A DNA stretch of 64,000 bases from assembly GCA_045640985.1 (NCBI GenBank), contig JAZUFZ010000017.1, positions 18,125 through 82,124 on the forward strand, given 5' to 3'. Made by a program: the position numbers and the translations under genes. A model generated the notes under the pieces. The model had not been told where the DNA came from, did no database searches, and was given only the letters and a program-made list of their open reading frames with translations. Shown in pieces: positions 1 to 64,000 of this stretch (positions within the stretch are counted from its first letter, which is position 1; each line of letters begins with the position of its first letter). The stretch comes from Bacteroidales bacterium (GTDB lineage Bacteria; Bacteroidota; Bacteroidia; Bacteroidales; P3).

Positions 1-763
1 GACCGAGATAAACCAATGCGCCGGGATCCACATCGCCGGGACGGCTTCCCATAATCAAGCCCTCCAGCGGGGTCATACCCAGAGTGGTATCCACCGATTT
101 GCCGTGGTCGATAGCGCAGATGCTTGCGCCGCTGCCGAGGTGACAGCTGATAATCTTCAGGTCCTTCCAGTCCTTGCCCACCATCTTGGCAGCCTTCTGG
201 GCTACAAACAGATGGCTCGTGCCGTGGAAGCCATAGCGGCGGATGCCGTATTTCTCATAGTATTCGTATGGCAGGCCATAGAGATAAGCCTTAGGTTCCA
301 GCGTGCTGTGGAATGCCGTATCAAATACCACCACCTGAGGCACTTCGGGAAGAAGTTTCTTCATGGCATAGATACCTGCCAGATTACCGGGAGTGTGGAG
401 CGGAGCCAGGTCGGTAAGCGCCTTGATATGTTCCACGACCTCGTCGGTCACCAGTACGCTCTCCTTGAAATATTCACCGCCGTGAGCCACACGGTTACCC
501 ACTGCGCTGATTTCATTCAGGCTCTTGATAACGCCGATTTTAGGGTCTGTGAGCGCGTCAAGCACCAGGTTGATACCGGCAGTATGGTCAGGAATAGGCA
601 CCTGAACATAATGCTTCTCGCCGTTGTACTTGTGAGTAAATTCGCCCATCGCCAAACCGATTCTTTCACATAAACCTTTTGCCATAACAGCGGCATTGTT
701 TGCCATATCTATCAACTGATATTTGATAGAAGAGCTGCCGCAATTCAATACTAAAATTTTCAT
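1..763 (-). CDS. ackA: acetate kinase, N-terminal ~254 aa (3' end lies beyond the window edge)
   Basis: Reverse complement from 763 reads MKILVLNCGSSSIKYQLIDM...FHGTSH...DHGKSVDTTLGMTPLEGLIMGSRPGDVDPG, a typical acetate kinase. It is open to position 1. It is absent from the ORF track because it has no stop in the window. Confidence 0.9.
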   Translation of the reverse strand, partial: MKILVLNCGSSSIKYQLIDMANNAAVMAKGLCERIGLAMGEFTHKYNGEKHYVQVPIPDHTAGINLVLDALTDPKIGVIKSLNEISAVGNRVAHGGEYFKESVLVTDEVVEHIKALTDLAPLHTPGNLAGIYAMKKLLPEVPQVVVFDTAFHSTLEPKAYLYGLPYEYYEKYGIRRYGFHGTSHLFVAQKAAKMVGKDWKDLKIISCHLGSGASICAIDHGKSVDTTLGMTPLEGLIMGSRPGDVDPGALVYLG

Positions 764-816
764 AACTAACTGATATATATTATTTTCTATTAATTTTCAC
801 ATTTTTTTCAGCACTC

Positions 817-824
817 CAAAGATA
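817..824 (-). promoter_or_regulatory. candidate Bacteroidota -7 box (TATCTTTG on the minus strand) for ackA
   Basis: CAAAGATA on the plus strand is TATCTTTG on the minus strand and matches TAnnTTTG. It lies ~54 nt upstream of the ackA ATG. Confidence 0.4.
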
Positions 825-1007
825 CACAAACTTTCCGAACCTGCAAAATAAAGTTATCAACAGTCCCTGTTTCTAACCCCATTTCCGTCCTGGAAATTGC
901 CCGGGCAGAGCTCCCGGAAAGCCCTTCCGGAAATCCCTGCCCGACCCTCGGAAACCGGACTATGGAAGGCCTCTTTTTTCTGCCTTGTAAATCAGGTGTT
1001 TCCTGCA

Positions 1008-1126
1008 GGTAACTCCCTTCTATCTTCTTTTTATCTCCATATTATCTTTTTTTTATCTTTTGTTCTAAGAATTGGAGATAAAACGAAGATAAAAAAAAGA
1101 TAAAAAGAAGATAGAAGGGAGTTACC
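1008..1126. repeat. 119-bp palindromic intergenic element, copy 1 (GGTAACTCCC...GGGAGTTACC)
   Basis: 29-bp perfect terminal inverted repeats. Each arm holds four TATCT (left) or AGATA (right) subunits spaced exactly 11 bp apart (1021/1032/1043/1054 and 1076/1087/1098/1109). A second copy is at 29923..30041. Confidence 0.9.
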
Positions 1127-1326
1127 CGCTGCACGGGAGAGAGAAAAACGGCCGGAAATGCCGGGAAATGAATTTCCTTCCAAAGAGGCATGGCAACCGG
1201 AAAAAGAGGCAGGAAAAGTCCAAAACGAAAGCAGAAAGAACTCCAGGTAAAAGCCTCCACGGTTCCCGTCAGAATTTTCAATAAAAATAAATTCGCGCCA
1301 GGAGCGCATAATTCAAAAAAAAAGTG

Positions 1327-1334
1327 TATCTTTG
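1327..1334 (+). promoter_or_regulatory. candidate -7 box TATCTTTG for the OmpA-family gene
   Basis: Exact TAnnTTTG match 113 nt upstream of the ATG at 1447. Confidence 0.35.
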
Positions 1335-1446
1335 CAAAAATCCTTCAGGGACTTCCAAGTCCCCTGAAAGGGTATAACACTATGGAAATCACCGCTGAAA
1401 CAGACACCAGCTGTTTTGGCGTAAAGAATTATAAAAGCATGTTTGC

Positions 1447-3042
1447 ATGAAACGACGACTGATTATACTATGTTTAGGACTGCTTCTGGCGCTTCCGGGA
1501 GCCCGGGCACAGTTCTACAGCAGCACCAACAAAAAGGCCATACGTCAATATGAACTAGGCCTCCAGCAACTGCAGAGCGCCAACATCCAGGAGGCAGAGA
1601 AATGCCTGCGCCAGACCATCGCCCTCGACCGGAAGTTCGAGGAGGCCTATCTCACCTTGGGCGAGATGCTCCTGGACCAGAGACGTGAGACGGAAGCCCG
1701 GGAGATATTCGAGCAGTTCCTCTCCTTAGGAAGCCGCTACAAGGCATGGAACCAGGAAGCACGCTTTGCCATAGACTGCATCGACTTCCGCCGTGAGGCT
1801 CTGGCACACCCCGTTCCGTTCCAGCCTATAAATATGGGACCCGAAGTGAACAGCCCTTACGACGAATATCTGCCCGCCCTCACCGCCGACGGAAAGACCC
1901 TGATCATCACGCGGCGGATGCCTAAGAACGAATATTCCACCGCCGAGACCGAGGAGGAGGAAGACTTCTATGTAAGCCAACTGCAGGAGGACGGCACCTG
2001 GAGCCCCGCCCAGCGAATGGAAGAGCCCGTAAACTCCACCGACAACGAAGGGGCACAATGTATCTCACAGGACGGAAGAATCATGATCTTCACCGCCTGC
2101 AACCGCAAGGACGGCTACGGCCGGTGCGACCTTTACCTCTGTGTGCGCCACGGCGAGGAGTGGAGCCGGCCCCGGAACATAGGCATCGAGATCAACTCCC
2201 GCAGCTGGGAATCCCAGCCCTGTCTCTCACTGGACGGACGCACGCTCTACTTCGTGAGCGACCGCAAGGGCGGCTACGGCGGCAAGGATATATGGGTGAG
2301 CCGGCTGACCGAAAACGGCTGGGGCGCCCCTCAAAACATGGGTCCCGAAATCAACACCGAAGGAGATGAAAGCAGTCCCTTCATCCATTTCGACGACAAG
2401 ACCTTCTATTTCACCAGCAACGGACATGTAGGCATGGGAGGCTTCGACCTTTTCGTGAGCCGCCGCAACGAAGACGGCACCTGGGGCAAGGCACAGAATA
2501 TGGGCTACCCCATCAACACAGAACATGACGAAAGCAACCTCATCGTGAGCGCCGACGGAAGCCGCGCCTATTTCTCCTCCGATATTCTGGAGGGCTACGG
2601 AAGGCAGGACCTCTATTATTTCGACCTTCCGGTAGAACTGCGGCCCGAACCGGTTGAATACCGCGACGAACTGGCACAGGAGGAGACCCCGGAGGTAGGC
2701 GAGAGCATCACCTTGAAAAACGTGCTTTTCGCCACAGGCCAATATATCCTCAACGAAACCGCACAGGTGGAACTCGACAAAGTGGTGGAGATGCTTAACC
2801 GCAACGCTACTATGGAAATAGAACTCGAAGGCCATACCGACAACACCGGCGATGCCGCCGCAAACCAGCAGCTGAGCGAACACAGGGCCAAGGCCTGCTA
2901 CGACTATATCGTATCGCGGGGCATTGCAGAAGAACGCCTCAGCTTCCGCGGCTACGGCGAAAGCCGGCCGATAGCCGACAACACTACCGAAGACGGCCGC
3001 GCCCAGAACCGGAGAACCGTATTTACCGTAAAAGCCCGATAA
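1447..3042 (+). CDS. OmpA-family protein with N-terminal TPR region, TolB/PD40-like repeats and C-terminal OmpA peptidoglycan-binding domain
   Basis: Signal peptide MKRRLIILCLGLLLALPGARAQ. Repeated 'D.Y.P..S.DG..L.F' PD40-like units. C-terminus reads LEGHTDNTGD...N..LS..RA......G....R......G...P...N.......NRR, the OmpA_C pattern. Confidence 0.85.
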   Translation: MKRRLIILCLGLLLALPGARAQFYSSTNKKAIRQYELGLQQLQSANIQEAEKCLRQTIALDRKFEEAYLTLGEMLLDQRRETEAREIFEQFLSLGSRYKAWNQEARFAIDCIDFRREALAHPVPFQPINMGPEVNSPYDEYLPALTADGKTLIITRRMPKNEYSTAETEEEEDFYVSQLQEDGTWSPAQRMEEPVNSTDNEGAQCISQDGRIMIFTACNRKDGYGRCDLYLCVRHGEEWSRPRNIGIEINSRSWESQPCLSLDGRTLYFVSDRKGGYGGKDIWVSRLTENGWGAPQNMGPEINTEGDESSPFIHFDDKTFYFTSNGHVGMGGFDLFVSRRNEDGTWGKAQNMGYPINTEHDESNLIVSADGSRAYFSSDILEGYGRQDLYYFDLPVELRPEPVEYRDELAQEETPEVGESITLKNVLFATGQYILNETAQVELDKVVEMLNRNATMEIELEGHTDNTGDAAANQQLSEHRAKACYDYIVSRGIAEERLSFRGYGESRPIADNTTEDGRAQNRRTVFTVKAR

Positions 3043-4044
3043 ATGAAATACAGAACCATCCCTATCTTTATCCCCGAAATGGCATGCCCGTGCCGGTGCG
3101 TGTATTGCAACCAGTTTGTGATATCGGGTCAGCAGCAGATGCCTTCCGATGCAGAAATTCTTTCCACCATCGAGAGCCATCTCGCCACTATATGGGGAAA
3201 CGGCGTGGATTCCGGAGAGCAGCGGGTAGAGATAGGATTCTTCGGAGGCACATTCACCGGACTGCCCAAAGAGGAGCAACTCCGGCTGCTGCGACTGGTC
3301 AGCCCCTATCTGGAAACGGGAAAGATAAAGGAAATCCGCTGTTCCACCCGCCCCGACCGCATAGAGGAACCGTGGCTCAGGGAACTGAAAAAATACGGAA
3401 TGCAGACCATAGAACTGGGCGTACAGTCGATGAACGATGAAGTACTGAAAGCCTCCGGCAGAGGCTATTCCCCCGCCACAGTGGAAGCGGCCGCCTCCGC
3501 CATCAGGAATGCCGGAATGAAACTGGGAATGCAGATGATGATAGGACTGCCCGGAGACACTCCCCAACGCAGTCTGGAGACGGCCCAGAGAATTGTAGCC
3601 CTCGGAGCTGACAACACCCGAATATACCCGACCCTCGTGATAGAACATACGCTGCTGGCAGAACGCTGGCGGAGAGGAACCTACAAGGCACTCAGCATAG
3701 AAGAAGCCGTAGCATGGACCAAGCCTGTGCTGAAACTTATGGAGGAAAGCGGACTGGAGGTTCTGCGGGTAGGACTGCATCCGACGGAAGGCTTCATCAA
3801 CGGAACCGACTATCTGGCAGGGCCGTTCCATGTGGCATTCAAACTTCAGGTACAGAGCGGGATATGGGGCGACCAGTTCGAGACACTTCCCGGCGGAGAG
3901 CGTGTCACCATCAGGGTAGCCCCACAGATGCTGAACGCCGCAGCCGGCTATCAGGGCATCAACCGCAGGAAACTGGAACAGCGATACCGCAACGTACAGT
4001 TCCGCCCCGACGAAAAACTGAAATTATACGAATATGAAATATAA
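3043..4044 (+). CDS. radical SAM protein (ELP3/coproporphyrinogen-oxidase-like fold)
   Basis: CPCRCVYCNQ (CxxxCxxC-type cluster motif) near the N-terminus. The ATG directly follows the upstream stop. Confidence 0.75.
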   Translation: MKYRTIPIFIPEMACPCRCVYCNQFVISGQQQMPSDAEILSTIESHLATIWGNGVDSGEQRVEIGFFGGTFTGLPKEEQLRLLRLVSPYLETGKIKEIRCSTRPDRIEEPWLRELKKYGMQTIELGVQSMNDEVLKASGRGYSPATVEAAASAIRNAGMKLGMQMMIGLPGDTPQRSLETAQRIVALGADNTRIYPTLVIEHTLLAERWRRGTYKALSIEEAVAWTKPVLKLMEESGLEVLRVGLHPTEGFINGTDYLAGPFHVAFKLQVQSGIWGDQFETLPGGERVTIRVAPQMLNAAAGYQGINRRKLEQRYRNVQFRPDEKLKLYEYEI

Positions 4045-4894
4045 AGTAAACGAAACCATAGAACTGCTGGCATTTCTCCAGCAGACAATGCCCGAAAGCA
4101 GCCGCACGAAGATTAAAGAGGTGCTGGCCCACAACGTATATGTGGATGGGCGTAAGACCACACAGTACAACTTCCCGCTCCAACCCGGCATGGAAGTAGA
4201 GATACAGAAACAGGGAGGCAAAGACCGTCTGAAGCCCAGAGACCTGGACATCGTATATGAGGACAATTATCTGTTTGTGGTGAACAAACACGAAGGGCTC
4301 CTTTCCAGCAGCAAGAACGCAGCCGACAAGACCGTGATAACCGTATTGAACCGCTATCTGGAGGCCACCCACCAGAAATGTACCGCCCATGTGGTACACC
4401 GGCTGGACCGCGACACCAGCGGGCTGCTTCTTGTAGCAAAAAACAAACGCACCGCTATGGAGCTGGAAGAACACTGGAAGGAGACGGTATATGACCGGGT
4501 ATATGTGGCTGTGGCCTGGGGAAACATAGAAAATGACAACGGAACGATCCGAAGCTGGCTTACCGACGGAGAATACTGCGTGCTTTCCTCCCCCACCGAC
4601 AACGGAGGAAAAGAGGCCATCACCCACTATACAGTAAAGCAACGGAGCCGCAGATACAGCCTCGTGGAACTGAAACTCGACACCGGAAGAAGAAACCAGA
4701 TAAGGGTACATCTCCGCGAGATGCAGCATCCCGTGGTACACGACCCTATGTACGGCTACAAAGAGGACCTCTCCCCCATCAGCCGGCTGGCGCTCCATGC
4801 CATGAGACTCTGCTTCAAACATCCCGTAACCGGCAAGAAAATGCAGTTCGAGACCCCGGTTCCACAAAGTTTTTTGAAATTGATGCAAATATAA
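4034..4894 (+). CDS. RluA-family RNA pseudouridine synthase
   Basis: Catalytic motif HRLDRDTSGLLLVAK and later RNQIRVH. 11-nt overlap with the upstream gene. Confidence 0.85.
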   Translation: MKYKVNETIELLAFLQQTMPESSRTKIKEVLAHNVYVDGRKTTQYNFPLQPGMEVEIQKQGGKDRLKPRDLDIVYEDNYLFVVNKHEGLLSSSKNAADKTVITVLNRYLEATHQKCTAHVVHRLDRDTSGLLLVAKNKRTAMELEEHWKETVYDRVYVAVAWGNIENDNGTIRSWLTDGEYCVLSSPTDNGGKEAITHYTVKQRSRRYSLVELKLDTGRRNQIRVHLREMQHPVVHDPMYGYKEDLSPISRLALHAMRLCFKHPVTGKKMQFETPVPQSFLKLMQI

Positions 4895-4929
4895 ATAATA
4901 AAACCGCAATATTCGCGTTATAGTAAGAT

Positions 4930-5553
4930 ATGGAATACAACACACAAAGAAAAATACTGCAATTCCCTGAGTATGGGAGAAACATCACCCAGCTGGTGGC
5001 TTATGCACAAACCGTTGAAAGCAGAGAAGAACGCACCAAAGTGGCAGAAGCCATAGTGAATGCCATGGCGGCAGTATGCCCGAAGGTAAGAGAGACAGCC
5101 CACTGGAAACTGCGCCTGTGGGGACATCTGATGATTATGTCGGACTGGAAACTGGACGTAGATGTGCCCGTAGGAGTGACGCGGATGGAGACGGTACACT
5201 ATACACCCGAGAAACTGACCTATAAGAATGATGATGTAACATACCGTCACTATGGACGCTTTCTGCCTGCACTTCTCGAAGCCATACAGAACAATCCCGA
5301 TGAAGAAGAGAAACAGGAGCTGATTGACATGACCGCCAACCTGATGAAGCGGCTTTATCTGACATGGAACAACGAAGGAGCAAGCGACGAGGTAATTCTG
5401 GAACAACTGGACAAACTGAGCCATGGAACCCTTACGCCCAGCGAGGGATTTCAGTTTCTTGGCAGAAACACCATTCTGGAGGAGCCCTGGAACGGAACCA
5501 CATCCAACACCAGCTCCACATCCGGCAACAAAAAGAAAAAGAAAAAGAAATAG
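4930..5553 (+). CDS. DUF4290 domain protein with Lys-rich tail
   Basis: N-terminus MEYNTQRKILQFPEYGRNITQLVAYA is typical of DUF4290, which normally precedes murA in Bacteroidota. It ends in KKKKKKK, encoded by (AAAAAG)3-like DNA. Confidence 0.7.
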   Translation: MEYNTQRKILQFPEYGRNITQLVAYAQTVESREERTKVAEAIVNAMAAVCPKVRETAHWKLRLWGHLMIMSDWKLDVDVPVGVTRMETVHYTPEKLTYKNDDVTYRHYGRFLPALLEAIQNNPDEEEKQELIDMTANLMKRLYLTWNNEGASDEVILEQLDKLSHGTLTPSEGFQFLGRNTILEEPWNGTTSNTSSTSGNKKKKKKK

Positions 5554-5608
5554 CCCGTCCTCCACGCCCGAAAACTGGTGGTAGAATAAGGAAAATAAAC
5601 TGAAACAA
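5554..5608 (+). repeat. 55-bp direct repeat, copy 1 (identical to 7971..8025)
   Basis: CCCGTCCTCCACGCCCGAAAACTGGTGGTAGAATAAGGAAAATAAACTGAAACAA read at both places; 55/55 identical by eye. Confidence 0.95.
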
Positions 5609-5624
5609 ATTAATATATAAAGTC

Positions 5625-6956
5625 ATGAGACATTATATTTTTTTCATCATGCTGCTTTGCACATTGATACCGACTAATGGGCGGAGTCAGAGCATCGAAC
5701 AGATACTACCATCAGCAGATCCAATATCAACATTGATCTGCAACTGTGACCAGCAACAGATAACCATTATGTATGAATTGGATGCCAATAGAATCGGTTG
5801 GTTGTATTATATTAATCCAGGGAATACTGCACTGCAGAAAGTACAGCTACCGAACGGAGTGGAACTGAAGGATATGGAATGCATAGGTGACACGATGTAT
5901 TTCGGCGGTGCCAATACCGCCACAAAGCAAGGATTGGTGGGATTCTTCAATGTGCAGGATCTGTTTTTCAACAGCGGACAGATTCACTTCTGTGAAATTC
6001 TTCCTCTGTGGGGCATACAGGGCTGCCACCTTCCAATGATAAAGAAGATAGACTGCTATGAATACGGAACAGGAATACATATCGCTTTCATCGGAAAAAT
6101 GCAGTTGACGGAAGACACCATCGGGACAATCGGCGAGGCTATCTATGACAATATTGCAAACACATGGAATGTATCGTATTTCTACAACAAAGAGCAACGA
6201 ATAAATTATACTGATGTCACCACCACTCAGAACTACGTTGTGGCTGTTGGTACAGACCCTGAACACCAATATATCATGCAAGGGTGGAAACAGACATCTG
6301 GATTTCTGTATGACCCACTATTTCCAGGTCAAATATCCGTAGCAAATGACAATGTAAACGAGTCAAAACTATTCGTGACCCATATCCAAAACAATGAATT
6401 TGCAGTTACCTATGAATATAGTGAGAACAATGGGATAGGAATAAAGATCAATACCCACAAAGTGAATACAACCAACGGCTTCATGTTCACAGCTGGAATG
6501 AAAGTGGCACCATGGACAGGTCATACGAATGTAATATATGATGTAGCATATCAGGGGCAGGCGAATAATCCTTGCATAATGGTGGTACACCGGGTATATT
6601 CCTCAATCTATAACTCGTATTTCGTAAGTTGGTTTGATTATTTTAATATATGGCCAAACTATCACCGAGCTAAACATTTGAATGACAAGGTTACCTCCAT
6701 AGATTTTTTGCGTGATTGGGGATATCAATTATCGGGGAGTATATACTCAAATCCATGTTGGACACTTTATCGTTATGATAATCTGTCGGTACAAAACACC
6801 TGTTTCCCACATGAATCCCCAACCAATGCGCAGAACAGTGTGAACATTACGAATATACCATTAAGTATTATAATTGAAATCCCTCATATTTCTACTTATA
6901 CCATAACTCCGACAGTGAACTCCAATAGCAGTTACATAAATTGTCAAACCAATTAA
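5625..6956 (+). CDS. hypothetical secreted protein (AT-rich cassette gene 1)
   Basis: Signal peptide MRHYIFFIMLLCTLIPTNGRSQS. Rich in N/Y/T and more AT-rich than the neighbours. I recognise no motif. Confidence 0.75.
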   Translation: MRHYIFFIMLLCTLIPTNGRSQSIEQILPSADPISTLICNCDQQQITIMYELDANRIGWLYYINPGNTALQKVQLPNGVELKDMECIGDTMYFGGANTATKQGLVGFFNVQDLFFNSGQIHFCEILPLWGIQGCHLPMIKKIDCYEYGTGIHIAFIGKMQLTEDTIGTIGEAIYDNIANTWNVSYFYNKEQRINYTDVTTTQNYVVAVGTDPEHQYIMQGWKQTSGFLYDPLFPGQISVANDNVNESKLFVTHIQNNEFAVTYEYSENNGIGIKINTHKVNTTNGFMFTAGMKVAPWTGHTNVIYDVAYQGQANNPCIMVVHRVYSSIYNSYFVSWFDYFNIWPNYHRAKHLNDKVTSIDFLRDWGYQLSGSIYSNPCWTLYRYDNLSVQNTCFPHESPTNAQNSVNITNIPLSIIIEIPHISTYTITPTVNSNSSYINCQTN

Positions 6957-6968
6957 ACAATAAATATT

Positions 6969-8006
6969 ATGTACAAGATCATCATCGTCATGACAATGTT
7001 GCTAACAGGTATCGGGAATGCATATTCTCAGAATAATGAAGTGTTGGACACCCTCTGGGAGAAGCCTGACCGATATTTCGCGAACTATTACCCACCGACA
7101 GACTGGATGGAAAACCCCAGTGTTGGATATTCACGTTCATTAAGGTTTGATTATGGAGAACTTCACGTAAGACGTGCTGATAGCAGTTTCACCTCTACTC
7201 ATCGTCTCTTGCACCAACTACATACCGACCATCCGTTGAAAATAGTGGGAATCGCATACTATGCCAGAAAAGACATTCCATACTATAAAGATTCCGTCAT
7301 CCTGTATGATATGGATTCGATGGGGAACATGGTACAATTATGGGCAAAAGGATGTGAATCGAAGGAGGAAGACAACCAACTGCTTTTGGATATTCCATAC
7401 GAGTCAGATGAAGAGGACCAATGCGGACATTCACCACGGCTGCCGCACAGGCTTATACTGATATCTGAATCATATCTGGATGAACCCATAATTGTGGAAG
7501 ACAGTTTCTATGTCGGATTTACCGACTGGTATCATGACGGAGGGTGGGGGAATTATTCTTGTTTGATTGTTCAGTGGTGGCGACCTTTAATGGATGTACC
7601 ATGGAACCGATGTGGATATCCGGTAATTCCAAAGATGTATTGGGAATCATCTACAGACACATGGCACCGGACAGATGTAGATAATTTTTCATATATGATA
7701 TGGCCTATCATTGATGTGGAATATGGGCAGGATACGATAGACACCGTTTCAGTTGGCAGGGTGGAAACGGTAGAGGAAATAAAGGTAAGTCCGAACCCCG
7801 CACGGGAACGAGTATCGGTGGAGGCTTCGCGGGTGATAGACCATCTTTGGGTAAAGAACACCCAGGGGGTTGAGATATACAACAACACCCATTGTACGAA
7901 CCGCGTGGAGCTGAACGTGAACTGGTGGTCCAAGGGAGTATATATCATCTATATGCAACTGGACGGAGACCCCGTCCTCCACGCCCGAAAACTGGTGGTA
8001 GAATAA
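6969..8006 (+). CDS. hypothetical T9SS cargo protein (AT-rich cassette gene 2)
   Basis: Signal peptide MYKIIIVMTMLLTGIGNAYSQ. C-terminus KVSPNPARERVSVEAS...KGVYIIYMQLDGDPVLHARKLVVE has the type-A T9SS sorting-domain pattern. Confidence 0.8.
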   Translation: MYKIIIVMTMLLTGIGNAYSQNNEVLDTLWEKPDRYFANYYPPTDWMENPSVGYSRSLRFDYGELHVRRADSSFTSTHRLLHQLHTDHPLKIVGIAYYARKDIPYYKDSVILYDMDSMGNMVQLWAKGCESKEEDNQLLLDIPYESDEEDQCGHSPRLPHRLILISESYLDEPIIVEDSFYVGFTDWYHDGGWGNYSCLIVQWWRPLMDVPWNRCGYPVIPKMYWESSTDTWHRTDVDNFSYMIWPIIDVEYGQDTIDTVSVGRVETVEEIKVSPNPARERVSVEASRVIDHLWVKNTQGVEIYNNTHCTNRVELNVNWWSKGVYIIYMQLDGDPVLHARKLVVE

Positions 8007-8025
8007 GGAAAATAAACTGAAACAA
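7971..8025 (+). repeat. 55-bp direct repeat, copy 2 (covers the last 11 codons, the stop and the 3' flank of the 6969..8006 gene)
   Basis: Identical to 5554..5608. Confidence 0.95.
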
Positions 8026-8032
8026 TATAGAT

Positions 8033-9352
8033 ATGAGTTCTTTTGAAATAATCGGAGGTCACAGACTGCAAGGCGAAATTCACCCTCAGGGGGCGAAAAA
8101 CGAAGCTTTACAGGTACTGTGTGCGGTACTCTTGACTGACGAAAAAGTTACCATAGAAAATATCCCGGATATCAGGGATGTCAATAAACTGATTGACCTG
8201 TTGAAGATGCTGGGAGTAAAAGTGACGGAACAACAGAATCACGAAGAGACCGGGAGAACTTTCGAATTCCAGGCAGACGAAATAAACCTCGGAGCCTACG
8301 AAAACAAAGAGTTCTGCACCCAAGCAGCAGCCCTGAGAGGCAGCATCATGCTGATGGGGCCCCTGCTGGCAAGGACTCATCACGCGTTAGTTCCCCAACC
8401 CGGTGGCGACAAGATCGGCAGGAGACGTCTGGACACCCACTATCTGGGAATGCAGATGCTGGGAGCCAAGGTAAGATACAGCGTAAACGGATATGAGGTA
8501 ACCGCTCCCGAAGAGCTGAAGGGCTGCTACATGCTGCTGGATGAAGCTTCGGTGACAGGAACCGCCAATATCGTAATGGCAAGCGTAATGGCAGAAGGGA
8601 CTACCACGATCATGAATGCCGCCTGCGAGCCGTATGTATATCAGCTGTGCAAGATGCTCAACCGTATGGGAGCCAAGATTACCGGGGTAGGCTCAAACCT
8701 GATTACCATAGAAGGAGTGAAGGAACTTCACGGATGCAACCACAGGCTACTGCCTGACATGATTGAGGTGGGAAGTTTCATCGGACTGGCAGCCATGACC
8801 CAGAGCGATATCACGATAAAGAACGTGAATGTGGAGCATTTAGGCATGATTCCGCAGGTGTTCCGCCGTCTGGGTATCGAAATATGGCAGAAAGATGATG
8901 ACCTGTATATTCCAAAACAGGAACACTATGAAATAGAGCGGTTCATGGACGGAAGCGTGATGACGATTGCTGATGCACCATGGCCAGGATTCACCCCCGA
9001 CCTTATCAGTATTGCCCTCGTGGTGGCGACCCAAGCTAAAGGCAGCGTGCTGATTCATCAGAAGATGTTCGAGAGCCGTCTGTTCTTTGTAGATAAACTT
9101 ATCGACATGGGGGCTCAGATTATTTTGTGCGATCCCCACCGTGCTACCGTAATAGGACTGAACCGGGAATACAAGCTGAGGGGAGTAAGAATGTCCTCGC
9201 CCGATATCAGAGCCGGTGTAGCACTTTTGATTGCCGCGTTGAGCGCTGAAGGGAAAAGTAGAATTGACAATATAGAACAAATCGACCGAGGCTACCAGCA
9301 TATCGATGAACGTCTTCGGAAGCTGGGCGCTGAAATAACACGTATTGAATAA
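8033..9352 (+). CDS. murA: UDP-N-acetylglucosamine 1-carboxyvinyltransferase
   Basis: FEIIGGHRLQGEIHPQGAKNEALQVLCAVLLT... full-length MurA pattern, 439 aa. Confidence 0.93.
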   Translation: MSSFEIIGGHRLQGEIHPQGAKNEALQVLCAVLLTDEKVTIENIPDIRDVNKLIDLLKMLGVKVTEQQNHEETGRTFEFQADEINLGAYENKEFCTQAAALRGSIMLMGPLLARTHHALVPQPGGDKIGRRRLDTHYLGMQMLGAKVRYSVNGYEVTAPEELKGCYMLLDEASVTGTANIVMASVMAEGTTTIMNAACEPYVYQLCKMLNRMGAKITGVGSNLITIEGVKELHGCNHRLLPDMIEVGSFIGLAAMTQSDITIKNVNVEHLGMIPQVFRRLGIEIWQKDDDLYIPKQEHYEIERFMDGSVMTIADAPWPGFTPDLISIALVVATQAKGSVLIHQKMFESRLFFVDKLIDMGAQIILCDPHRATVIGLNREYKLRGVRMSSPDIRAGVALLIAALSAEGKSRIDNIEQIDRGYQHIDERLRKLGAEITRIE

Positions 9353-10101
9353 TGTTTGGTTTTTTGAAATCCAGAAAAGGCGCAGCGCCCATATTTGAGG
9401 CGTTAGGTACAGATATGCACTGTCATCTGATACCAAATGTAGATGATGGTTCCAGAAGCGAACTGGAAACGGTGGAATGTCTGGAAATACTGCAAAGCGT
9501 AGGATACAAACATGTGATTATCACACCCCATTTCCAGGCACCCAGATTCCCCAATCAGGAAGAGGATATCGTTGCAAGATACAAACGGGTTCAAGACTTT
9601 GTGGCAGATAAAGGATTGAAGATAACCTTGAACGGAATTGCAGGTGAATACCGTATTGATTCGGGATTTGAACATCGATTGAATGACAACAAATTTCTGA
9701 CCTTGAAATACGGGGAAAGCAACATGGTGCTGATTGAATTTTCATTGCGCCAGCATGTATTGGGAATAAAAGAGATTATTGATGAATTGCAGGCCGATGG
9801 ATATACAGTAATTCTGGCTCATCCTGAAAGATACCCTTATCTCAACATCAATGGCATGGAAATTAGAAGCCTGAAGGAGAATGGGGTGCTCCTGCAATTA
9901 AACCTGCTGAGCCTGGACGGATTCTATGGAGATGAACCGAAGCGCAAGGCCCTGCAGCTGATAGAACGCGGATGGGTGGAATTTATGGGAACAGATATGC
10001 ACAATCCCCTTTATGGCCAAGCCCTCATTCAGGCTTCCCGAAACAGGACAATTGAGAAAATTATCAATAAATATCATTTTCTGAACAACGAATTAATATG
10101 A
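9352..10101 (+). CDS. CpsB/YwqE-like PHP-domain protein-tyrosine phosphatase
   Basis: DMHCHLIPNVDDGS near the N-terminus and later AHPERY, the metal-binding motifs of the CpsB family. Confidence 0.8.
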   Translation: MFGFLKSRKGAAPIFEALGTDMHCHLIPNVDDGSRSELETVECLEILQSVGYKHVIITPHFQAPRFPNQEEDIVARYKRVQDFVADKGLKITLNGIAGEYRIDSGFEHRLNDNKFLTLKYGESNMVLIEFSLRQHVLGIKEIIDELQADGYTVILAHPERYPYLNINGMEIRSLKENGVLLQLNLLSLDGFYGDEPKRKALQLIERGWVEFMGTDMHNPLYGQALIQASRNRTIEKIINKYHFLNNELI

Positions 10102-11432
10102 ATACATTAAATGCAATCACGCCTATAGATGGGCGCTACAGAAACAAAGTAGAAAAACTGGCCAACTATTTTTCAGAGGGCGCATTAATCAAATACAGAG
10201 TACGTATAGAGGTGGAATACTTCATCGCACTCTGCCAGAAACTCAATATTGGTATCGATGCCAATATGTTTGAAAGGCTGCGCGATATCTACCGCAACTT
10301 TACAGATGATGATGCGGCAGAAATCAAAGAAATAGAAAAAACCACTAACCATGATGTAAAGGCTGTTGAATATTTCCTGAAACGTCATTTCGATGCTCTG
10401 GGTCTGGAAAAATATAAAGAATTCATTCATTTCGGCCTCACTTCCCAGGACATCAACAACACCTCTGTGCCCCTGAGCATGAAAGAATGCCACAATGAGG
10501 TATTGATGCCTATGTATGAAAATATTCTCAGCATGATTGAAGCACGCGCACAGGAATGGAAAGACATTCCCATGTTGGCTCATACACATGGACAACCGGC
10601 ATCCCCAACCTCACTGGGGAAAGAAATGATGGTGTTTGCCTACAGAATGCGCCGACAGATGGACTATTTCAAACAGATTCCTTTTTCTGCAAAGTTCGGC
10701 GGAGCAACCGGTAACTTCAACGCCCATCTGGCAGCCTACCCGGAAATTGACTGGCGAGAGTTCGGAAATACCTTCGTGGCACAGAGTCTCGGGTTGGAAC
10801 GTCTGCAATATACCACCCAGATTGAAAACTATGACAATATGGCTGCATATTTCGACAACTGCAAACGTATCAATGTCATACTGGTAGATTTCTGCCGGGA
10901 TATCTGGACTTATGTATCGATGGAATATTTCAAACAGAAAATCAAAGCCGGAGAAGTAGGCTCTTCCGCAATGCCTCATAAAGTAAATCCTATAGATTTC
11001 GAAAATGCAGAAGGTAACCTCGGTCTTGCCAATGCAATTTTTGAACACCTGAGCCATAAACTTCCTATCTCCAGGATGCAGCGCGACCTTACCGACTCTA
11101 CTGTAAGTCGCAATATCGGCGTACCAATTGCTCATACGCTCATCTCTCTGGCATCTCTTGAGAAAGGTTTCAACAAACTTATCCTCAACGAACAGGCAAT
11201 TTATAACGATCTTGACAACAACTGGGCTGTTGTGGCAGAAGCTATCCAGACCATTCTCCGCAGCGTAGGTTATCCAAACCCTTACGAAACACTCAAACAG
11301 CTTACCCGCACCAACACAAAAGTAACTGCCCAGACAATCTCCGAATTTGTGGATACCCTTGATGTAAGCGCCGAAATTAAAGAACGCATTCGCAAGATTA
11401 CCCCACACAACTACCTCGGATACCTGATATGA
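10098..11432 (+). CDS. purB: adenylosuccinate lyase
   Basis: ITPIDGRYRNKV..., HTHGQPASPTSLGKE and GEVGSSAMPHKVNPIDFEN signature. ATGA overlap with the upstream gene. Confidence 0.93.
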   Translation: MNTLNAITPIDGRYRNKVEKLANYFSEGALIKYRVRIEVEYFIALCQKLNIGIDANMFERLRDIYRNFTDDDAAEIKEIEKTTNHDVKAVEYFLKRHFDALGLEKYKEFIHFGLTSQDINNTSVPLSMKECHNEVLMPMYENILSMIEARAQEWKDIPMLAHTHGQPASPTSLGKEMMVFAYRMRRQMDYFKQIPFSAKFGGATGNFNAHLAAYPEIDWREFGNTFVAQSLGLERLQYTTQIENYDNMAAYFDNCKRINVILVDFCRDIWTYVSMEYFKQKIKAGEVGSSAMPHKVNPIDFENAEGNLGLANAIFEHLSHKLPISRMQRDLTDSTVSRNIGVPIAHTLISLASLEKGFNKLILNEQAIYNDLDNNWAVVAEAIQTILRSVGYPNPYETLKQLTRTNTKVTAQTISEFVDTLDVSAEIKERIRKITPHNYLGYLI

Positions 11433-13231
11433 AATCGTTCACACTACAGCATATAAAGCCATACACTGCCCGTGCGGCAGTGTATGGGATTTATGTTACC
11501 CTTAGTGTGATTTTCACTATGGCCACAGCGCTCAGCGTGGCTGATTTCCTTAAGCTACTGTTCAATCCCGAAAACAGCCAGGTCCCTGTTTCAACCAACG
11601 GGAACCTTATCAGCAAATGGTTAGATGTATTATATGCCTGGCTGATTGATTTCGGACAAAGCAAGGCATTACTGATTTTTGCGGGACTGCTTATCATAGT
11701 TTATGGTTTGAAGAACATTTTCTCCTATCTTTCTGCCATCCAGATTGCCTCTATCCGTATAAGAATAATCCGGGATGTACGACAGGAATTGTTCTCACAT
11801 ACGCTCCATCTGCCGCTCTCTCATTTCTCTACCACAAAAAAAGGAGATCTGCTCTCCCGGTTCGGAGGAGATCTTGTAGAATATGACGAAACCTCCCTGG
11901 CATCCATACAGACCATGGCGACCGCCATTATCAGTATGATTCTTTACCTTGTAATGTTATTCTATATCAATATAAAGCTTACCCTATTTGTACTTTGTAT
12001 GCTGCCGATAGTAGTATTTGTTATTTCTGGAATCACCCGCCGCCTGCGTCGCCATTCTCAAGATGTACAGGAAAGAGCCTCTCACCTCATGTCCCTCATG
12101 GAAGAAACCGTAAGTGGATTAAAGGTCATCAAAGCCTATACAGCCATCGGGTTCAGCCAAAAGCGTTTCCAATCCTATAATGCAGAACACGCCAGACGAA
12201 GAACATCAATGCTGAGAAGAATAGATCTTGCCCCACCGACCAGCGAATTTCTTGGAAATGTAATCGTTATAGGAATCCTTCTTTTCGGGGCCAATCTGGT
12301 ACTCCATGGGGATAATGGTCTTACCCCCGAACTCTTCATTTCCTATATCATGCTCTTTGTCCTTATGATTCCCCCCGCCAAAGACATTTCTTCCGCCGTA
12401 TCTTTACTCAAGAAAGGTAAGGCCTGCACAAGCCGTATCCAAGAGTTATTAGATAGTTACCTCGAAGAAACCAACCCTCAAGGAGTCCCCGTTTCGGATA
12501 TAAGCGATATTGAGTTTCGAGATGTCTGCTTCCATTATACACCTGAAACGGAAGTACTCCATAACATCAGTTTCTCTATACCTAAAGGACACACCATTGC
12601 CCTCGTGGGCAGTAGCGGAAGCGGTAAATCCACCATTGCTGACCTACTTTTGCATTTCTACCCCGTCTCCCATGGACAGATCCTTATCAACAATATAAAT
12701 ATTAACCAATTGAATATTGCAGATCTGAGAAGAAAGATAGGTGTAGTCTCTCAAGATACACTTCTTTTCAACGACTCGGTTTCCAACAATATTGCTTTTG
12801 GAAACAAAGATGCCACTCCCCAGCAGATTCAGCAAGCCGCCCGGCTCGCCGGTGCAGATGGATTCATCACAAAACTTCCTTTGGGATATCAGACCAATAT
12901 CGGCGATGGTGGCTGTTCCCTTTCTGGAGGACAGCGTCAGCGTATTTCTATTGCCCGTGCACTGCTTTCCCAACCTGACCTGCTGATTCTCGACGAAGCT
13001 ACCAGTGCTCTTGATACAGAATCTGAACGCATCGTTCAACAAGCGTTAGACTCGGCTTTAACAGAACGTACTGCCCTTGTGATTGCACATCGTCTTTCTA
13101 CCATTATGTCTGCCGACCTTATCCTGGTTATTGAAGAAGGCAGAATAACTGAACGGGGAACACACCAGGAACTTATCCAACTTAACGGCCGATATAAACA
13201 ACTAATAGACCTCCAGTCTTTCAAAGCATAG
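11429..13231 (+). CDS. ABC transporter, fused permease/ATPase (MsbA-like exporter)
   Basis: Six-TM N-terminal half, Walker A GSSGSGKST, signature LSGGQRQR, Walker B LILDEATSALD. Confidence 0.88.
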   Translation: MKSFTLQHIKPYTARAAVYGIYVTLSVIFTMATALSVADFLKLLFNPENSQVPVSTNGNLISKWLDVLYAWLIDFGQSKALLIFAGLLIIVYGLKNIFSYLSAIQIASIRIRIIRDVRQELFSHTLHLPLSHFSTTKKGDLLSRFGGDLVEYDETSLASIQTMATAIISMILYLVMLFYINIKLTLFVLCMLPIVVFVISGITRRLRRHSQDVQERASHLMSLMEETVSGLKVIKAYTAIGFSQKRFQSYNAEHARRRTSMLRRIDLAPPTSEFLGNVIVIGILLFGANLVLHGDNGLTPELFISYIMLFVLMIPPAKDISSAVSLLKKGKACTSRIQELLDSYLEETNPQGVPVSDISDIEFRDVCFHYTPETEVLHNISFSIPKGHTIALVGSSGSGKSTIADLLLHFYPVSHGQILINNININQLNIADLRRKIGVVSQDTLLFNDSVSNNIAFGNKDATPQQIQQAARLAGADGFITKLPLGYQTNIGDGGCSLSGGQRQRISIARALLSQPDLLILDEATSALDTESERIVQQALDSALTERTALVIAHRLSTIMSADLILVIEEGRITERGTHQELIQLNGRYKQLIDLQSFKA

Positions 13232-13238
13232 ATTTCTC

Positions 13239-14453
13239 TTGAACATTCTAAAGTCCATAATAAGACCATTCGCCCAATACATCGTTCTGGGAATTTATCT
13301 ATTTGTTTCATGGGATACAACTGCTCAAAATATCGACCTCCAAACTTCACAGATCGCTCCTAAAATTGTTCAGATATCCTGGTCCTCCCCGGATTCCTGC
13401 TTGTCGCCATTCTACCTCTACAGGAGTTTGCCGGGACAGAACTGGGAACAACTCTCGAATGATGCGGTTTCCCCTTACAGAGATACCATCCCTATGGTAC
13501 TTTGCGGAGACACCATCCGATATAAGGTGTTGTCCCCTAACGGACTCTCTCCCGTATGTCCTATTGCCATGATTGACAACTTGCCCACAAGTCCTTGTAC
13601 CATCTGCGTAGCTTCTGTCGAAGATTCTTCCCAGCATATCATTCTCTCATGGAACCCCAACCCGGACCCGGACATATTGGGCTACTATCTTTGCAGCGGC
13701 TTCCCCTGTACTGATTATGATACTATATGGGGGGCAGAAAATACAACTTATACCTGTGAAGACCTCTCAGCGACGGAATCCCACACCTTCAGGCTATTGG
13801 CTTTTGACTCCTGTATGAATGCAGGGCCGCTGACTGACCCTTTGTCCAATATGATTTTTTCTGTATCAGCTGATACTACTACCCGCAATATAAACGCCCA
13901 ATGGACCCAGTATCAGAATATGCCATCCGGCGTTAAATGCTATAAGTTCTATTTCCGCTATGGGTTGGATACACCGTGGCTGCTTCTTGACTCTCTGCCC
14001 TCTTCCAGATTCCAGTACAGTTTCTCTACCTCTGAAAATGCAGCACTCCACATCTACGCCAAAGTAGTGGCTCTCAATACTGACGGTACGCTGACGGCTT
14101 CTTCCAACACCGACTCCTGCTACCTTCCTCCACACAACAATCCAAACGATACAACCCCGTCCGATACCGCCCTTTTTCCACTTGTACTGTATCCTAATAT
14201 TTTCACTCCCGGACTTCCTACCAACAATATTTTCCTGCCTATAGTTCATCAGTTAGACCCCGACAACTACGCGCTCTATATCTTCAACCGCCATGGTGGA
14301 CGGGTATTCTTTTCCGATAATCCCTCTTTGGGATGGGATGGTACCTATCATGGGGAACTCTGCCCACAGGGCTCATACATCTTTCATCTTCGGGTCCGTC
14401 ATTACTCTGGCGGCGTCTTCAACTACACCGGAAATATCCTTTTAATCAGATAA
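13239..14453 (+). CDS. secreted protein with T9SS type-B (gliding-motility CHU_C-like) C-terminal domain
   Basis: TTG start followed by a signal-like N-terminus. C-terminus PNIFTPG...N..F.P.......Y.L.IFNR.G..VF......GWDGTY.G...P.G.Y.F matches the type-B sorting-domain pattern. Confidence 0.75.
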   Translation: MNILKSIIRPFAQYIVLGIYLFVSWDTTAQNIDLQTSQIAPKIVQISWSSPDSCLSPFYLYRSLPGQNWEQLSNDAVSPYRDTIPMVLCGDTIRYKVLSPNGLSPVCPIAMIDNLPTSPCTICVASVEDSSQHIILSWNPNPDPDILGYYLCSGFPCTDYDTIWGAENTTYTCEDLSATESHTFRLLAFDSCMNAGPLTDPLSNMIFSVSADTTTRNINAQWTQYQNMPSGVKCYKFYFRYGLDTPWLLLDSLPSSRFQYSFSTSENAALHIYAKVVALNTDGTLTASSNTDSCYLPPHNNPNDTTPSDTALFPLVLYPNIFTPGLPTNNIFLPIVHQLDPDNYALYIFNRHGGRVFFSDNPSLGWDGTYHGELCPQGSYIFHLRVRHYSGGVFNYTGNILLIR

Positions 14454-14481
14454 ATTTCTCATTTCATAATAACCCATTATC

Positions 14482-15285
14482 ATGAAGACCGCACTCTACA
14501 CAAAATATGTTGAACCTTCGATGCATCATCACCTTGAGAACCTTGTTCTGGCTCTGCATAACCATCATATTGAAACCACTGAATTTTCCGATTCACTTCC
14601 TCATCAGGATTTCGATTTCGTACTCTCTATCGGTGGGGATGGTACCCTGTTGAGTTGTGTACATCATATTGTAGATTCCGGTATCCCTATTATCGGCGTG
14701 AATTTCGGGCATCTCGGATTTCTTACCACGGTAGGAACCGAAAATCTGGAAGACTTCGCGGAGAATCTTGTAATGGGCCATTTTTCCATCGAAAAGAGGA
14801 CGCTCCTAAATGCTATGGTGGATGATATCGACACCTTCGCTCTCAACGAAGTTTTCGTTCATCGTGCAGAGAATGTTCCATTGCTCCAGACCGACCTTTA
14901 CGTTGATGAAGAATATGTTGCAACCTATAGCGGTGATGGACTCATTGTTGCAACTCCTACAGGAAGTACTGCCTATTCTCTCAGTTGCGGCGGACCTATA
15001 CTTACCCCCAATAGCGGATGTTTTGTAGTTACCCCTATCGGAGCCCATAGCCTCACTCTGAGACCTTTCATTGTGCCCGATACTGCCTCCATCAAACTGG
15101 TAACCGACTCTCGCCATTCCACGCTTTATTTAGGACTTGACTCCCGTAGCCAGGAACTGAAAGGTGGTACAACCATTCTTCTGCAGCGAGCCAACTTTAC
15201 CATCAATCTGGTTCGTATGAGCCACCAGAACTTCTTCTCTGCAATACACCAGAAACTCCTCTGGGGTACGGATGCCCGAAGATAA
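14482..15285 (+). CDS. nadK: NAD kinase
   Basis: GGDGTLLS motif and NEV...TPTGSTAYSLSCGGPI pattern. Confidence 0.9.
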   Translation: MKTALYTKYVEPSMHHHLENLVLALHNHHIETTEFSDSLPHQDFDFVLSIGGDGTLLSCVHHIVDSGIPIIGVNFGHLGFLTTVGTENLEDFAENLVMGHFSIEKRTLLNAMVDDIDTFALNEVFVHRAENVPLLQTDLYVDEEYVATYSGDGLIVATPTGSTAYSLSCGGPILTPNSGCFVVTPIGAHSLTLRPFIVPDTASIKLVTDSRHSTLYLGLDSRSQELKGGTTILLQRANFTINLVRMSHQNFFSAIHQKLLWGTDARR

Positions 15286-15298
15286 TGAGGCACTCCTG

Positions 15299-17431
15299 CT
15301 ATTCCACTATCACCATCTCATCGATAAGATGGCTTGCTCCTGCATATTTGTCTATGATAAACAGACAATAGCGAATATCCAGACTTATATTTCTACAATA
15401 ATCAGGATCAAACAGCAGATCACTCATAGTACCCTCCCAACAGCGGTCGAAGTTGATACCGACCAACTGGCCTTCTGCATTCAGTACGGGACTTCCACTG
15501 TTTCCTCCAGTGGTATGATTTGTAGCGATAAACCCTACCGGAAGTTCCCCTTTTGCGTTGGCATATCGACCGTAATCCTTGTTGTTATACAGTTCTTTCA
15601 ACCGGTCCTCGACCACATAATCATATATATCTGGATTTTCTTTCTGCATTATTCCCTCCAGCGTACTATAGGGCTTGTAGTAAACACCATCCTGAGGACG
15701 GAAACCAGCTACATGCCCATACGTTACTCTCAACGTAAGGTTTGCATCAGGGAAGAAATTGCTGTCGCTATACATCTCCATCTGTCCTTTTACATATAGC
15801 CTCATCAACTGGTTAATGTTCTGACGGCTGCGAGTGTATAAGGTATTCTTCTCCTGGGTATAGCATACATAATATGCTACATTGAACAGATCTACCCCAG
15901 GGTCAGAAACCAATTTCTTCTTGTCACCCATTTTGTACGATTTCAGAAGTTTATCCATTTTGTCGCGATGGGTCAGCAGAGAATTATCATATATTTCATT
16001 CAGGAGTTTGGTAATTCCAGCTTTATCCTTACCTTTCTTTTCCAGATAAGGCGCATATCCTGCTTCCCAACATGCTAGCATGGTTTCAACAAATATAGCC
16101 TTATCCACGACTGTGTGCTCATCGAAATCCTTGAAATAGTTTTCATTCTCTTTCAATAACTCAGCTGTTTTTGCAGCAACAACAGAATCTCTTCCCGAAT
16201 TGGACAACTGCCATAATTTGTAGGCTCTATTCATGAAATCGCTTGCCATCACAGCCTCATTAAAATACACCCGCTCTACTTCTATCGGACTCATATTACG
16301 GTAATTGGCACCTAACTGTGCCAGCACTTCCGAGTATTCCGTCTTGTCATTTGCCCATTCTTGAAAAACACGTTCCTGTTCTTTCTTCTGCTGCACGCCT
16401 TTTAAGCGTTCAATACCCTGGGTTTCACCTTGCCATTTCTTCCATCCGTTAGCAATGCTGGCAACTCTTGAAGCATATTTCAGACGCTGGGCGGGACTCT
16501 GCTCCATGGCAGCCTTGTAATGGTTCAGACGGATATCGCGCATCTTGATTCTGATGGGATTCTCTACATTGGCTGCAAGATCCACCTCGTCGCTTGTCAC
16601 ATAACGTTTCGTCGTTCCGGGATAGCCAAACACAAAGGTGAAATCCCCTTCATCTACTCCTTTGAGGGATATTTCCATAAACCGCAACGGCTTGTAGGGC
16701 TTATTGTAACGGCTGTAAGGAGCAGGTCTATTATCATTGTCTGCATATACCCTGAACATAGAAAAATCTCCCGTATGACGGGGCCACATCCAGTTGTCGG
16801 TATCTCCGCCGAACTTGCCTATATTGGATGGGGGAGCTCCGACCAGACGCACATCGGTAAACACTTCATTAACATACATGAAATACTGGTTCCCATAATA
16901 GAACGGCTTGATGATGGCCTTATAATGGGTTCCTCTTACAGCCTTGGCTGTTATCTGTTCTATGTTCTTTTCTATGATTCTGTTACGGTCTGCTTCGGTG
17001 GTATTTTCCGTCACACCTGCCAGAACTTCTTCCGTCACATCTTCCATCCTCACTAAACGGGTGGCGGTAAGGCCCGGGCAAGGCAGTTCCTCATCTTTAC
17101 TCATAGCCCAGAAACCATGGGTCAGATAATCGTGTGCCACCGTGCTGTGGCTCGTGATGTAACTGTAGCCGCAATGATGATTGGTCAGGAAAAGACCTTC
17201 GTTACTTACATATTCTCCGGTGCATCCCTGATTGAACAACAGCACGGCATCCTTCAGACAGGCATGGTTGATGTCATATATATCCTTGGCACTAATCTTC
17301 ATACCTGCCTTCTGCATATCGGCCTCATTCTTGCCGAGAAGCATCGGAATCCACATTCCCTCGTCGGCTATGGCCGACATGCCCATTATCATAAGGGCTG
17401 CTACAATAAAAAATCTTTTCATATTCAACAT
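15299..17431 (-). CDS. S46-family dipeptidyl-peptidase (DPP7/DPP11-like)
   Basis: Signal peptide then ADEGMWIP, NHHCG and a C-terminal TTGGNSGSPV serine-protease motif. 710 aa. Confidence 0.88.
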   Translation of the reverse strand: MLNMKRFFIVAALMIMGMSAIADEGMWIPMLLGKNEADMQKAGMKISAKDIYDINHACLKDAVLLFNQGCTGEYVSNEGLFLTNHHCGYSYITSHSTVAHDYLTHGFWAMSKDEELPCPGLTATRLVRMEDVTEEVLAGVTENTTEADRNRIIEKNIEQITAKAVRGTHYKAIIKPFYYGNQYFMYVNEVFTDVRLVGAPPSNIGKFGGDTDNWMWPRHTGDFSMFRVYADNDNRPAPYSRYNKPYKPLRFMEISLKGVDEGDFTFVFGYPGTTKRYVTSDEVDLAANVENPIRIKMRDIRLNHYKAAMEQSPAQRLKYASRVASIANGWKKWQGETQGIERLKGVQQKKEQERVFQEWANDKTEYSEVLAQLGANYRNMSPIEVERVYFNEAVMASDFMNRAYKLWQLSNSGRDSVVAAKTAELLKENENYFKDFDEHTVVDKAIFVETMLACWEAGYAPYLEKKGKDKAGITKLLNEIYDNSLLTHRDKMDKLLKSYKMGDKKKLVSDPGVDLFNVAYYVCYTQEKNTLYTRSRQNINQLMRLYVKGQMEMYSDSNFFPDANLTLRVTYGHVAGFRPQDGVYYKPYSTLEGIMQKENPDIYDYVVEDRLKELYNNKDYGRYANAKGELPVGFIATNHTTGGNSGSPVLNAEGQLVGINFDRCWEGTMSDLLFDPDYCRNISLDIRYCLFIIDKYAGASHLIDEMVIVE

Positions 17432-18294
17432 ACTAATTTTGTTACTGCAAGAAGTACCACATAACCAGCGTTGAGAAGCCCGTAGTGGAACAGAACCTTG
17501 TTATATTGGCTGCCCTGAGCGTTCAGGTATTCTGAATATACGCCGAAGTGCAATGCCATGAATATCACGAATCCGAAACGGAAGTCTGGCGAAATCCTGA
17601 AAAAGGTACAAGCGGCAAAGACCACAGATGCCACCAACAGGGCACCCACCCCTCCTCGGGTCGCTTTCATACCAAACCGCACGGGGAACGTCTTTTTCCC
17701 AGCCGTACGGTCGTCTTCTATATCTCTTGTATTGTTGGTTGCCAGTACACACACGGCTATACACCCGCACACGCACCCAGCCGCCACGGAAGTCCAATCC
17801 CAATTGCCTGTCTGCAGGAGAGCCGTCCCGGCCGCAGCCAGCGGGCCGTAATAGAGAAAGCAGATAATGTCGGCCATACCCGTATATGAAAGCGAATGCC
17901 TTGTAGCAGTATAGAGCCAGGCAAAAATCAAGGCGGTAACACCTATCAGGAGGATAGGCCATCCTCCCTTCAGTATAAGCACAGCCCCAAGTATCACGCA
18001 TAGGCCCGCTGCTATATAACAGGCCCGTTTCATCTGCCCCTCACTCACCAGACCTTCAGCCAAGGCTCGCTGGGGCCCCACGCGGCCTGCCTTGTCGGAT
18101 CCGCGTTTATAGTCATAGAAGTCGTTCACCAGATTGGCCAATATCTGCAGGGACAAGGCGCAAAGCAAAGTACATACCGCCGTGCCCGGACGACTTACAA
18201 TCTCAATGGCCAGCAGCCCAGCCAGCACTGGGCAGGCCGAGGCAAAAAGGGTCTTGGGTCTGCAGATCTTGAACCAGAGTTTCAACTTGCTCAT
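17425..18294 (-). CDS. menA: 1,4-dihydroxy-2-naphthoate polyprenyltransferase (UbiA family)
   Basis: NDFYDYKRGSD and NNTRDIEDD motifs. Polytopic membrane protein. Confidence 0.82.
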   Translation of the reverse strand: MSKLKLWFKICRPKTLFASACPVLAGLLAIEIVSRPGTAVCTLLCALSLQILANLVNDFYDYKRGSDKAGRVGPQRALAEGLVSEGQMKRACYIAAGLCVILGAVLILKGGWPILLIGVTALIFAWLYTATRHSLSYTGMADIICFLYYGPLAAAGTALLQTGNWDWTSVAAGCVCGCIAVCVLATNNTRDIEDDRTAGKKTFPVRFGMKATRGGVGALLVASVVFAACTFFRISPDFRFGFVIFMALHFGVYSEYLNAQGSQYNKVLFHYGLLNAGYVVLLAVTKLVC

Positions 18295-20042
18295 ATCAGA
18301 TTCATATCTTTCTTGATGGACTCAATCTTCGCATCCAAACAATTGCAGACCATCTCGAAATCCTCCTTCTTGAGCAGTTCGCCCTTCACCCCGAAATAGA
18401 ACTTAATCTTAGGTTCCGTACCGCTGGGACGTACCGTAACTTTACAGCCCTCTTCGGTGAAGAACTGCAGCACGTTACTCTTCGGAAGGTCAATCTTCTC
18501 CACCTTGCCCGTCAGCAGGTCCGTAGTGGTACCTGATTCTATATCGTTGATTCTCACCACACGGCTGCCGTCAATAGTCTTCGGCGGATTCTCCCGGTAC
18601 TGACGCATCATCTCCTGGATTTCGGCTGCTCCGCTCTTGCCCTTGCGCACCACGCTCAGCAGTCCTTCCTTATAGAATCCATATTCCTTATAAAGATCCA
18701 CCAGAACGTCGAAGAAGGTCTTGCCCTGCTCGGCTGCCCAGGCGGTAATCTCGGCTATCATACAGCAGGCGCTCACCGCATCCTTGTCTCTCACGAAATC
18801 GCCCACCATATAGCCGTAGCTCTCCTCTCCTCCCGCGATAAACTGCTCCTTGCCTTCCATCTCGCGGATCTTGGCTCCGATCCACTTGAAGCCCGTCAGC
18901 ACGTCATATACCTTTATGCCCAGCCGCTTGGCTATATCAGCCGGAAGTTCGCTGGTTACGATGGTTTTGATGATATATTCCTTACCCGTAAGGAGTCCCT
19001 TCTCCTTCCATTGCTTGGTTACATAATAGATAATCATCGAAAGGGTCTGGTTTCCGTTGAGGAGCATCCATTCTCCGTCGGGACGTTTTACTGCTACGCC
19101 CACCCGGTCGGCATCCGGATCGCTTGCAAACACAATATCTGCATCAATCTTCTTACCCAGATTTACAGCCATTTCCATGGCGGCATGTTCCTCAGGGTTA
19201 GGGCTCGGCGTGGTCGGAAAGTTGCCGTCCGGAGTGGCCTGTTCTTCCACCACGTTCACGTTCTCAAATCCGAGCCGTTTCAGCATCTTCGGTATCAGCA
19301 CTATGCCCGTGCCATGCAACGGCGTATAGACAATCTTCAGATCCTTGTGTTTCTTTATCAGTTCCGGATGAAGCGCATTCTTCTCCACACGGCTGAGATA
19401 AATCTCATCCAGTCCTTCACCGATGATTTCGATACCCTCCATGGAATCCAGAATCTTCACATCGCCCACACTCTTGATTTTCATCACCTCGTCAATTACC
19501 CTCGTATCATGAGGTTCGGTCAGCTGACAGCCGTCGTTCCAGTAAGCCTTGTATCCGTTATATTCCTTAGGGTTGTGGCTGGCGGTCACCATCACACCCG
19601 TCTGGCAGCCCAGAGCCCTGATTGCGAACGAAAGTTCAGGAGTCGGACGCAGCGCCTCAAACAGGAACACCTTGAAACCGTTTCCTGCCAGCACACGGGC
19701 AGTTATCTCTGCAAACTCACGGCTATGGTTCCTTGAGTCATGCGAAACCACCGCTTTCAGTTCCTCTCCCTGGAAACAGGACTTCACATAATTCGCCAGA
19801 CCCTGGGTAGCCATACCCACCGTATATTTGTTCATCCGGTTGGTTCCCACTCCCATGATGCCGCGGAGTCCGCCGGTACCAAATTCCAGACTACGGTAGA
19901 AAGCCTCATTCAGTTCCCCCTGATCCCCTTTCAGCATCTCGCGGATAGCAGCCTTGGCAGCCTCATCATAATCCCCCTCTAACCAGGTACGGATATTTTC
20001 TTTTGCAGATTCGTCGATATTAAGATTGTTCAAGTTTTCCAT
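18291..20042 (-). CDS. phosphoglucomutase / phospho-sugar mutase (alpha-D-phosphohexomutase family)
   Basis: Active-site TASHNPKEYNGYK, DPDADR and GGEESYG motifs. 583 aa. Confidence 0.9.
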   Translation of the reverse strand: MENLNNLNIDESAKENIRTWLEGDYDEAAKAAIREMLKGDQGELNEAFYRSLEFGTGGLRGIMGVGTNRMNKYTVGMATQGLANYVKSCFQGEELKAVVSHDSRNHSREFAEITARVLAGNGFKVFLFEALRPTPELSFAIRALGCQTGVMVTASHNPKEYNGYKAYWNDGCQLTEPHDTRVIDEVMKIKSVGDVKILDSMEGIEIIGEGLDEIYLSRVEKNALHPELIKKHKDLKIVYTPLHGTGIVLIPKMLKRLGFENVNVVEEQATPDGNFPTTPSPNPEEHAAMEMAVNLGKKIDADIVFASDPDADRVGVAVKRPDGEWMLLNGNQTLSMIIYYVTKQWKEKGLLTGKEYIIKTIVTSELPADIAKRLGIKVYDVLTGFKWIGAKIREMEGKEQFIAGGEESYGYMVGDFVRDKDAVSACCMIAEITAWAAEQGKTFFDVLVDLYKEYGFYKEGLLSVVRKGKSGAAEIQEMMRQYRENPPKTIDGSRVVRINDIESGTTTDLLTGKVEKIDLPKSNVLQFFTEEGCKVTVRPSGTEPKIKFYFGVKGELLKKEDFEMVCNCLDAKIESIKKDMNLI

Positions 20043-20068
20043 AATATGATATATTTAATTTCAAAGTG

Positions 20069-20076
20069 CAAAATTA
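20069..20076 (-). promoter_or_regulatory. candidate -7 box (TAATTTTG on the minus strand) for the phosphoglucomutase operon
   Basis: CAAAATTA on the plus strand, 27 nt upstream of the ATG at 20042. Confidence 0.35.
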
Positions 20077-20131
20077 CAAAATAATTTCCACACCACCAAA
20101 TTTATTTTCCCCGCGTTTCACGGAAGCGGAT

Positions 20132-20281
20132 TTATTTCTTGAGAATCACCAACGCTCCTATCACCCCCGGAACCCATCCGCACAACGTCAGTAGAAGTAC
20201 TATCAGAAACGACCCGCATCCTTTATCCGCTACAGCAAACGGCGGGAACAATATTGCCAGCAGAACTCTCCAAAAAGACAT
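20132..20281 (-). CDS. YqaE/Pmp3-family small membrane proteolipid (49 aa)
   Basis: I translated it by hand: MSFWRVLLAILFPPFAVADKGCGSFLIVLLLTLCGWVPGVIGALVILKK. It is below the ORF-track size cut-off. Two TM helices and the family-typical LP.....G and GW.PG...A pattern. Confidence 0.75.
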   Translation of the reverse strand: MSFWRVLLAILFPPFAVADKGCGSFLIVLLLTLCGWVPGVIGALVILKK

Positions 20282-20329
20282 ATCAAAATGGTGTTGTTAA
20301 ATAGTCGATGTTACTTCCTTAATGAAATG

Positions 20330-20337
20330 CAAAGGTA
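20330..20337 (-). promoter_or_regulatory. candidate -7 box (TACCTTTG on the minus strand) for the small proteolipid gene
   Basis: CAAAGGTA on the plus strand, ~50 nt upstream of the ATG at 20281. Confidence 0.3.
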
Positions 20338-20497
20338 CGAAGATTTTTTGATATGGGGAAATTTTTTCCTGTTTGACAAAATAACAGAGATGTCGGGAGT
20401 GGTTTCCCTCCCGGGACGGGTGGTCCACGGGGACGCTGGGAAGGGAAAATCCGGGGGCGGATTTCCTCCTGCTCAAGGTCGGGGTAAAAAGGGGTTT

Positions 20498-20573
20498 TCT
20501 GCGCCTTTTCTCCGCTCTTTCTCCGCTCTTTCTCCGCTTTTTCTCCGCTTTTAGAGCGTAGAAAAGGCGCAGA
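20498..20573. repeat. 76-bp palindrome-capped tandem array: TCTGCGCCTTTTC ... GAAAAGGCGCAGA enclosing 4 x 11-bp CTCCGCT units
   Basis: CTCCGCT starts at 20510, 20521, 20532 and 20543, an exact 11-bp period. 13-bp inverted repeats sit at both ends. Confidence 0.85.
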
Positions 20574-20731
20574 TATCCCGGAGAAAATACGGCAGAAACC
20601 CAGCGTTACCAGAGAGACATAAGGGAGATATGTCGGGCCAAGCCGGGCATCGGACATCCGCTTTTCTTTCGCCTGAGCCTTCCTCTGGATGAAAAAATGG
20701 GAAAAAATTTTGCAAATTGAAGATTATTTTG

Positions 20732-20739
20732 TAATTTTG
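20732..20739 (+). promoter_or_regulatory. candidate -7 box TAATTTTG for sbcDC
   Basis: TAnnTTTG match 57 nt upstream of the ATG at 20796. Confidence 0.4.
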
Positions 20740-20795
20740 CATAATCTTTATCGTTATAATATGACGAAACAAAGTCTTTACAAAAAGAACAGTAT

Positions 20796-22055
20796 ATGAA
20801 AATCATCGCTACTTCCGACTGGCATCTGGGCAATATCTTCCACGGGAACGACCGTCTGCCTGAACATATTCATTTCCTCGACTGGCTCAATACTCAAATC
20901 AGGGAGCATCAGCCGGATGCACTTTTGGTGGCTGGAGATGTGTTTGATAACGGCAATCCTTCTGCTGCCGCCCAATCGGCCTATTACGCCTTTCTGGCTG
21001 AGGCTACTGCCCGCTGCCCTCATATAAGAATCGTCATCACGGCAGGAAATCACGATTCCGCCTCCCGGCTGGAGGCCCCGAGGGAACTGCTTTCCCGCCA
21101 CAACGTGGAAATCAGAGGCAGTATCCACCGCGAATGGGTGTCGGACGAGACGGACGGCCATTGGGAAATCGACTACGACGACCTGATGATTCCCGTGAAG
21201 GACCAGGAGGGAAATGAGATCGTGGTGCTTGCCGTGCCGTTTCTCCGGAGCGACATCGTGAGGGACGCGAACTACTCGCAAGGGGTGAACCGTATTCTGA
21301 AAGAGCTTACGGAAAGGGCTCGGGGAAAATTTCCAGGACTTCCGCTCGTGATGATGGCACATATATACGCCAAAGGAGCAGAAATAGCCCATCAGGAGGC
21401 GAGCGAGAAAATCGCCATAGGAGGACAGGAAGAGGTTAATATGGAGGGATGGGCGGACCATCCGGAATACCTCACCTGCGGACATATACATAAACGCCAG
21501 CATGTGTGGAACACCGACTGGGCCCGCTATACGGGGAGTGTCCTCCCGATGTCGTTTGCGGAAAAGGACTATCGTCATGGGGTAGATCTTATCACCTTTG
21601 AAGGGAACCGTCCGAGGGTGGAACTTCTGGAATACCAGCCTCAGCACCGGCTGCGTGTCTTCCCCGAAAACGATGAGGACTATACCATCAACAAACTGAA
21701 GAAACTCCTTGACGGGGAACTTGCCGACCGGGTGGAAGGCAGACTGTCCGGGAATTTTGAATATCTGGTACTCCGGGTACAGCAGGACCGTATAAACAAC
21801 GACGCGGTGAAAGACCTTGAGAGTTTTATAGAGACAAAAGATGCGGTGCTATGCAAGATGCAGAAGATCAGTACTCAGATTGACATACACACGCTCACGG
21901 ACCACCAGCAGCTGAGAAGTGTTGACGATATTCTCAACCGGGACCCGATGGAGGCGCTGAAAGAATGTTTCCTTATAAGGCAACAGAAGGAACTCAACCC
22001 TAACCAGCTCCAGATTCTGGAAGAAATAATAAATAACGTGAAGGTAAACTCTTGA
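20796..22055 (+). CDS. sbcD: exonuclease SbcCD, nuclease subunit D (Mre11-like)
   Basis: MKIIATSDWHLGN, GDVFD and GNHDS calcineurin-like phosphoesterase motifs. Confidence 0.88.
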   Translation: MKIIATSDWHLGNIFHGNDRLPEHIHFLDWLNTQIREHQPDALLVAGDVFDNGNPSAAAQSAYYAFLAEATARCPHIRIVITAGNHDSASRLEAPRELLSRHNVEIRGSIHREWVSDETDGHWEIDYDDLMIPVKDQEGNEIVVLAVPFLRSDIVRDANYSQGVNRILKELTERARGKFPGLPLVMMAHIYAKGAEIAHQEASEKIAIGGQEEVNMEGWADHPEYLTCGHIHKRQHVWNTDWARYTGSVLPMSFAEKDYRHGVDLITFEGNRPRVELLEYQPQHRLRVFPENDEDYTINKLKKLLDGELADRVEGRLSGNFEYLVLRVQQDRINNDAVKDLESFIETKDAVLCKMQKISTQIDIHTLTDHQQLRSVDDILNRDPMEALKECFLIRQQKELNPNQLQILEEIINNVKVNS

Positions 22056-22068
22056 AAAAAACGCAATC

Positions 22069-25000
22069 ATGAAACTTCTCAAACTCGAAATACAGAACTT
22101 GGCTTCACTTGACCGTCCTGACGGCGAAGTGATAGATTTTGAATCAGGCGCCTTAGGTGAGAGCACCATCTTCAGCATTGTGGGACCCACGGGAAGCGGA
22201 AAATCCACTATCCTTGACGCTATCTGTCTGGCGTTATACAACCGTGCCCCACGCTATCCGAAAGAGAAAGGCGAGCGAAACCAGAAGATAGAGATCTACG
22301 GCGACATGGAAGAAACGGAGAAAAACCGACTTGCCCCTACCGACGGACGCAATATCCTGACCAAAGGCAAGAAGGAAGGCTATTCAAAAGTTACCTTCCT
22401 GGCCAACAACGGGGATATATACCGAGCAGAGTGGTATGTAAAATTCATGAGAACCAATTATCAGAATGCTATCACCTCTCTCTATAAACTGACCCCGGAC
22501 GGAGACCGCTGTATAGAATCCGAGGAAGACTGGAACCAGCTTCAGCAGATTATCGGACTGGATTATGATCAGTTTCTGCGGACCGTACTGATAGCCCAGG
22601 GCGCTTTTGCGGACTTTCTCAATGCCAGCGTGGAAGACCGATACGAACTGCTTGAAAAACTGGTGGGATGCAAAGAAACCTATACTGCAATTGCAAAGGA
22701 AATCAATGCCCGGAAAGAGAAAGCCCAGCAGGCATATAACGAACTGGCCGCCACTACAAAAGCATATAAGGAAAAAATGCTGGAAACGCAGGAGGCGGAA
22801 GCGCTCCTTCAGGAAATCCAGCAACTGCAAGCCTCTGAAAAGAAGTTTTCTGAAAACCTTGAACAAATCAGAAACAGCACAAAATGGTATCAGGATGAAG
22901 AACTGATGCTGAAAGATATTCAAGGGAAAGAAGCCGTGTATGACGCTGCAAAAAAGAACTTGACAAGCATTGAGGATAAAGTCAGAAAGCTGGAACTCTA
23001 CGATGCCATTCTGCCAGCCATAACGATACGACACGACTGGCTGCGTATGGAGGGGGAAAACACCCGAATCCAGAACGCCATCACAGAGACCCGAAAAACT
23101 ATGGACCTCCAGAATAAAGACTACATAACTAAAGGCGAGGAATTAAATATCCTTCAGAAACAGCTTTCCGAAATTCTTAACATGACGGCGGCTCTGACTC
23201 CCCATATCAGGAAAGCCCGGGAACTGAAAGGGCTCCTTGTCCCCGCCCGAGAAAAATTGAATGAAAAAACTATAGCCAAGGAAACCGCCTTCACAGCAAA
23301 GAACGTGGCAGAAAAAGCCGTGGAGGACAACGCGGTAAACATACAGAAAGCGGACGAAGAACAGAAATCGGCAACCCGGAAACTGACTGAATACACACAA
23401 AAAATAGCGGAGAAAAGAATCCTGCTGAACCAAACTGAAAAAAAAGCAGCGGAAGACCTCGCAAAAGAAAACCAGAAGGCAGAAGGGCTAAACTTTGAAC
23501 TTCTACAGCAACAGAAAGAAACTGCCACCCGAAATCTCACGGACTTGAATACCGCTATGGAAACCGTCAGGAGCAGGGATGCCAAGCAAAAGGAACTATT
23601 GGAGAAGCAGCAAGAGGCAGCCGTGCTTAAAGAGCGAAACCATCAACTGCAGGAACTGATTTCAAAACTCACCATCAAGGACCTGAATACCGAGGTGGAA
23701 GAACTGAAAACCCTCTATACATTGACCTCCAGCGAACAATGGGGCCAACACCGGAACCTGCTGAAAGAGGGGGAACCCTGTCCTTTGTGCGGAGGCGTAC
23801 ACCATCCATACTCAGATAACCCAGAACTTTTTAACAAAGTTTCCTCCGAACTGATGTCCCTTCTGCAGAAAAAGAAATCCGAACTGGAAGCACAACGGAA
23901 ACAAGAACAGACCCATACCGGAGAACTGCAGGAAAACCTTGGAAAAGCGGCCGGATTGGAACATTTAATCAGTAATCTGAATGCCGATATCAAGAATTAT
24001 AATGACATTATGGAGCGCATTCACGGAAAGCATCCGGAATGGCCTGAGGAATACACCCAGATAGAGGCTCTGAAACCTTCCTGCGAAGATGCAGAAACTG
24101 CCGCCCGGAAAGCTTTGACGGACTATACCGCCTTGATGGAAAACATTAAAAAACTGACCGAAATCCGAAATACCGCAACCAAAGCATTAACAGAATTTGA
24201 AACCAATGCAAGCAAGGCTTTGGAACAAGCCCAGCAGGCGGTTGCTGCCACCAACGAAAAACTGACTCACTACAAAACCCTGAGCAGTTCCTTCGCCCAA
24301 CAGTTGCACGAGAAACAGTTGTACTATACCCAATCGGAACTTGAATATACGGCTGCTAAAGATGCAGTAGAAAACCTGAACAAACAATATCAGGAAGAAC
24401 TGCAGGGAAAAGACCCAGACACGGAAGAATTTCGACTTACAGAAGAAAAGCAAAAAGTTGATACTGCCATAAGTAAACAATCCGAAATTCTCGAAACACT
24501 CAGAAACGATCTGAGCAATCTGGCAGGTTTCCTTACAAGTCAGGAGAAGATACAACAGGATAACAATGCTGCTATCCAGGAGAAAAAACTACTGTTGGAA
24601 GGGTGGATTAAACAATATAATGAAAGTCATGACGGGACGAACATTTCGGCGGATACCGTAATAGAGCTGATGGAATCAACAGAAGATTGGAATGCTATTC
24701 GTCAGCTGAGAGACGAGAGGTCCAGTTCGCTCACTTCGGCACTTACCCTTCTGAATGCCGCTAAAGAAACAGTCCAAACACATCAGCTTTCCAAGCCCGA
24801 GTTCTCCCGTGAGGAACTTCTGGTACAACAGAATCTGCTGCAGGAACAATTACAGCAAAATCACGATAGTCTCATCGTCAGAAACACAAGATACCAGAAC
24901 CATTTAGAAGCCTCCAAGGTAATTGGTGAACAAGCCGAACAACTGGCTCAGGCAGAACAGGAAAACGATGACCTGTCGGCTATCACTACCGCAATAGGAA

Positions 25001-25473
25001 GCGATGGAAAGACCCTGAGAAAAATTGCCCAATGTTATACGCTGCAATTTCTTATTGAACATGCAAATGCAGAAATCCGTAAGTTCAACAGCCGGTATGA
25101 ACTGATGCCCGTAAAGAATTCTCTGGGCATCCGTGTGATTGACCATGACCGGGCTGACGATATCCGTGATACTACTTCCCTTTCAGGCGGAGAAACATTT
25201 ATCGTGAGTCTCGGACTGGCTTTAGGACTTTCATCGCTCTCCTCCCGCAACATCTCTTTCGGAAATCTCTTTATTGATGAGGGATTCGGTACACTAGACC
25301 CAGAGATGCTGGGTATCGTGATTGATGCGCTTGCAATGTTGCAGAGTTCTCAAAACAAAAAGGTGGGGGTAATTTCTCATACCGACATTATGAGTGAACG
25401 TATCACAACCCAAATCAGGATTATCAAAAACGGAAACTCGGGCAGCAGCCATATTGAGGTTTACCCTAGTTGA
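22069..25473 (+). CDS. sbcC: exonuclease SbcCD, ATPase subunit C (Rad50-like SMC protein)
   Basis: N-terminal Walker A GPTGSGKST, ~800 aa of coiled coil with a central zinc hook CPLCGG, and C-terminal LSGGE.F...L and DEGFGTLD motifs. Confidence 0.88.
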   Translation: MKLLKLEIQNLASLDRPDGEVIDFESGALGESTIFSIVGPTGSGKSTILDAICLALYNRAPRYPKEKGERNQKIEIYGDMEETEKNRLAPTDGRNILTKGKKEGYSKVTFLANNGDIYRAEWYVKFMRTNYQNAITSLYKLTPDGDRCIESEEDWNQLQQIIGLDYDQFLRTVLIAQGAFADFLNASVEDRYELLEKLVGCKETYTAIAKEINARKEKAQQAYNELAATTKAYKEKMLETQEAEALLQEIQQLQASEKKFSENLEQIRNSTKWYQDEELMLKDIQGKEAVYDAAKKNLTSIEDKVRKLELYDAILPAITIRHDWLRMEGENTRIQNAITETRKTMDLQNKDYITKGEELNILQKQLSEILNMTAALTPHIRKARELKGLLVPAREKLNEKTIAKETAFTAKNVAEKAVEDNAVNIQKADEEQKSATRKLTEYTQKIAEKRILLNQTEKKAAEDLAKENQKAEGLNFELLQQQKETATRNLTDLNTAMETVRSRDAKQKELLEKQQEAAVLKERNHQLQELISKLTIKDLNTEVEELKTLYTLTSSEQWGQHRNLLKEGEPCPLCGGVHHPYSDNPELFNKVSSELMSLLQKKKSELEAQRKQEQTHTGELQENLGKAAGLEHLISNLNADIKNYNDIMERIHGKHPEWPEEYTQIEALKPSCEDAETAARKALTDYTALMENIKKLTEIRNTATKALTEFETNASKALEQAQQAVAATNEKLTHYKTLSSSFAQQLHEKQLYYTQSELEYTAAKDAVENLNKQYQEELQGKDPDTEEFRLTEEKQKVDTAISKQSEILETLRNDLSNLAGFLTSQEKIQQDNNAAIQEKKLLLEGWIKQYNESHDGTNISADTVIELMESTEDWNAIRQLRDERSSSLTSALTLLNAAKETVQTHQLSKPEFSREELLVQQNLLQEQLQQNHDSLIVRNTRYQNHLEASKVIGEQAEQLAQAEQENDDLSAITTAIGSDGKTLRKIAQCYTLQFLIEHANAEIRKFNSRYELMPVKNSLGIRVIDHDRADDIRDTTSLSGGETFIVSLGLALGLSSLSSRNISFGNLFIDEGFGTLDPEMLGIVIDALAMLQSSQNKKVGVISHTDIMSERITTQIRIIKNGNSGSSHIEVYPS

Positions 25474-26603
25474 CGGCGCAAGGCCTGATCAAGACGGAAA
25501 AGGGTATCTCTTACGGAGACGAGTTCTGGGAGCGGACTGGTGGCGAAATTAAGGTGTGACGGAACTGTCTTGCCCTGTTGCTGCAGAAACTTAAGCAAAT
25601 TACAATCAGAAGTTGGAAACCCTTTCATAAACTGAAGTATTCTCAGTCCGTCAACCCGTTCATGGCAGGCATGGATAAACTGTTCCTGATGCTTGAAATT
25701 ACGACGCAAGGGGCCCCATATATCAGAGGTACGGAGCTGCTGCTGAAGAAACGGCGTCATAGGGGTAGGAATATCTTCCAGAAAGAGCTGCGGAAATTTC
25801 TGGATCGTTTCCTCCACCGCCTGAAAAGCCTCAGCAGGATAGAAAGGATATCGCTGCTGTTGCTGTGCTATAGTAGTGAGCACGGCAGGTCCTGTGCCGA
25901 AAGGAACCCGTGGGGAGGGTCTGCCTTGCGGAAACACCAGAGCTGGAGTAGAAAGAAGCAAGGAACCCGTTTTTGCGAATTTCTGCATCAGATAGAAATC
26001 TTCCCCAGCAGGCAATGGAGTAATTCCTCCTACACGGTTATACGACCATAGAGGAAATACCATAGCTGATCCAAGCGCCGAAAAGGCGTAAGGACTCCCA
26101 ATAAGCAGCAGCGAAAGGAAATAATGACGCATATAGCACTCGTAGCGCAAGAGACTGCGGGCACAGGTTTCCTCATCGGGAACGGGATGATAATAGGGTA
26201 CAGCGAGGGCATGCGCCTCAGGATGGGCATTCATGGAATCCAGCACTTGTTGAAGATAGCAGGGGGCTATCAGCGTGTCGGCATCGAGGCTTACTACCAG
26301 TTCATCAAGAGTAGCGTGCGCCTGAATGGCTTTGAAAAGTGCTTGACGAGCATATCCTACCCCACTTTTGCGCAAAGGCCATCCTCGACCTTCTGAGCAA
26401 TGGTCAAGAAGGATGATGTTTTCGCTGTAGGCGAGGAGACGGAGGGTATCCGCATTATGAATACAAACCTGAAGATGGGCATCATTATCATCATGCCACC
26501 AATCGTCGGGTTGGTTTACACAGATATATACCGTAAAATTCCGAAAAGTCTGGGCTTCCAGTTGCCGCAGCAACCGAGGCAGAGCATCCGGTTCATCCAT
26601 CAC
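25461..26603 (-). CDS. family-2-like glycosyltransferase (start codon uncertain; see findings)
   Basis: ...ITVAIPVMDEPDALPRLLRQLEAQTF... and SLDADT (DxD-like). The ORF is open up to 26663, but the first canonical starts are GTG 26603 and ATG 26600. Confidence 0.7.
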   Translation of the reverse strand: MMDEPDALPRLLRQLEAQTFRNFTVYICVNQPDDWWHDDNDAHLQVCIHNADTLRLLAYSENIILLDHCSEGRGWPLRKSGVGYARQALFKAIQAHATLDELVVSLDADTLIAPCYLQQVLDSMNAHPEAHALAVPYYHPVPDEETCARSLLRYECYMRHYFLSLLLIGSPYAFSALGSAMVFPLWSYNRVGGITPLPAGEDFYLMQKFAKTGSLLLSTPALVFPQGRPSPRVPFGTGPAVLTTIAQQQQRYPFYPAEAFQAVEETIQKFPQLFLEDIPTPMTPFLQQQLRTSDIWGPLRRNFKHQEQFIHACHERVDGLRILQFMKGFPTSDCNLLKFLQQQGKTVPSHLNFATSPLPELVSVRDTLFRLDQALRRQLG

Positions 26604-26635
26604 TGGTATGGCTACTGTGATATGAGTATAACGTG

Positions 26636-27847
26636 CTATAGCTTTATGATTTTGCAGGTGGTGTTACCTACCTTGAGTGGATATACTCCAGCGGGATAAC
26701 GGCTGAGGTCGTACTCGTAACGTTGAGTGCCTTTCTCAACAATAACAGGACCTGTTGTAGGATTGGGATAGACGCGTAGTTCCTCCGGTAAAGGAGATGT
26801 GAGGGAGACCGTATGGGTAGGAGCATTATGAATTTCGGCAATATACCGCAGGAGCGGAGTGGCGAGTACCCTCCAGTAGTGGGGCAACTGGTCGGCGGGA
26901 AGACGTTTTGCCTGTGATATCTCAAGGGTAATCTCTCGTATTGAATGGTAATAATTCATATAGTCCTGTCTGCCGTTATGGATGACATACCAGTCTCCTC
27001 CCACGATTACACCGGAAGGACATACCGCAGTGAAAAAGAGCGAATCAACTCTGCGACAGGAATCTACCATACGCTGACATATCTGCTGAAACCAGAGTTG
27101 GTCGGGGTGCTGCTGCCGGACAGAAGTGAAACTGTCCCACGGGAGATTGCAGACCTGGTCGCCCCCATGGATGTTCACGGCCATGAGAAAATGATGCTGC
27201 CCCACATAATTCATCATCGCTTCATTTTCAGGCTGGATCGGGTCGAGGGGCGGAGTGCCGAAGGGATCAGGATAATTACGGTTGAGATCTACACGATTGG
27301 CATTATAGCGCCATGAGGAGGATACGGTATAATCGCCTCCATGGTAGGTTCCGTCAGGATTTGAAAGGGGATTAATATAGATGTGGGTAGTGTTGAGTAA
27401 CTGAGTGAGCATGGTATCGGTTCCATAGGAGGAGAGGAGCGTGTCACACAGATGGAGCGTAAGCTGGTATCCGGTAAGTTCGTCTCCATGGATAGTGGAA
27501 GAATAGAAGAACTGGGGAGCATCTTCGGGAGTACTATTGCCGTGAATATGCAGTGCAAGTATCAGTCTGCCCTTTACGCTGACCCCTATCGTATCAAGGC
27601 TACAGAGATGCGGATAACGCTGTGCCAGATAGTTCATATAGACGATATAGGTGGGATATGTCGGATAACAATCCCAGTGATACAGGTCGCTGATCGACAA
27701 AGCCATCGTGAGAGAAGATTTGGGAATATTCTCTTCTTCAGGCGGGAAAGCATCCTTGCGGATATGCTGAGCCTCCGCAACAAAGCCTACACCCACCAGC
27801 ATAAGGAAAACAAGAAACCGCTGCTGGCAAAAAAATCTTGACTGCAT
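26636..27847 (-). CDS. M14-family zinc carboxypeptidase with T9SS C-terminal sorting domain
   Basis: Signal peptide. HGDELTG (zinc HxxE), NPDG and NRN motifs. C-terminus LRVYPNPTTGPVIVE...GVYPLKVGNTTCKIIKL. Confidence 0.85.
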   Translation of the reverse strand: MQSRFFCQQRFLVFLMLVGVGFVAEAQHIRKDAFPPEEENIPKSSLTMALSISDLYHWDCYPTYPTYIVYMNYLAQRYPHLCSLDTIGVSVKGRLILALHIHGNSTPEDAPQFFYSSTIHGDELTGYQLTLHLCDTLLSSYGTDTMLTQLLNTTHIYINPLSNPDGTYHGGDYTVSSSWRYNANRVDLNRNYPDPFGTPPLDPIQPENEAMMNYVGQHHFLMAVNIHGGDQVCNLPWDSFTSVRQQHPDQLWFQQICQRMVDSCRRVDSLFFTAVCPSGVIVGGDWYVIHNGRQDYMNYYHSIREITLEISQAKRLPADQLPHYWRVLATPLLRYIAEIHNAPTHTVSLTSPLPEELRVYPNPTTGPVIVEKGTQRYEYDLSRYPAGVYPLKVGNTTCKIIKL

Positions 27848-27856
27848 GAATAGCCC

Positions 27857-28483
27857 TTAGAAATGCTTTTCGCTCTCGGTATGGATAATACCTGTTTTAC
27901 GCACACGCTGTACGGGAGAAGGATTCTTTGGACGGGAAATTCGTGGCGGACGTTTCTTGAGACGTGGAATATATTCAACATCACCAGACTCGTTCACCTC
28001 AAGTCCATAGACTTTCTCGGTATCAAGATTGACTTTCACACGCCAGTAGTGGCCACAACCACCTCGTGTGAGAATAATATCCTCACCCAATTTTGAAGTT
28101 ACCGAAGCATCCCAGATGAAGTTGCACCATACAATCTTGTAACCGTGGATGTCAGTGAAACCCACATACTGACGTTCATACTTGCGCATGTGTTCATCTA
28201 TGACGGGACATTTGCCACCTTGGTTCTCATGTTCACGATTCACGTAGGCTATACGTTTCTTGATGAGTGCCTCAGCTTTGGCTATATCTGCATCAGTAGG
28301 GGTATAACGTCCGTCCTGACTCTCGATGGTAAAATCCACTTCCCAATTCTTATGGTACGAAAAGCCATGATAAAAGTTGCCTTCAACTTCTTCAGCCTTA
28401 AAAGTTTCTTCCGGTACAATACGCTCTTGAGCCACACCTGAAAAGGCAGCCAGAAGCATTATGGAGAGGAGTATTTTCTTCAT
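27857..28483 (-). CDS. hypothetical secreted protein (208 aa from the internal ATG)
   Basis: MKKILLSIMLLAAFSGVAQ signal peptide begins at the ATG at 28483. A -7-like box 25 nt upstream supports this start over the longer 28558 ORF. Confidence 0.7.
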   Translation of the reverse strand: MKKILLSIMLLAAFSGVAQERIVPEETFKAEEVEGNFYHGFSYHKNWEVDFTIESQDGRYTPTDADIAKAEALIKKRIAYVNREHENQGGKCPVIDEHMRKYERQYVGFTDIHGYKIVWCNFIWDASVTSKLGEDIILTRGGCGHYWRVKVNLDTEKVYGLEVNESGDVEYIPRLKKRPPRISRPKNPSPVQRVRKTGIIHTESEKHF

Positions 28484-28507
28484 TTCTATTAGTATCAAAA
28501 ACCGATG

Positions 28508-28515
28508 CAAAAGTA
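28508..28515 (-). promoter_or_regulatory. candidate -7 box (TACTTTTG on the minus strand)
   Basis: CAAAAGTA on the plus strand, 25 nt upstream of the ATG at 28483. Confidence 0.35.
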
Positions 28516-28577
28516 CTAAAAATTTAATACATGGACAAATTTTTTTTATTTTTTTCACATATATGAAAAAAAATTCC

Positions 28578-28585
28578 TATATTTG
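28578..28585 (+). promoter_or_regulatory. candidate -7 box TATATTTG for the CoA-transferase operon
   Basis: TAnnTTTG match 100 nt upstream of the ATG at 28686. Confidence 0.35.
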
Positions 28586-28685
28586 CAGACTGATAACCAA
28601 TGCGTAGAATGCCCCTTAGGGAGGTGGAAAATATTTAATACACAACGCATTCGGACGAATTGAATAACAAAAAAAATTAAACAAT

Positions 28686-29333
28686 ATGAACAAATTTGTC
28701 ACAGTAAAAGAGGCCGCAGAGAAGATTCACGACGGCATGACCATCATGGTTGGAGGATTTTTGGGAGTTGGTAACCCAATCGCCCTTATCGACGAAATCG
28801 TAGCCCGCGGGGTGAAAGACTTAACCATCATCACCAACGATACAGCATATCCAGAAGTGGGAGTGGGCAAGCTCATCACCAACCATCAGGTAAAGAACCT
28901 GATTGCTACCCATATCGGCACCAATAACAATACTATCGACCAGATGAACTCGGGCGAACTGAACGTAACGCTGCAACCTCAGGGAACACTCGCAGAACAA
29001 ATCCGCGCAGCAGGCGCTGGTCTCGGTGGAGTTCTTACCCAGACCGGACTGGGTACCATCGTAGAAAAAGGCAAGGAGAAGATCACTATCGACGGTAAGG
29101 AATATCTTTTAGAGAAACCTATCCATGCCGATGTAGCAATCCTGGGAGCCAACATCTGCGACGAAAGCGGAAACCTGGTATATAAAGGAACTGCCCAGAA
29201 CTTCTGCCCTATGATGGCTACCGCAGCAGACATGGTGATTGTGGAACCTCAGGAAATCGTAGCTACCGGAAGCATCGCTCCCGAAAACGTGAAGACTCCT
29301 GGAATCTTTGTAGATTATATCATTAAGAAATAA
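28686..29333 (+). CDS. 3-oxoacid/acetate CoA-transferase, subunit A (AtoD/ScoA-like)
   Basis: [27 protein letters not shown] and [18 protein letters not shown] are collinear with E. coli AtoD as I remember it. Confidence 0.85.
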
Positions 29334-29347
29334 ATAAAACTAATACT

Positions 29348-29740
29348 ATGGCAGTAAAATCAATGCTCCGCGTTCGTATGAGCGCAAAAGACGCCCACTA
29401 TGGCGGAAACCTCGTTGATGGTGCACACATGCTTCACCTCTTTGGTGATGTAGCAACCGAACTTCTTATCATCCAGGACGGCGATGAAGGCCTGTTCTGC
29501 GCTTACGATATGGTAGAATTCAAAGCTCCTGTATATGCAGGCGACTATATTGAGGCATACGGCGAAATCACCCATGTAGGCAATACCAGCCGCAAGATGA
29601 CCTTCGAGGCATATAAGGTTATCAAGACCCGCCCCGACATCAGCGCCAGTGCAGCCGACGTACTTGAAGAAAAGATTCTGGTATGCCGCGCCAGCGGAAC
29701 CTGTGTAACCCCTAAGGATTGCCAGCGCAACAACAAATAA
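29348..29740 (+). CDS. hotdog-fold protein resembling 3-aminobutyryl-CoA ammonia-lyase (Kal) of the lysine fermentation pathway
   Basis: 130 aa. [35 protein letters not shown]...[23 protein letters not shown] resembles Kal-type hotdog proteins from memory. Not verified by search. Confidence 0.5.
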
Positions 29741-29776
29741 TCCGCAGAAATTATTTTCTTTTTCATAGTGAAGATA

Positions 29777-29803
29777 GAAGCCTCGCAAGGGCTTCTTTCT
29801 TCT
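29777..29803 (+). terminator. candidate rho-independent terminator after the Kal-like gene
   Basis: GAAGCC-TCGCAAG-GGCTTC stem-loop followed by TTTCTTCTTATT. Confidence 0.5.
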
Positions 29804-29922
29804 TATTATACCCTCTGGCAGTATTAATCTATAGTTTTATTCTGGAAATCCTTGGTTCTCAGTCTGCGCGCGGTCGCTCCGTTGTGCTTGGCGCAGAACC
29901 ACCACCGGGGACTCCGCACCGC

Positions 29923-30041
29923 GGTAACTCCCTTCTATCTTCTTTTTATCTCCATATTAACTTCTTTTTATCTCCTTTCCTTAGAATAAGAGATAGAAAA
30001 AAGATAAACTGGAGATAAAAAGAAGATAGAAGGGAGTTACC
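29923..30041. repeat. 119-bp palindromic intergenic element, copy 2
   Basis: Perfect 31-bp terminal inverted repeats, GGTAACTCCCTTCTATCTTCTTTTTATCTCC and its reverse complement. The first 38 nt are identical to copy 1 (1008..). It lies between convergent genes. Confidence 0.9.
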
Positions 30042-30131
30042 ACTTACAAATGACTATATTACAGCAGAAAAAAATCTGCTTCTTTACAAGAGCAATTAAC
30101 CGATTAATTCATTTCGACGGGTATTTATCCC

Positions 30132-31418
30132 CTATTCTCGTGTCGCTTTCTTCATCGTGACGACATGCACCAGCCGCATACGGTAGTCACTCCGTACACT
30201 ACCGGCATTTGATATCGTAGTACCTGACCTGAATGAAAAGGTCTTGGTGCCGTTTTCACAGAGATAGCGGGCAGTTTCGCCCCCATCCTCTATGAGCAGC
30301 TCAGCAGCATTCAGGGAACGAAAAACCTGATTGAGTTCTGCTATATTCTGCTCGTTGTACAGGGATTTCAATCGCTGGGCCTCCGCTTTCGAAGGAATCC
30401 TCCAAGATTCGATTTCCCCTTCAATATAATTCTCTGCCAGTGATAAGGCGTATTCCGGATTGTCTGCATTATTGGCGGAAGGCAGGTCTCCCCAATCCCA
30501 TAAACTCATCAGCATCACTTCTGCCTTTCCGGGTGCTATAGAATCCACCATCACGACCACATGTCCCTGCCAGACCTCGCCGGCTACAGGAAATTCCTCT
30601 ACCCATACGCCTGATGAGTCTTCATCTATCGGAATGACTATAGTATCGCTCTGTATCAAGGATTCAAGATGAGTATAGGAGCCACACAACTGATAATATT
30701 GCGCACTCAGCAAAGGGTTGGGACAGGTTATTCCAAAGATATTTTCTCCTTCCGCACCTTCCGAAACAACTGTGAAACGAAACTGATTATCCACTGAAGG
30801 CAGCACCCACACGGGGACGGATTTCCAGACATCGCCTTCCCGACGCAAAGAAATGCTGACAGTCTCTGCTCCACTACCCCGTCCGCACATAGCGACCCCG
30901 CCATACAGATATCCTAACGAAACCTCCAGCGAAGAGACCGCATCGGGAACGTCTCGCAGGGATATTTCCAGATTAGCGGTCTGTGGCGTTAATGCCAGAG
31001 ATAATGTTGTCATGACATCATGTATTGTAAAAGTGGCCATTCCCATCATCAAGGGGTTCTGCGCTATGGCCTCATGAGCCTGGCCATAGCGTGGCGTGAT
31101 GACGGAATAAAGCGTGGGATTCTCGAGTATATCAAAATCCTCATTCTCTGCTACCGCAACCACATGGTAGTTCTCAAGTGTTTTCAACTGGAAATACAGT
31201 ATCTGCGAAGGGGCTGAAGCTTTCTTGGATTCGAGTAATTCGCCGTTCTCTCCAAACACAAACACCGCTACCGGATATGTCAGTCCTGCTTCTGCGTAAG
31301 TATAGACCTTCACTCCTAACGTGGTATCCTGAGACATACCTCCACTCTCTGGATGGCATCCTTCCAGCCCTAACACTGCACAGCATAGTATCAGTATTTT
31401 AATAAAGTATTTTCTCAT
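30132..31418 (-). CDS. hypothetical lipoprotein
   Basis: Lipobox ...CCAVLGLEGC. The C-terminal region carries W-R-I-P-S-K-A-E, reminiscent of DUF1566/FISUMP-type domains (weak). Confidence 0.75.
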   Translation of the reverse strand: MRKYFIKILILCCAVLGLEGCHPESGGMSQDTTLGVKVYTYAEAGLTYPVAVFVFGENGELLESKKASAPSQILYFQLKTLENYHVVAVAENEDFDILENPTLYSVITPRYGQAHEAIAQNPLMMGMATFTIHDVMTTLSLALTPQTANLEISLRDVPDAVSSLEVSLGYLYGGVAMCGRGSGAETVSISLRREGDVWKSVPVWVLPSVDNQFRFTVVSEGAEGENIFGITCPNPLLSAQYYQLCGSYTHLESLIQSDTIVIPIDEDSSGVWVEEFPVAGEVWQGHVVVMVDSIAPGKAEVMLMSLWDWGDLPSANNADNPEYALSLAENYIEGEIESWRIPSKAEAQRLKSLYNEQNIAELNQVFRSLNAAELLIEDGGETARYLCENGTKTFSFRSGTTISNAGSVRSDYRMRLVHVVTMKKATRE

Positions 31419-31440
31419 TCTACCACTTGAATTTTACAAA

Positions 31441-31472
31441 TAATTCCCCGATAGGTGACCTATGCGGGGAAT
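31441..31472 (-). terminator. candidate terminator hairpin downstream of the skp genes
   Basis: AATTCCCCGATAGGT-G-ACCTATGCGGGGAATT near-perfect inverted repeat, 26 nt after the stop at 31498. Confidence 0.45.
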
Positions 31473-31497
31473 TACAGTTTCGGTTGGCAAAAATGTG

Positions 31498-32010
31498 TTA
31501 TTTCAATCCTAACTTCTTCTTTACAAGAGGGAGAATATCATCACTGTCCTGCTGATAAAGCAAGGTACCTACTCCACTGTCAAACACATAAGTGTAGCCA
31601 TTTTCCTTAGCCACCTCTTCTATGGCCTTCTTAGCGCGGTCAATGATAGGCTGGAGAAGAGCCTGCTGACGCTCCTGAAGCTGTGCCTGGGCGTTCTGCT
31701 GGAACTCTTCAATGCGGGTTCCCATATCCTGCAGTTCGCGCTGCTTGGTCTGTTTGATGAGGTCCGACCACTGAGACTGTTTCTCCTGAAACTCATTGTA
31801 GCGCTGTTCAAGTTCTCCCTGCATGGCTTTCAAAGTATTCTCCAACTCGGCAACTTCTGCCTGAAGGGCATTCTGAGCAGAATCTCTTCCTGGCATAATC
31901 TGCATAAGTTCTGTAGAATTTACATGTCCCAGTTTGATGGTTTTCTGTGCCATAGCCGTACCGCTCAGGGCCAACATTGCTATCAAAGCTACGATTAATG
32001 TCTTTTTCAT
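31498..32010 (-). CDS. OmpH/Skp-family periplasmic chaperone
   Basis: Signal peptide, 170 aa, Q/E-rich coiled-coil core, directly downstream of bamA and a second ompH gene. Confidence 0.85.
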   Translation of the reverse strand: MKKTLIVALIAMLALSGTAMAQKTIKLGHVNSTELMQIMPGRDSAQNALQAEVAELENTLKAMQGELEQRYNEFQEKQSQWSDLIKQTKQRELQDMGTRIEEFQQNAQAQLQERQQALLQPIIDRAKKAIEEVAKENGYTYVFDSGVGTLLYQQDSDDILPLVKKKLGLK

Positions 32011-32081
32011 CTCTATTAATTTCCTTTTAATTTATTGTTTTCTAATATTTTGATTATTTCTTTCTTCAGTGAATGATGATG

Positions 32082-32089
32082 CAAAGATA
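32082..32089 (-). promoter_or_regulatory. candidate internal -7 box (TATCTTTG on the minus strand) before the distal skp gene
   Basis: CAAAGATA on the plus strand, 72 nt upstream of the ATG at 32010. Confidence 0.3.
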
Positions 32090-32122
32090 CGCTTTTTTTT
32101 TAATACTGCGTTTTTTTATGCG

Positions 32123-32764
32123 CTATTTACGATTTATCTCGTCGTTGTCCTTTGGCCCTTTGATGCTGTTTTTTCCTGACTGGGCATTTTCTTTGGCTGC
32201 GGCTGCGGCTGCATCCCCGGGCTTACACCCTAAGATTTCCAGTACCTGATCGCTTATATCATATTTTGCATTGGCAAAGATAATGGTGGAAGATGCCGAC
32301 TTGTCAAATACGAAGGCATAACTCTTCTCACTGGCTATGCGTTCTATAGCATTGTAGATTCTGTCCTGTACCGGTTTCAGCAGATCCTCGCGCTTGCGGT
32401 CAAGGTCTCCCCCTGCACCGAAACGCTGACGCTGAAGATCTCTCACCTCCTGCTCTTTGGCTTTGAGTTCCTCCTGACGCCGCTGCCTGAGATTTTCAGG
32501 CAGGAGGTACGCTTCCTGCTGATAGGACTTCCTCAGGTTTTCCAACTCGACATACTTGGCATCGAGTTCCTTCTGCCATTCTTCCGCGAATTTCAGTATC
32601 CGCTTCTGTGCGTTCACATAATCAGGCACATTGGTGGTTACATACTCCGTATTGACACACGCATATTTCTGTGCCGTGGCAACAGCGGGAAATCCTATAC
32701 ACAACACCAAGCCCAACCAAGCGGGAAGTACTGTCTTGAGGATATTTTTCAGGGTTGCTATCAT
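32123..32764 (-). CDS. OmpH/Skp-family periplasmic chaperone (longer paralogue)
   Basis: Signal peptide and a coiled-coil core similar to the downstream gene. Positioned 3 nt after the bamA stop. Confidence 0.82.
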   Translation of the reverse strand: MIATLKNILKTVLPAWLGLVLCIGFPAVATAQKYACVNTEYVTTNVPDYVNAQKRILKFAEEWQKELDAKYVELENLRKSYQQEAYLLPENLRQRRQEELKAKEQEVRDLQRQRFGAGGDLDRKREDLLKPVQDRIYNAIERIASEKSYAFVFDKSASSTIIFANAKYDISDQVLEILGCKPGDAAAAAAKENAQSGKNSIKGPKDNDEINRK

Positions 32765-32767
32765 GAT

Positions 32768-35323
32768 TTAATCTATGCTTTGACCGATACTGAAATGGAA
32801 CTGGCTTCCGCCTTGTGTGCCATCGAAACCATAACCCCAGTCTATACCTATCATACCGAGCATTGGCATATTGAGACGGATGCCCAGTCCGGCAGCGTTA
32901 TACAACTTGAAGGGCTGGAACTCTTTCATGTCTGACCATGCGTTACCGCCTTCGAGGAATCCCAGCACATAAATCGTGGTGGCATTGCTCTCAATGATGG
33001 GCTGACGAAGTTCCAGAGTATAACGGTCGAATACGGAACCACCTGCGTCAGGACTGATGGCGTTATTCTCATATCCTCGCAGAGGTATCACCTCTCTTCC
33101 GTCTATCAGCCATGAAGAGAGACCATCACCACCAACGAAGTAACGTCCGAATGGTGAAAGTCCGATATTCGGGTTATAATAACTCATAAATCCGAAGCGG
33201 AAACGTGCGTTCAGCACTACATCTCCTACGAGATTCAGCATCCACGAACCGCGCATGTTTATCTTGTAATATTCTACCCAACGGTACTTCTCCTGTGCAG
33301 TCGCGCTGCTGAAATCCTTACCACTCAGCAAGGAATAGGGGGGCGTGATGGCTCCCGATATGGAGAGTTCGGAACCGCTTCGCGGATAAATAGGCGAATC
33401 GGTGGAGTTTCTGCTGACTGTAATGGCATACGAAAAGTCGTTTGCCACACCATCTGTAAACAAGCTTCCCGCCAGCTGGGTATAGTTCTGGAGCGTATAA
33501 TGTTTGAACGTGAAGCCATGTGAAAGAATAAAGTAGTCATCAGGCCATTTGAGGCGTTTTGAGAACGATACGCCGGCACCCGTAAGTTTCAGCTTATAAT
33601 ACTCGGGATCATCTTTATCACAGAAATATCCGTTGCTGAACAGATTGTGATAGACCGACACACTCAACGCATGAGCGCTCTTACCGCCAAGCCAAGGTTC
33701 AGTGAAAGATCCGTTGATGGCGTAATAGTAGGAGCCGTTCGATACGACGTTTATACCCAGTTTCTGACCATCACCCATCGGTATAGGACTCCAGGCCTCT
33801 TTGTCGAACACCTTACTTGCAGCAAAATTCATCAGCTGTACACCAACCTGACCTACGAACATCTTGTTGCCGTATCCGCCCTGGAGCTGAAGCTGACTTG
33901 TATTGCCCTCTTCCACCTTATAAACGATATCTACCGTACCGTCATTCTTGTTGGGTCGCACATCCGGCTGAAGTGACTCTTCCTTGAAGAAGCCCAATGC
34001 CCGCAATTCTCGCAGACTGCGCATGACTGCGTCACGGCTGAACAGATCTCCCGGACGGGAATACAGTTCGCGCATGATAACCTTATCATTGGTGGTAGTA
34101 TTGCCTTCAATCCATACATTACGCACACGCGCCTGCTTGCCTTCCACTATGCGGATTTCTATATCTATGGAATCGTTCTCCACAGCCACCTCTACAGGAT
34201 TTGCTTCAAAGAACAGGTATCCATTATCCATATACATGGAGGTGACGTCCGTTCCGCTGGGGTTATAAGTCAGATTCGTTTCCAGCGTGGTTTTATTGTA
34301 GGGGTCACCTTTGGAGATTCGCAGGTGATTCAACAAATCCTCGGAGGTATAAATGGTATTTCCTGCAAAGGTAATGTTTCGGAAATAGAATTTGTCGCCT
34401 TCATGAACTTTCACCTTTACCTTCAGACGATCCTGCTTTGCCTTCTTCTTGGCACTGAGATTCAGGTCCTCCTGAGGTACCTGCCATACAGTGTCCATCA
34501 CAATGCGGGCATCACGATAACCGAGTTCGTTGTAGTAATCAATTATCGAGTTCAGATCTTCTGACAGGTCGGCTTCGTTATACTTTGATTTCTTCCAGAA
34601 ACCGCTTGTCCAGAAATAAAGTTTCTTCCCATAATGCACATCATGGGTTTTCTTCATCTTCTTGATGAGCTTGTTATAGGCCACCTGTTCATTCCCCTCA
34701 AAAATCAAGGAATCTATCTTTACCTTCTTGCCGGGCTTTACGTTGTATGTCACTATAACGCGGTCTGTTTTACCATTGGTAGTATCCTGCGTAAGAGCCG
34801 TTTCTACTTCCACATTGGTAAATCCCTTTTCCATGTAATAGCTCTTGATACTGTTCTTGGAAGTGGTAAGCATATTTTCAGTTACGACATCCCCAGCCTT
34901 CACATTCATATCATTGCGAAGTTTTTCATCATCACCTTTTCGGGTACCTTTCAACTCAAACTTCGATAGTTTGGGACGTTCCACCAATATGATTTTCAGA
35001 AATGCCTTGCCGTCCTGGATGCGTGTAAGATTGATTCTCACATCCTCAAAAAGGCCCTGTGCCCAGAGATTGTCGATAGCTGTGATGATTTTGTCGCCTG
35101 GGATTTTCACCACATCACCTACCTGCAGTCCAGCCACCAGCAACACCATACGCGTATCAAAATGGTCGGCTCCCTCAAAAGTGATACCGCCAATCTCATA
35201 CGTCTTAGGGGTAAGATAATCAATATCATAGTACTGCTCATCGCCTATTCTTATCTGTGCCATGGTGACACACGGTATTGCCATAAGCAGCGTTGCAATT
35301 ATCAGATATATTTTATGTTTCAT
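32768..35323 (-). CDS. bamA: outer membrane protein assembly factor BamA
   Basis: 851 aa. Signal peptide, POTRA-like repeats and a C-terminal beta-barrel ending ...FHFSIGQSID. Conserved uppS-bamA-skp synteny. Confidence 0.9.
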   Translation of the reverse strand: MKHKIYLIIATLLMAIPCVTMAQIRIGDEQYYDIDYLTPKTYEIGGITFEGADHFDTRMVLLVAGLQVGDVVKIPGDKIITAIDNLWAQGLFEDVRINLTRIQDGKAFLKIILVERPKLSKFELKGTRKGDDEKLRNDMNVKAGDVVTENMLTTSKNSIKSYYMEKGFTNVEVETALTQDTTNGKTDRVIVTYNVKPGKKVKIDSLIFEGNEQVAYNKLIKKMKKTHDVHYGKKLYFWTSGFWKKSKYNEADLSEDLNSIIDYYNELGYRDARIVMDTVWQVPQEDLNLSAKKKAKQDRLKVKVKVHEGDKFYFRNITFAGNTIYTSEDLLNHLRISKGDPYNKTTLETNLTYNPSGTDVTSMYMDNGYLFFEANPVEVAVENDSIDIEIRIVEGKQARVRNVWIEGNTTTNDKVIMRELYSRPGDLFSRDAVMRSLRELRALGFFKEESLQPDVRPNKNDGTVDIVYKVEEGNTSQLQLQGGYGNKMFVGQVGVQLMNFAASKVFDKEAWSPIPMGDGQKLGINVVSNGSYYYAINGSFTEPWLGGKSAHALSVSVYHNLFSNGYFCDKDDPEYYKLKLTGAGVSFSKRLKWPDDYFILSHGFTFKHYTLQNYTQLAGSLFTDGVANDFSYAITVSRNSTDSPIYPRSGSELSISGAITPPYSLLSGKDFSSATAQEKYRWVEYYKINMRGSWMLNLVGDVVLNARFRFGFMSYYNPNIGLSPFGRYFVGGDGLSSWLIDGREVIPLRGYENNAISPDAGGSVFDRYTLELRQPIIESNATTIYVLGFLEGGNAWSDMKEFQPFKLYNAAGLGIRLNMPMLGMIGIDWGYGFDGTQGGSQFHFSIGQSID

Positions 35324-35357
35324 GCGTCAATAGGTGAGGTTTATCTTATTAATAACT

Positions 35358-35365
35358 CAAAAGTA
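35358..35365 (-). promoter_or_regulatory. candidate -7 box (TACTTTTG on the minus strand) upstream of bamA
   Basis: CAAAAGTA on the plus strand, 35 nt upstream of the ATG at 35323. Confidence 0.3.
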
Positions 35366-35395
35366 TATAAAATATTGCGTACCTCGTGAAAAAAA

Positions 35396-36178
35396 TTATT
35401 TTTTCACTTGTTCACCTGTTTTTCCGAACCGACGCTGGCGACTTTGATAATCTGCTATAGCCTGATAAAAATCTTCTCTACGGAAGTCCGGCCACAGCAT
35501 ATCGCTGAAATAAAATTCGGTATATGCCATCTGCCACAGAAGGAAGTTGCTTACCCGCAATTCTCCGCCTGTACGTATCAGCAGGTCAGGATCAGGATAG
35601 TTTCGGGTGCTTAAATAGTTCCGTAAGGTCTCCTCCCCTATCTCTTCGGGATTGAGTCTGCCCTCTTTGCAGTCAAGTCCTATCTGACGCAATGCTTCCG
35701 CTGTTTCCCAACGGGCACTGTAACTCAGTGCCAGTATCAGCGTCATGGCTGTATTGCCGGAGGTCTCGTCAATACATTCCTGCAGTTTCTCACGTGAACG
35801 CTGTGGAATACGGTTTATATCTCCTATGGTGGCCAGTTTCACGTTGTTGTCCATCAGAGTCTTTGTCTCCTCCTTCACTGCCTTGATCAGCAGTTCCATC
35901 AGTCCGTTCACCTCTTCCTGCGGACGGTTCCAGTTTTCGGTACTGAAGGTATAAAGCGTAAGATATTTCACGCCGCACGCCACGGCAGCCTCTACGGCCT
36001 GTCTTACTGCCGTGAAAGCATGTTGATGGCCAAAAAGGCGTATCTGCTGCTGTTTCTGTGCCCAGCGCCCGTTGCCGTCCATAATGATAGCCACATGCTG
36101 GGGTACTCTTGTTTTGTCTATCTCTTCTAATGTCATATTCTTGTTTCGGATGGGAAATCTTCCCTGTTTAATGTTCAC
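35396..36178 (-). CDS. uppS: isoprenyl transferase (undecaprenyl-diphosphate synthase)
   Basis: HVAIIMDGNGRWA and RTGGE.R.SNFLLWQ.AY.E motifs. The alternative start at ATG 36136 (MTLEEIDK...) would avoid the 11-nt overlap with the upstream gene. Confidence 0.9.
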   Translation of the reverse strand: MNIKQGRFPIRNKNMTLEEIDKTRVPQHVAIIMDGNGRWAQKQQQIRLFGHQHAFTAVRQAVEAAVACGVKYLTLYTFSTENWNRPQEEVNGLMELLIKAVKEETKTLMDNNVKLATIGDINRIPQRSREKLQECIDETSGNTAMTLILALSYSARWETAEALRQIGLDCKEGRLNPEEIGEETLRNYLSTRNYPDPDLLIRTGGELRVSNFLLWQMAYTEFYFSDMLWPDFRREDFYQAIADYQSRQRRFGKTGEQVKK

Positions 36179-37022
36179 AACGTTTTTTCAGCATCCAGTG
36201 GAGCAGATATTCCATGCTCACATTCACACTCACGTTCATATACGCATACCAGTCGTTGAGCGAATCGTCTCCACGTTTGAGACCTACTGCATGATGACTG
36301 TCTGCCTTTGCGCCCGTAGCCGGGGCAGGGTCTGCCAGAGCTGCGGCTTCAGAAGAAAGCAGCCACGGCTCTACATAGGTCGTACTCACGTCATCAATAT
36401 AGTCGGTCCACGTCTTTCTGTAGCCGTATTCTACTGCCAGCACCAGATATTTGGAGGGCCGGTATTTCACACCCAAGCCGAAAGGAAGCATCGCCTGCAG
36501 ACGGCCATACAATTCCCTGTCAGGATATTGTGCCAGTCCCTGTCCTTCCGTTCCGAGGGGCTGAAGTTCCACCCAGTCCGTGATGCCGGTAGCAGGGTCA
36601 GTATATTGCGCCATCGGGTTGAAATGGAACAAACCAAGACCGCCGAACAAGAACGGACACCAGCACGCCTGTCGTCCCGACATTCCAAACGGAAGGAAAT
36701 TGAACTCTACCCTGAAGGAGGCCTCCCATATATCCGACCTGAAATAGAGGTTGCGGCTTGGTATCACGTCCGGATTTCCCCCTTCCAGCTTGCCTAATGC
36801 GCCATTTACCAGAACAGCCCACCGGTCGTTGAATTTATAGCGGAAATGGGCTCCGTATGCCAGATGGACTTTCCCGAACATGCTCTGATTGTTGAGGTCG
36901 CCAAGATAGTTGGTGCCTCCGATATCCAGTCCCAGCTCCTGATGGGCAAACTTCGACTGTCCCATCACCCCTTGCGAAAGCAACAGCAGCAGAACCAATA
37001 TCGATATCAGCAATCTTCGCAT
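36168..37022 (-). CDS. DUF6089-like outer-membrane beta-barrel protein
   Basis: Signal peptide then ELGLDIGGTNYLGDLN. Alternating beta-strand pattern. Usual position upstream of uppS in Bacteroidota. Confidence 0.65.
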   Translation of the reverse strand: MRRLLISILVLLLLLSQGVMGQSKFAHQELGLDIGGTNYLGDLNNQSMFGKVHLAYGAHFRYKFNDRWAVLVNGALGKLEGGNPDVIPSRNLYFRSDIWEASFRVEFNFLPFGMSGRQACWCPFLFGGLGLFHFNPMAQYTDPATGITDWVELQPLGTEGQGLAQYPDRELYGRLQAMLPFGLGVKYRPSKYLVLAVEYGYRKTWTDYIDDVSTTYVEPWLLSSEAAALADPAPATGAKADSHHAVGLKRGDDSLNDWYAYMNVSVNVSMEYLLHWMLKKRCEH

Positions 37023-37025
37023 GAT

Positions 37026-38036
37026 TTATTTTTCTTTCTCAAATGCTATGGAGTGACACACACTTTCTACCTGCATCAGATAGTCCCGCTTGTCAAAACG
37101 GGGACAGTAGGTATATGCACAAAGCATGATTACCTGTTTTTTGTCGGGCGAGAGTAAGGTGTAGTTTACGAACGGACCTCCCATAAAATCGCCGAACAGT
37201 CTCCAGCATCCCCGGGTTTCCACACTGAAACTGCTCTGCTGCATATCGGCGGGACGGGTCACGAAGTTCATTCTGCGTTCCGTGCCCATATAACTGCTGT
37301 CGGCAGGACCGCCCACCTGACGCATCATCGTATCCAGCTGATCGAGGATGAACTTCTCTTCAAACTGGCCCTGCTGCGTGTAGGGCATTACCTTTACAAG
37401 CACTCCGATACTGAAATCCTTTGCCTCTTTTCTCACCCACGCAAAGTCTTCCGAAGGATGGGCCACGTTTGCCATACGGAACTCATTTGAAAATGCCAGA
37501 TCAAAGCCGAACTGCTTCCTGATGGCGTCCCGCAGTTCATATCCCGACTGCCCGTTATAGGCTTTGATGATTCGGGCATGTTCTGCCCTATAGACCTCTT
37601 GAAGAATCCGGTCATAATATTTTATCAGCAGCGTATCCAGTGAAGCTCTGTCCTTTACGGCAAAATCAAACACTATCTGCGGAGCTGCCCAGGCGTCCCG
37701 ATGCATATATACCTTGTTCGGGTTTTCGGGGTTGATATCCAGTTTCAGCACATTTCTGTGTACTCTGAACATCTCTGAATTGTTGAACGAAGATACCGGG
37801 ATATTCACCACATCGAACTTCGGTTCATTGTTCATAAACCCTGGCTGAGGACCGCGGAAAAGCGAATCTATCAGATCTTTTACGTCACCGTTATAGACCT
37901 CGTGGTCTGCCACAAGCAGAATTTCTAATGTCTTTCCGGAAGAGCCCTTCTTCTCAAGTTCTTTTTTCTCGTTTCCGCCACATGCTGCTACCATGACAGC
38001 CAGCGTCAGCACAGATATTAATGTTCTTATCTTCAT
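37026..38036 (-). CDS. lipoprotein, DUF4837-like (hypothetical)
   Basis: Lipobox LAVMVAACGG. The family assignment is from memory only. Confidence 0.55.
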   Translation of the reverse strand: MKIRTLISVLTLAVMVAACGGNEKKELEKKGSSGKTLEILLVADHEVYNGDVKDLIDSLFRGPQPGFMNNEPKFDVVNIPVSSFNNSEMFRVHRNVLKLDINPENPNKVYMHRDAWAAPQIVFDFAVKDRASLDTLLIKYYDRILQEVYRAEHARIIKAYNGQSGYELRDAIRKQFGFDLAFSNEFRMANVAHPSEDFAWVRKEAKDFSIGVLVKVMPYTQQGQFEEKFILDQLDTMMRQVGGPADSSYMGTERRMNFVTRPADMQQSSFSVETRGCWRLFGDFMGGPFVNYTLLSPDKKQVIMLCAYTYCPRFDKRDYLMQVESVCHSIAFEKEK

Positions 38037-38164
38037 TTTGTACAGATTAATCTTTATTTATATGGCTTTCTTCAACAGATTTTGAGGTTCCGGAGTGGTT
38101 CTCGCGCAGCGTTGCAAAGCAAAAACACCCAATATAGAACCCTACATAATAACGCAGTTTGTGT

Positions 38165-39148
38165 TTATTTATTGTGTCGTTTTCCACATTGATACGCAAA
38201 AAAATCTTCAATGGCTCTGCCTATCGGAGTCTGGGGCATGTGAAGTTCTCTGACGGCACGGCTGCTGTCATAATATTCCCTCACCATCAGCTGCCGTACG
38301 TTGCGTGTAGAGAGCTGGGTACGTATGCCCGTTCTGCGCAGCAGATCGCCAATTCTGCCAGCCAGCCCCACCAGTCCGTCAGGCAAGGTAACAAGATACT
38401 GCCTGTAGCCTCCTTTTTCCGCCTCCAAGGCGTAAAACTCCTTCAACGAGAGATTCTCCCCCGCCGCGATATATCGGGCACCGGAACGGCCCATTTGAAG
38501 CCCGTTTACGGTAGCGTGGGCCACATCCGCCACATGCACGAAACTCTTTCCTCCCCCAGGGGCTGCCATCAAAGGCTTCCTGTAAGCCGCCAGCAGCAGC
38601 GCCCCGCTGCTCGGCTTCTCGTCATACGCTCCTATCATGAAACCGGGATTTATAATGACTATATGCTTCTCCGGCAGTCTTCCGGCGGCCTCCTGAAGAA
38701 TCTTCTCCCCTTCCCGTTTGCTGAGAGCATAATAAGATTCCGTAAAAGGAAACTCTATCGGAGACGCTTCCGTAGCCGCACAATCTGCGGTTCCGTACCC
38801 TATCGTGTTCGCCGTGCTTACATGCACCAGACTTCTGAGTGAATCTCGTTCCTCCAACAGTTGTACCAGATTCTTACAGATATCTCTGTTCATAGGCTCA
38901 TAATCCTCCTGATGCAGCAGAGCCATATCGGTAGTACCGGCACAATTTATCACAGCCTCACATCCCTCCGAGACCTCAAGGATATGGTTCCAGGTCAGAC
39001 TTGCCTCTCTGATCGTAAGCCTCGGATGACGTATCTTCAGTTTTGAAGCCTGGCGCAGCAACGCCACTACCTCATGGTTTTCTTCCAGAAGAATGCGCAG
39101 CACATTATGACCTAAAAGCCCGGAGGACCCTAAGAGCAGAACTTTCAT
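38165..39148 (-). CDS. NAD-dependent epimerase/dehydratase (extended SDR) family protein
   Basis: N-terminal Rossmann motif MKVLLLGSSGLLGHNV and YALSK (YxxxK). Confidence 0.82.
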   Translation of the reverse strand: MKVLLLGSSGLLGHNVLRILLEENHEVVALLRQASKLKIRHPRLTIREASLTWNHILEVSEGCEAVINCAGTTDMALLHQEDYEPMNRDICKNLVQLLEERDSLRSLVHVSTANTIGYGTADCAATEASPIEFPFTESYYALSKREGEKILQEAAGRLPEKHIVIINPGFMIGAYDEKPSSGALLLAAYRKPLMAAPGGGKSFVHVADVAHATVNGLQMGRSGARYIAAGENLSLKEFYALEAEKGGYRQYLVTLPDGLVGLAGRIGDLLRRTGIRTQLSTRNVRQLMVREYYDSSRAVRELHMPQTPIGRAIEDFFAYQCGKRHNK

Positions 39149-39251
39149 ACGAGGAAAATTGATTTTTTTATTGTGTCCGACATCTCAAATGCAGCATCTT
39201 TCTATTGTGAGCCAGCCGTTTAACTGGTAATGGATATATATATCTTCTATG

Positions 39252-39259
39252 CAAAGATA
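39252..39259 (-). promoter_or_regulatory. candidate -7 box (TATCTTTG on the minus strand) for the SDR gene
   Basis: CAAAGATA on the plus strand, ~104 nt upstream of the ATG at 39148. Confidence 0.3.
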
Positions 39260-39363
39260 CAAAAGTCGAGCGAAATGGCAAAAATTTATTGATTTTTCAA
39301 AAAAATGCGTAGATCACAGTCATGATTGTCATACGTTCCCGCTCTGCCGCGTGACACCTCCCC

Positions 39364-39458
39364 GGTAAGGCCGTAGCTGCGGTGTGGTTCTGGTGTCCCG
39401 CAGAGGGACGGAAGAGGGAGATACCAGAGAGATACCAGGGAGATACCCCAGAGTTACC
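39364..39458. repeat. degenerate member of the GGTAAC...GAGTTACC palindrome family
   Basis: The right arm has GAGATA/GAGTTA at 39418, 39429, 39440 and 39451 (11-bp period) and ends in GAGTTACC. The left arm GGTAAGG...GGTGTGGTTCTGGTGTCCC is only loosely complementary. Confidence 0.6.
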
Positions 39459-39550
39459 AGCCGGACAGAGACGATATCAACATCTACGCAAGATATGATA
39501 AACCGGTTTTTTACGGCATTTTCGCTATTCTATTGATTCATAGCAAGAAT

Positions 39551-39614
39551 CATCCGACGTTCATCCGACAGAAACCGACATCAATGTCGGTTCATGTCGG
39601 ATGAATGTCGGATG
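39551..39614. repeat. 64-bp imperfect palindrome built from 3 x 11-bp CATCCGAC-type units per arm
   Basis: Left arm CATCCGACGTTCATCCGACAGAAACCGACAT. The reverse complement of the right arm is CATCCGACATTCATCCGACATGAACCGACAT. Units start at 39551, 39562 and 39573. 2-nt loop. Confidence 0.85.
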
Positions 39615-39805
39615 CTATCCTCAGAGAACCAGCAACATACGCAAAAAGACATCAAAAATCGAGATTTCACTCTTTCAATGCACAACGATACCTATGCTGA
39701 ACCATGATGACCCTGACTTTTTCCATTCCGACCTGAATAGATCTCTTTGACACTCCATTGAAAAAGTTCTTTGGCGGGTTCTTTGATGAAATCTTTCTCC
39801 GAGAA

Positions 39806-39840
39806 AACAAAAAAAGGGCGCCTCACGAGGAGGCACCCTT
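39806..39840 (-). terminator. rho-independent terminator of the giant gene
   Basis: On the minus strand: GGGTGCCTC-CTCGT-GAGGCGCCC followed by a T7 run, ~45 nt after the stop at 39882. Confidence 0.6.
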
Positions 39841-39881
39841 TTGATTAGAGTGTTATCTAATCAGTCAGTAGGAGGTTCGGA

Positions 39882-42800
39882 TTAGCGAACAACCACTACA
39901 CGACGAGCAGGCAAGTTGCCGACCTTCACCATGTAAACGCCAGAGGTTGGCATAGTGAATTCGTTAACTTCGCTGTAGTTTTCAGCTACGTGATTTACGC
40001 AGCGTCCAACAGCATCGTAGATGTAGATTGACTGGTTAGCGGCACCTTTGACAACGATGTTGCCGTTGGTGCTGTAGATGTTCACGTCGAGAGCATCAAC
40101 ATCGTCAATACCCTGAACAGCTCTGAACTCAGCAACATACTCGGCATCGCCGGTAACGGTGATGGTGCGGGTAGCGTTGGTGTTGCCATCGCTCCACTGA
40201 ACGAATTCATAGCCCTGTCTTGCAGTAGCGGTGATAGTTGCAGTGGTGTTGTAAGCGTAAGAGCCGGAACCGGTAACGGTACCCATAGTAGCATCGCAGC
40301 TTACGGTGATCATGTAGTTCATGGCCACGAAGTTAGCGGTGAGGGTAAGGTTGCTGGTTACAACGATGTCGCGTACAGCGTTGGTGTTACCGTCGCTCCA
40401 GCTGTCGAACTCATAGTGTTCGTTAGCTACTGCAGCGATGTGAGCGGTTGTACCTTCGAGGTAGCTGCCGCCACCGGTTACAGTACCCATAACTGCATCA
40501 TTAACCTGGAGGGTAATGGTGTAGGTCTGGAGTGTACGCTGGAAGTTAGCTCTGTATTCTGCATCATCATTAACGGTAATGGTACGTGGGTTCTCGGTTA
40601 CTGCATCGCCCCAGTTGGTGAAGGTTACGCTTGCATCAGCAGGAATAGCGGTGAGAACAACCTGCTGGCCGAAGAGATACTGGCCAGCACCGGTAACGGT
40701 ACCGAGTTCAGGATCATTAACCGAAGTAGTGATGGTGTAGAGGTTACGTGCATACTGAGCGGAGAATGCTGTATCGGAGAGGATCACAACACGGCGAACT
40801 GCATTGGTGTCACCATCGTTCCACTGAGTGAAGTGATATCCGTGGTTAGCACTTGCGGTGATAGTCACGGTGTCTTCGAATGCGAAGGTGCCGGCACCTT
40901 CTACAGTACCCATGTAGGTAGAGTCAACATTCAAGGTCAGAGTGTAGTTGTTACGTGCGAACTGAGCTACGAAGTTTCTATCGGAGGATACGAGAACGTT
41001 ACGTGGGTTTTCAGTATTGTTGTCGCTCCACTGAACGAAGTGGTAACCATAGTTTGGAGTAGCCTCGATTACAGCGGTGGTGCCATAGTCGTAGCTGCCC
41101 GTACCAGTGGTGGTACCTTCAATAGCGTTGCAGGTAACATTGATGTCGAACTGATCAACTGCGAAGATTGCGGTTACAGCAGTATCGCTGTGTACAAGGA
41201 TCTGGAGTGGGTTAACGGTTTCGCCGTTGCTCCATTCTACAAACTTGTAACCGTATGCTGCCTGAGCATTGATGGTTGCATACAAGCCATAGATAAACTG
41301 GTTGCCAACGCCACCGGTAACGGTAACAGCACCCATTTCTGCATTGTTAGCAGTTGCAGTTACAGTATGAGTATCGATTGCAAAGTTTGCAGTCAGTGTA
41401 GCATCGCCAAGAACCTGATAGTTGTATGGGTTGTCGGTTGCACCATCGCTCCAGTTGGTGAAGTGGTAGTGTGCATCGGCGGTAGCGCTGAGAGTTGCGA
41501 AGGACTCGTACTCATATTCGCCGGAACCGGTAGCAGTACCATTTTCAGCAGCATTTACAACTACTGCGAAGGTCATCTTGGTGAAGAGTGCAGTGAGGTT
41601 CATATTTCCGGTTACTTCAACAACGCGAACGCTGTCCATGTTACCGTCTGCCCAACCTGCGAATACATATCCGTAGTTAGGAGTTACATGGATGGTATCG
41701 TATTCACCATAGAGGATCATACCGTTGTTGGTCTGGGAAACAGTACCATTTTCTGCAGTTACATATACACGGTAGGTGTGACCACCGAACATTGCGGTAT
41801 AGGTAGCGTTGCCCTCTACCACGATGGTGCGGATAGCGTTGGTGTCACCGTCATTCCAGTACCAGAAGGAGTTCTGCTGTGCATCGAGAGGAGTAGCGCT
41901 GATGGTTACTTCTTCACCGTATGCAAAACGTCCGGTTCCTTCTACAGTACCGAGGTCGTTGCCAGCGAGTACAGTGATGTCGAAGGAGTCAGCCACGAAG
42001 GTTGCAGTCAGGACGGTGTCGCCCATAACGGTAACGGTACGTGGGTTGGCTACGTCGCCATCGCTCCAGCCGTTGAAGATGTAACCGAACTTAGGTTCAA
42101 CAGTAAGAACTGCTGTCTCGCCGTAAGCGGTCTGAGCGTCTTCAATGGTGCAGGTACCCATGTTGGTATCGATTGCTACAGATACAGTGTACATGTTAGG
42201 ATCGAACAGAGCCACATAGCTGTTAGGACCATTTACGGTTACAGTGCGGGTAGCATCGGTTACGCCGTCAGTCCAGCCTACGAAGTGATATCCGTAGTTA
42301 GCAACAGCGGTAAGAACTGCCTCACTCATGTAGAGGTAAGAACCAGCACCTTCTACAGTACCACGTTCTGCATATTCTGCAGCAGCGTTGATAGTGTATT
42401 CACGAGGACCGAAGGTTGCTACGAGGTTCAGGTCTTCAGTTACGATAGTCTGATAGATGTTATTGGTGTTACCATCGTTCCAGCTTACGAACTCATAACC
42501 GAAGTTAGCAGTTGCAGCCAGAGTGAGGTAAGAACCGTAGGTGTAACGGCCACCTGCGTTGAGACCGTTGATGGTACCGAGGGCAGGATCGTTTACAGAT
42601 GCGGTTACAGTCAAGGTATCAACTGCGAAGGTTGCAGTCAGCGTGATATCTTCGTTCACGGTAAGAACGCGTGGGTTGTCGGTGTTGCCGTCACTCCAGT
42701 TGAAGAAGTGGTAGCCAGCCTTGGTGCAGGTAGCGCTGATGGTAGCAGTACGTCCACTTACGTAGCGTCCTGCGCCTTCTACAGTACCCATCTTGGCGTC

Positions 42801-45800
42801 AGCCAGCAAGGTCACGTTGTAAGATACGCTGTCGAACTGTGCAGTGTAGGTAGCGTCGCCACCAACGGTGATAACACGTGGGTTAGCCACAACGCCGTCG
42901 TTCCACTGAACGAATTCGTAGCCTTCATTTGCAGTTGCTTCAAGAGTATCTTTTGCACTGAGTACAAATTCACCGGAACCGGTTACGGTACCACGTTCTG
43001 CAACGTTGGCAACAGCGGTGATAGTGAATGTTGTATTAGCCTCTTCGAAGATTGCGGTGTATTCTGCGTCACCGGTGATGGTGAGTACGCGTGGGTTGTC
43101 GGTGTTACCGTCGCTCCAGCGTGCGAATACGATGTTGTCTTCGAGGTTGGTATCGATAGCTTCGATATTAGTCGTACGGTTATACAGGTAGCGGCCTGCA
43201 CCGGTTACAGTACCGTAAGTAGAGTTAACTGCTACGGTGAAGGTATCAGGTGCGAAGTATGCCATGTAGAAGTTACGTGCGCTGGTGAACTCGAAGGTAT
43301 ATGGGTTCTCTCTGCTGTTGCCGCTCCAGTAATTGAAGTGGTAACCGAATGCAGGAATTGCCTCGATAGTAACTTCGGTGCCATATACAAACTGGCCAGC
43401 ACCGGTAACAGTACCCTGAGCTACGTTGTTGGAAACAACATTCAAGGTGTGGGTATCAGGCTGGAAGATAGCGGTCAGCAAGGTATCGCTGGTTACACGC
43501 AGACGGCGTGCAGCCTCGGTATTGTTGTCGCTCCAGTTTACAAAGCGGAAGTTAGTATTTGGTATAGCTTCGATGTTAGCGTAGCTGTTTACAGCGTAGG
43601 TGCCAGCACCGGTAACAGTACCCATAGTTGCGTCGTTGGTGTTCAAGGTAACGGTGTACTGAGCATCAACTGGCTCGAACATTGCAATGTAGGTAGCAGG
43701 ACCTTCAACCTGAACAGTACGTGGGTTGTCGGTAATGCTGTCTTCCCACATCGTGAATGCGAAGCCGGCACGTGGGTTAGCTGTCATTTCGGCGTTGCTC
43801 AGGTATGCGTAGTTGCCGCTTCCGGTAACGGTACCCATACTGTTGTTAGCGCTGAGAACAGTGATTGCGAACTGTGCAGCTGAGAATTCTGCTACGAGTG
43901 TAGTATCGTCGGTTACAGTTACGCGGCGGGATGCGGTAGTTACACCGTCATTCCAACGTACGAACTGGTAGCCGTAGTTAGCGGTTGCTCTTACGGTAGT
44001 GGTACCGAGGTAAGCAACGTCAGCATCTTCAGATACTGTACCCATTGCAAGGTCAGCGGACTGAACAGTTACGTGGAAGGTATCCTTAACATAGATTGCA
44101 GTCAGGTTGATGTTTTCTCTCAACTGGCCGCTGCGTACCATCGTGGTCACGCTATCACTCCACATCTGGAATACATAGCCGTGGTTTGCGGTGGTGCTGA
44201 TAGTGTAAGGAGAATTGTAGTTCAAGGTATCTGCGCCTTCTACAATACCTGCACCGGCAGGAGTTACGTGCAGTGCAATGATATATGCGTTAGGTGCGAA
44301 GGTTGCAGTGAGATTTACATCGCTTTCAACGATCATCACGCGTGCGGTATCGGTGTTGCCGTCGCTCCAGGACTCGAAGTGGTTGCCGAGAGTTGCATTA
44401 GCGTTCAGCACGAGTTCGGTACCGTGTTCAACGGTGGTGGTCAGACCCTCAACGCCTTCGATAGAGATGCTGCCCATAGCTGCGAAGCCTTGAGATGCAA
44501 ATGCGATGGAAACGTTGTAGGTGTTGATTTCGAAGTTAGCGGTGTAGTCGGCATTCTGGGTTGCAACAATCTGACGGGTCAGGTTGGTGTCACCGTCTGC
44601 CCATCCCGTGAAGTGGTAACCGTATGCAGGAACTGCTGTCAGAGTAACAGTGTCATTTGCATCGTAGATACCGCTACCGAGTGCTGTACCCATATTGTCG
44701 TTGTTTGCAAGTGCATTTACAGTGTAGCGTGCTTCAGTAGCGAAGTTAGCTACGAGTGTATCGTCATAGAGAACGGTGTAGCTGCGTTCAGCATTGATTT
44801 CACCATCGCTCCAGCCGTTGAAGTAGAAGCCTGCTGCAGGAACTGCGGTGAGGGTGATTTCGCTGTTGAATGGGTAGCTGCCTGTACCGGTCACCATACC
44901 AGCGTTAGCAGGATCAACCACTGCTGCGATAGCGAAGGTGTCAGGTACATAGTAAGCCGTAATATTAATGTTGTCGTAAACGCGGAAGCCGATAGCCTGT
45001 TCGGTTTCGCCGTTGCTCCAGTTCTGGAACTGATAGCCGTAGTAGTTAGGTGCGTAGAGAACTGCGGAATCACCGTAGCCGTACATACCAGTACCGCGGA
45101 TTTCGATGTCTTCGAATTCAGTTTCAGCAGCAACTTCGAAGCTGTCCTTAGCAAAGATTGCAGTCAGAACAGTATTCTCGACTACTTCGATGGTGCGTAC
45201 GGCCTCTTCGTTACCGTCGCTCCATGCTACGAAGTAAGCGTGTTCGTTAGCGATAGCCTCAATGTCCACCATTGCGCCATAACCAACTTCGTCGAAGGAT
45301 GCAGTAGCGGTACCCATTACGGTATCGTTAGAGCGTACGAGTACACTGTACAGGTCTGCCTCGAAGTAAGCGGTCAGGTCGTAATCCTGGTTCATCAGGA
45401 GACTGCGGCTTGCTGATGGATTTTCATCACTCCATTGTACGAAGTGGTTACCAACAGTAGGAGTAGCTGTGATGTAAGCGTAAGAGTCTTCAACATATTC
45501 GCCTTCGCCTTCAACGGTACCGAGTTCTTCGTCGTTGGAAGCAAGGGTTACGTTGTACTGCTGAGGAACATACAGACGGATGTCATCGATGCAGCAGCTG
45601 TATTGGTTGCTGTAGTACCATCTGAATGCTATGCGGTCAGCATCTTCCGGAACTTCGCTCAGGTCGATGGTAACTTCGCTCATGGAACCATTGTGGCTGG
45701 ATACCTGCTGAATCTGAGTGAAGGTGTTGAAGTTGTTGTCGCCTTCCTTGATATAACCAACGGTCAGCGTACCATAGGAAGCGCTTTCCGTCTGTCTCCA

Positions 45801-48800
45801 GAACTTCATCTTCATCGTATTGAGTTCAGCACCCATCTTAGGCAATGCTGCATAGTTATAGCCGCTGCCGTAGAAGGTCAGAGCCTTGCTGCCGCTATGC
45901 TTGTAGTAGTAAGATCCGGAACTGATTACGTGAGGACGAACACTACCGGTTGAGTAGGTCTTCCAGCAGTTGATTGCGTCAGCATCGATGTCATAAGTAT
46001 AGCCTTCGTAGCTTTCGAAGTCTTCTTCGTAAGGCAGTGCGCTTTCACCGCAGTACTGGAAGCCGTTGCCGGCAACCCAGCGGGAAACAAATTCACCGTC
46101 TTCATCGCAGATAGCTCTTACCTTCCAATTGATGGTAGTTACTGCTACGAGGTCTTCGAGATTATAGTTTTCAGATGCAGATCCTTCAAATACTACCGTA
46201 TCCATACCGTTAGCCCACAGTACATATTCGTAAGATGCGGGATCGGTTTCCGGATCAGGAGTTATACTGAAGTTTACAACGCCCATTTCTTCTCTTACAG
46301 AAGCAACGGCGAGTATAGGCTGACGGCAGAGAGGAGCAGTTGCAAAGATTGCGCTGTTCCACAGAGTGATGTCGTCAGTACCTGCACATGTAGGAGCAAT
46401 ATAGAAGTAGTAGTCTGCGTCAGCAGTGAGATCTTCAAGATCCAAACCGAGAGCAGTTACACTTGTGAGTTCAGCAGCTGCGATACCCTCGATAGTGAGA
46501 GGTTCGGTGCTGAGAACATAGTTGTAATCCAGGTTACCTGCTTCTGAAGGATACCAGTCGATATGGGCTGCATCAGCAGTTACGCCGCTTACATTGATTC
46601 TGTTCACGCGGTTGCAACCAGTGCTTGATGCGAAGCAGAACTTGATGTTTGCGTGTCCTTCTACTCTTCCAGGACCATTACCCTGTGACTGAGGATTTGT
46701 CAAGCTGAATGCGGTACCGTCTTGGTACTTATAGATAGTAGTATAGCCGTCTGTTTCGGTACCTGCTGCAGAATATCCATAGGATGAAGTGTGTGATTCA
46801 CCTGCTGCCTGGTTGGTGATGGTGGCAATTACGATATTGCTCTGGCCATCCCAGAACCATGGAGTAGAGAACTCGAAGGTCATCTCACCTGCTTCGTCAC
46901 CCTCGGAACGACTGATAGGTCCGCATACCTGGGTAAGATTGCTGTGAGGAACCATACCAGCTACAGTTGCACTGGTAAATTCATCCATGCTGGTAGAACC
47001 GATAAAGATATAGAGATCTTTGTTATAACCTGCTTCTTCAGTCCAGGTGTAAGAGATAGATTCGATGCTGCCTGCACCATAGTTCTGGGCAGCCATCTCA
47101 TCAACAGTGATAATCTGCTGTGTATAGCTGTTGCCCCATCCGGTGTAGGTAGGAGCACCGCTGTATTCATCTTCACCGTCACCGATGGTTACGCATCCGG
47201 AAGCAGTACCTGCTGCGGGAACGTTGAAGGATACAGAAGCTTCAGCACTGTTGCCTTCTTCGCACATTGCGCTTACGTAAGCACGATAGGTTTCGCCTGC
47301 AACGGAGAATGGAATAACTGCAGTATTGGTGTTTACGGTCATAATCTGAGCGTTGGCTGAAGAATCTTCAGGTTCGCCATATACCCAGATTACCTGCCAT
47401 TCGGTTTCCTCGCCGAACTCGCCGCGCTCCCAGTTCAGGGATGCTGCCAGAGAGGTTACGTTGGAAACGGTCAGGTTCACAGGAGTAGCACATGCAGGAG
47501 GCATGGTGAAGCTTACTTCCTTCCAGCTGCTGCGTGAGCTGCCGCAAACATTAGTTACATAGATATAGTAGGTTTCGCCTGGAACGAGATCCTCAACATA
47601 AGCCTCAGTTACGGTGAGGTCTGCCTCTTGGTAATCGTCCTCGGTCAGTTCTGCCAGGGCACCGTCTTCGAGAGCTTCGCTGCTGATTACGTATGCGAAG
47701 TTGCCTTCCATACCTTCATAGAAGTTCCAGGTGATGGTAGCGGTGGTAGTACTGGTGATGTCAGCTGCAAGGTCAACAACCGAGCGGCAGTCAGCGAAGG
47801 TTCTGAACATGTATGGAGCCCATACACTGTAGCCTTCTTCATGACCGTTGGCGTTGCAACGTGCGCGTACATATACATAGTAGTCAACCTCTGGATCGAG
47901 ACCGTTGAGTTCGCAAGTGAGTGCGTTGCCGGAGAAGTTGTAGCTGTCGAGAGAATCGATAGTTGCAAAATCAACCACAGCGGTGTCGCTTACTAACACG
48001 TCATAGTATCCAACATAGTCGGAAGTAGAAGAGGTCCAGCTGAGAGTAGCGGAAGAAGAGGTGATGTCGCTTGCTGCAATTTCGGTTGCAGGTTCGCAAG
48101 CCTCATTTTCTTCGCAGATGGTGAAGCGGATGTTGTTGCGTACGCTGAGTACGTCACCGCTTGCGCCAGAAGTTGCAGCATTGTCCGGAGTGAACTGGGT
48201 GCCATCTCTGTACACATATACAGACTTGTTGCCAGTGCAGGAGGTTACATTGTAGGAAGATCCACTGCTCCAGCTGCCGTTCACGTTGTTGATAGCCACA
48301 ACCAGGTTGGAGGTGCCGTCATACATGAAAGGTTCTGCCAGAGTGAAGGAGTTCCAGCCGATAGTGGTACCCATGTGTACATTGTGTGCCACCAGGGTCA
48401 GCTCGCTGCTAGGAACAAAGTCATCGGTACCGGAGAAGGTCGATTGGGTGGTAGTACCCAGGTAGATATCCACCATGCGGTCCTTAACAGCTGCGTTCTG
48501 GATAGCGAATGCGGTGATAGGACCAGAGGTGAGTTCTTCCTTATCGAAGATCTGCTGGCTGTAACTGTAGTCGTATGTAGAGTAGAGAGGCATATAGCTG
48601 TTGGTTCCGCTGCTGTTGCCCATCTGATGTACATCGCAATAGTTAAGAGCCTTGGTCTTAGCGTTAACGCTCAGCCATGCAGGTGAACATTCGTTGCGCA
48701 GATAGAAGTAGTAACCGGTTTCGCGTTCGAGACCGCTTACATGATATACTCTTTCATAGCCTTCACCTTCTGCGGTGATGGTCTGGTATTCAGCAGCTGC

Positions 48801-51800
48801 AAGTTCTTCAGCAGTCAGGGCAACGGTGTCATATACCAGTTGGAAGGTATAGAGCGCGCTGTCTGCGGTGTTGAAGTTGAGGTTCAGTCTCGTACGTTCA
48901 ACCTTATTTGCAGTCAGGCCGTAGAGGGTAGGACAACCCTCGATCAGTACGCGGATTTCCCATTCGGTAGCTGCTACATCCTGGCCGGCAGGCTGCAGAT
49001 ATACAAACTGACCGTAGGTAAAGTCGAGAACGCCTGCACCGGATACAAGTACATGACCTGCAGCATCCAGTACGGTAGCGTTATTGCTTACGCGGAATGT
49101 AGATACCAGATTGGCAATATCTGCGTCAGCACGTACGGTAACTTCGATTACGTGGTTAATAGCATCTATGCTGGTAGTACCTACCTGATAGTCTGCAACA
49201 GCGTAAGAAGTGAAGGTTGCTTCATCGTTAAGTGTACGAACATTTACGAAATTAACAGCAGGCTCGCTGGTGCTGTTGTCGCATACAGCGCGTACGCTGA
49301 ATACATAGTTGGTATTGGCAGTCAAACCACCGAGATTTACATTTACGTTGGTACCTTCAACGGTAGCAGCCATATAAGGAATCTGGTAGGTCTGGCCTGT
49401 CAGTGTATCGGTGATTATCCATGCTACGCATTCGCCAGGCTGTTCCCAGGTCAGATCAACAGAATGAGCATTCACCTGCTGAGCTGCGAGACGGAAACTG
49501 TTAGGACGACGGCAGTCAGGAATGTAGTTCATACCAAAGTTGTCAAGATAGATCCAGTTTTCGCTGGAGCCGACCTTTTCAACAGAGAACATGATGCGGT
49601 CGCCTGCTATCTCACCAAATTCGTCGAGATAGATTTCATAGTTCTCATAGTCGGTTGAGTTGAGTTCGATGGTAGTAAGTTCCTGAAGGTTGGTGATAGC
49701 ATCACCTTCAATAGACAGAGCATACAGTTTTACCTGACCTTCGTAGCTGCTGCTGTAGCGTCTTGCCTTGAAGGTCACCATTGTGGTGTTCAAAGCGGCA
49801 GGAACCACAGGAGTGATGATAGATCTCATGGTATATGTACCATACGCATCAAAGTTCAGATAAGCTGTAGTACCAGAAGTGACAAGTGTAGGTGAAGAAC
49901 CTGCAACACGCCAGCAGCCTAAAGATGGGCTGTCTTGGGCAAACTCATCGAGGAATGGGAGCGACATAGTACCACAGAGTTGGAACTGATCGCCATTGGT
50001 CCAGCGAGAGGTATCGCCTTCGCCGCAGATGCTGCGTACACGCCAGTTGTAGATAGCGATGTTTGGCAGAGAGGTGATTGCAACACTGTCACCTGCTACG
50101 ATGCTGATATGTTCAGCATCTTCAACCTGAGCATTCCAGAATTCATATTCGAATTCCTGAGCCTCGCCGTATTCACCGTCATGAGCCACAACGCAGATTA
50201 CGGTGTCTTCGTTAGCATACAGACTCTTGATGCTTGGAGCAGAGCAGGATGGGAGGGTAGTAAATTCGGTGCCAACCCATTTTGACTCTTCAGAGCAGAT
50301 TGGACGAACATATACATAATAGGTAACGTCGATTACCAGGTCATCGTAGGAGATGGATGGAGTTTCAACAGTTACAGGAGTAGCTTCTGCCAGAGCAGAT
50401 TCGGTCAGAGGCTCTTCGCTTCTTACCACCTGCCAGCTGGTCTCGCTTCCACCGGTGTACCATACTACGTCAGCAGTGTGGCTTGCCACATTCTGTGCCG
50501 TTACATGGGATACTGCCGGGCAGTCGCCTGCGAGGAAGCAGAACGTTACGTTAGGACGATACGTCAGTGTGGTAGTGTTACCTGTTGCGAACGGATCTGA
50601 AACAGTCAGTTGTGTACCATCCTGGTAGCATGCTACAACGGACGTATAGGAAGTTGAAGTGTACTGAGGAGTGAATGAACTACTTGTGGACTGGCTTGTA
50701 CCATCAGGCTGGTTGCTCAGGATACCTACCACAAGGTTGCTTGTACCATCCCATTCAAATGGAGTGGTGAAGTTATAGGTAAATGCTCCTTCACCTTCAT
50801 TAGCACCACGAACGAGAGGTCCGCAAACCTGCGTCATCTGGTTTTGTGGAATACGGTCTGAAGCTGAACCGAAGGAGTTCATAGTGGTAGTTCCCATGAA
50901 AGCATACACTTTCTTTTCAGCAGATGCTGCAGGATAGCTCAGAGAGATAGCGTTTATCATACCTGCATCGAGACCCATTGCGTGCATTTCATCAGCTCTG
51001 AAAAGAATCTGGGTATAGTAGTTACCCCAGTTGTATGGAGCACTGGTAGATCTGCTGGTACCTGTACCAATCTGTGTACAGTCAACCTTTACAGGAGTGT
51101 TGAAGTTCAGAACTGCAGGAGTGATACTTGGGGTACCATTGCAGATAGAGCGGACTTCAAGTCTGTAGTTGGTTGCAGGAGTGAGGTAGGTTACTACTGC
51201 TGAAGGATTGCTTACGGTGAACACCTGAGCATCGCCCATCTGTGCGCCGGTAGAATCAACAGCGTAGCAGGTTACCTGCCATTCGTTTTCATCTGCAAAG
51301 TTTGCAGTATCGCTCTCCCAAGCCACGGTAACACCGGTAGGTGCCTTGTCGGTCAGGTGAACATTGATAGGAGCAGGACAGGATGGAACCATGTCGAACT
51401 CGTAGCATACGTATGGGCTGTTGCCATCGTTGCCACCGCAGACGTTAGACAGATAGAAGTAGTAATGCTGGTCAGGAACCAGATTGCTTAAACCGATAGA
51501 AGTAACGTTCAAACCGCTGGCACTTACATTGTAGTTGTCAGGATTTGGAACTGCAGTAGGAGAAATGATGTAACGATAGTTAGCATCCTGGGTTGCGTCT
51601 GCACTCCAGCTCATAACAGCAGTGGTCTTGCTGGTGAATGCCACTGAAATGTTTTCAGGAGCACGGCAGGCTGCGTGAGTCTTGAATGGAATGCTGTTCC
51701 AGGTGCTGATACCGTCGTCCTGACCTTCACCGTTACACTTAACTCTGATGTAGAGATAGTAGTCGGTGTAAGGCATCAGGTTCTGGATGGTATAGGAAGT

Positions 51801-54800
51801 AGCGTCAAATGCCGTCAGGATTGAGCTTTCAGGCATGTTGGCGAGTTCGTCATCAGTCAGAACGGTAGTATCGATGATAATCTGGTATTCACTTGCATAG
51901 TCACCGTCGGATGACCAGTTGAGCGTTACCACGGTAGGATCATCGTTGTCATAATCTACAACAAGGTCTTTTACCTGAGGACATGCCATATCCAGACCGC
52001 AGTGGTTGATGGCCAGCTGCAGACGGAAGTTTGAGGAAGTACCAACGGAAGAAGACGGCTGGTTGTTGTAGGTATAGTGATCATTGTCACTATATTCATA
52101 ACGGGAAACACCAGAGGTGGTCTGATTACCATAGTAGTAGTTGTAATTACTGCTGTAACTACCCTTATTATCCACGAAAGTAATCACGAGGTTGCTGCTT
52201 CCGTCAAAGGTATAAGGAGCAATCAGTTCGAGATCCTGCCATCCGGTATTTGCACCAATCTGGCCTTCCCATGCGAGAACGGTATTGCTGCTGTTCATGG
52301 ATACCCAGCCGCTGGACAGAGAAGCGGCATCGGTCTTGGTCAGATACATCTGAACTGGACGGATATCGTTTGCAGTCTTACAGTTGATGGAAATAGTGTT
52401 GATGGTAGTAGGCAGAAGTTCTTCAGCCTGGAAGAGCTGCTGTGTGTATGCATAGTTGTAGAATACATAACCTGGGAAATAGCTGCTGTTGGAAGTACTG
52501 GTACCGAGGGTATCGTTTACTACCTCTTCACAGTTGAAGTAACCGAGATTAGGAGTGGTTACAGTACCACTGATCCAGCGGCTCTGGCTTTCACCACAGT
52601 TAGCACGTACATATACATAATACATAGTATCGCGTACGATGCCTTCTTCGCGGGTGAAGGTATAGCGGTTAGCGTTGGTTACTACGATAGGTTCGTTCTG
52701 CTCAAGTTCTGCCTCGGTGAGAGGTTCGTTGCCATAGAGCAGGTCGAAGGAAGTAACGTTTGCATCAGGATTGGTCCATACTGCGGTGAACTCGCGGCGT
52801 TTCACGTTCTCGAAAGTGAGAGCGGTAGGAGTAGCGCAAGGTTCGATGTTCAGGTAGATGGTCCAGAGCTGATAGATAGTAGGATCAGCTGATACTACAT
52901 AAACCTGGAGACCGCCTTCGTAGTTGTAGTTGTTGCTGTTGCTCCAGTTGAATCCGTTCACACCGTCAATCTTGGCGGTTGCGCCGTCGCTTACGCTCAG
53001 GCGGGCACGTACGGAGGTGAGATCAACACCATAAACTACATTTACATTAACAGTATGATTAACGCTGTCGATAACAGCATTACCGATCTGCTGGTTAGCA
53101 TTGTAGAGGCTGAAGGATGCGATATAGGTTGCATCGTTCTTGGTAGTAACTACAACAGAGTCGTTGCTCCATGCAGAATAACCGTTCTCTTCGCCGCAGT
53201 TGCCGCGTACGTGGAGCGTATATTGGGTATTAGGCAGGAGGCCGTTCAGTGTGTAGGATACTACATTAGCGTCATTAGGAGTTACGTTGGAAACGGTAAC
53301 CGTTTCGGTAACGGTCTCGTAACCGTAAGGAGTTACGGTCTGATGTTTGTATTCAATCTCCCAAGTGTCGGCATCACCTACAGTACCGTTGGTCCATTTT
53401 ACTGGGATGCTGTAAGCAGATACACCTGCGAGAGCGTTATATACAAAGTTGGTAGGCTTAGCACAGGTAGCACCGGAAGCAACTACGATGTTGTCGATGA
53501 GGGCAACGTTGCTTGCAGAGGTGGAAGTGCCGGCACCGGTGTAGCGGAATGCCAGACGGACACCGTCAGCAAATGCCATGGTATCAGTGCTGAAGAGGTG
53601 GTCACGGGTGGTCATGCTGCCGCTTGTAGGAATAACCTCAACAGCGGTAAATTCTTCACCGTCGTAAACACCCAGTTCAAGAGTACCGTTGGAAACCTGA
53701 TAATCGAAGGTGAGCATCAGGGAAGCCACTTCGTCATTGAACTCAGGAAGCACTACGATAGAAGGAGCCGTAGTGGTAGCCACCATGGAGAGTGCATAGT
53801 TGGCATTACCGGTCTGGTATGCGAATGCCAGAGGAGCGGTAGTGCGGTTGTTGCTGATTCCCGGGAAGTCGAAGCAGTAGAACACATGGTCAAGATCTGC
53901 ACGGCCGTGGAAATCTTCAGGAGCATTCTGTACGGTAGTAGAATAGCTGATAACGCCGTTGAAGTCTTCGGTCCAAGGCAGTTCAGCGTGGCTGATGGAA
54001 GCGCATCCGGTAGAAGCTACAACAGGATTGCTCCACATACTGTAGTTATTGCCGCATACGGCGCGTACTGCCAGTGCATAGATGGTGCCTGGGAGCAGTT
54101 CTACGTCGTGGGAAGCAAATGAGAAGCCTTCGCGTTCGTCTGGATCATCTACGTCCACCATATCATAGAGATATGCGTTGGTGTCGCTGTTGAATTCCAT
54201 TGCGTTGGCCTCGTTGAAGTTTGCACAAGCCTTATATACTACCTGATAGATAGGACTGTCGTTTTCGTCGTCAATCCAGGTAAGAGGAATATCATTGGAA
54301 GAAATCTCGGTTGCGTCGAATGCCAGTTCAACAGGCTTTTCGCAGAGAGGTTTCTCTCTCAAGGTTACGTCATCGATGGTGATGGTGTAGCTGCCGGCTG
54401 CGGTGTTGTTGTTCACCTTCATGGCTACGAAACGACCTTCACCTTCATAATCGGTAAGGTTGAGTTTGTACTCTTCAAATACAGTAGAATCAATATTAAT
54501 AACGTCAACCAATTCAAAAGTATTGGTATCGGCTGGGTCGCTCATCACACCAATCTGGAGCACACCGTCTGCATTTGCAGAGGAGGTCTTTGCCCAGAAG
54601 GAGAGCTGTACCTGGCTCATTTCATATCCGTCGATAACCTCTGGGAGGATAGCGATGGAGTTCTGGTATGCGCCGGCGTTGCCGTTTACTACAAACTGCA
54701 TTGCATTACCGCTGCGGCCTAAATTGGTAGCAAGCTTAGGAGTGGTGGTAATGGTGCTGTTCGACTGCCAGCAATATACGTTGAAGGTACCTGCTCCAAC

Positions 54801-57800
54801 TTCATCACCGTCGAAAGTGGTGGTGAATGGGAGATCCCAAGGAGCGCAGGAAGTTCTGCCCTGAGTCATGGCATACTGGAGACCGTAGCTGTCGGAGCAC
54901 TGTGCCAGTACGTAGAACAGGTAAGGAGTATTAGGAGCCAGACCAGAGATAGTCAAGGTAGAGTCACCCTGGCAGAGTTCCGATACATAGTCGCCGCTGT
55001 AGATAGCAGTGTTGAATGGATCGAAAGCAAGATAGTTGTCGCTCTCAAGTGCGCGTACTGCATATACCATGTGGCCGGTAGTGAGTTCGCGTTCAGCGTT
55101 ACGGGCATCCTCGGTGAAAGCGATGGTTGCCGTGGTAGGAGTAGCGATTACGAAATCGGCACTCTTCATGCTGAAGCAGTCAGGCTCGGTCACACACATG
55201 CGGAAGCGCATGTTTGGACGGTATCCGGAAGTGCCACGGCTGCTATAGGAGCCTTCATAAGAATAAATACTTGCGCCGGAAGCGGAAGTACAGAGAACGT
55301 ATGGATAGATATAACCCGAACCCTCAATCTGAGCGGTGTCACCGGTTCTCTTAACCTTGATTATGAGGTTGCCGTTGGCAGGATCATATTCAAATGGGGT
55401 GGTCAGCACGATGTCAGCCCAAGTACCTCTGATCAGACGAACCTCACCGCTGTAAACCTGCTGCATTGCCGGCAGGGAGCTGGTATCGGATGCTGAAGAG
55501 AAGGAAGCTCTCGTGTCCTGAGCCATATAGACTTTTACAGGATAGGAAACATCACCGCTGTTGCCAGGATTAACCTGATAGCTGATGCTCTTGATCTGTC
55601 CTGGGAACACATCCATGTTCTCAAGGTCAGAAGCCTTGTAGATAGTCCAGGAAGTTGCATAATCATAGCTGTAATATGCAGGGAAATATCCTGAAGTAGA
55701 GGTACCAGTACCATAAACTACATCACGATAGCTCTGCTCACCGCAATCTACGCTGGTGGAGAAGACAGCCACTGCAGACCAGTCGCCATAGGTCTCATCA
55801 TCGCAGTTGGCGCGTATGGCAACCTTATAGCTGGTCAGTTCATCCAGACCCTGGATGGTGTAGGTGGTATCGCTGCCGGTAGTAGTGAACTCACCGAGCA
55901 TCGTAGTAGGATCGTCTGGGTTGAATCCCTCGACTGGTCCGTAGATGATGGTGTAGTTATCGGCATTCTCCAGTGGATAGCTCCATGTGAGGGTTGCGCT
56001 GGTAGCGTCAGACTCTGCACATGCTACGTCTGTAACTTTCTTACAGGTTGCGATATGACGAACTCTGAAGTTGTCTATTGCAGTAAGATAGTTGCTTGTA
56101 CCTGCACGTGAGAACACGATGCGAGCGTTGCCGGTCACGTCGAGATTGTCGCACAGAATATCCACATTGAAATTAGAATGTGCAGTATAACCAGCCGGAG
56201 CCTCGATGGTGTCGAAATAAACTACGGAGTTGGAACCTTCAAGCATGTAGCCGATATACAATGGGCCACAGGAAGAATAACTCTCAAAGCTCAGGTCAAA
56301 CACCACCTCCATCTGATTCAACGGATGGTTGAATACTGGAGTTGCAAAGGTGTTAGGTCCGTTTACATACAGATATTTTGATGAGAACGTATGGTAGCTT
56401 GAAGCCGTGGAAGCAGGTTTCACTGCTGCCGGATAGCTGCTGCTAAGCGCGATAGGAAGCCAGCACTCAGGAAGGCTGCCTTCCGGATCAGCATTGAAGT
56501 TGTTGGCATAAGGAACATCCAATGCCTGGCATGCAGTGTGAACGCCGAGCAGAGAAACCACTTCGCTGCTGTCGGTTGCGCTGCAGACGCCGCGTACATA
56601 GAAGTCGTAATCCTTGTTAGGGGTAAGACCTTCTACCAGGTAGCCGGTCGTATCCTCTACGGTTACGGTATAATGAACATCATCCATGCCGAATCCTGCG
56701 GTATCGTAGTCGATAATCCATGTGGTTGCCTCACCGATATTATTCCAGGAGAGTTCTACGGTGTTGGAACCGGCATTGGCTACGAGATCGATTGCAGGAA
56801 GACAGGATGGCATTTCAGTAATCTCAAGATCATCAAATACGGTGTAGTATGATGAACTCTCACCGTGAACATCGATGATGATGTATCCTTGAGTGATAGG
56901 AGAAGATGCCAGATAGGCTGAGAACTGGGAATAGGAAGTACTTGTAACGTGGAATACCGTTATAGTATCAAATTCCGGAAGTTCGCCTGCGGTAACGCTT
57001 GGGGCAACACCGATGGTGATGTCACCGAGATAGCTTGTGTTCTCCAGACGGGCCCACAGTGAAAGCTGGAGTTCCTGGAGATTATCAATGAGACGGGCAA
57101 CCGCTACAGTATAGGCATATCCATAGGTGTACATACACTTACCGGTACGGGCACCTGTAGAACTTGCCTGCGGATACTGAGGATCTGCCTGATACAGGAT
57201 AGTCCATCCTGTAGGAATTCCGTCTACGTTATTGAAGTTTTCTGAATAAGGTGCAGCCAGAATACTGAAAGCTGGTGAAGAAGCAAGGTTACTTACATTT
57301 TCAGAACTGCAGTGGCTTCTTACCTGAACGGTATATTCAGTATTAGCAGTCAGGTTGGAAAAATCAGCATAGGTAGTGAAAGGTTCGCATACGACAGAGT
57401 CGATAGGACCTTCAGGACCATACAGGATAGCAGTATAGTAGGTACCGGCATCGGCATGGGAATTTTCCCATGTTGCGTGAACTCCCATAGTGCTATAGTT
57501 AGGAGTTGCCGTTACATGAGCAGGAGCATAGCAGAAATCATCACCGGCTGGAACCATCACGAACTTGGTGTTCGGACGGGCAGCATCCGTACCTGCCGTA
57601 GTAGTGTTGTCAAGGCTTGCATAAGAAGGATCTGAGTCGCTTTCACGATACATCGCCTTATGGTCAGATGTGCTTCCACTATTATAGAATGTCACAGAAT
57701 TGTTATAGGCGCTACCCACATGGGTAACCGTAATAACAATACTGCTGGTTCCATCATAGTAGAATGGAGTAGCCAGTTCCACTGTGAACCACCCGGAGGG

Positions 57801-58163
57801 GACCGTCAGCGGATTGTCGAAGGTTGCCACCTGCGTCAGATCAGCAGCAGGTGTCCAAGCAGTGAGCGTGGTTGACGAGGAAGTACCCATGTAAACGGTG
57901 TACTGACTCGGAATAGAACCAGAGCCATTGACTTGGAACGCAATTGACTGGATGTAGGAAGGAACTTCTCCCAATTCCTCTGAGGTGTAAATCATCTCAC
58001 AACGGCCATTCTTGTAGTAGTTCGTCATAGGGACATAGTATCCCGATGATGTACCTGTACCAATAATGACTTCGTTCTGAGCCATCACAGAGGAACTTCC
58101 AGGCGTTAGCCACGGCACTACCAGCGCCGCTACTAACAACATTCTAAGTAAAAAGTTTCTCAT
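39882..58163 (-). CDS. giant (6,093 aa) T9SS-sorted multidomain surface/adhesin-like protein
   Basis: Single open frame of 18,282 nt. Signal peptide MRNFLLRMLLVAALVVPWLTPGSSSVMAQ. Six unassigned 'A' modules, six adhesin/choice-of-anchor-J-like modules, ~19 FN3-like domains, 26 InlB-B-repeat-like units and a type-A T9SS C-terminal domain. Confidence 0.9.
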   Translation of the reverse strand: MRNFLLRMLLVAALVVPWLTPGSSSVMAQNEVIIGTGTSSGYYVPMTNYYKNGRCEMIYTSEELGEVPSYIQSIAFQVNGSGSIPSQYTVYMGTSSSTTLTAWTPAADLTQVATFDNPLTVPSGWFTVELATPFYYDGTSSIVITVTHVGSAYNNSVTFYNSGSTSDHKAMYRESDSDPSYASLDNTTTAGTDAARPNTKFVMVPAGDDFCYAPAHVTATPNYSTMGVHATWENSHADAGTYYTAILYGPEGPIDSVVCEPFTTYADFSNLTANTEYTVQVRSHCSSENVSNLASSPAFSILAAPYSENFNNVDGIPTGWTILYQADPQYPQASSTGARTGKCMYTYGYAYTVAVARLIDNLQELQLSLWARLENTSYLGDITIGVAPSVTAGELPEFDTITVFHVTSTSYSQFSAYLASSPITQGYIIIDVHGESSSYYTVFDDLEITEMPSCLPAIDLVANAGSNTVELSWNNIGEATTWIIDYDTAGFGMDDVHYTVTVEDTTGYLVEGLTPNKDYDFYVRGVCSATDSSEVVSLLGVHTACQALDVPYANNFNADPEGSLPECWLPIALSSSYPAAVKPASTASSYHTFSSKYLYVNGPNTFATPVFNHPLNQMEVVFDLSFESYSSCGPLYIGYMLEGSNSVVYFDTIEAPAGYTAHSNFNVDILCDNLDVTGNARIVFSRAGTSNYLTAIDNFRVRHIATCKKVTDVACAESDATSATLTWSYPLENADNYTIIYGPVEGFNPDDPTTMLGEFTTTGSDTTYTIQGLDELTSYKVAIRANCDDETYGDWSAVAVFSTSVDCGEQSYRDVVYGTGTSTSGYFPAYYSYDYATSWTIYKASDLENMDVFPGQIKSISYQVNPGNSGDVSYPVKVYMAQDTRASFSSASDTSSLPAMQQVYSGEVRLIRGTWADIVLTTPFEYDPANGNLIIKVKRTGDTAQIEGSGYIYPYVLCTSASGASIYSYEGSYSSRGTSGYRPNMRFRMCVTEPDCFSMKSADFVIATPTTATIAFTEDARNAERELTTGHMVYAVRALESDNYLAFDPFNTAIYSGDYVSELCQGDSTLTISGLAPNTPYLFYVLAQCSDSYGLQYAMTQGRTSCAPWDLPFTTTFDGDEVGAGTFNVYCWQSNSTITTTPKLATNLGRSGNAMQFVVNGNAGAYQNSIAILPEVIDGYEMSQVQLSFWAKTSSANADGVLQIGVMSDPADTNTFELVDVINIDSTVFEEYKLNLTDYEGEGRFVAMKVNNNTAAGSYTITIDDVTLREKPLCEKPVELAFDATEISSNDIPLTWIDDENDSPIYQVVYKACANFNEANAMEFNSDTNAYLYDMVDVDDPDEREGFSFASHDVELLPGTIYALAVRAVCGNNYSMWSNPVVASTGCASISHAELPWTEDFNGVISYSTTVQNAPEDFHGRADLDHVFYCFDFPGISNNRTTAPLAFAYQTGNANYALSMVATTTAPSIVVLPEFNDEVASLMLTFDYQVSNGTLELGVYDGEEFTAVEVIPTSGSMTTRDHLFSTDTMAFADGVRLAFRYTGAGTSTSASNVALIDNIVVASGATCAKPTNFVYNALAGVSAYSIPVKWTNGTVGDADTWEIEYKHQTVTPYGYETVTETVTVSNVTPNDANVVSYTLNGLLPNTQYTLHVRGNCGEENGYSAWSNDSVVVTTKNDATYIASFSLYNANQQIGNAVIDSVNHTVNVNVVYGVDLTSVRARLSVSDGATAKIDGVNGFNWSNSNNYNYEGGLQVYVVSADPTIYQLWTIYLNIEPCATPTALTFENVKRREFTAVWTNPDANVTSFDLLYGNEPLTEAELEQNEPIVVTNANRYTFTREEGIVRDTMYYVYVRANCGESQSRWISGTVTTPNLGYFNCEEVVNDTLGTSTSNSSYFPGYVFYNYAYTQQLFQAEELLPTTINTISINCKTANDIRPVQMYLTKTDAASLSSGWVSMNSSNTVLAWEGQIGANTGWQDLELIAPYTFDGSSNLVITFVDNKGSYSSNYNYYYGNQTTSGVSRYEYSDNDHYTYNNQPSSSVGTSSNFRLQLAINHCGLDMACPQVKDLVVDYDNDDPTVVTLNWSSDGDYASEYQIIIDTTVLTDDELANMPESSILTAFDATSYTIQNLMPYTDYYLYIRVKCNGEGQDDGISTWNSIPFKTHAACRAPENISVAFTSKTTAVMSWSADATQDANYRYIISPTAVPNPDNYNVSASGLNVTSIGLSNLVPDQHYYFYLSNVCGGNDGNSPYVCYEFDMVPSCPAPINVHLTDKAPTGVTVAWESDTANFADENEWQVTCYAVDSTGAQMGDAQVFTVSNPSAVVTYLTPATNYRLEVRSICNGTPSITPAVLNFNTPVKVDCTQIGTGTSRSTSAPYNWGNYYTQILFRADEMHAMGLDAGMINAISLSYPAASAEKKVYAFMGTTTMNSFGSASDRIPQNQMTQVCGPLVRGANEGEGAFTYNFTTPFEWDGTSNLVVGILSNQPDGTSQSTSSSFTPQYTSTSYTSVVACYQDGTQLTVSDPFATGNTTTLTYRPNVTFCFLAGDCPAVSHVTAQNVASHTADVVWYTGGSETSWQVVRSEEPLTESALAEATPVTVETPSISYDDLVIDVTYYVYVRPICSEESKWVGTEFTTLPSCSAPSIKSLYANEDTVICVVAHDGEYGEAQEFEYEFWNAQVEDAEHISIVAGDSVAITSLPNIAIYNWRVRSICGEGDTSRWTNGDQFQLCGTMSLPFLDEFAQDSPSLGCWRVAGSSPTLVTSGTTAYLNFDAYGTYTMRSIITPVVPAALNTTMVTFKARRYSSSYEGQVKLYALSIEGDAITNLQELTTIELNSTDYENYEIYLDEFGEIAGDRIMFSVEKVGSSENWIYLDNFGMNYIPDCRRPNSFRLAAQQVNAHSVDLTWEQPGECVAWIITDTLTGQTYQIPYMAATVEGTNVNVNLGGLTANTNYVFSVRAVCDNSTSEPAVNFVNVRTLNDEATFTSYAVADYQVGTTSIDAINHVIEVTVRADADIANLVSTFRVSNNATVLDAAGHVLVSGAGVLDFTYGQFVYLQPAGQDVAATEWEIRVLIEGCPTLYGLTANKVERTRLNLNFNTADSALYTFQLVYDTVALTAEELAAAEYQTITAEGEGYERVYHVSGLERETGYYFYLRNECSPAWLSVNAKTKALNYCDVHQMGNSSGTNSYMPLYSTYDYSYSQQIFDKEELTSGPITAFAIQNAAVKDRMVDIYLGTTTQSTFSGTDDFVPSSELTLVAHNVHMGTTIGWNSFTLAEPFMYDGTSNLVVAINNVNGSWSSGSSYNVTSCTGNKSVYVYRDGTQFTPDNAATSGASGDVLSVRNNIRFTICEENEACEPATEIAASDITSSSATLSWTSSTSDYVGYYDVLVSDTAVVDFATIDSLDSYNFSGNALTCELNGLDPEVDYYVYVRARCNANGHEEGYSVWAPYMFRTFADCRSVVDLAADITSTTTATITWNFYEGMEGNFAYVISSEALEDGALAELTEDDYQEADLTVTEAYVEDLVPGETYYIYVTNVCGSSRSSWKEVSFTMPPACATPVNLTVSNVTSLAASLNWERGEFGEETEWQVIWVYGEPEDSSANAQIMTVNTNTAVIPFSVAGETYRAYVSAMCEEGNSAEASVSFNVPAAGTASGCVTIGDGEDEYSGAPTYTGWGNSYTQQIITVDEMAAQNYGAGSIESISYTWTEEAGYNKDLYIFIGSTSMDEFTSATVAGMVPHSNLTQVCGPISRSEGDEAGEMTFEFSTPWFWDGQSNIVIATITNQAAGESHTSSYGYSAAGTETDGYTTIYKYQDGTAFSLTNPQSQGNGPGRVEGHANIKFCFASSTGCNRVNRINVSGVTADAAHIDWYPSEAGNLDYNYVLSTEPLTIEGIAAAELTSVTALGLDLEDLTADADYYFYIAPTCAGTDDITLWNSAIFATAPLCRQPILAVASVREEMGVVNFSITPDPETDPASYEYVLWANGMDTVVFEGSASENYNLEDLVAVTTINWKVRAICDEDGEFVSRWVAGNGFQYCGESALPYEEDFESYEGYTYDIDADAINCWKTYSTGSVRPHVISSGSYYYKHSGSKALTFYGSGYNYAALPKMGAELNTMKMKFWRQTESASYGTLTVGYIKEGDNNFNTFTQIQQVSSHNGSMSEVTIDLSEVPEDADRIAFRWYYSNQYSCCIDDIRLYVPQQYNVTLASNDEELGTVEGEGEYVEDSYAYITATPTVGNHFVQWSDENPSASRSLLMNQDYDLTAYFEADLYSVLVRSNDTVMGTATASFDEVGYGAMVDIEAIANEHAYFVAWSDGNEEAVRTIEVVENTVLTAIFAKDSFEVAAETEFEDIEIRGTGMYGYGDSAVLYAPNYYGYQFQNWSNGETEQAIGFRVYDNINITAYYVPDTFAIAAVVDPANAGMVTGTGSYPFNSEITLTAVPAAGFYFNGWSDGEINAERSYTVLYDDTLVANFATEARYTVNALANNDNMGTALGSGIYDANDTVTLTAVPAYGYHFTGWADGDTNLTRQIVATQNADYTANFEINTYNVSIAFASQGFAAMGSISIEGVEGLTTTVEHGTELVLNANATLGNHFESWSDGNTDTARVMIVESDVNLTATFAPNAYIIALHVTPAGAGIVEGADTLNYNSPYTISTTANHGYVFQMWSDSVTTMVRSGQLRENINLTAIYVKDTFHVTVQSADLAMGTVSEDADVAYLGTTTVRATANYGYQFVRWNDGVTTASRRVTVTDDTTLVAEFSAAQFAITVLSANNSMGTVTGSGNYAYLSNAEMTANPRAGFAFTMWEDSITDNPRTVQVEGPATYIAMFEPVDAQYTVTLNTNDATMGTVTGAGTYAVNSYANIEAIPNTNFRFVNWSDNNTEAARRLRVTSDTLLTAIFQPDTHTLNVVSNNVAQGTVTGAGQFVYGTEVTIEAIPAFGYHFNYWSGNSRENPYTFEFTSARNFYMAYFAPDTFTVAVNSTYGTVTGAGRYLYNRTTNIEAIDTNLEDNIVFARWSDGNTDNPRVLTITGDAEYTAIFEEANTTFTITAVANVAERGTVTGSGEFVLSAKDTLEATANEGYEFVQWNDGVVANPRVITVGGDATYTAQFDSVSYNVTLLADAKMGTVEGAGRYVSGRTATISATCTKAGYHFFNWSDGNTDNPRVLTVNEDITLTATFAVDTLTVTASVNDPALGTINGLNAGGRYTYGSYLTLAATANFGYEFVSWNDGNTNNIYQTIVTEDLNLVATFGPREYTINAAAEYAERGTVEGAGSYLYMSEAVLTAVANYGYHFVGWTDGVTDATRTVTVNGPNSYVALFDPNMYTVSVAIDTNMGTCTIEDAQTAYGETAVLTVEPKFGYIFNGWSDGDVANPRTVTVMGDTVLTATFVADSFDITVLAGNDLGTVEGTGRFAYGEEVTISATPLDAQQNSFWYWNDGDTNAIRTIVVEGNATYTAMFGGHTYRVYVTAENGTVSQTNNGMILYGEYDTIHVTPNYGYVFAGWADGNMDSVRVVEVTGNMNLTALFTKMTFAVVVNAAENGTATGSGEYEYESFATLSATADAHYHFTNWSDGATDNPYNYQVLGDATLTANFAIDTHTVTATANNAEMGAVTVTGGVGNQFIYGLYATINAQAAYGYKFVEWSNGETVNPLQILVHSDTAVTAIFAVDQFDINVTCNAIEGTTTGTGSYDYGTTAVIEATPNYGYHFVQWSDNNTENPRNVLVSSDRNFVAQFARNNYTLTLNVDSTYMGTVEGAGTFAFEDTVTITASANHGYHFTQWNDGDTNAVRRVVILSDTAFSAQYARNLYTITTSVNDPELGTVTGAGQYLFGQQVVLTAIPADASVTFTNWGDAVTENPRTITVNDDAEYRANFQRTLQTYTITLQVNDAVMGTVTGGGSYLEGTTAHIAAVANEHYEFDSWSDGNTNAVRDIVVTSNLTLTANFVAMNYMITVSCDATMGTVTGSGSYAYNTTATITATARQGYEFVQWSDGNTNATRTITVTGDAEYVAEFRAVQGIDDVDALDVNIYSTNGNIVVKGAANQSIYIYDAVGRCVNHVAENYSEVNEFTMPTSGVYMVKVGNLPARRVVVVR
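39885..40109 (-). other. region encoding the T9SS type-A C-terminal sorting domain of the giant protein (last 75 aa)
   Basis: IDDVDALDVNIYSTNGNIVVKGAANQSIYIYDAVGRCV...SGVYMVKVGNLPARRVVVVR, the typical Por_Secre_tail pattern. Confidence 0.8.
40110..45557 (-). repeat. 26 tandem ~70-aa InlB-B-repeat-like (Listeria-Bacteroides repeat) units, diverged at the DNA level
   Basis: I parsed all 26 units by eye. Consensus: Y.(V/I)T(V/L)..N....GTV.G.G.Y.......I.A.(P/A)N.GY.F..WSDG.T.N.R...V..D..LTA.F. 5,448 nt / 26 = 69.8 aa per unit. Confidence 0.85.
46632..47195 (-). repeat. giant-protein module A, copy 6 (approximate bounds)
   Basis: GCVTIGDGEDEYSGAP...YTQQII..DEM...PWFWDGQSNIVIAT...HANIKFCF. Confidence 0.55.
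48114..48638 (-). repeat. giant-protein module A, copy 5 (approximate bounds)
   Basis: YCDVHQMGNSSGTNSYMPLYSTYDYSYSQQIFDKEEL...PFMYDGTSNLVVAI...NNIRFTIC. Confidence 0.55.
50535..51080 (-). repeat. giant-protein module A, copy 4 (approximate bounds)
   Basis: DCTQIGTGTSRSTSAPYNWGNYYTQILFRADEM...PFEWDGTSNLVVGI...YRPNVTFCF. Confidence 0.55.
51999..52532 (-). repeat. giant-protein module A, copy 3 (approximate bounds)
   Basis: NCEEVVNDTLGTSTSNSSYFPGYVFYNYAYTQQLFQAEEL...PYTFDGSSNLVITF...NFRLQLAINHC. Confidence 0.55.
55192..55748 (-). repeat. giant-protein module A, copy 2 (approximate bounds)
   Basis: DCGEQSYRDVVYGTGTSTSGYFPAYYSYDYATSWTIYKASDL...PFEYDPANGNLIIKV...YRPNMRFRMC. Confidence 0.55.
57548..58076 (-). 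repeat. giant-protein module A, copy 1 (approximate bounds)
   Basis: VIIGTGTSSGYYVPMTNYYKNGRCEMIYTSEEL...PFYYDGTSSIVITV...ARPNTKFVMV. Confidence 0.55.
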
Positions 58164-58242
58164 AACTTTTTGGATTTAATTAATTAATTGAGTGAATTTT
58201 ATATATTTCAAGGTTTATTTGCATAATACACATATTGAACTG

Positions 58243-58250
58243 CAAAATTA
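58243..58250 (-). promoter_or_regulatory. candidate -7 box (TAATTTTG on the minus strand) for the giant gene
   Basis: CAAAATTA on the plus strand, ~80 nt upstream of the ATG at 58163, inside a ~280-bp very AT-rich tract. Confidence 0.3.
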
Positions 58251-58481
58251 TATACTTTTCAACAAATACGCAAATTTTTTTGTGACTTTTTTTTCATAAA
58301 TTTTTCATTATATTAAATATCAACACTTTATGCTGTTGAAAATTTTTATAAACAGCCTGTTGATAACCCTGCACGATTGTTCATAAGATTTTCCGCCCGT
58401 TTCCTCCCACGCTATATATATAATTTAATGAAACCATAAATAAAAAGTCCCCCGGAACCAACCTCAAAACCGGACAGAAAT

Positions 58482-58560
58482 TCCCCGAAATCGCTCCCGA
58501 AACTGGAGGAAAATCCCCCGAAAACGCTCCCGAAACCGGGAAGGAGTCCCCGAAAAGTGC
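58482..58560. repeat. 33-bp (3 x 11) tandem repeat, ~2.4 copies, of CCCCGAAA/CTCCCGAAA words
   Basis: TTCCCCGAAATCGCTCCCGAAACTGGAGGAAAA / TCCCCCGAAAACGCTCCCGAAACCGGGAAGGAG / TCCCCGAAAAGTGC. Confidence 0.75.
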
Positions 58561-58607
58561 TTATTTTCCCCTCCGGACAGCCCAGAATCCCCTCAAATCA
58601 GGCCCCG

Positions 58608-58724
58608 GGTAACTCCCATATATCTCCCATATATCTCCCATGTAGGTAGCATAAAACACGAATTTTCCGCCGTCCCGGACACAGCCCTACCAGGGAGATA
58701 CCAGAGAGAAACCCGAGAGATACC
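58608..58724. repeat. degenerate 117-bp member of the GGTAACTCCC...palindrome family
   Basis: The left arm GGTAACTCCC(ATATATCTCCC)x2 has TAACT/TATCT at 58610, 58621 and 58632. The right arm has GAGATA/GAGAAA/GAGATA at 58695, 58706 and 58717. Both arms are 11-bp phased. Confidence 0.7.
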
Positions 58725-58735
58725 TCAAAAAAACA

Positions 58736-58815
58736 CCCCGAAAAACCGCCCGAAAACCATCCGAAAACCGCTCGGAAAGAACCCGAAAACCGCCCGAATA
58801 GAACCCGGAAAAACG
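58736..58815. repeat. seven-unit 11-bp phased CCGAAAA-type array
   Basis: The CG of C(C)GAAAA / CGGAAA occurs at 58739, 58751, 58762, 58773, 58784, 58795 and 58806. Spacings are 12, 11, 11, 11, 11, 11. Confidence 0.8.
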
Positions 58816-58821
58816 TCCTTG

Positions 58822-60231
58822 CTACTCCTTATGGAACCACTTGCGGAAGCGATGCCGCCATACCGCCGGATCGAAAAACACAGAATCGGTAGTCGCCTGA
58901 AGGGTCAGCAGAATGCCTATGGGAAGGAACACAAAGGACGAAAGCCACATACCCACCGGCGGAAGCGCGCCCCCGCGGACCGCCTTCTCCGCAATCATGC
59001 CTATCACATAATAAAGCACGAAGAAAAACACCGAAGCCACCAGAGGAACCCCCAGTCCGCCCTTGCGGACGATAGAGCCGAAAGGCGCCCCGATAAGGAA
59101 CATCAGCAGGCAGGCAAACGAAAGGGTATATTTACGCTGCCACTCCACATAGTGACGGTTGATATACTCGGAATCCGACTGGAGAATCTGGTTATAGGTG
59201 CGGATATCGTCGAGGGTAAGACGGCAGACATTCATCGCCTGTTCCTTCACCCGACGTTTCTGTTCATCGCTGTAAGACTGAAACTTAGCCTGGATATCAT
59301 ATACTGTATCGAGTGGCGTTATGCCCCCGTTATGCACACAGATGAAAGCCCGCATCTTGTCGCGTTTGCTGTCGGAAAATTCCTGATAGCGGTGTTCCCG
59401 CGCCTCCTCAAGGGCAGTAATCGTACTGTCGAGCTGCGACACATTCTGCATCTGGCTTCCCCCATGGAAAAACTCCCCGTCGGACTTGGAAAAGGAGAAC
59501 GAAGAGATATCGAAAGTAAGGATTTCCTCATCGAAACGGATGGAAGTCAAGGGGCGGGTATAGAACTTTTCGCCCTCGAACTCCTCGGAATAGGAATAGC
59601 CGTTCCGGAGGGTAAAAAGCAGATACTGACTGTCGGGACTGGTCTGCATGAAACCCGACTTCGCTACTATCACATTGTTCTGGTGAGTCCCACCCGTATG
59701 GTCATAAACGATAATGTCGTGAAGTTCCCCGTTGCTCTCCTTCTGGTTGATGCGGATCACATAGCCGTCGATGTCGGTATAATACTCGCTGGGACGGATA
59801 TTGAGGGCGGGTTTCTTGCGGGTAACATCATAAAGGAGCGTCTGGTATTTCAGCATGGCTACGGGCATCACGTTATTGGCGAAATAGAAGGCTACTCCCG
59901 TGAGAATCAAGGCAAGAAAAGCCATGGGCATCATGACTCTCCGGATAGAAATTCCCCCCGCTTTCATAGCAACCAGCTCGTATTTCTCGCCGAAATTACC
60001 CATAGTCATAATGGAGGCGAAAAGCACCGATATCGGAAGCGCCATAGGGACAAAGGTGGCGGAAGCATAGAACAGAAGTTCCATGATAACTTTGAACTCC
60101 AGACCCTTGCCCACCAGATCATCTATATACTTCCATACGAACTGCATGAGCAGCACAAAGACCGCGATGGTGAAGGTAAGCACCAAGGGCCCGAGAAACG
60201 ATTTCAATATAAGACGATCCAGTTTTTTCAC
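58822..60231 (-). CDS. LptF/LptG-family LPS export permease
   Basis: MKKLDRLILKSFLGPLVLTFTIAVFVLLMQFVWKYIDDLVGKGL is a typical YjgP/YjgQ N-terminus. TM-periplasmic domain-TM layout. Confidence 0.82.
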   Translation of the reverse strand: MKKLDRLILKSFLGPLVLTFTIAVFVLLMQFVWKYIDDLVGKGLEFKVIMELLFYASATFVPMALPISVLFASIMTMGNFGEKYELVAMKAGGISIRRVMMPMAFLALILTGVAFYFANNVMPVAMLKYQTLLYDVTRKKPALNIRPSEYYTDIDGYVIRINQKESNGELHDIIVYDHTGGTHQNNVIVAKSGFMQTSPDSQYLLFTLRNGYSYSEEFEGEKFYTRPLTSIRFDEEILTFDISSFSFSKSDGEFFHGGSQMQNVSQLDSTITALEEAREHRYQEFSDSKRDKMRAFICVHNGGITPLDTVYDIQAKFQSYSDEQKRRVKEQAMNVCRLTLDDIRTYNQILQSDSEYINRHYVEWQRKYTLSFACLLMFLIGAPFGSIVRKGGLGVPLVASVFFFVLYYVIGMIAEKAVRGGALPPVGMWLSSFVFLPIGILLTLQATTDSVFFDPAVWRHRFRKWFHKE

Positions 60232-60254
60232 AGTCTCAGAACGTAATCATAACC

Positions 60255-61649
60255 TTAAAACATACCGCGAATCCAGCGCCAGAGGTCGTTCCCGTTGGCG
60301 ACCACAAGAAGGAGCAGCAGGAATGCCATACCTACCGTCTGGGCGCGGTCGAGGAACTTGTCGGAGGGTTTGCGGCGGGTGATGATTTCCCAAAGGGTAA
60401 AGAGGATATGGCCTCCGTCAAGCCCTGGGATAGGGATAATATTCATGAATGCCAGAATTACCGCCAGCATCGCCGTAATATTCCAGAAACTATACCAGTC
60501 CCAGGTATTCGGGAAGAGGCTTCCCAAAGTACCGAAACCACCCAGATTCTGCGCCCCGCCCTTGGAGAAGAGTATCTTGAAGGAGCTGACGTAAGTGGCG
60601 AGATATTCGCACCCATGCCTGATGCCTGCCGGGATGGCCTGGAAGAGGGTATAATCGGTATGTACGACTTCGTATATTTCGGTGAAATTCTTCGAGAAAG
60701 CACCAATCTTTCCGTCCGAAGCCAGCTCGAAAGTAATCTGGGAGAACTCGCCGTTACGATAGAAATCAATCGTGACAGGGCTATTCTTATGGTTTACAAT
60801 CTCCTGGGCAAACTCGCCGAAAGAGAGCGTAGGCACGCCGTTGATAGCGACCAGACTATCGCCGGGGAGCATACCGGCTTTCTTGGCTAAAGAACCGGCT
60901 ACGAAATCCTTGATAACGAATGGTACGCGGACAGCCATAAGCCCTTTAGGCTGCTGCTCGTTGATGCGCTGGTAGAGCTGGCGCGACATCTGGATATCCA
61001 CCAGAGCGGAAGAATCGCCCACCTGACGGAGTACGGTGACAGTCTGGGGATTGTTGAGGAGCAACGCGGTCTGTGCCTGCTGGAAATCATACTGGTTCTC
61101 ACCATCGATGGCATAGATAATATCGCCATTCTGGAACCCTTCATCAAGCAGAATCTGATGATAATCATATCCTAAAGCCGCATTGCGGAGCGGAAGCTCA
61201 TCCTGTCCCCAATGGGCGAAAATGCAGGTATAAATCAGGAGGGCAGAAAGGAAATTGACCAGCACGCCCCCGCTGATAATGCACAGACGCTGCCAGGGAT
61301 TCTTGGAGCGGTATTCCCAAGGCTGGGGTTCAGACTCCATATCTGCGGAAGACTTGGTTTCATCCACCATTCCGGCTATATCGCAGTAGCCTCCGAGCGG
61401 GACCCAGCCAAGACCCCAGATGGTATTGTCGGGGTCCTTTTCTTCCCATTCCTTGGGAGTTTCGGCGTTGAAGAAAAGGAAATGCCACTTGCCATCAAAC
61501 TTCTTGGCCTTGAAAATGGAGAACTTGGGGTTGAAGAAAAGGTAAAAACGGCGCACACGGGTTTTGAAAAGCTTGGCAAACCCGAGATGCCCGAGTTCGT
61601 GTGTGATAACCAAAAGCGAAAGGCTGAGGAGTAGTGCTATAACTTTCAT
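60255..61649 (-). CDS. rseP: RIP metalloprotease RseP (site-2 protease)
   Basis: HELGH in the first TM helix, PDZ-like central region and a C-terminal NxxPxxxLDG motif (NIIPIPGLDGG). Confidence 0.88.
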   Translation of the reverse strand: MKVIALLLSLSLLVITHELGHLGFAKLFKTRVRRFYLFFNPKFSIFKAKKFDGKWHFLFFNAETPKEWEEKDPDNTIWGLGWVPLGGYCDIAGMVDETKSSADMESEPQPWEYRSKNPWQRLCIISGGVLVNFLSALLIYTCIFAHWGQDELPLRNAALGYDYHQILLDEGFQNGDIIYAIDGENQYDFQQAQTALLLNNPQTVTVLRQVGDSSALVDIQMSRQLYQRINEQQPKGLMAVRVPFVIKDFVAGSLAKKAGMLPGDSLVAINGVPTLSFGEFAQEIVNHKNSPVTIDFYRNGEFSQITFELASDGKIGAFSKNFTEIYEVVHTDYTLFQAIPAGIRHGCEYLATYVSSFKILFSKGGAQNLGGFGTLGSLFPNTWDWYSFWNITAMLAVILAFMNIIPIPGLDGGHILFTLWEIITRRKPSDKFLDRAQTVGMAFLLLLLVVANGNDLWRWIRGMF

Positions 61650-61653
61650 ATTA

Positions 61654-62787
61654 TCAAATAGATTTTCTGACTTCAGCGTCAGTATTCAACAAATCATCCA
61701 AAGTAGGATCCGGTATAAATGAGGCGGACTGCATGCAGTGCTCCACGAAATCAGCAATGTCGAGGAAACGGAGTTCGCCATCGATGAACTTCTGAACAGC
61801 TACCTCGTTGGCGGCGTTCATGATACAGGGCATATTACCCCCGCGGCGGATAGCTTCGTAGGCAAGTAACGGACAGCGGAAAGTGTCGGTATCAGGCTTG
61901 AGGAAGGTAAGCTGCGGGTAGTCTGTAAAGGAAAAACGGGGGAGAAAACTCTCGATTCTCTCAGGAAAACTGAAGGCATACTGAATAGGAGTTTCCATAG
62001 TGGGAACGCCCATCTGTGCCTTTACGGAGCCGTCCTGGAACTGTACCATGGAATGCACGACGGACTGGGGATGTACGACGATTTCGATATCATCGGCTTC
62101 TACCCCGAAAAGCCACTTGGCCTCAATAACTTCCAGCCCTTTGTTCATAAGACTGGCGGAATCAATAGTTACCTTCCGGCCCATGCTCCAGTTGGGATGC
62201 TTGAGGGCATCCTGGAGGGTTACATGGGAGAGAAACTCCCGGTCTCTGCCCAGAAAAGGCCCGCCTGAGGCGGTAAGAAGTATCTTGTCTATCTTGTTGT
62301 GGGTCTCCCCAACAAGACACTGAAAGATGGCGGAATGCTCAGAATCGACAGGAAGGATGGGAACGTGGTTGCGAAGCGCTGCCTCGGTAACAATCCTGCC
62401 GGCTACAACCATGGTTTCCTTGTTCGCAAGAGCGATAGGTTTATGATATTCTATAGCCCGCATCGTGGGTTTCAGACCCGCAAATCCGACAATAGAGGCG
62501 AGTACCATATCGATGGTGTCCATCTCCATGAGGTCAGCCATGGACTCTGCCCCTGCAAACACCTTTATATCCTTGGGATTAAGTGCGTCGAAGACCTGCT
62601 GGTACTTCTGCCTGTCGGCTATCACTACGGCATTGGGCTCGAACTCCAGCGCCTGACGGATCAGAAGATCCGCATTGGACCCGGCACACAGCACCTCAAC
62701 GGAAAACATATCCTTATGGCGACGTATCACATTGAGCGCCTGTGTCCCAATAGAACCTGTAGAACCTAAGATAGCTATTCTCTTCAT
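61654..62787 (-). CDS. dxr: 1-deoxy-D-xylulose-5-phosphate reductoisomerase
   Basis: ILGSTGSIGTQAL, LANKE, DSEHSA and NAANE motifs. Confidence 0.93.
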   Translation of the reverse strand: MKRIAILGSTGSIGTQALNVIRRHKDMFSVEVLCAGSNADLLIRQALEFEPNAVVIADRQKYQQVFDALNPKDIKVFAGAESMADLMEMDTIDMVLASIVGFAGLKPTMRAIEYHKPIALANKETMVVAGRIVTEAALRNHVPILPVDSEHSAIFQCLVGETHNKIDKILLTASGGPFLGRDREFLSHVTLQDALKHPNWSMGRKVTIDSASLMNKGLEVIEAKWLFGVEADDIEIVVHPQSVVHSMVQFQDGSVKAQMGVPTMETPIQYAFSFPERIESFLPRFSFTDYPQLTFLKPDTDTFRCPLLAYEAIRRGGNMPCIMNAANEVAVQKFIDGELRFLDIADFVEHCMQSASFIPDPTLDDLLNTDAEVRKSI

Positions 62788-63305
62788 AACTTGAAATTAA
62801 ACTTGGTTTCCACCTCACGGCGCAACAAAGAATCGGCCCGGCTGTGGACATAATGCACGGGATTGGGCTGCATCACACTGTCTTGCTGAGGGAGGATATT
62901 CTCCTCGTTGATAGATTCATCCAGTATGATAGCCTTGATGGTGTTGAGCATACGGTTCTGGTTCTCCAATTCGTGGGAAAGAGAATCTATGACCTGCTCG
63001 TTGCGATAGGACTGCTCGACCATCTCTTCGTTGGTGTAGCCCGGGATATACTCCCTGAGAGGGGTAAAAGCAATAAGAAACGTAGTGAGGAGTATCAGCA
63101 CAATCATACCGACCCCTACAGCTACAAAAATATTGATGCCAGACAACTGGAAGCTGAGTTTTTCTTTAAGGGTTTCATTATCGATAACGACAAAACGGTG
63201 CTTGTTCCTGATGACATCGCTGATAGGCTGGGAAAGCTCTTTGAGACGATGCCCCCAATGTTTCCACCGGGCCTTGAAAGATTGGATTTTCTGTTTCAGC
63301 TTCAT
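62784..63305 (-). CDS. hypothetical single-pass membrane protein
   Basis: One TM helix (INIFVAVGVGMIVLILLTTFLIAF) followed by a short coiled-coil-like segment. ATGA overlap with dxr. Confidence 0.7.
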   Translation of the reverse strand: MKLKQKIQSFKARWKHWGHRLKELSQPISDVIRNKHRFVVIDNETLKEKLSFQLSGINIFVAVGVGMIVLILLTTFLIAFTPLREYIPGYTNEEMVEQSYRNEQVIDSLSHELENQNRMLNTIKAIILDESINEENILPQQDSVMQPNPVHYVHSRADSLLRREVETKFNFKL

Positions 63306-63310
63306 TTATT

Positions 63311-63338
63311 CAAAAAAAGCGCAGCCGCAGTGGCTGCG
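63311..63338 (-). terminator. rho-independent terminator after the PpiD-like gene
   Basis: GCGCAGCC-GCAG-TGGCTGCGC hairpin. On the minus strand it is followed by T7. Confidence 0.6.
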
Positions 63339-63369
63339 CCTTTATTATTAATTGATTCTACAATATATC

Positions 63370-64000
63370 TTAGAAGAATTTATTGCGCTGGTCGATAATC
63401 TTGGCCTTGTCCTTGAGAACCTGAACCATACCGCGAACCTTCTGAGCGTTAGCCTGGCTCATGGAAGCACGGAGCGCATCTACATCGGCTACAGGCTGTT
63501 CGGAGGTAGCATCCACCTGAACCATATAAACGCCCTGTGCGCCCTGGATAGGTCCAATCAGATTGTTGCCCTTGTTGGCTGCGATAGCGGCCTGAACCTT
63601 AGGCTCCATACCGAAACGGTCGAAATAATAGTCAGCGTAAGTAACGTTCTCGATAGTATCCACGTTGGTAGCAAGTTTTACTGCGATAGAATTGATATCG
63701 TTAGCAGCCTGCTTTGCCTCGTTGGCACGAGCCATCAGCACTTCGGCCTTCTTCTCGATGCGAACCTGCTGTTCGATGTTAGCACGGAGCTGGTCAAGCG
63801 TTGGGCAGCCCACCTTATAGACTTCCTTCAAAGCTACAACGATGCACATCTCATCAGCTTCAAATACCTGGTCAGCAACCATACCAGCCTTGGAATCTTC
63901 GTTGAATGCCCACTGAACGATGCTGCGAGCGTTAGAGATACCAGGGAGATTGTTGGACATCATGTTCACCATACCGTTACGAACCATGAGGTTCTGTTCC
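63370..64000 (-). CDS. C-terminal part of a PpiD/SurA-like periplasmic chaperone (peptidylprolyl isomerase family); 5' end outside the window
   Basis: The frame stays open to position 64000 (…EQNLMVRNGMVNMM…). C-terminus ...VRGMVQVLKDKAKIIDQRNKFF. Product assigned from memory of Bacteroidota PpiD-like proteins. Confidence 0.6.
   Translation of the reverse strand, partial: EQNLMVRNGMVNMMSNNLPGISNARSIVQWAFNEDSKAGMVADQVFEADEMCIVVALKEVYKVGCPTLDQLRANIEQQVRIEKKAEVLMARANEAKQAANDINSIAVKLATNVDTIENVTYADYYFDRFGMEPKVQAAIAANKGNNLIGPIQGAQGVYMVQVDATSEQPVADVDALRASMSQANAQKVRGMVQVLKDKAKIIDQRNKFF

Follow-up and report, generated by a model that had tools for sequence, protein, structure and literature searches.

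Six paralogous copies of an undescribed domain family, predicted to be a beta-sandwich, in a giant type IX secretion cargo protein of a Bacteroidales bacterium

Several described domains come closest to the module reported here. The xyloglucan-binding domain of SGBP-B (SGBP_B_XBD, PF18329) is a beta-sandwich that Ig-like spacers hold at the far end of its Bacteroidota surface protein; SGBP-B itself is a lipoprotein whose gene belongs to a polysaccharide utilisation locus (PUL). DUF4082 (PF13313) is an all-beta domain without assigned function that occurs in secreted multidomain proteins; it belongs to the galactose-binding-domain-like superfamily. The gingipain cleaved-adhesin (HA), MAM and choice-of-anchor J domains are jelly-roll repeats in Bacteroidota surface proteins secreted by the type IX system (T9SS). 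CBM-like beta-sandwiches serve as accessory domains in the acetylxylan esterases PbeAcXE, CspAcXE and FjoAcXE (7tog, 7toh, 7toj, 7tok), and the lectin-like domain of Cwp84 (4ci7) does so in another secreted or surface protein.

The locus lies in a window of 64,000 nucleotides (the whole stretch of DNA that was analysed). A single open reading frame encodes a giant protein containing six copies of a module, here called A, together with FN3 domains (F) and two other module types (J and X). NCBI holds a protein identical to the product of this frame. The features are as follows.

39882..58163, minus strand: giant open reading frame, 6093 aa, from the sequence and profile scans
58080..58163, minus strand: predicted signal peptide (aa 1-28, MRNFLLRMLLVAALVVPWLTPGSSSVMA), read from the sequence as a hydrophobic N-terminus
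57548..58076, minus strand: module A1 (aa 30-205), without bracketing cysteines; phmmer and profiles
55192..55748, minus strand: module A2 (aa 806-990), Cys-bracketed, the most divergent copy; phmmer and profiles
51999..52532, minus strand: module A3 (aa 1878-2055), Cys-bracketed, nearest paralogue A5
50535..51080, minus strand: module A4 (aa 2362-2543), Cys-bracketed, nearest paralogue A6
48114..48638, minus strand: module A5 (aa 3176-3350), Cys-bracketed, the copy used for the structure model
46632..47195, minus strand: module A6 (aa 3657-3844), Cys-bracketed, hypervariable in one strain variant
39885..40061, minus strand: T9SS type A C-terminal sorting domain (aa ~6035-6093), TIGR04183

The A modules are ∼175-188 aa long and 19-38% identical pairwise. 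When each was compared singly with the whole protein by phmmer, most pairs gave iE values of 1e-5 to 1e-35; A4 and A6 are 38% identical (iE 4e-35), A1 and A4 match at iE about 1e-4, and A2 and A6, non-significant when compared directly (iE 1), are linked via the remaining copies. In these searches nothing in the giant protein matched besides other A modules. A profile of the six copies and a second one built on 439 copies in other proteins (6 of these belong to a near-identical strain variant) each pick out just these six copies in the window and nothing more. The six repeats proposed by a preceding sequence-only reading of this DNA are thus borne out by phmmer and two profiles, all six intervals being in frame within the giant gene. 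The four ordered motifs that it proposed hold as a loose consensus absent from the rest of the protein; taken literally, the patterns fit only 4/6, 1/6, 4/6 and 4/6 copies. In A2, PFEYDPANGNLII has a one-residue insertion inside the D-G-x-S-N motif. Across the 439 copies the family-wide signature is G7, P17, Q/E28, E35, V91, W103, F112, Y114, G116, N119 and D154.

After the signal peptide the domain order is A-F-J-F-J-F-A-F-J-F-J-F-X-F-A-FFF-A-F-(unassigned)-J-F-X-F-A-FFF-A-FF-J, and C-terminal to the last J module come 27 InlB-type B-repeats and then the T9SS C-terminal domain. The predicted mature N-terminus is Q29, so that A1 starts 1-2 residues past the predicted cleavage site, in agreement with the earlier placement of the module at the N-terminus of the mature protein; homologues with a matching N-terminal layout likewise have a signal peptide, A-Q/E, and then x-I-x-I-G-T-G-T. 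Whether the module opens each block of the protein, as had also been proposed, turns on how the domains are parsed: an FN3 domain follows every A module, and one also precedes every A module except A1. TIGR04183 matches aa ∼6035-6082 at 23.6 bits against a cut-off of 23, and DUF6383 matches the C-terminus at 21.3 bits, which is under its cut-off. The protein therefore has both hallmarks of T9SS cargo, an N-terminal signal sequence and a C-terminal sorting domain. The neighbouring genes are housekeeping genes (LptF/G-like, RseP-like, epimerase), with no PUL around the gene, and are uninformative on the function of the A module.

Scans with Pfam-A (2025 copy) and NCBIfam (June 2026), using the cut-offs of the models, returned no model for the six modules, for the family consensus, or for homologues that consist almost wholly of A module. 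A PHROGs scan gave nothing above threshold, and searches of PDB sequences with three profiles of increasing depth gave chance-level matches only (a coronavirus ORF1ab chain at E 0.12, a galectin at E 2). The sequence-only reading could place the module in no family and had named a confident match to a characterised family as the result that would count against it; such a match was looked for and not found, with no Pfam-A or NCBIfam model at cut-off and no PDB chain by sequence. We found no description of the module in the literature searched. The A module is a genuine domain family, undescribed, of a familiar kind.

The closest approach to a named family is DUF4082, of which the A module might be a divergent member, and so no new family; we regard this as possible but doubtful. 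DUF4082 is the recurring best Pfam match, appearing below threshold in 3/6 window modules, in 4/14 alignment members and in the consensus, always co-linear over ∼80-100 residues. The two domains are similar in length as well as in being all-beta, and DUF4082 aligns to the central and C-terminal strands of the module. All scores, however, fall below the gathering threshold of 28.4 bits (20.8 for A3 and the consensus, 15.2 for A5, 12.9 for A1), and A2, A4 and A6 had no DUF4082 match in the Pfam scan. Among the homologues listed with precomputed Pfam domains, none carries PF13313. The alignments also leave uncovered the N-terminal third of the module, that is, the I-G-T-G-T strand, the Y-x-P loop, and the Y-x-Y-S-x-x-Q segment. 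Since DUF4082 itself has no known function, membership would not in any case explain what the A module does.

A second sub-threshold match is to SGBP_B_XBD, which the family consensus hits at 21.2 bits against a gathering threshold of 26.4 (E 3.3e-4); none of the six A modules matches it. The layout of SGBP-B is similar to that of the A modules, yet SGBP-B is a PUL-encoded lipoprotein whereas the giant protein is T9SS cargo outside any PUL, and no SGBP-B chain appears among the 50 best fold matches listed. The cleaved-adhesin, MAM and choice-of-anchor J domains are found alongside the A module, and it is the J modules that resemble them; the A modules are unrelated to them by profile comparison, and the PF07675 and NF038128 profiles do not match the A modules. 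We also considered, and rejected, A and J as distant paralogues (hhalign of the two alignments, probability 0.2%).

An AlphaFold2 model of A5 (pLDDT 90.3, pTM 0.88) is all-beta with 13 strands, so that the module is, according to this model, a beta-sandwich of ∼175 aa. In a Foldseek comparison with the PDB, the acetylxylan esterase CBM (7tog, 7toh, 7tok) and the Cwp84 lectin-like domain (4ci7) score best; PHR domains, Eph ligand-binding domains and ConA-type lectins come next. Although the Foldseek probability is 1.00, the best matches are weak (E ∼7e-4, TMq 0.42-0.49; for the esterase and Cwp84 domains, TM-scores of only 0.42-0.52, rmsd 5-8 Å, identity 8-17%), and ‘CBM-like’ therefore denotes a general fold class rather than a specific relative; with the esterase and Cwp84 domains the A module shares that class, homology not being demonstrable. 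The modelled fold, the repetition as an autonomous unit, the varied neighbours and the lack of similarity to enzyme families are consistent with a discrete non-catalytic beta-sandwich, one of the features of a CBM in the CAZy sense. In BFVD the best match is A0A6J5NL19 (TM 0.84, 26% identity), labelled ‘uncultured Caudovirales’, which has a signal peptide and, by eye, a T9SS-type C-terminal tail. An origin of the module in phage tail or receptor-binding proteins was rejected: A0A6J5NL19 is probably cargo of the bacterial type, and tblastn against 50,697 phage genomes found nothing, as did the PHROGs scan.

Although the sequence-only reading described the module as Cys-bracketed, this applies to A2-A6 and fails for A1, which lacks both cysteines, and the bracket is restricted to one subfamily of A modules. 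Among internal copies, both cysteines are present in 115, neither in 201, and a single one in 56 (odds ratio 29.5, Fisher p = 2e-41). Because the bracketing cysteines covary this strongly, they probably form a disulfide, which in the subfamily that includes A2-A6 would join a Cys just before the first strand to one just after the last and so clamp the ends of the domain.

The family numbers 14,498 cluster representatives at E<=1e-3 and 3,331 at E<=1e-30. It is chiefly a family of Bacteroidales from the rumen and gut, with further members in other Bacteroidota, Cloacimonadota, Acidobacteriota and Armatimonadota. In the best 150 of the 14,498 proteins there are 3-14 copies each. In 95/150 and 42/54 homologues the first copy begins no more than 45-60 residues from the N-terminus. 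C-terminal tails match TIGR04183 in 83/150, the remainder being FISUMP, dockerin-like, an ‘LVPGxGYxY’ domain without assignment, or truncated; the suggestion that the module might always accompany a T9SS C-terminal domain does not hold, given that only those 83 tails match the type A model and that homologues occur in Acidobacteriota and Armatimonadota too. The module is found together with FN3, Ig-like, LRR (BspA type), GEVED, cleaved adhesin, CarboxypepD_reg, beta-helix and Peptidase_C10 domains, a variety of fusion partners expected of an accessory module. Full-length Pfam scans of 16 homologues revealed no CAZyme domain in any of them; beta-helix/NosD and chitobiase C-terminal domains, whose enzyme status could go either way, occur in some family members (P0197, P0205).

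We lean towards the reading that the six A modules, as paralogues of this large beta-sandwich family, are most likely non-catalytic binders on a surface stalk. From its sequence features, the giant protein would be a Sec substrate that the type IX system secretes and whose C-terminal domain fixes it to the cell surface. Its FN3 domains and 27 B-repeats would together make up a long stalk, keeping the six A modules and the six unrelated, MAM/CBM-like J modules off the cell and placing A1 outermost. With so many copies on display, the protein could plausibly attach to a repetitive ligand, most probably a polysaccharide or glycan surface, whether of plant fibre, mucus or another microbe. That the module is a ligand-binding unit, as the sequence-only reading had suggested, is plausible: the weak CBM- or lectin-like fold, the N-terminal tip position, the varied partners and the variability between strains all agree with it. 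Between strain variants the A and J modules differ 2-4 times more per residue than do FN3 domains or B-repeats, which could also reflect relaxed constraint on loops. The housekeeping surroundings of the gene, outside any PUL, and the lack of CAZyme domains in the 16 homologues speak against the binding reading.

The companion suggestion, under which the FN3 and B-repeat parts outside the A modules are spacers, is not supported as an account of the rest of the protein, because of the six J modules. These alternate with FN3 domains, are ∼120-150 aa long, and have no family assigned; their model resembles MAM, CBM16/22/4 and gingipain cleaved-adhesin domains (TM 0.55-0.67), and comparison with the Pfam-confirmed cleaved-adhesin region of homologue P0142 reaches only E 0.029. 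The protein further contains two X modules (∼95 aa), also without an assigned family. By their modelled fold, the J modules are candidates for binding units at least as good as the A modules. It is accordingly conceivable, though we think it unlikely, that the A module is purely structural, a rigid spacer or stabiliser of the surface fibre, with binding left to J modules or other payload. It is always embedded among FN3 domains, hydrophobic residues or Gly/Pro, typical of a fold core, occupy the majority of its strongly conserved positions, J modules match known binding domains far more clearly, and some homologues (P0035, P0077) comprise little beyond tandem A modules. Against this, in most members it is preferentially the first domain past the signal peptide, at the distal tip; it is joined to very different payloads or stands alone; strain variants differ more in A modules than in the FN3/B-repeat stalk; and the polar positions Q/E28, E35, N119 and D154 are kept in 77-94% of the 439 copies.

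Three of these polar residues (E35 87%, N119 94%, D154 77%) are what might suggest a small catalytic domain, such as a jelly-roll glycoside hydrolase or lyase. We consider this very improbable, as no enzyme-family similarity appears in Pfam, NCBIfam or PDB sequences, tandem copies numbering six to fourteen per protein typify binding modules rather than catalytic domains, and several homologues pair the module with a separate putative enzyme domain (Peptidase_C10, beta-helix). If the A module binds, its target might instead be protein, in the manner of Eph, PHR and MAM-type beta-sandwiches: host matrix or receptors, or microbial surface proteins in co-aggregation. PHR and Eph ligand-binding domains score near CBMs in the fold search, and the module co-occurs with BspA-type LRR and cleaved-adhesin domains known from protein-binding adhesins. 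We give this little weight, since both leading fold matches, like one of the pair of sub-threshold profile matches, are to carbohydrate-binding domains, and the family has expanded strongly in Bacteroidales associated with rumen fibre (in a survey of related loci that used a subfamily alignment and samples that subfamily only).

Taking binding of glycans further, the A module may be the first member of a carbohydrate-binding (lectin-like) family that is new. Such a family would rank among the most expanded domains without annotation in Bacteroidales of the rumen and gut. Many copies would stand at the ends of T9SS fibres of micrometre scale and attach cells to plant fibre or host glycans, with loops that diversify between strains, partly through gene conversion between paralogues, and so change specificity; we regard this extension as speculative and less likely than not.

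Long stalks that bear repeated beta-sandwich binding modules are well known, and no new principle is involved. The domain is nonetheless carried by >14,000 sequence clusters, and many of these represent the largest surface proteins that Bacteroidales of the rumen and gut have; such proteins are now labelled ‘hypothetical’ or named for their FN3 spacers, and naming the family would improve the annotation of T9SS cargo. Identifying a ligand of the A module would reveal what these giant fibres attach to, with bearing on the colonisation of rumen fibre and on the adhesion of Prevotella-like gut bacteria.

The six ~180-aa repeats of this region, here called A modules, are copies of one module. They belong to a genuine and very large family that lies outside the coverage of Pfam, NCBIfam and the PDB. 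All six are in the frame of a single giant minus-strand ORF (39882-58163; 6093 codons), which contains the whole region under study. Searching the whole protein with a single A module by phmmer recovers the other copies and nothing else, most pairs scoring iE 1e-5 to 1e-35; the weakest pair, A2 and A6, is linked solely via other copies. A profile of the six modules finds exactly six copies in the giant protein and zero in the other frames of the window, as does a profile of 439 copies from other proteins. Because of this recovery, and of pairwise identities of 19-38%, we take the repeat to be real and ancient, with recent tandem duplication ruled out.

Modules of the giant protein other than FN3, B-repeats and CTD (window positions, strand, feature)
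57548-58076, minus, A1 (aa 30-205)
56820-57173, minus, J copy 1 (aa 331-448)
56061-56423, minus, J copy 2 (aa 581-701)
55192-55748, minus, A2 (aa 806-990)
54360-54740, minus, J copy 3 (aa 1142-1268)
53481-53843, minus, J copy 4 (aa 1441-1561)
52779-53066, minus, X, first copy (aa 1700-1795)
51999-52532, minus, A3 (aa 1878-2055)
50535-51080, minus, A4 (aa 2362-2543)
49893-50285, minus, 131-aa stretch between FN3 and J copy 5 (aa 2627-2757)
49530-49892, minus, J copy 5 (aa 2758-2878)
48879-49163, minus, X, second copy (aa 3001-3095)
48114-48638, minus, A5 (aa 3176-3350)
46632-47195, minus, A6 (aa 3657-3844)
45573-45923, minus, J copy 6 (aa 4081-4197)

Iterated profiles made of the giant protein's own repeats give the domain order SP-A-F-J-F-J-F-A-F-J-F-J-F-X-F-A-FFF-A-F-(131 aa)-J-F-X-F-A-FFF-A-FF-J-27 B-repeats-CTD, where F is FN3 (Pfam fn3), the B-repeats are a divergent InlB B-repeat (PF18998; 27 by self-profile, 23 stretches by Pfam) and the CTD matches the T9SS type A sorting domain TIGR04183 at 23.6 bits (cut-off 23). 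A1 starts 1-2 residues past the predicted signal-peptide cleavage site (after VMA, before Q). The sequence-only reading had A opening each block of the protein; this is one possible parsing, since FN3 directly follows every A module and A modules alternate with J modules. J (six copies, ~120-150 aa) starts L-P-[YFW]-x-E-x-F and ends I-D-[DN]-[IVF], and X (two copies, ~95 aa) is each time flanked by two FN3 domains; a Pfam scan matched none of the six J copies and neither X copy. The 131-aa stretch, which matches no internal repeat profile and no Pfam family, may by its position be a degenerate FN3. In the translation, many FN3 domains (e.g. aa 210-285, ~57309-57536) seem to have a Cys pair of their own, one Cys immediately in front of the first strand (C-x-x-P) and the other within the last (V-R-[AS]-x-C), so that, over the N-terminal 4200 aa, every domain may have its own disulfide clamp. 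Long plus-strand ORFs of up to 1155 aa also lie antisense to the giant gene, wholly inside it; most likely they are no genes but a side effect of its composition and repeats.

ORFs antisense to the giant gene
40416-43883, plus, antisense ORF
44073-45416, plus, antisense ORF
48741-49658, plus, antisense ORF
52077-52892, plus, antisense ORF
53055-54122, plus, antisense ORF

The four ordered motifs proposed for A hold as a good consensus that is absent elsewhere in the protein, but as literal patterns they fit only 4/6, 1/6, 4/6 and 4/6 modules. Likewise, the description of the modules as Cys-bracketed suits modules 2-6, where a Cys directly precedes the first strand and another directly follows the last, but not module 1, which lacks both. 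Across 439 full-length copies from 150 proteins, the N- and C-terminal boundary Cys show a strong trend to be co-present or co-absent: among internal copies, 115 have both, 201 neither, 27 the N-terminal one only and 29 the C-terminal one only (odds ratio 29.5, Fisher p = 2e-41), and 51/67 N-terminal copies are without either. A disulfide linking first and last strands would be expected to give such pairing, and the bracket marks a subfamily, not the whole A family.

None of the six modules reaches the cut-off of a Pfam-A or NCBIfam model, in line with the sequence-only reading, which could place A in no family it knew; nor do 14 family members or the family consensus. Three near-pure A-module homologues (P0035, P0039 and P0136) contain 0 Pfam families, PHROGs gave no match to the module, and profiles built from 6, 14 and 33 sequences found chance-level matches only among PDB sequences. 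The only recurrent signal, itself sub-threshold, is DUF4082 (PF13313), which aligns co-linearly with 3/6 modules, 4/14 members and the consensus (best score 20.8 bits, cut-off 28.4), and the A family is probably a distant relative of it. The SGBP-B xyloglucan-binding domain (PF18329), also sub-threshold, matches the consensus only (21.2 bits, cut-off 26.4). Names given to homologues ("hypothetical", "fibronectin type III domain-containing", "choice-of-anchor J/D domain-containing", "GEVED domain-containing", "T9SS type A sorting domain-containing") always derive from a neighbouring domain, never from A. Our full-text literature search found no description of the A module, and nothing on the function of DUF4082.

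AlphaFold2, run on A5 with an alignment of 14 sequences, gives 13 beta-strands and no helix beyond two of a single turn each (pLDDT 90.3, pTM 0.88). Just three PDB entries match this model by Foldseek at E<=1e-3, each of them weakly (TMq 0.42-0.49): two of PbeAcXE, an acetylxylan esterase (7tog, 7toh), and 4ci7, the lectin-like domain of Cwp84. Among those ranked after them are 7tok, a structure of the CBM domain alone from the related esterase FjoAcXE, as well as PHR domains, Eph ligand-binding domains and ConA-type lectins. On the model and these weak matches, A is a beta-sandwich of jelly-roll type in the general CBM/lectin class, with no close relative among solved structures. That A should itself be catalytic is unlikely. 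In a viral structure library the best match (A0A6J5NL19; TM 0.84, 26% identity) is a true A-family member, annotated "uncultured Caudovirales phage". This protein (P0215) has one A module (aa 146-318), a signal peptide and an apparent T9SS-type C-terminal tail, and a search of 50,697 phage genomes found no A module; we therefore reject A as a phage domain, and P0215 looks like bacterial secreted cargo, either phage-carried or mis-assigned to phage.

Searched exhaustively with a profile, 1.84 billion cluster representatives contain 14,498 A-family proteins at E<=1e-3; tightening the limit to E<=1e-10 leaves 10,276, and to E<=1e-30 leaves 3,331. Each of the top 150 has 3-14 A copies, and their lengths reach 6676 aa. 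With a subfamily alignment, at least 538 stretches are confirmed in GTDB species genomes. The best 80 of them are nearly all from MAGs of Bacteroidales and Prevotellaceae that come from the rumen or gut (cattle, buffalo, goat, yak, sheep, deer), and several loci in one genome are common. A "Ca. Limiplasma" MAG contributes two loci and a Kiritimatiellae MAG one, and these may be binning errors. Named homologues extend to Prevotella, Chitinophagaceae, Pedobacter, Flavobacteriales, Paludibacteraceae, Ca. Cloacimonetes, Ca. Syntrophosphaera, Holophaga and Armatimonadetes. In 95/150 proteins the first A copy starts no more than 45 residues from the N-terminus, and in 42/54 no more than 60. Association with a T9SS CTD is frequent, not obligate: the type A model matches 83/150 C-terminal tails, and others are type B or C, FISUMP, dockerin-like, an unassigned "LVPGxGYxY" tail, or truncated. 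About 19/150 top homologues (e.g. P0012, P0020, P0028) end in a conserved ~90-aa domain (NWI[AG]FP...LVPGxGY[IM]Y...FPT) in the place of a recognisable T9SS sorting domain; for one such tail, that of P0012, NCBIfam gave no match. Partner domains comprise FN3, Ig-like/ASH, cleaved adhesin, BspA-type LRR, GEVED, CarboxypepD_reg, TIG, Big_2, PKD, beta-helix/NosD and Peptidase_C10; among the top 150, FN3 occurs in 80, J in 44, B-repeats in 31 and X in 7.

The signature of the 439 copies comprises G7 (86%), P17 (95%), Q/E28 (94%), E35 (87%), V91 (96%), W103 (87%), F112 (91%), Y114 (84%), G116 (87%), N119 (94%) and D154 (77%). The majority look like fold-core positions, and a purely structural role is a serious rival to ligand binding; candidate binding-site residues are a few polar or aromatic ones, along with the loop joining strands 2 and 3, which is rich in aromatics (S-Y-x-P-x-x-x-x-Y-x-Y). 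Among four near-identical variants of the giant protein (~99% identity), compared with the window protein, differing positions amount to 1.1-3.0% in A modules, 1.4-1.7% in J modules, 0.3-0.7% in FN3 and 0.4-1.0% in B-repeats. One strain variant, P0162 (99% identical overall), has 28 of its 68 amino-acid differences within A6 (15% of A6 residues); signature residues are unchanged, and several changes are to the residue found in the paralogue A4. Surface-loop diversification, gene conversion among the copies or simply a relaxation of constraint could each explain this.

Flanking genes are housekeeping and give no clue to the giant gene's function:

58822-60231, minus, LptF/G-like permease
60255-61649, minus, RseP-like site-2 protease
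38165-39148, minus, NAD-dependent epimerase/oxidoreductase

There is no SusC/D-type locus near the giant gene, which lies outside a polysaccharide utilisation locus or obvious operon. The best-supported reading of A is a non-catalytic binding module in multivalent display: the protein would form a long T9SS-anchored fibre, with a stalk of FN3 and B-repeats and one A copy at the very tip. The view that A is the functional unit and all else spacer does not survive, because the J model (AF2; pLDDT 84.6) resembles MAM, CBM16/22/4 and gingipain K1/K3 cleaved-adhesin domains (TM 0.55-0.67; 151 matches at E<=1e-3); J as a relative of A was rejected, the two being unrelated. For A, a glycan is the most likely ligand, given the fold class, the SGBP-B/CBM leads and the way the family has expanded in rumen bacteria associated with fibre; a protein is a less likely one. 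Beta-sandwich accessory modules repeated along a bacterial surface fibre are a familiar kind, which would therefore not greatly surprise a specialist; the worth of the A family lies in its annotation and as a pointer to an experimentally tractable unknown.

What the first reader, a model, noticed from the sequence alone, without database searches (positions are those of the whole stretch)
58445..58815. Composite repeat block upstream of the giant gene: 33-bp tandem repeat, degenerate GGTAACTCCC palindrome and a 7-unit 11-bp CCGAAAA array
Three repeat types sit between the lptF/G stop (58822) and the AT-rich promoter tract of the giant gene:
- 58482-58560: 2.4 copies of a 33-bp (3 x 11) unit.
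- 58608-58724: a decayed relative of the 119-bp palindrome, with the same first 10 nt and 11-bp phased TATCTCCC and GAGATACC arms.
- 58736-58815: seven C(C)GAAAA units spaced 11 bp apart.

Words such as GCTCCCGAAA and CGAAACCGG recur in the flank of copy 1 (about 897-960). The arrangement looks like a regulatory or architectural platform placed ~280-650 bp upstream of the largest gene in the window.
Basis: seen in the sequence. Interest (0 to 1): 0.6.

Follow-up and report, generated by a model that had tools for sequence, protein, structure and literature searches.

The report
11-bp-phased repeat filler beside giant gene
The repeat block is real, but it is one local example of 11-base-periodic repeat DNA that fills many long gene spacers in this rumen Bacteroidales genome; it changes length between strains in whole units and shows no special tie to the giant gene.

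Summary
Together they form one 374-bp tract (58445-58818) that holds a single 11-bp register for 34 rows.

- The middle piece (58608-58724) is not a decayed 119-bp palindrome. It belongs to a second dispersed family with about 80 loci in this 2.23-Mb genome.
- The two flanking CCGAAA(A) arrays are direct relatives of each other and are essentially private to this locus. They rank among the most strongly phased A-tract DNA in the genome, so they are predicted to be curved.
- The genome is full of such DNA. 316 of 676 tandem-repeat loci have period 11, 22 or 33, and about half of the 500-800-bp spacers carry some.
- Eight other contigs encode an identical LptF/G protein. Their block indels are 33, 22, 11, 11 and 10 bp, all inside the arrays. 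Substitutions there run at or above the 4-fold-site rate, while the AT-rich promoter tract is more conserved.
- Other species of the genus lack both the block and an orthologue of the giant gene, yet many carry their own 11-bp arrays after lptF/G.

Verdict: fast-evolving repeat filler (a dispersed element plus a length-variable tandem repeat). An architectural, protein-binding role remains possible but is not shown. The scan had already noted this 11-bp habit (e1-4026425, e1-3930515).

The parts
58445..58565 (+). Left A-tract array: 11 rows of 11 bp organised as ~3.6 copies of a 33-bp super-unit (AAAtcCCCCGA AAaCGCTCCCG AAACcGGgaaG). It is a direct relative of the right array.
   Evidence: TRF 58467-58556, period 33. 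Family D1/D2 copies. Row print. One strain lacks exactly one 33-bp unit. AA/TT phasing in the 99.98-99.99th genome percentile.
58566..58607 (+). C-rich linker of four 11-bp rows without a clear repeat. It contains CCGGACAGCCC, which recurs at 58674-58686 as CCGGACACAGCCC.
   Evidence: Row print and sequence. 6.4% variable sites among strains.
58608..58724 (+). Copy of the second dispersed palindromic family. Left arm is GGTAACTCCC plus TATCTCCCAT x3. Core is GTAGGTAGCATAAAA...CCGGACACAGCCCTACC. Right arm is three GAGATACC-type units of 11 bp.
   Evidence: nhmmer profile finds 85 hits (about 80 loci) in the genome; the best are C21:7282-7436 and C26:104835-104990. Strains differ by +11 or +22 bp in the right arm.
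58725..58818 (+). Right A-tract array: seven C(C)GAAAA-type units in the same 11-bp register as the right arm of the palindrome. It ends 3 nt before the lptF/G stop codon.
   Evidence: TRF 58729-58814. Unit starts. Row print. 17.5% variable sites and 11- or 10-bp deletions among strains. AA/TT phasing rank 17 of all loci.
58164..58444 (-). AT-rich tract (about 20-36% GC over most of its length) between the block and the giant gene's ATG. It holds the only TAnnTTTG (-7 box type) on the gene strand, at 58250->58243. Not part of the repeat block.
   Evidence: Composition. Motif search. 2.1% variable sites, below the 3.2-4.4% at 4-fold sites.
58822..60231 (-). lptF/lptG-family permease gene, whose stop codon abuts the block.
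   Evidence: Pfam PF03739, E = 3e-75.
39882..58163 (-). Giant 6,093-aa gene downstream of the block.
   Evidence: ORF list. Only relatives of at most 32% identity in 40 genomes of the genus.

Best explanation
The block is non-coding repeat filler built from this lineage's 11-bp-unit repeat DNA. Its centre is one copy of a dispersed, imperfectly palindromic element that occurs at about 80 loci in the genome. That copy is flanked on both sides by direct arrays of a locus-private unit (CCCGAAAAC-like), which either grew in place or were split by the element.

The arrays gain and lose whole units by slipped-strand mispairing or unequal recombination. This keeps the 11-bp register, and their sequence drifts at or above the neutral rate. 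As a physical by-product, the A/T patch of every unit lies on one face of the helix for about 34 turns, so the tract should be intrinsically curved.

The block has no demonstrated, gene-specific role for the giant gene. That gene's promoter lies in the separate, better conserved AT-rich tract.

Shown: the anatomy, the genome-wide families, strain-level unit-number variation, rate differences, and absence from other species. Inferred: the slippage mechanism, the curvature, and the lack of function.
For: Genome-wide abundance:
- 316 of 676 TRF loci have period 11, 22 or 33, and 254 of 322 arrays whose period is a multiple of 11 lie in the non-coding 12% of the genome.
- Strict lag-11 self-identity covers 7.7 kb of non-coding DNA, against at most 0.7 kb for lags 5-10 and 12-21.
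- 46 of 95 spacers of 500-800 bp carry such DNA.

The parts of the block:
- The middle element has about 80 relatives in the genome.
- The CCGAAAA arrays are essentially unique to this locus.

Strain comparison:
- In 8 contigs with an identical LptF/G protein, the only indels inside the block are 33, 22, 11, 11 and 10 bp, and all lie inside arrays.
- Variable sites are 5.2% (left array), 6.4% (linker), 3.6% (palindrome) and 17.5% (right array). The benchmarks are 3.2-4.4% at 4-fold degenerate sites and 2.1% in the AT-rich tract.

Other species and strands:
- The block has no DNA match in 24 other genomes of the genus, and no giant-gene homologue lies downstream of lptF/G in 29 relatives.
- GAGATACC arrays show no orientation bias relative to flanking genes, 14 against 12.
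- No Rfam match, and no RNA fold better than shuffles, z = -1.5 and -0.7.
Against: - The single 11-bp register across three different repeat types, and the tendency of neighbouring arrays elsewhere in the genome to share A/T phase (n = 32, mean resultant 0.47; many pairs are copies of one element, so they are not independent), could reflect selection on helical phase and not mere slippage.
- GGTA recurs at exactly 11-bp spacing in many species of the genus with different filler bases. This hints at a conserved recognition protein.
- All eight strain contigs keep all three arrays. However, they are only about 2-4% diverged, so this says little.
- No expression or binding data exist.
Confidence: 0.6

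Rival explanations
1. Architectural protein-binding arrays. A lineage-specific DNA-binding protein, binding one subunit or dimer per 11-bp unit as ParR does on parC or as winged-helix regulators do on 11-nt direct repeats, polymerises along these arrays. It wraps or bends the spacer DNA. The curved CCGAAAA arrays and the GAGATACC arms together would form a nucleoprotein structure that insulates the lptF/G operon from the giant gene or organises the nucleoid.
For: - One continuous 11-bp register for 34 turns.
- Both flanking arrays are in the top ~0.02% of the genome for phased AA/TT.
- (GGTA N7)x3 occurs 94 times in this genome and at least 20 times in 12 of the 40 other genus genomes, with different N7. 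The counts are 0-2 for N6 and 0-5 for N8.
- The geometry resembles R1 parC, which has two sets of five 11-bp iterons, is strongly curved, and binds one ParR dimer per iteron (PMC2241845).
Against: - Unit sequences in this block are degenerate (64-78% matches).
- The CCGAAAA units lack the GGTA/TACC core.
- The right array changes at 4-5 times the neutral rate.
- No candidate protein was identified, and no par-like genes are adjacent.
- Slippage alone preserves the period.
Confidence: 0.25
2. Dedicated upstream regulatory platform, or length-variable switch, for the giant adhesin-like gene. Curved DNA or a regulator bound 280-650 bp upstream modulates the promoter, and unit-number changes between strains tune expression.
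For: - The position upstream of the gene.
- Strain polymorphism in unit number.
- Predicted curvature.
Against: - The block begins at least 195 bp upstream of the only -7-type box.
- The same repeats occur next to unrelated genes throughout the genome, and a GAGATACC array also lies downstream of the giant gene.
- Changes of 11 bp barely alter helical phase.
- There is no sequence constraint.
- No orthologous giant gene exists in other species for comparison.
Confidence: 0.08
3. RNA-level element. Either the C-rich, G-poor, unstructured plus strand acts as a Rho-loading (rut-like) tract that stops antisense transcription into lptF/G, or the block functions as the 3' UTR of lptF/G.
For: - The plus strand has 34% C, 34% A, 18% G and 13% T.
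- It folds no better than shuffles, at -76 kcal/mol against -140 for the other strand.
- C residues recur at about 11-nt spacing.
Against: - No TAnnTTTG promoter box was found on the plus strand in 58164-58830.
- Both flanking genes are on the minus strand, so their transcripts are G/U-rich.
- Related arrays show no orientation bias.
- No RNA contig covers the block, though this is uninformative.
Confidence: 0.05

Closest known systems
BrickBuilt minisatellite-MITE of Porphyromonas gingivalis (PMC4596501)
   Same: It is also from Bacteroidales. It is a strictly intergenic, dispersed, species-restricted element made of head-to-tail short units with small inverted-repeat ends. Copy number is tens per genome.
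   Different: The unit is 23 nt there and 11 bp here. The element here has two arms around a non-repetitive core. The block adds locus-private arrays on both sides. Promoter activity was shown for BrickBuilt and not tested here.
REP / BIME mosaic elements of enterobacteria and pseudomonads (PMC2817692, PMC3333891, PMC3733652)
   Same: They are abundant extragenic palindromic repeats, often clustered into composite blocks between genes, commonly after gene 3' ends. Their proposed roles lie in DNA architecture, through gyrase and IHF binding (abstracts).
   Different: REPs are 20-40-bp G+C-rich hairpins mobilised by RAYT Y1 transposases. Here the arms are tandem 11-bp units. The genome's single Y1 transposase (C8:3233-4139) is flanked by a different 30-bp palindrome.
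Plasmid R1 centromere parC bound by ParR (PMC2241845)
   Same: It has two sets of 11-bp direct repeats flanking a central segment, intrinsically curved DNA, and one protein dimer per 11-bp unit.
   Different: parC is a single plasmid locus of 159 bp with well-conserved iterons, a promoter in the centre, and adjacent parM and parR genes. Here there are hundreds of chromosomal arrays with degenerate, locus-specific units, no par genes nearby, and no known binding protein.
Bacterial VNTR / minisatellite loci
   Same: They are head-to-tail units whose number differs between strains through whole-unit gain and loss.
   Different: Ordinary VNTRs have no preferred unit length. In this genome nearly half of all tandem repeats share the 11-bp period.

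Membership tests
MITE (miniature inverted-repeat transposable element) | Many dispersed, short, non-coding copies | tested here: met
   About 80 loci match the profile of the middle element. The sister 119-bp family has 53 copies with both termini intact.
MITE (miniature inverted-repeat transposable element) | Terminal inverted repeats | tested here: inconclusive
   The left end is GGTAACTCCC, but the right end is GAGAGATACC, not GGGAGTTACC. The arms are 74% complementary over 23 nt.
MITE (miniature inverted-repeat transposable element) | Target-site duplication and a parent IS with the same ends | tested here: not met
   No duplication is visible at the flanks of the copies inspected. Termini pairs 0.4-6 kb apart are only neighbouring elements, and no enclosed transposase was seen.
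REP/BIME with RAYT | REP copies flank a RAYT (Y1 transposase) gene | tested here: not met
   The only PF01797 match in the genome (C8) is flanked by ATCATCAAGGGGTCTGACCCTTTGATGAT palindromes, not by 11-bp arrays.
REP/BIME with RAYT | 20-40-bp G+C-rich hairpin unit with a GTAG or CGTC tag | tested here: not met
   Units are 11-bp direct repeats. The DNA hairpin of 58600-58730 is weak, z = -1.6.
VNTR / minisatellite | Tandem units with unit-number polymorphism between strains | tested here: met
   Indels of 33, 22, 11, 11 and 10 bp lie within the three arrays among 8 contigs with an identical LptF/G protein.
ParR/parC-type centromere | Two sets of 11-bp iterons on curved DNA | tested here: met
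   Geometry only, compared with PMC2241845.
ParR/parC-type centromere | Adjacent partition genes and conserved iteron sequence | tested here: not met
   The neighbours are lptF/G, an M50 protease, dxr and the giant gene. The iterons are degenerate and fast-evolving.
Intrinsically curved phased A-tract DNA | A-tracts of 3-6 bp repeated in phase with the helix | tested here: met
   30 of 34 rows start with an A/T-rich triplet. The AA/TT Fourier amplitude is at or above the 99.98th genome percentile at period 11.
Intrinsically curved phased A-tract DNA | Anomalous gel mobility or measured bend | not testable with these tools
   This needs a gel-mobility, cyclisation or AFM experiment.
Phase-variable promoter repeat | Repeat lies between or immediately next to the core promoter elements, or inside the ORF | tested here: not met
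   The block is at least 195 bp upstream of the only -7-type box and 282 bp from the ATG.
Rho-utilisation (rut) tract | C>G unstructured RNA on a transcribed strand | tested here: inconclusive
   Composition and lack of structure fit the plus strand. No plus-strand promoter box was found, and there are no RNA data.

The most novel reading that the evidence does not exclude
The block is one visible piece of a lineage-wide system in rumen and gut Bacteroidales of the P3/Colimorpha group. In this system an unidentified protein recognises short cores such as GGTA at exactly 11-bp spacing. It assembles along hundreds of chromosomal arrays, whose coherent helical phase and A-tract curvature let the DNA wrap around it. 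That would be a chromosomal analogue of plasmid centromere or iteron filaments, used for spacer architecture or insulation.
Probability: 0.2. Interest if true: 0.7.

Novelty: new variant of a known kind. Interest (0 to 1): 0.36.

Why it matters
For the giant gene the result is deflationary. Its upstream block is generic repeat filler, so annotation and expression models should place the promoter in the AT-rich 58164-58444 tract.

More broadly, the locus gives direct strain-level evidence on how this lineage's 11-bp repeat DNA behaves:
- It turns over in whole units.
- It drifts fast in sequence.
- It still keeps one helical register over about 370 bp.

That combination is the observation a future search for a binding protein or a structural role would have to explain. 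It also explains why assemblies of these genomes break at such repeats.

Tried and rejected
- **Rfam.** A scan of 57000-60500 at E <= 1 found nothing.
- **RNA folding.** Neither strand of the block folds better than shuffles. The DNA hairpin of the middle element is weak.
- **Terminator scan.** It found only one weak site, no more than expected from shuffles.
- **RAYT/REP link.** Rejected, because the single Y1 transposase pairs with another palindrome.
- **Autonomous parent element.** A search for one with GGTAACTCC ends found none.
- **Orientation.** GAGATACC arrays show no orientation bias relative to genes.
- **Other species.** The block is not conserved, and there is no giant gene next to lptF/G. 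There is no giant-gene orthologue above 32% identity.
- **RNA evidence.** No served RNA run holds this DNA. One metatranscriptome contig of 170 nt hits the giant gene only.
- **Second strain-comparison locus.** Attempts failed. Four flanking proteins had no exact match on record, and the long ENA contig could not be opened.
- **Literature.** A full-text search for 11-bp tandem repeats in Bacteroidetes intergenic DNA found no paper.

Full report
**Setting**

The block lies in the 658-bp spacer between two minus-strand genes. One is an lptF/lptG-family permease gene (58822-60231; Pfam PF03739, E = 3e-75). The other is the 6,093-codon giant gene, whose ATG is at 58163. Read in the direction of transcription, the order is: lptF/G stop, the repeat block (58818 back to 58445), an AT-rich tract (58444-58164, about 20-36% GC over most of its length), then the giant gene.

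The window is contig C17:18125-82124 of a 2.23-Mb, 50-contig, 46.8% GC assembly. The nearest named relatives by LptF/G are uncultured rumen and hindgut Bacteroidales MAGs, 'bacterium P3' and Candidatus Colimorpha. All are at most 66% identical.

**Observation**

TRF finds all three repeat types at the stated places. The repeat finder shows that the units of the left (33-bp) and right (11-bp) arrays belong to one direct-repeat family (D1/D2).

The whole tract 58445-58818 keeps one register.
- 30 of 34 rows start with an A/T-rich triplet, against 5-8 of 34 in the opposite phases.
- Self-identity at lags 11, 22 and 33 is 8 standard deviations above shuffles.
- The right arm of the palindrome runs into the CCGAAAA array without a phase slip.

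Two small corrections apply. The 'recurring words' at 897-960 are one-base variants, not exact repeats. The middle element is not a decayed 119-bp palindrome.

**What the middle element is**

BLAST and an nhmmer profile built from the three best copies (this one, C21:7282-7436 and C26:104835-104990) find 85 hits, about 80 loci, in the genome. Full-length copies share one plan:
- a left array of 11-bp units, either GGTAAGGAGCG-type or inverted TATCTCC-type;
- a semi-conserved core, GTAGGTAGCATAAAAyGTG...ACGGCCyTACC;
- a right array of GGGAGATACCA units.

The 119-bp GGTAACTCCC palindrome is a sister family. It has 53 copies with both termini intact and dozens more with one terminus changed.

**What the flanking arrays are**

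Clusters of C(C)G(G)AAA words at this density occur only here. Weaker versions occur at a few other places, including the flanks of palindrome copy 1. The flanking arrays are therefore locus-private.

Their A-tracts are phased. The Fourier amplitude of AA/TT steps at period 11 in 105-bp windows puts the two arrays 12th and 17th of all loci in the genome, at the 99.98th percentile. They remain above the 97th to 99.9th percentile at period 10.5. From established knowledge of phased A-tracts, such DNA is intrinsically curved. That is an inference here, not a measurement.

**Genome context**

- Of 676 non-redundant TRF loci, 197 have period 11, 112 have period 22 and 7 have period 33.
- 254 of 322 arrays whose period is a multiple of 11 lie in the ~12% of the genome outside long ORFs (the gene calls are crude).
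- A strict lag-k self-identity mask covers 7.7 kb of non-coding DNA at k = 11 and 8.4 kb at k = 22. It covers at most 0.7 kb at every other lag from 5 to 21.
- 46 of 95 spacers of 500-800 bp contain such a stretch, and this spacer ranks about 17th.
- GAGATACC arrays have no preferred orientation relative to flanking genes (14 against 12). They sit nearer the upstream gene's stop, at a median of about 143 nt, than the next gene's start.
- Neighbouring arrays of different unit type tend to share A/T phase (n = 32, mean resultant 0.47, nominal Rayleigh p about 8e-4). Many of these pairs are arms of copies of one element, so they are not independent.

**Strain comparison**

Eight contigs from other assemblies encode an identical LptF/G protein and carry the same gene order, including the giant gene.

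Aligned spacers differ inside the block only by the following indels:
- one 33-bp unit in the left array;
- +11 or +22 bp in the GAGATACC arm;
- -11 or -10 bp in the right array.

The only other indel in the spacer is 1 bp in a T-run of the AT-rich tract.

| Region | Variable sites |
|---|---|
| Left array | 5.2% |
| Linker | 6.4% |
| Palindrome | 3.6% |
| Right array | 17.5% |
| 4-fold degenerate sites of the flanking genes | 3.2-4.4% |
| AT-rich tract | 2.1% |

The block thus evolves at or above the neutral rate, and the promoter tract evolves below it. The high figure for the right array probably includes unit shuffling that the alignment scores as substitutions.

**Other species**

- The block has no DNA match in 24 other genomes of the genus beyond short hits to repeat words.
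- In 29 relatives, the gene downstream of lptF/G is never a giant-gene homologue.
- The N-terminal 600 residues of the giant protein find only relatives of at most 32% identity elsewhere in those genomes.
- Many relatives nevertheless have their own 11-bp arrays just after lptF/G, with other units such as CACCTACCAGA, CCTTACCAACT, TCCCATATTTC and AATCGAAGAAC. Period 11 is again the commonest TRF period in 109 related loci.
- (GGTA N7)x3 occurs 94 times in this genome and at least 20 times in 12 of the 40 other genus genomes, with different N7. The N6 and N8 versions occur 0-2 and 0-5 times.
- Among one genome from each of 80 other Bacteroidales families, only three reach 20 matches.

The 11-bp habit is therefore lineage-enriched, and GGTA is a frequent though not universal core. 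The CCGAAAA units of this block lack it.

**Mechanism**

The simplest account that fits everything shown is repeat filler. A dispersed element sits within locally expanded arrays that turn over by whole-unit slippage. There is no constraint on their sequence and no link to the giant gene. I give this 0.6.

The main rival (0.25) is that the arrays are binding tracts for an unidentified protein that assembles at 11-bp spacing, as ParR does on the two sets of five 11-bp iterons of the curved R1 parC site (PMC2241845). The coherent register and the conserved GGTA spacing favour this. The degeneracy and fast drift of the units in this block, and the lack of any candidate protein, count against it.

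A dedicated regulatory or length-variable switch for the giant gene (0.08) is disfavoured. The block is distant from the only TAnnTTTG box (58250->58243), and the repeats are generic.

An RNA-level role (0.05) lacks structure, an Rfam match, a promoter on the C-rich strand, and any RNA evidence.

**Comparison with known elements**

The closest described relative in the same order is the BrickBuilt minisatellite-MITE of Porphyromonas gingivalis. It has 23-nt units, is strictly intergenic, and occurs 19 times in strain ATCC 33277 (PMC4596501).

REP/BIME elements are the closest analogue for composite extragenic blocks. Membership fails, however, because the genome's only Y1 transposase is flanked by a different 30-bp palindrome.

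A full-text search found no paper on 11-bp intergenic repeats in Bacteroidetes.

Earlier agents of this scan had already reported the 119-bp palindrome in this window and the wider 11-bp habit (e1-4026425), and a similar repeat family in another Bacteroidales genome (e1-3930515). This report adds:
- the identity of the middle element;
- the strain-level unit-number variation and rates;
- the continuous register;
- the A-tract ranking;
- the spacing-controlled GGTA counts;
- the negative RAYT test.

**Verdict**

The giant-gene-specific interpretation is not supported. The block is a new variant of known repeat classes (minisatellite-bearing dispersed elements), of modest interest by itself. The open question is why this lineage holds the period at 11 bp.

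Noticed in passing
G000 contig C8:2995-4145 (outside the window): A single Y1 transposase ORF (PF01797, about 300 aa) is flanked by at least four copies of the 30-bp palindrome ATCATCAAGGGGTCTGACCCTTTGATGAT, with one more copy inside the ORF. There are 12-13 copies genome-wide. It looks like a small REP/RAYT-type system unrelated to the 11-bp arrays.
   Followed up: partly
window 39340-39460: Downstream of the giant gene, a conserved ~80-nt head (CCGGTAAGGCCGTAGC...GTCCC-N5-GGGAC...GGAAGAGGGAG) precedes a GAGATACC array. The same head-plus-array module recurs at 15 or more loci in the genome.
   Followed up: partly
G000 contigs C49:40-220 and C50:7640-7760: C/A-rich tracts of CCGGAAA and CCCTAAACC words lie just downstream of a TAACTTTGCA promoter-like box and just upstream of an ATG. 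They may be unstructured 5' leaders of a mobile-element gene.
   Followed up: no
window 20495-20552 and G000 C31:12475, C17:107526, C29:60529: The TTTTCTCCGCT palindromic array family gives the highest AA/TT 11-bp phasing scores in the whole genome, above the 119-bp palindromes.
   Followed up: partly
L095/L096 4541-4591 versus L097 4541-4613: In a related rumen species, the CCTTACCAACT array just downstream of lptF/G has 4.7 units in two contigs and 6.7 in a third. This is the same whole-unit length variation at the same genomic position with an unrelated unit.
   Followed up: no
window 58819-60246 (+): A 475-codon open frame runs antisense across the whole lptF/G gene. The Pfam match is on the minus strand, so the plus frame is almost certainly spurious. 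It misled my crude gene caller into labelling the spacer divergent.
   Followed up: partly
window 57665-57834: A 170-nt contig from a gut metatranscriptome run (X2) is 99% identical to this part of the giant gene. This is a weak hint that the gene, or a very close relative, is expressed.
   Followed up: no
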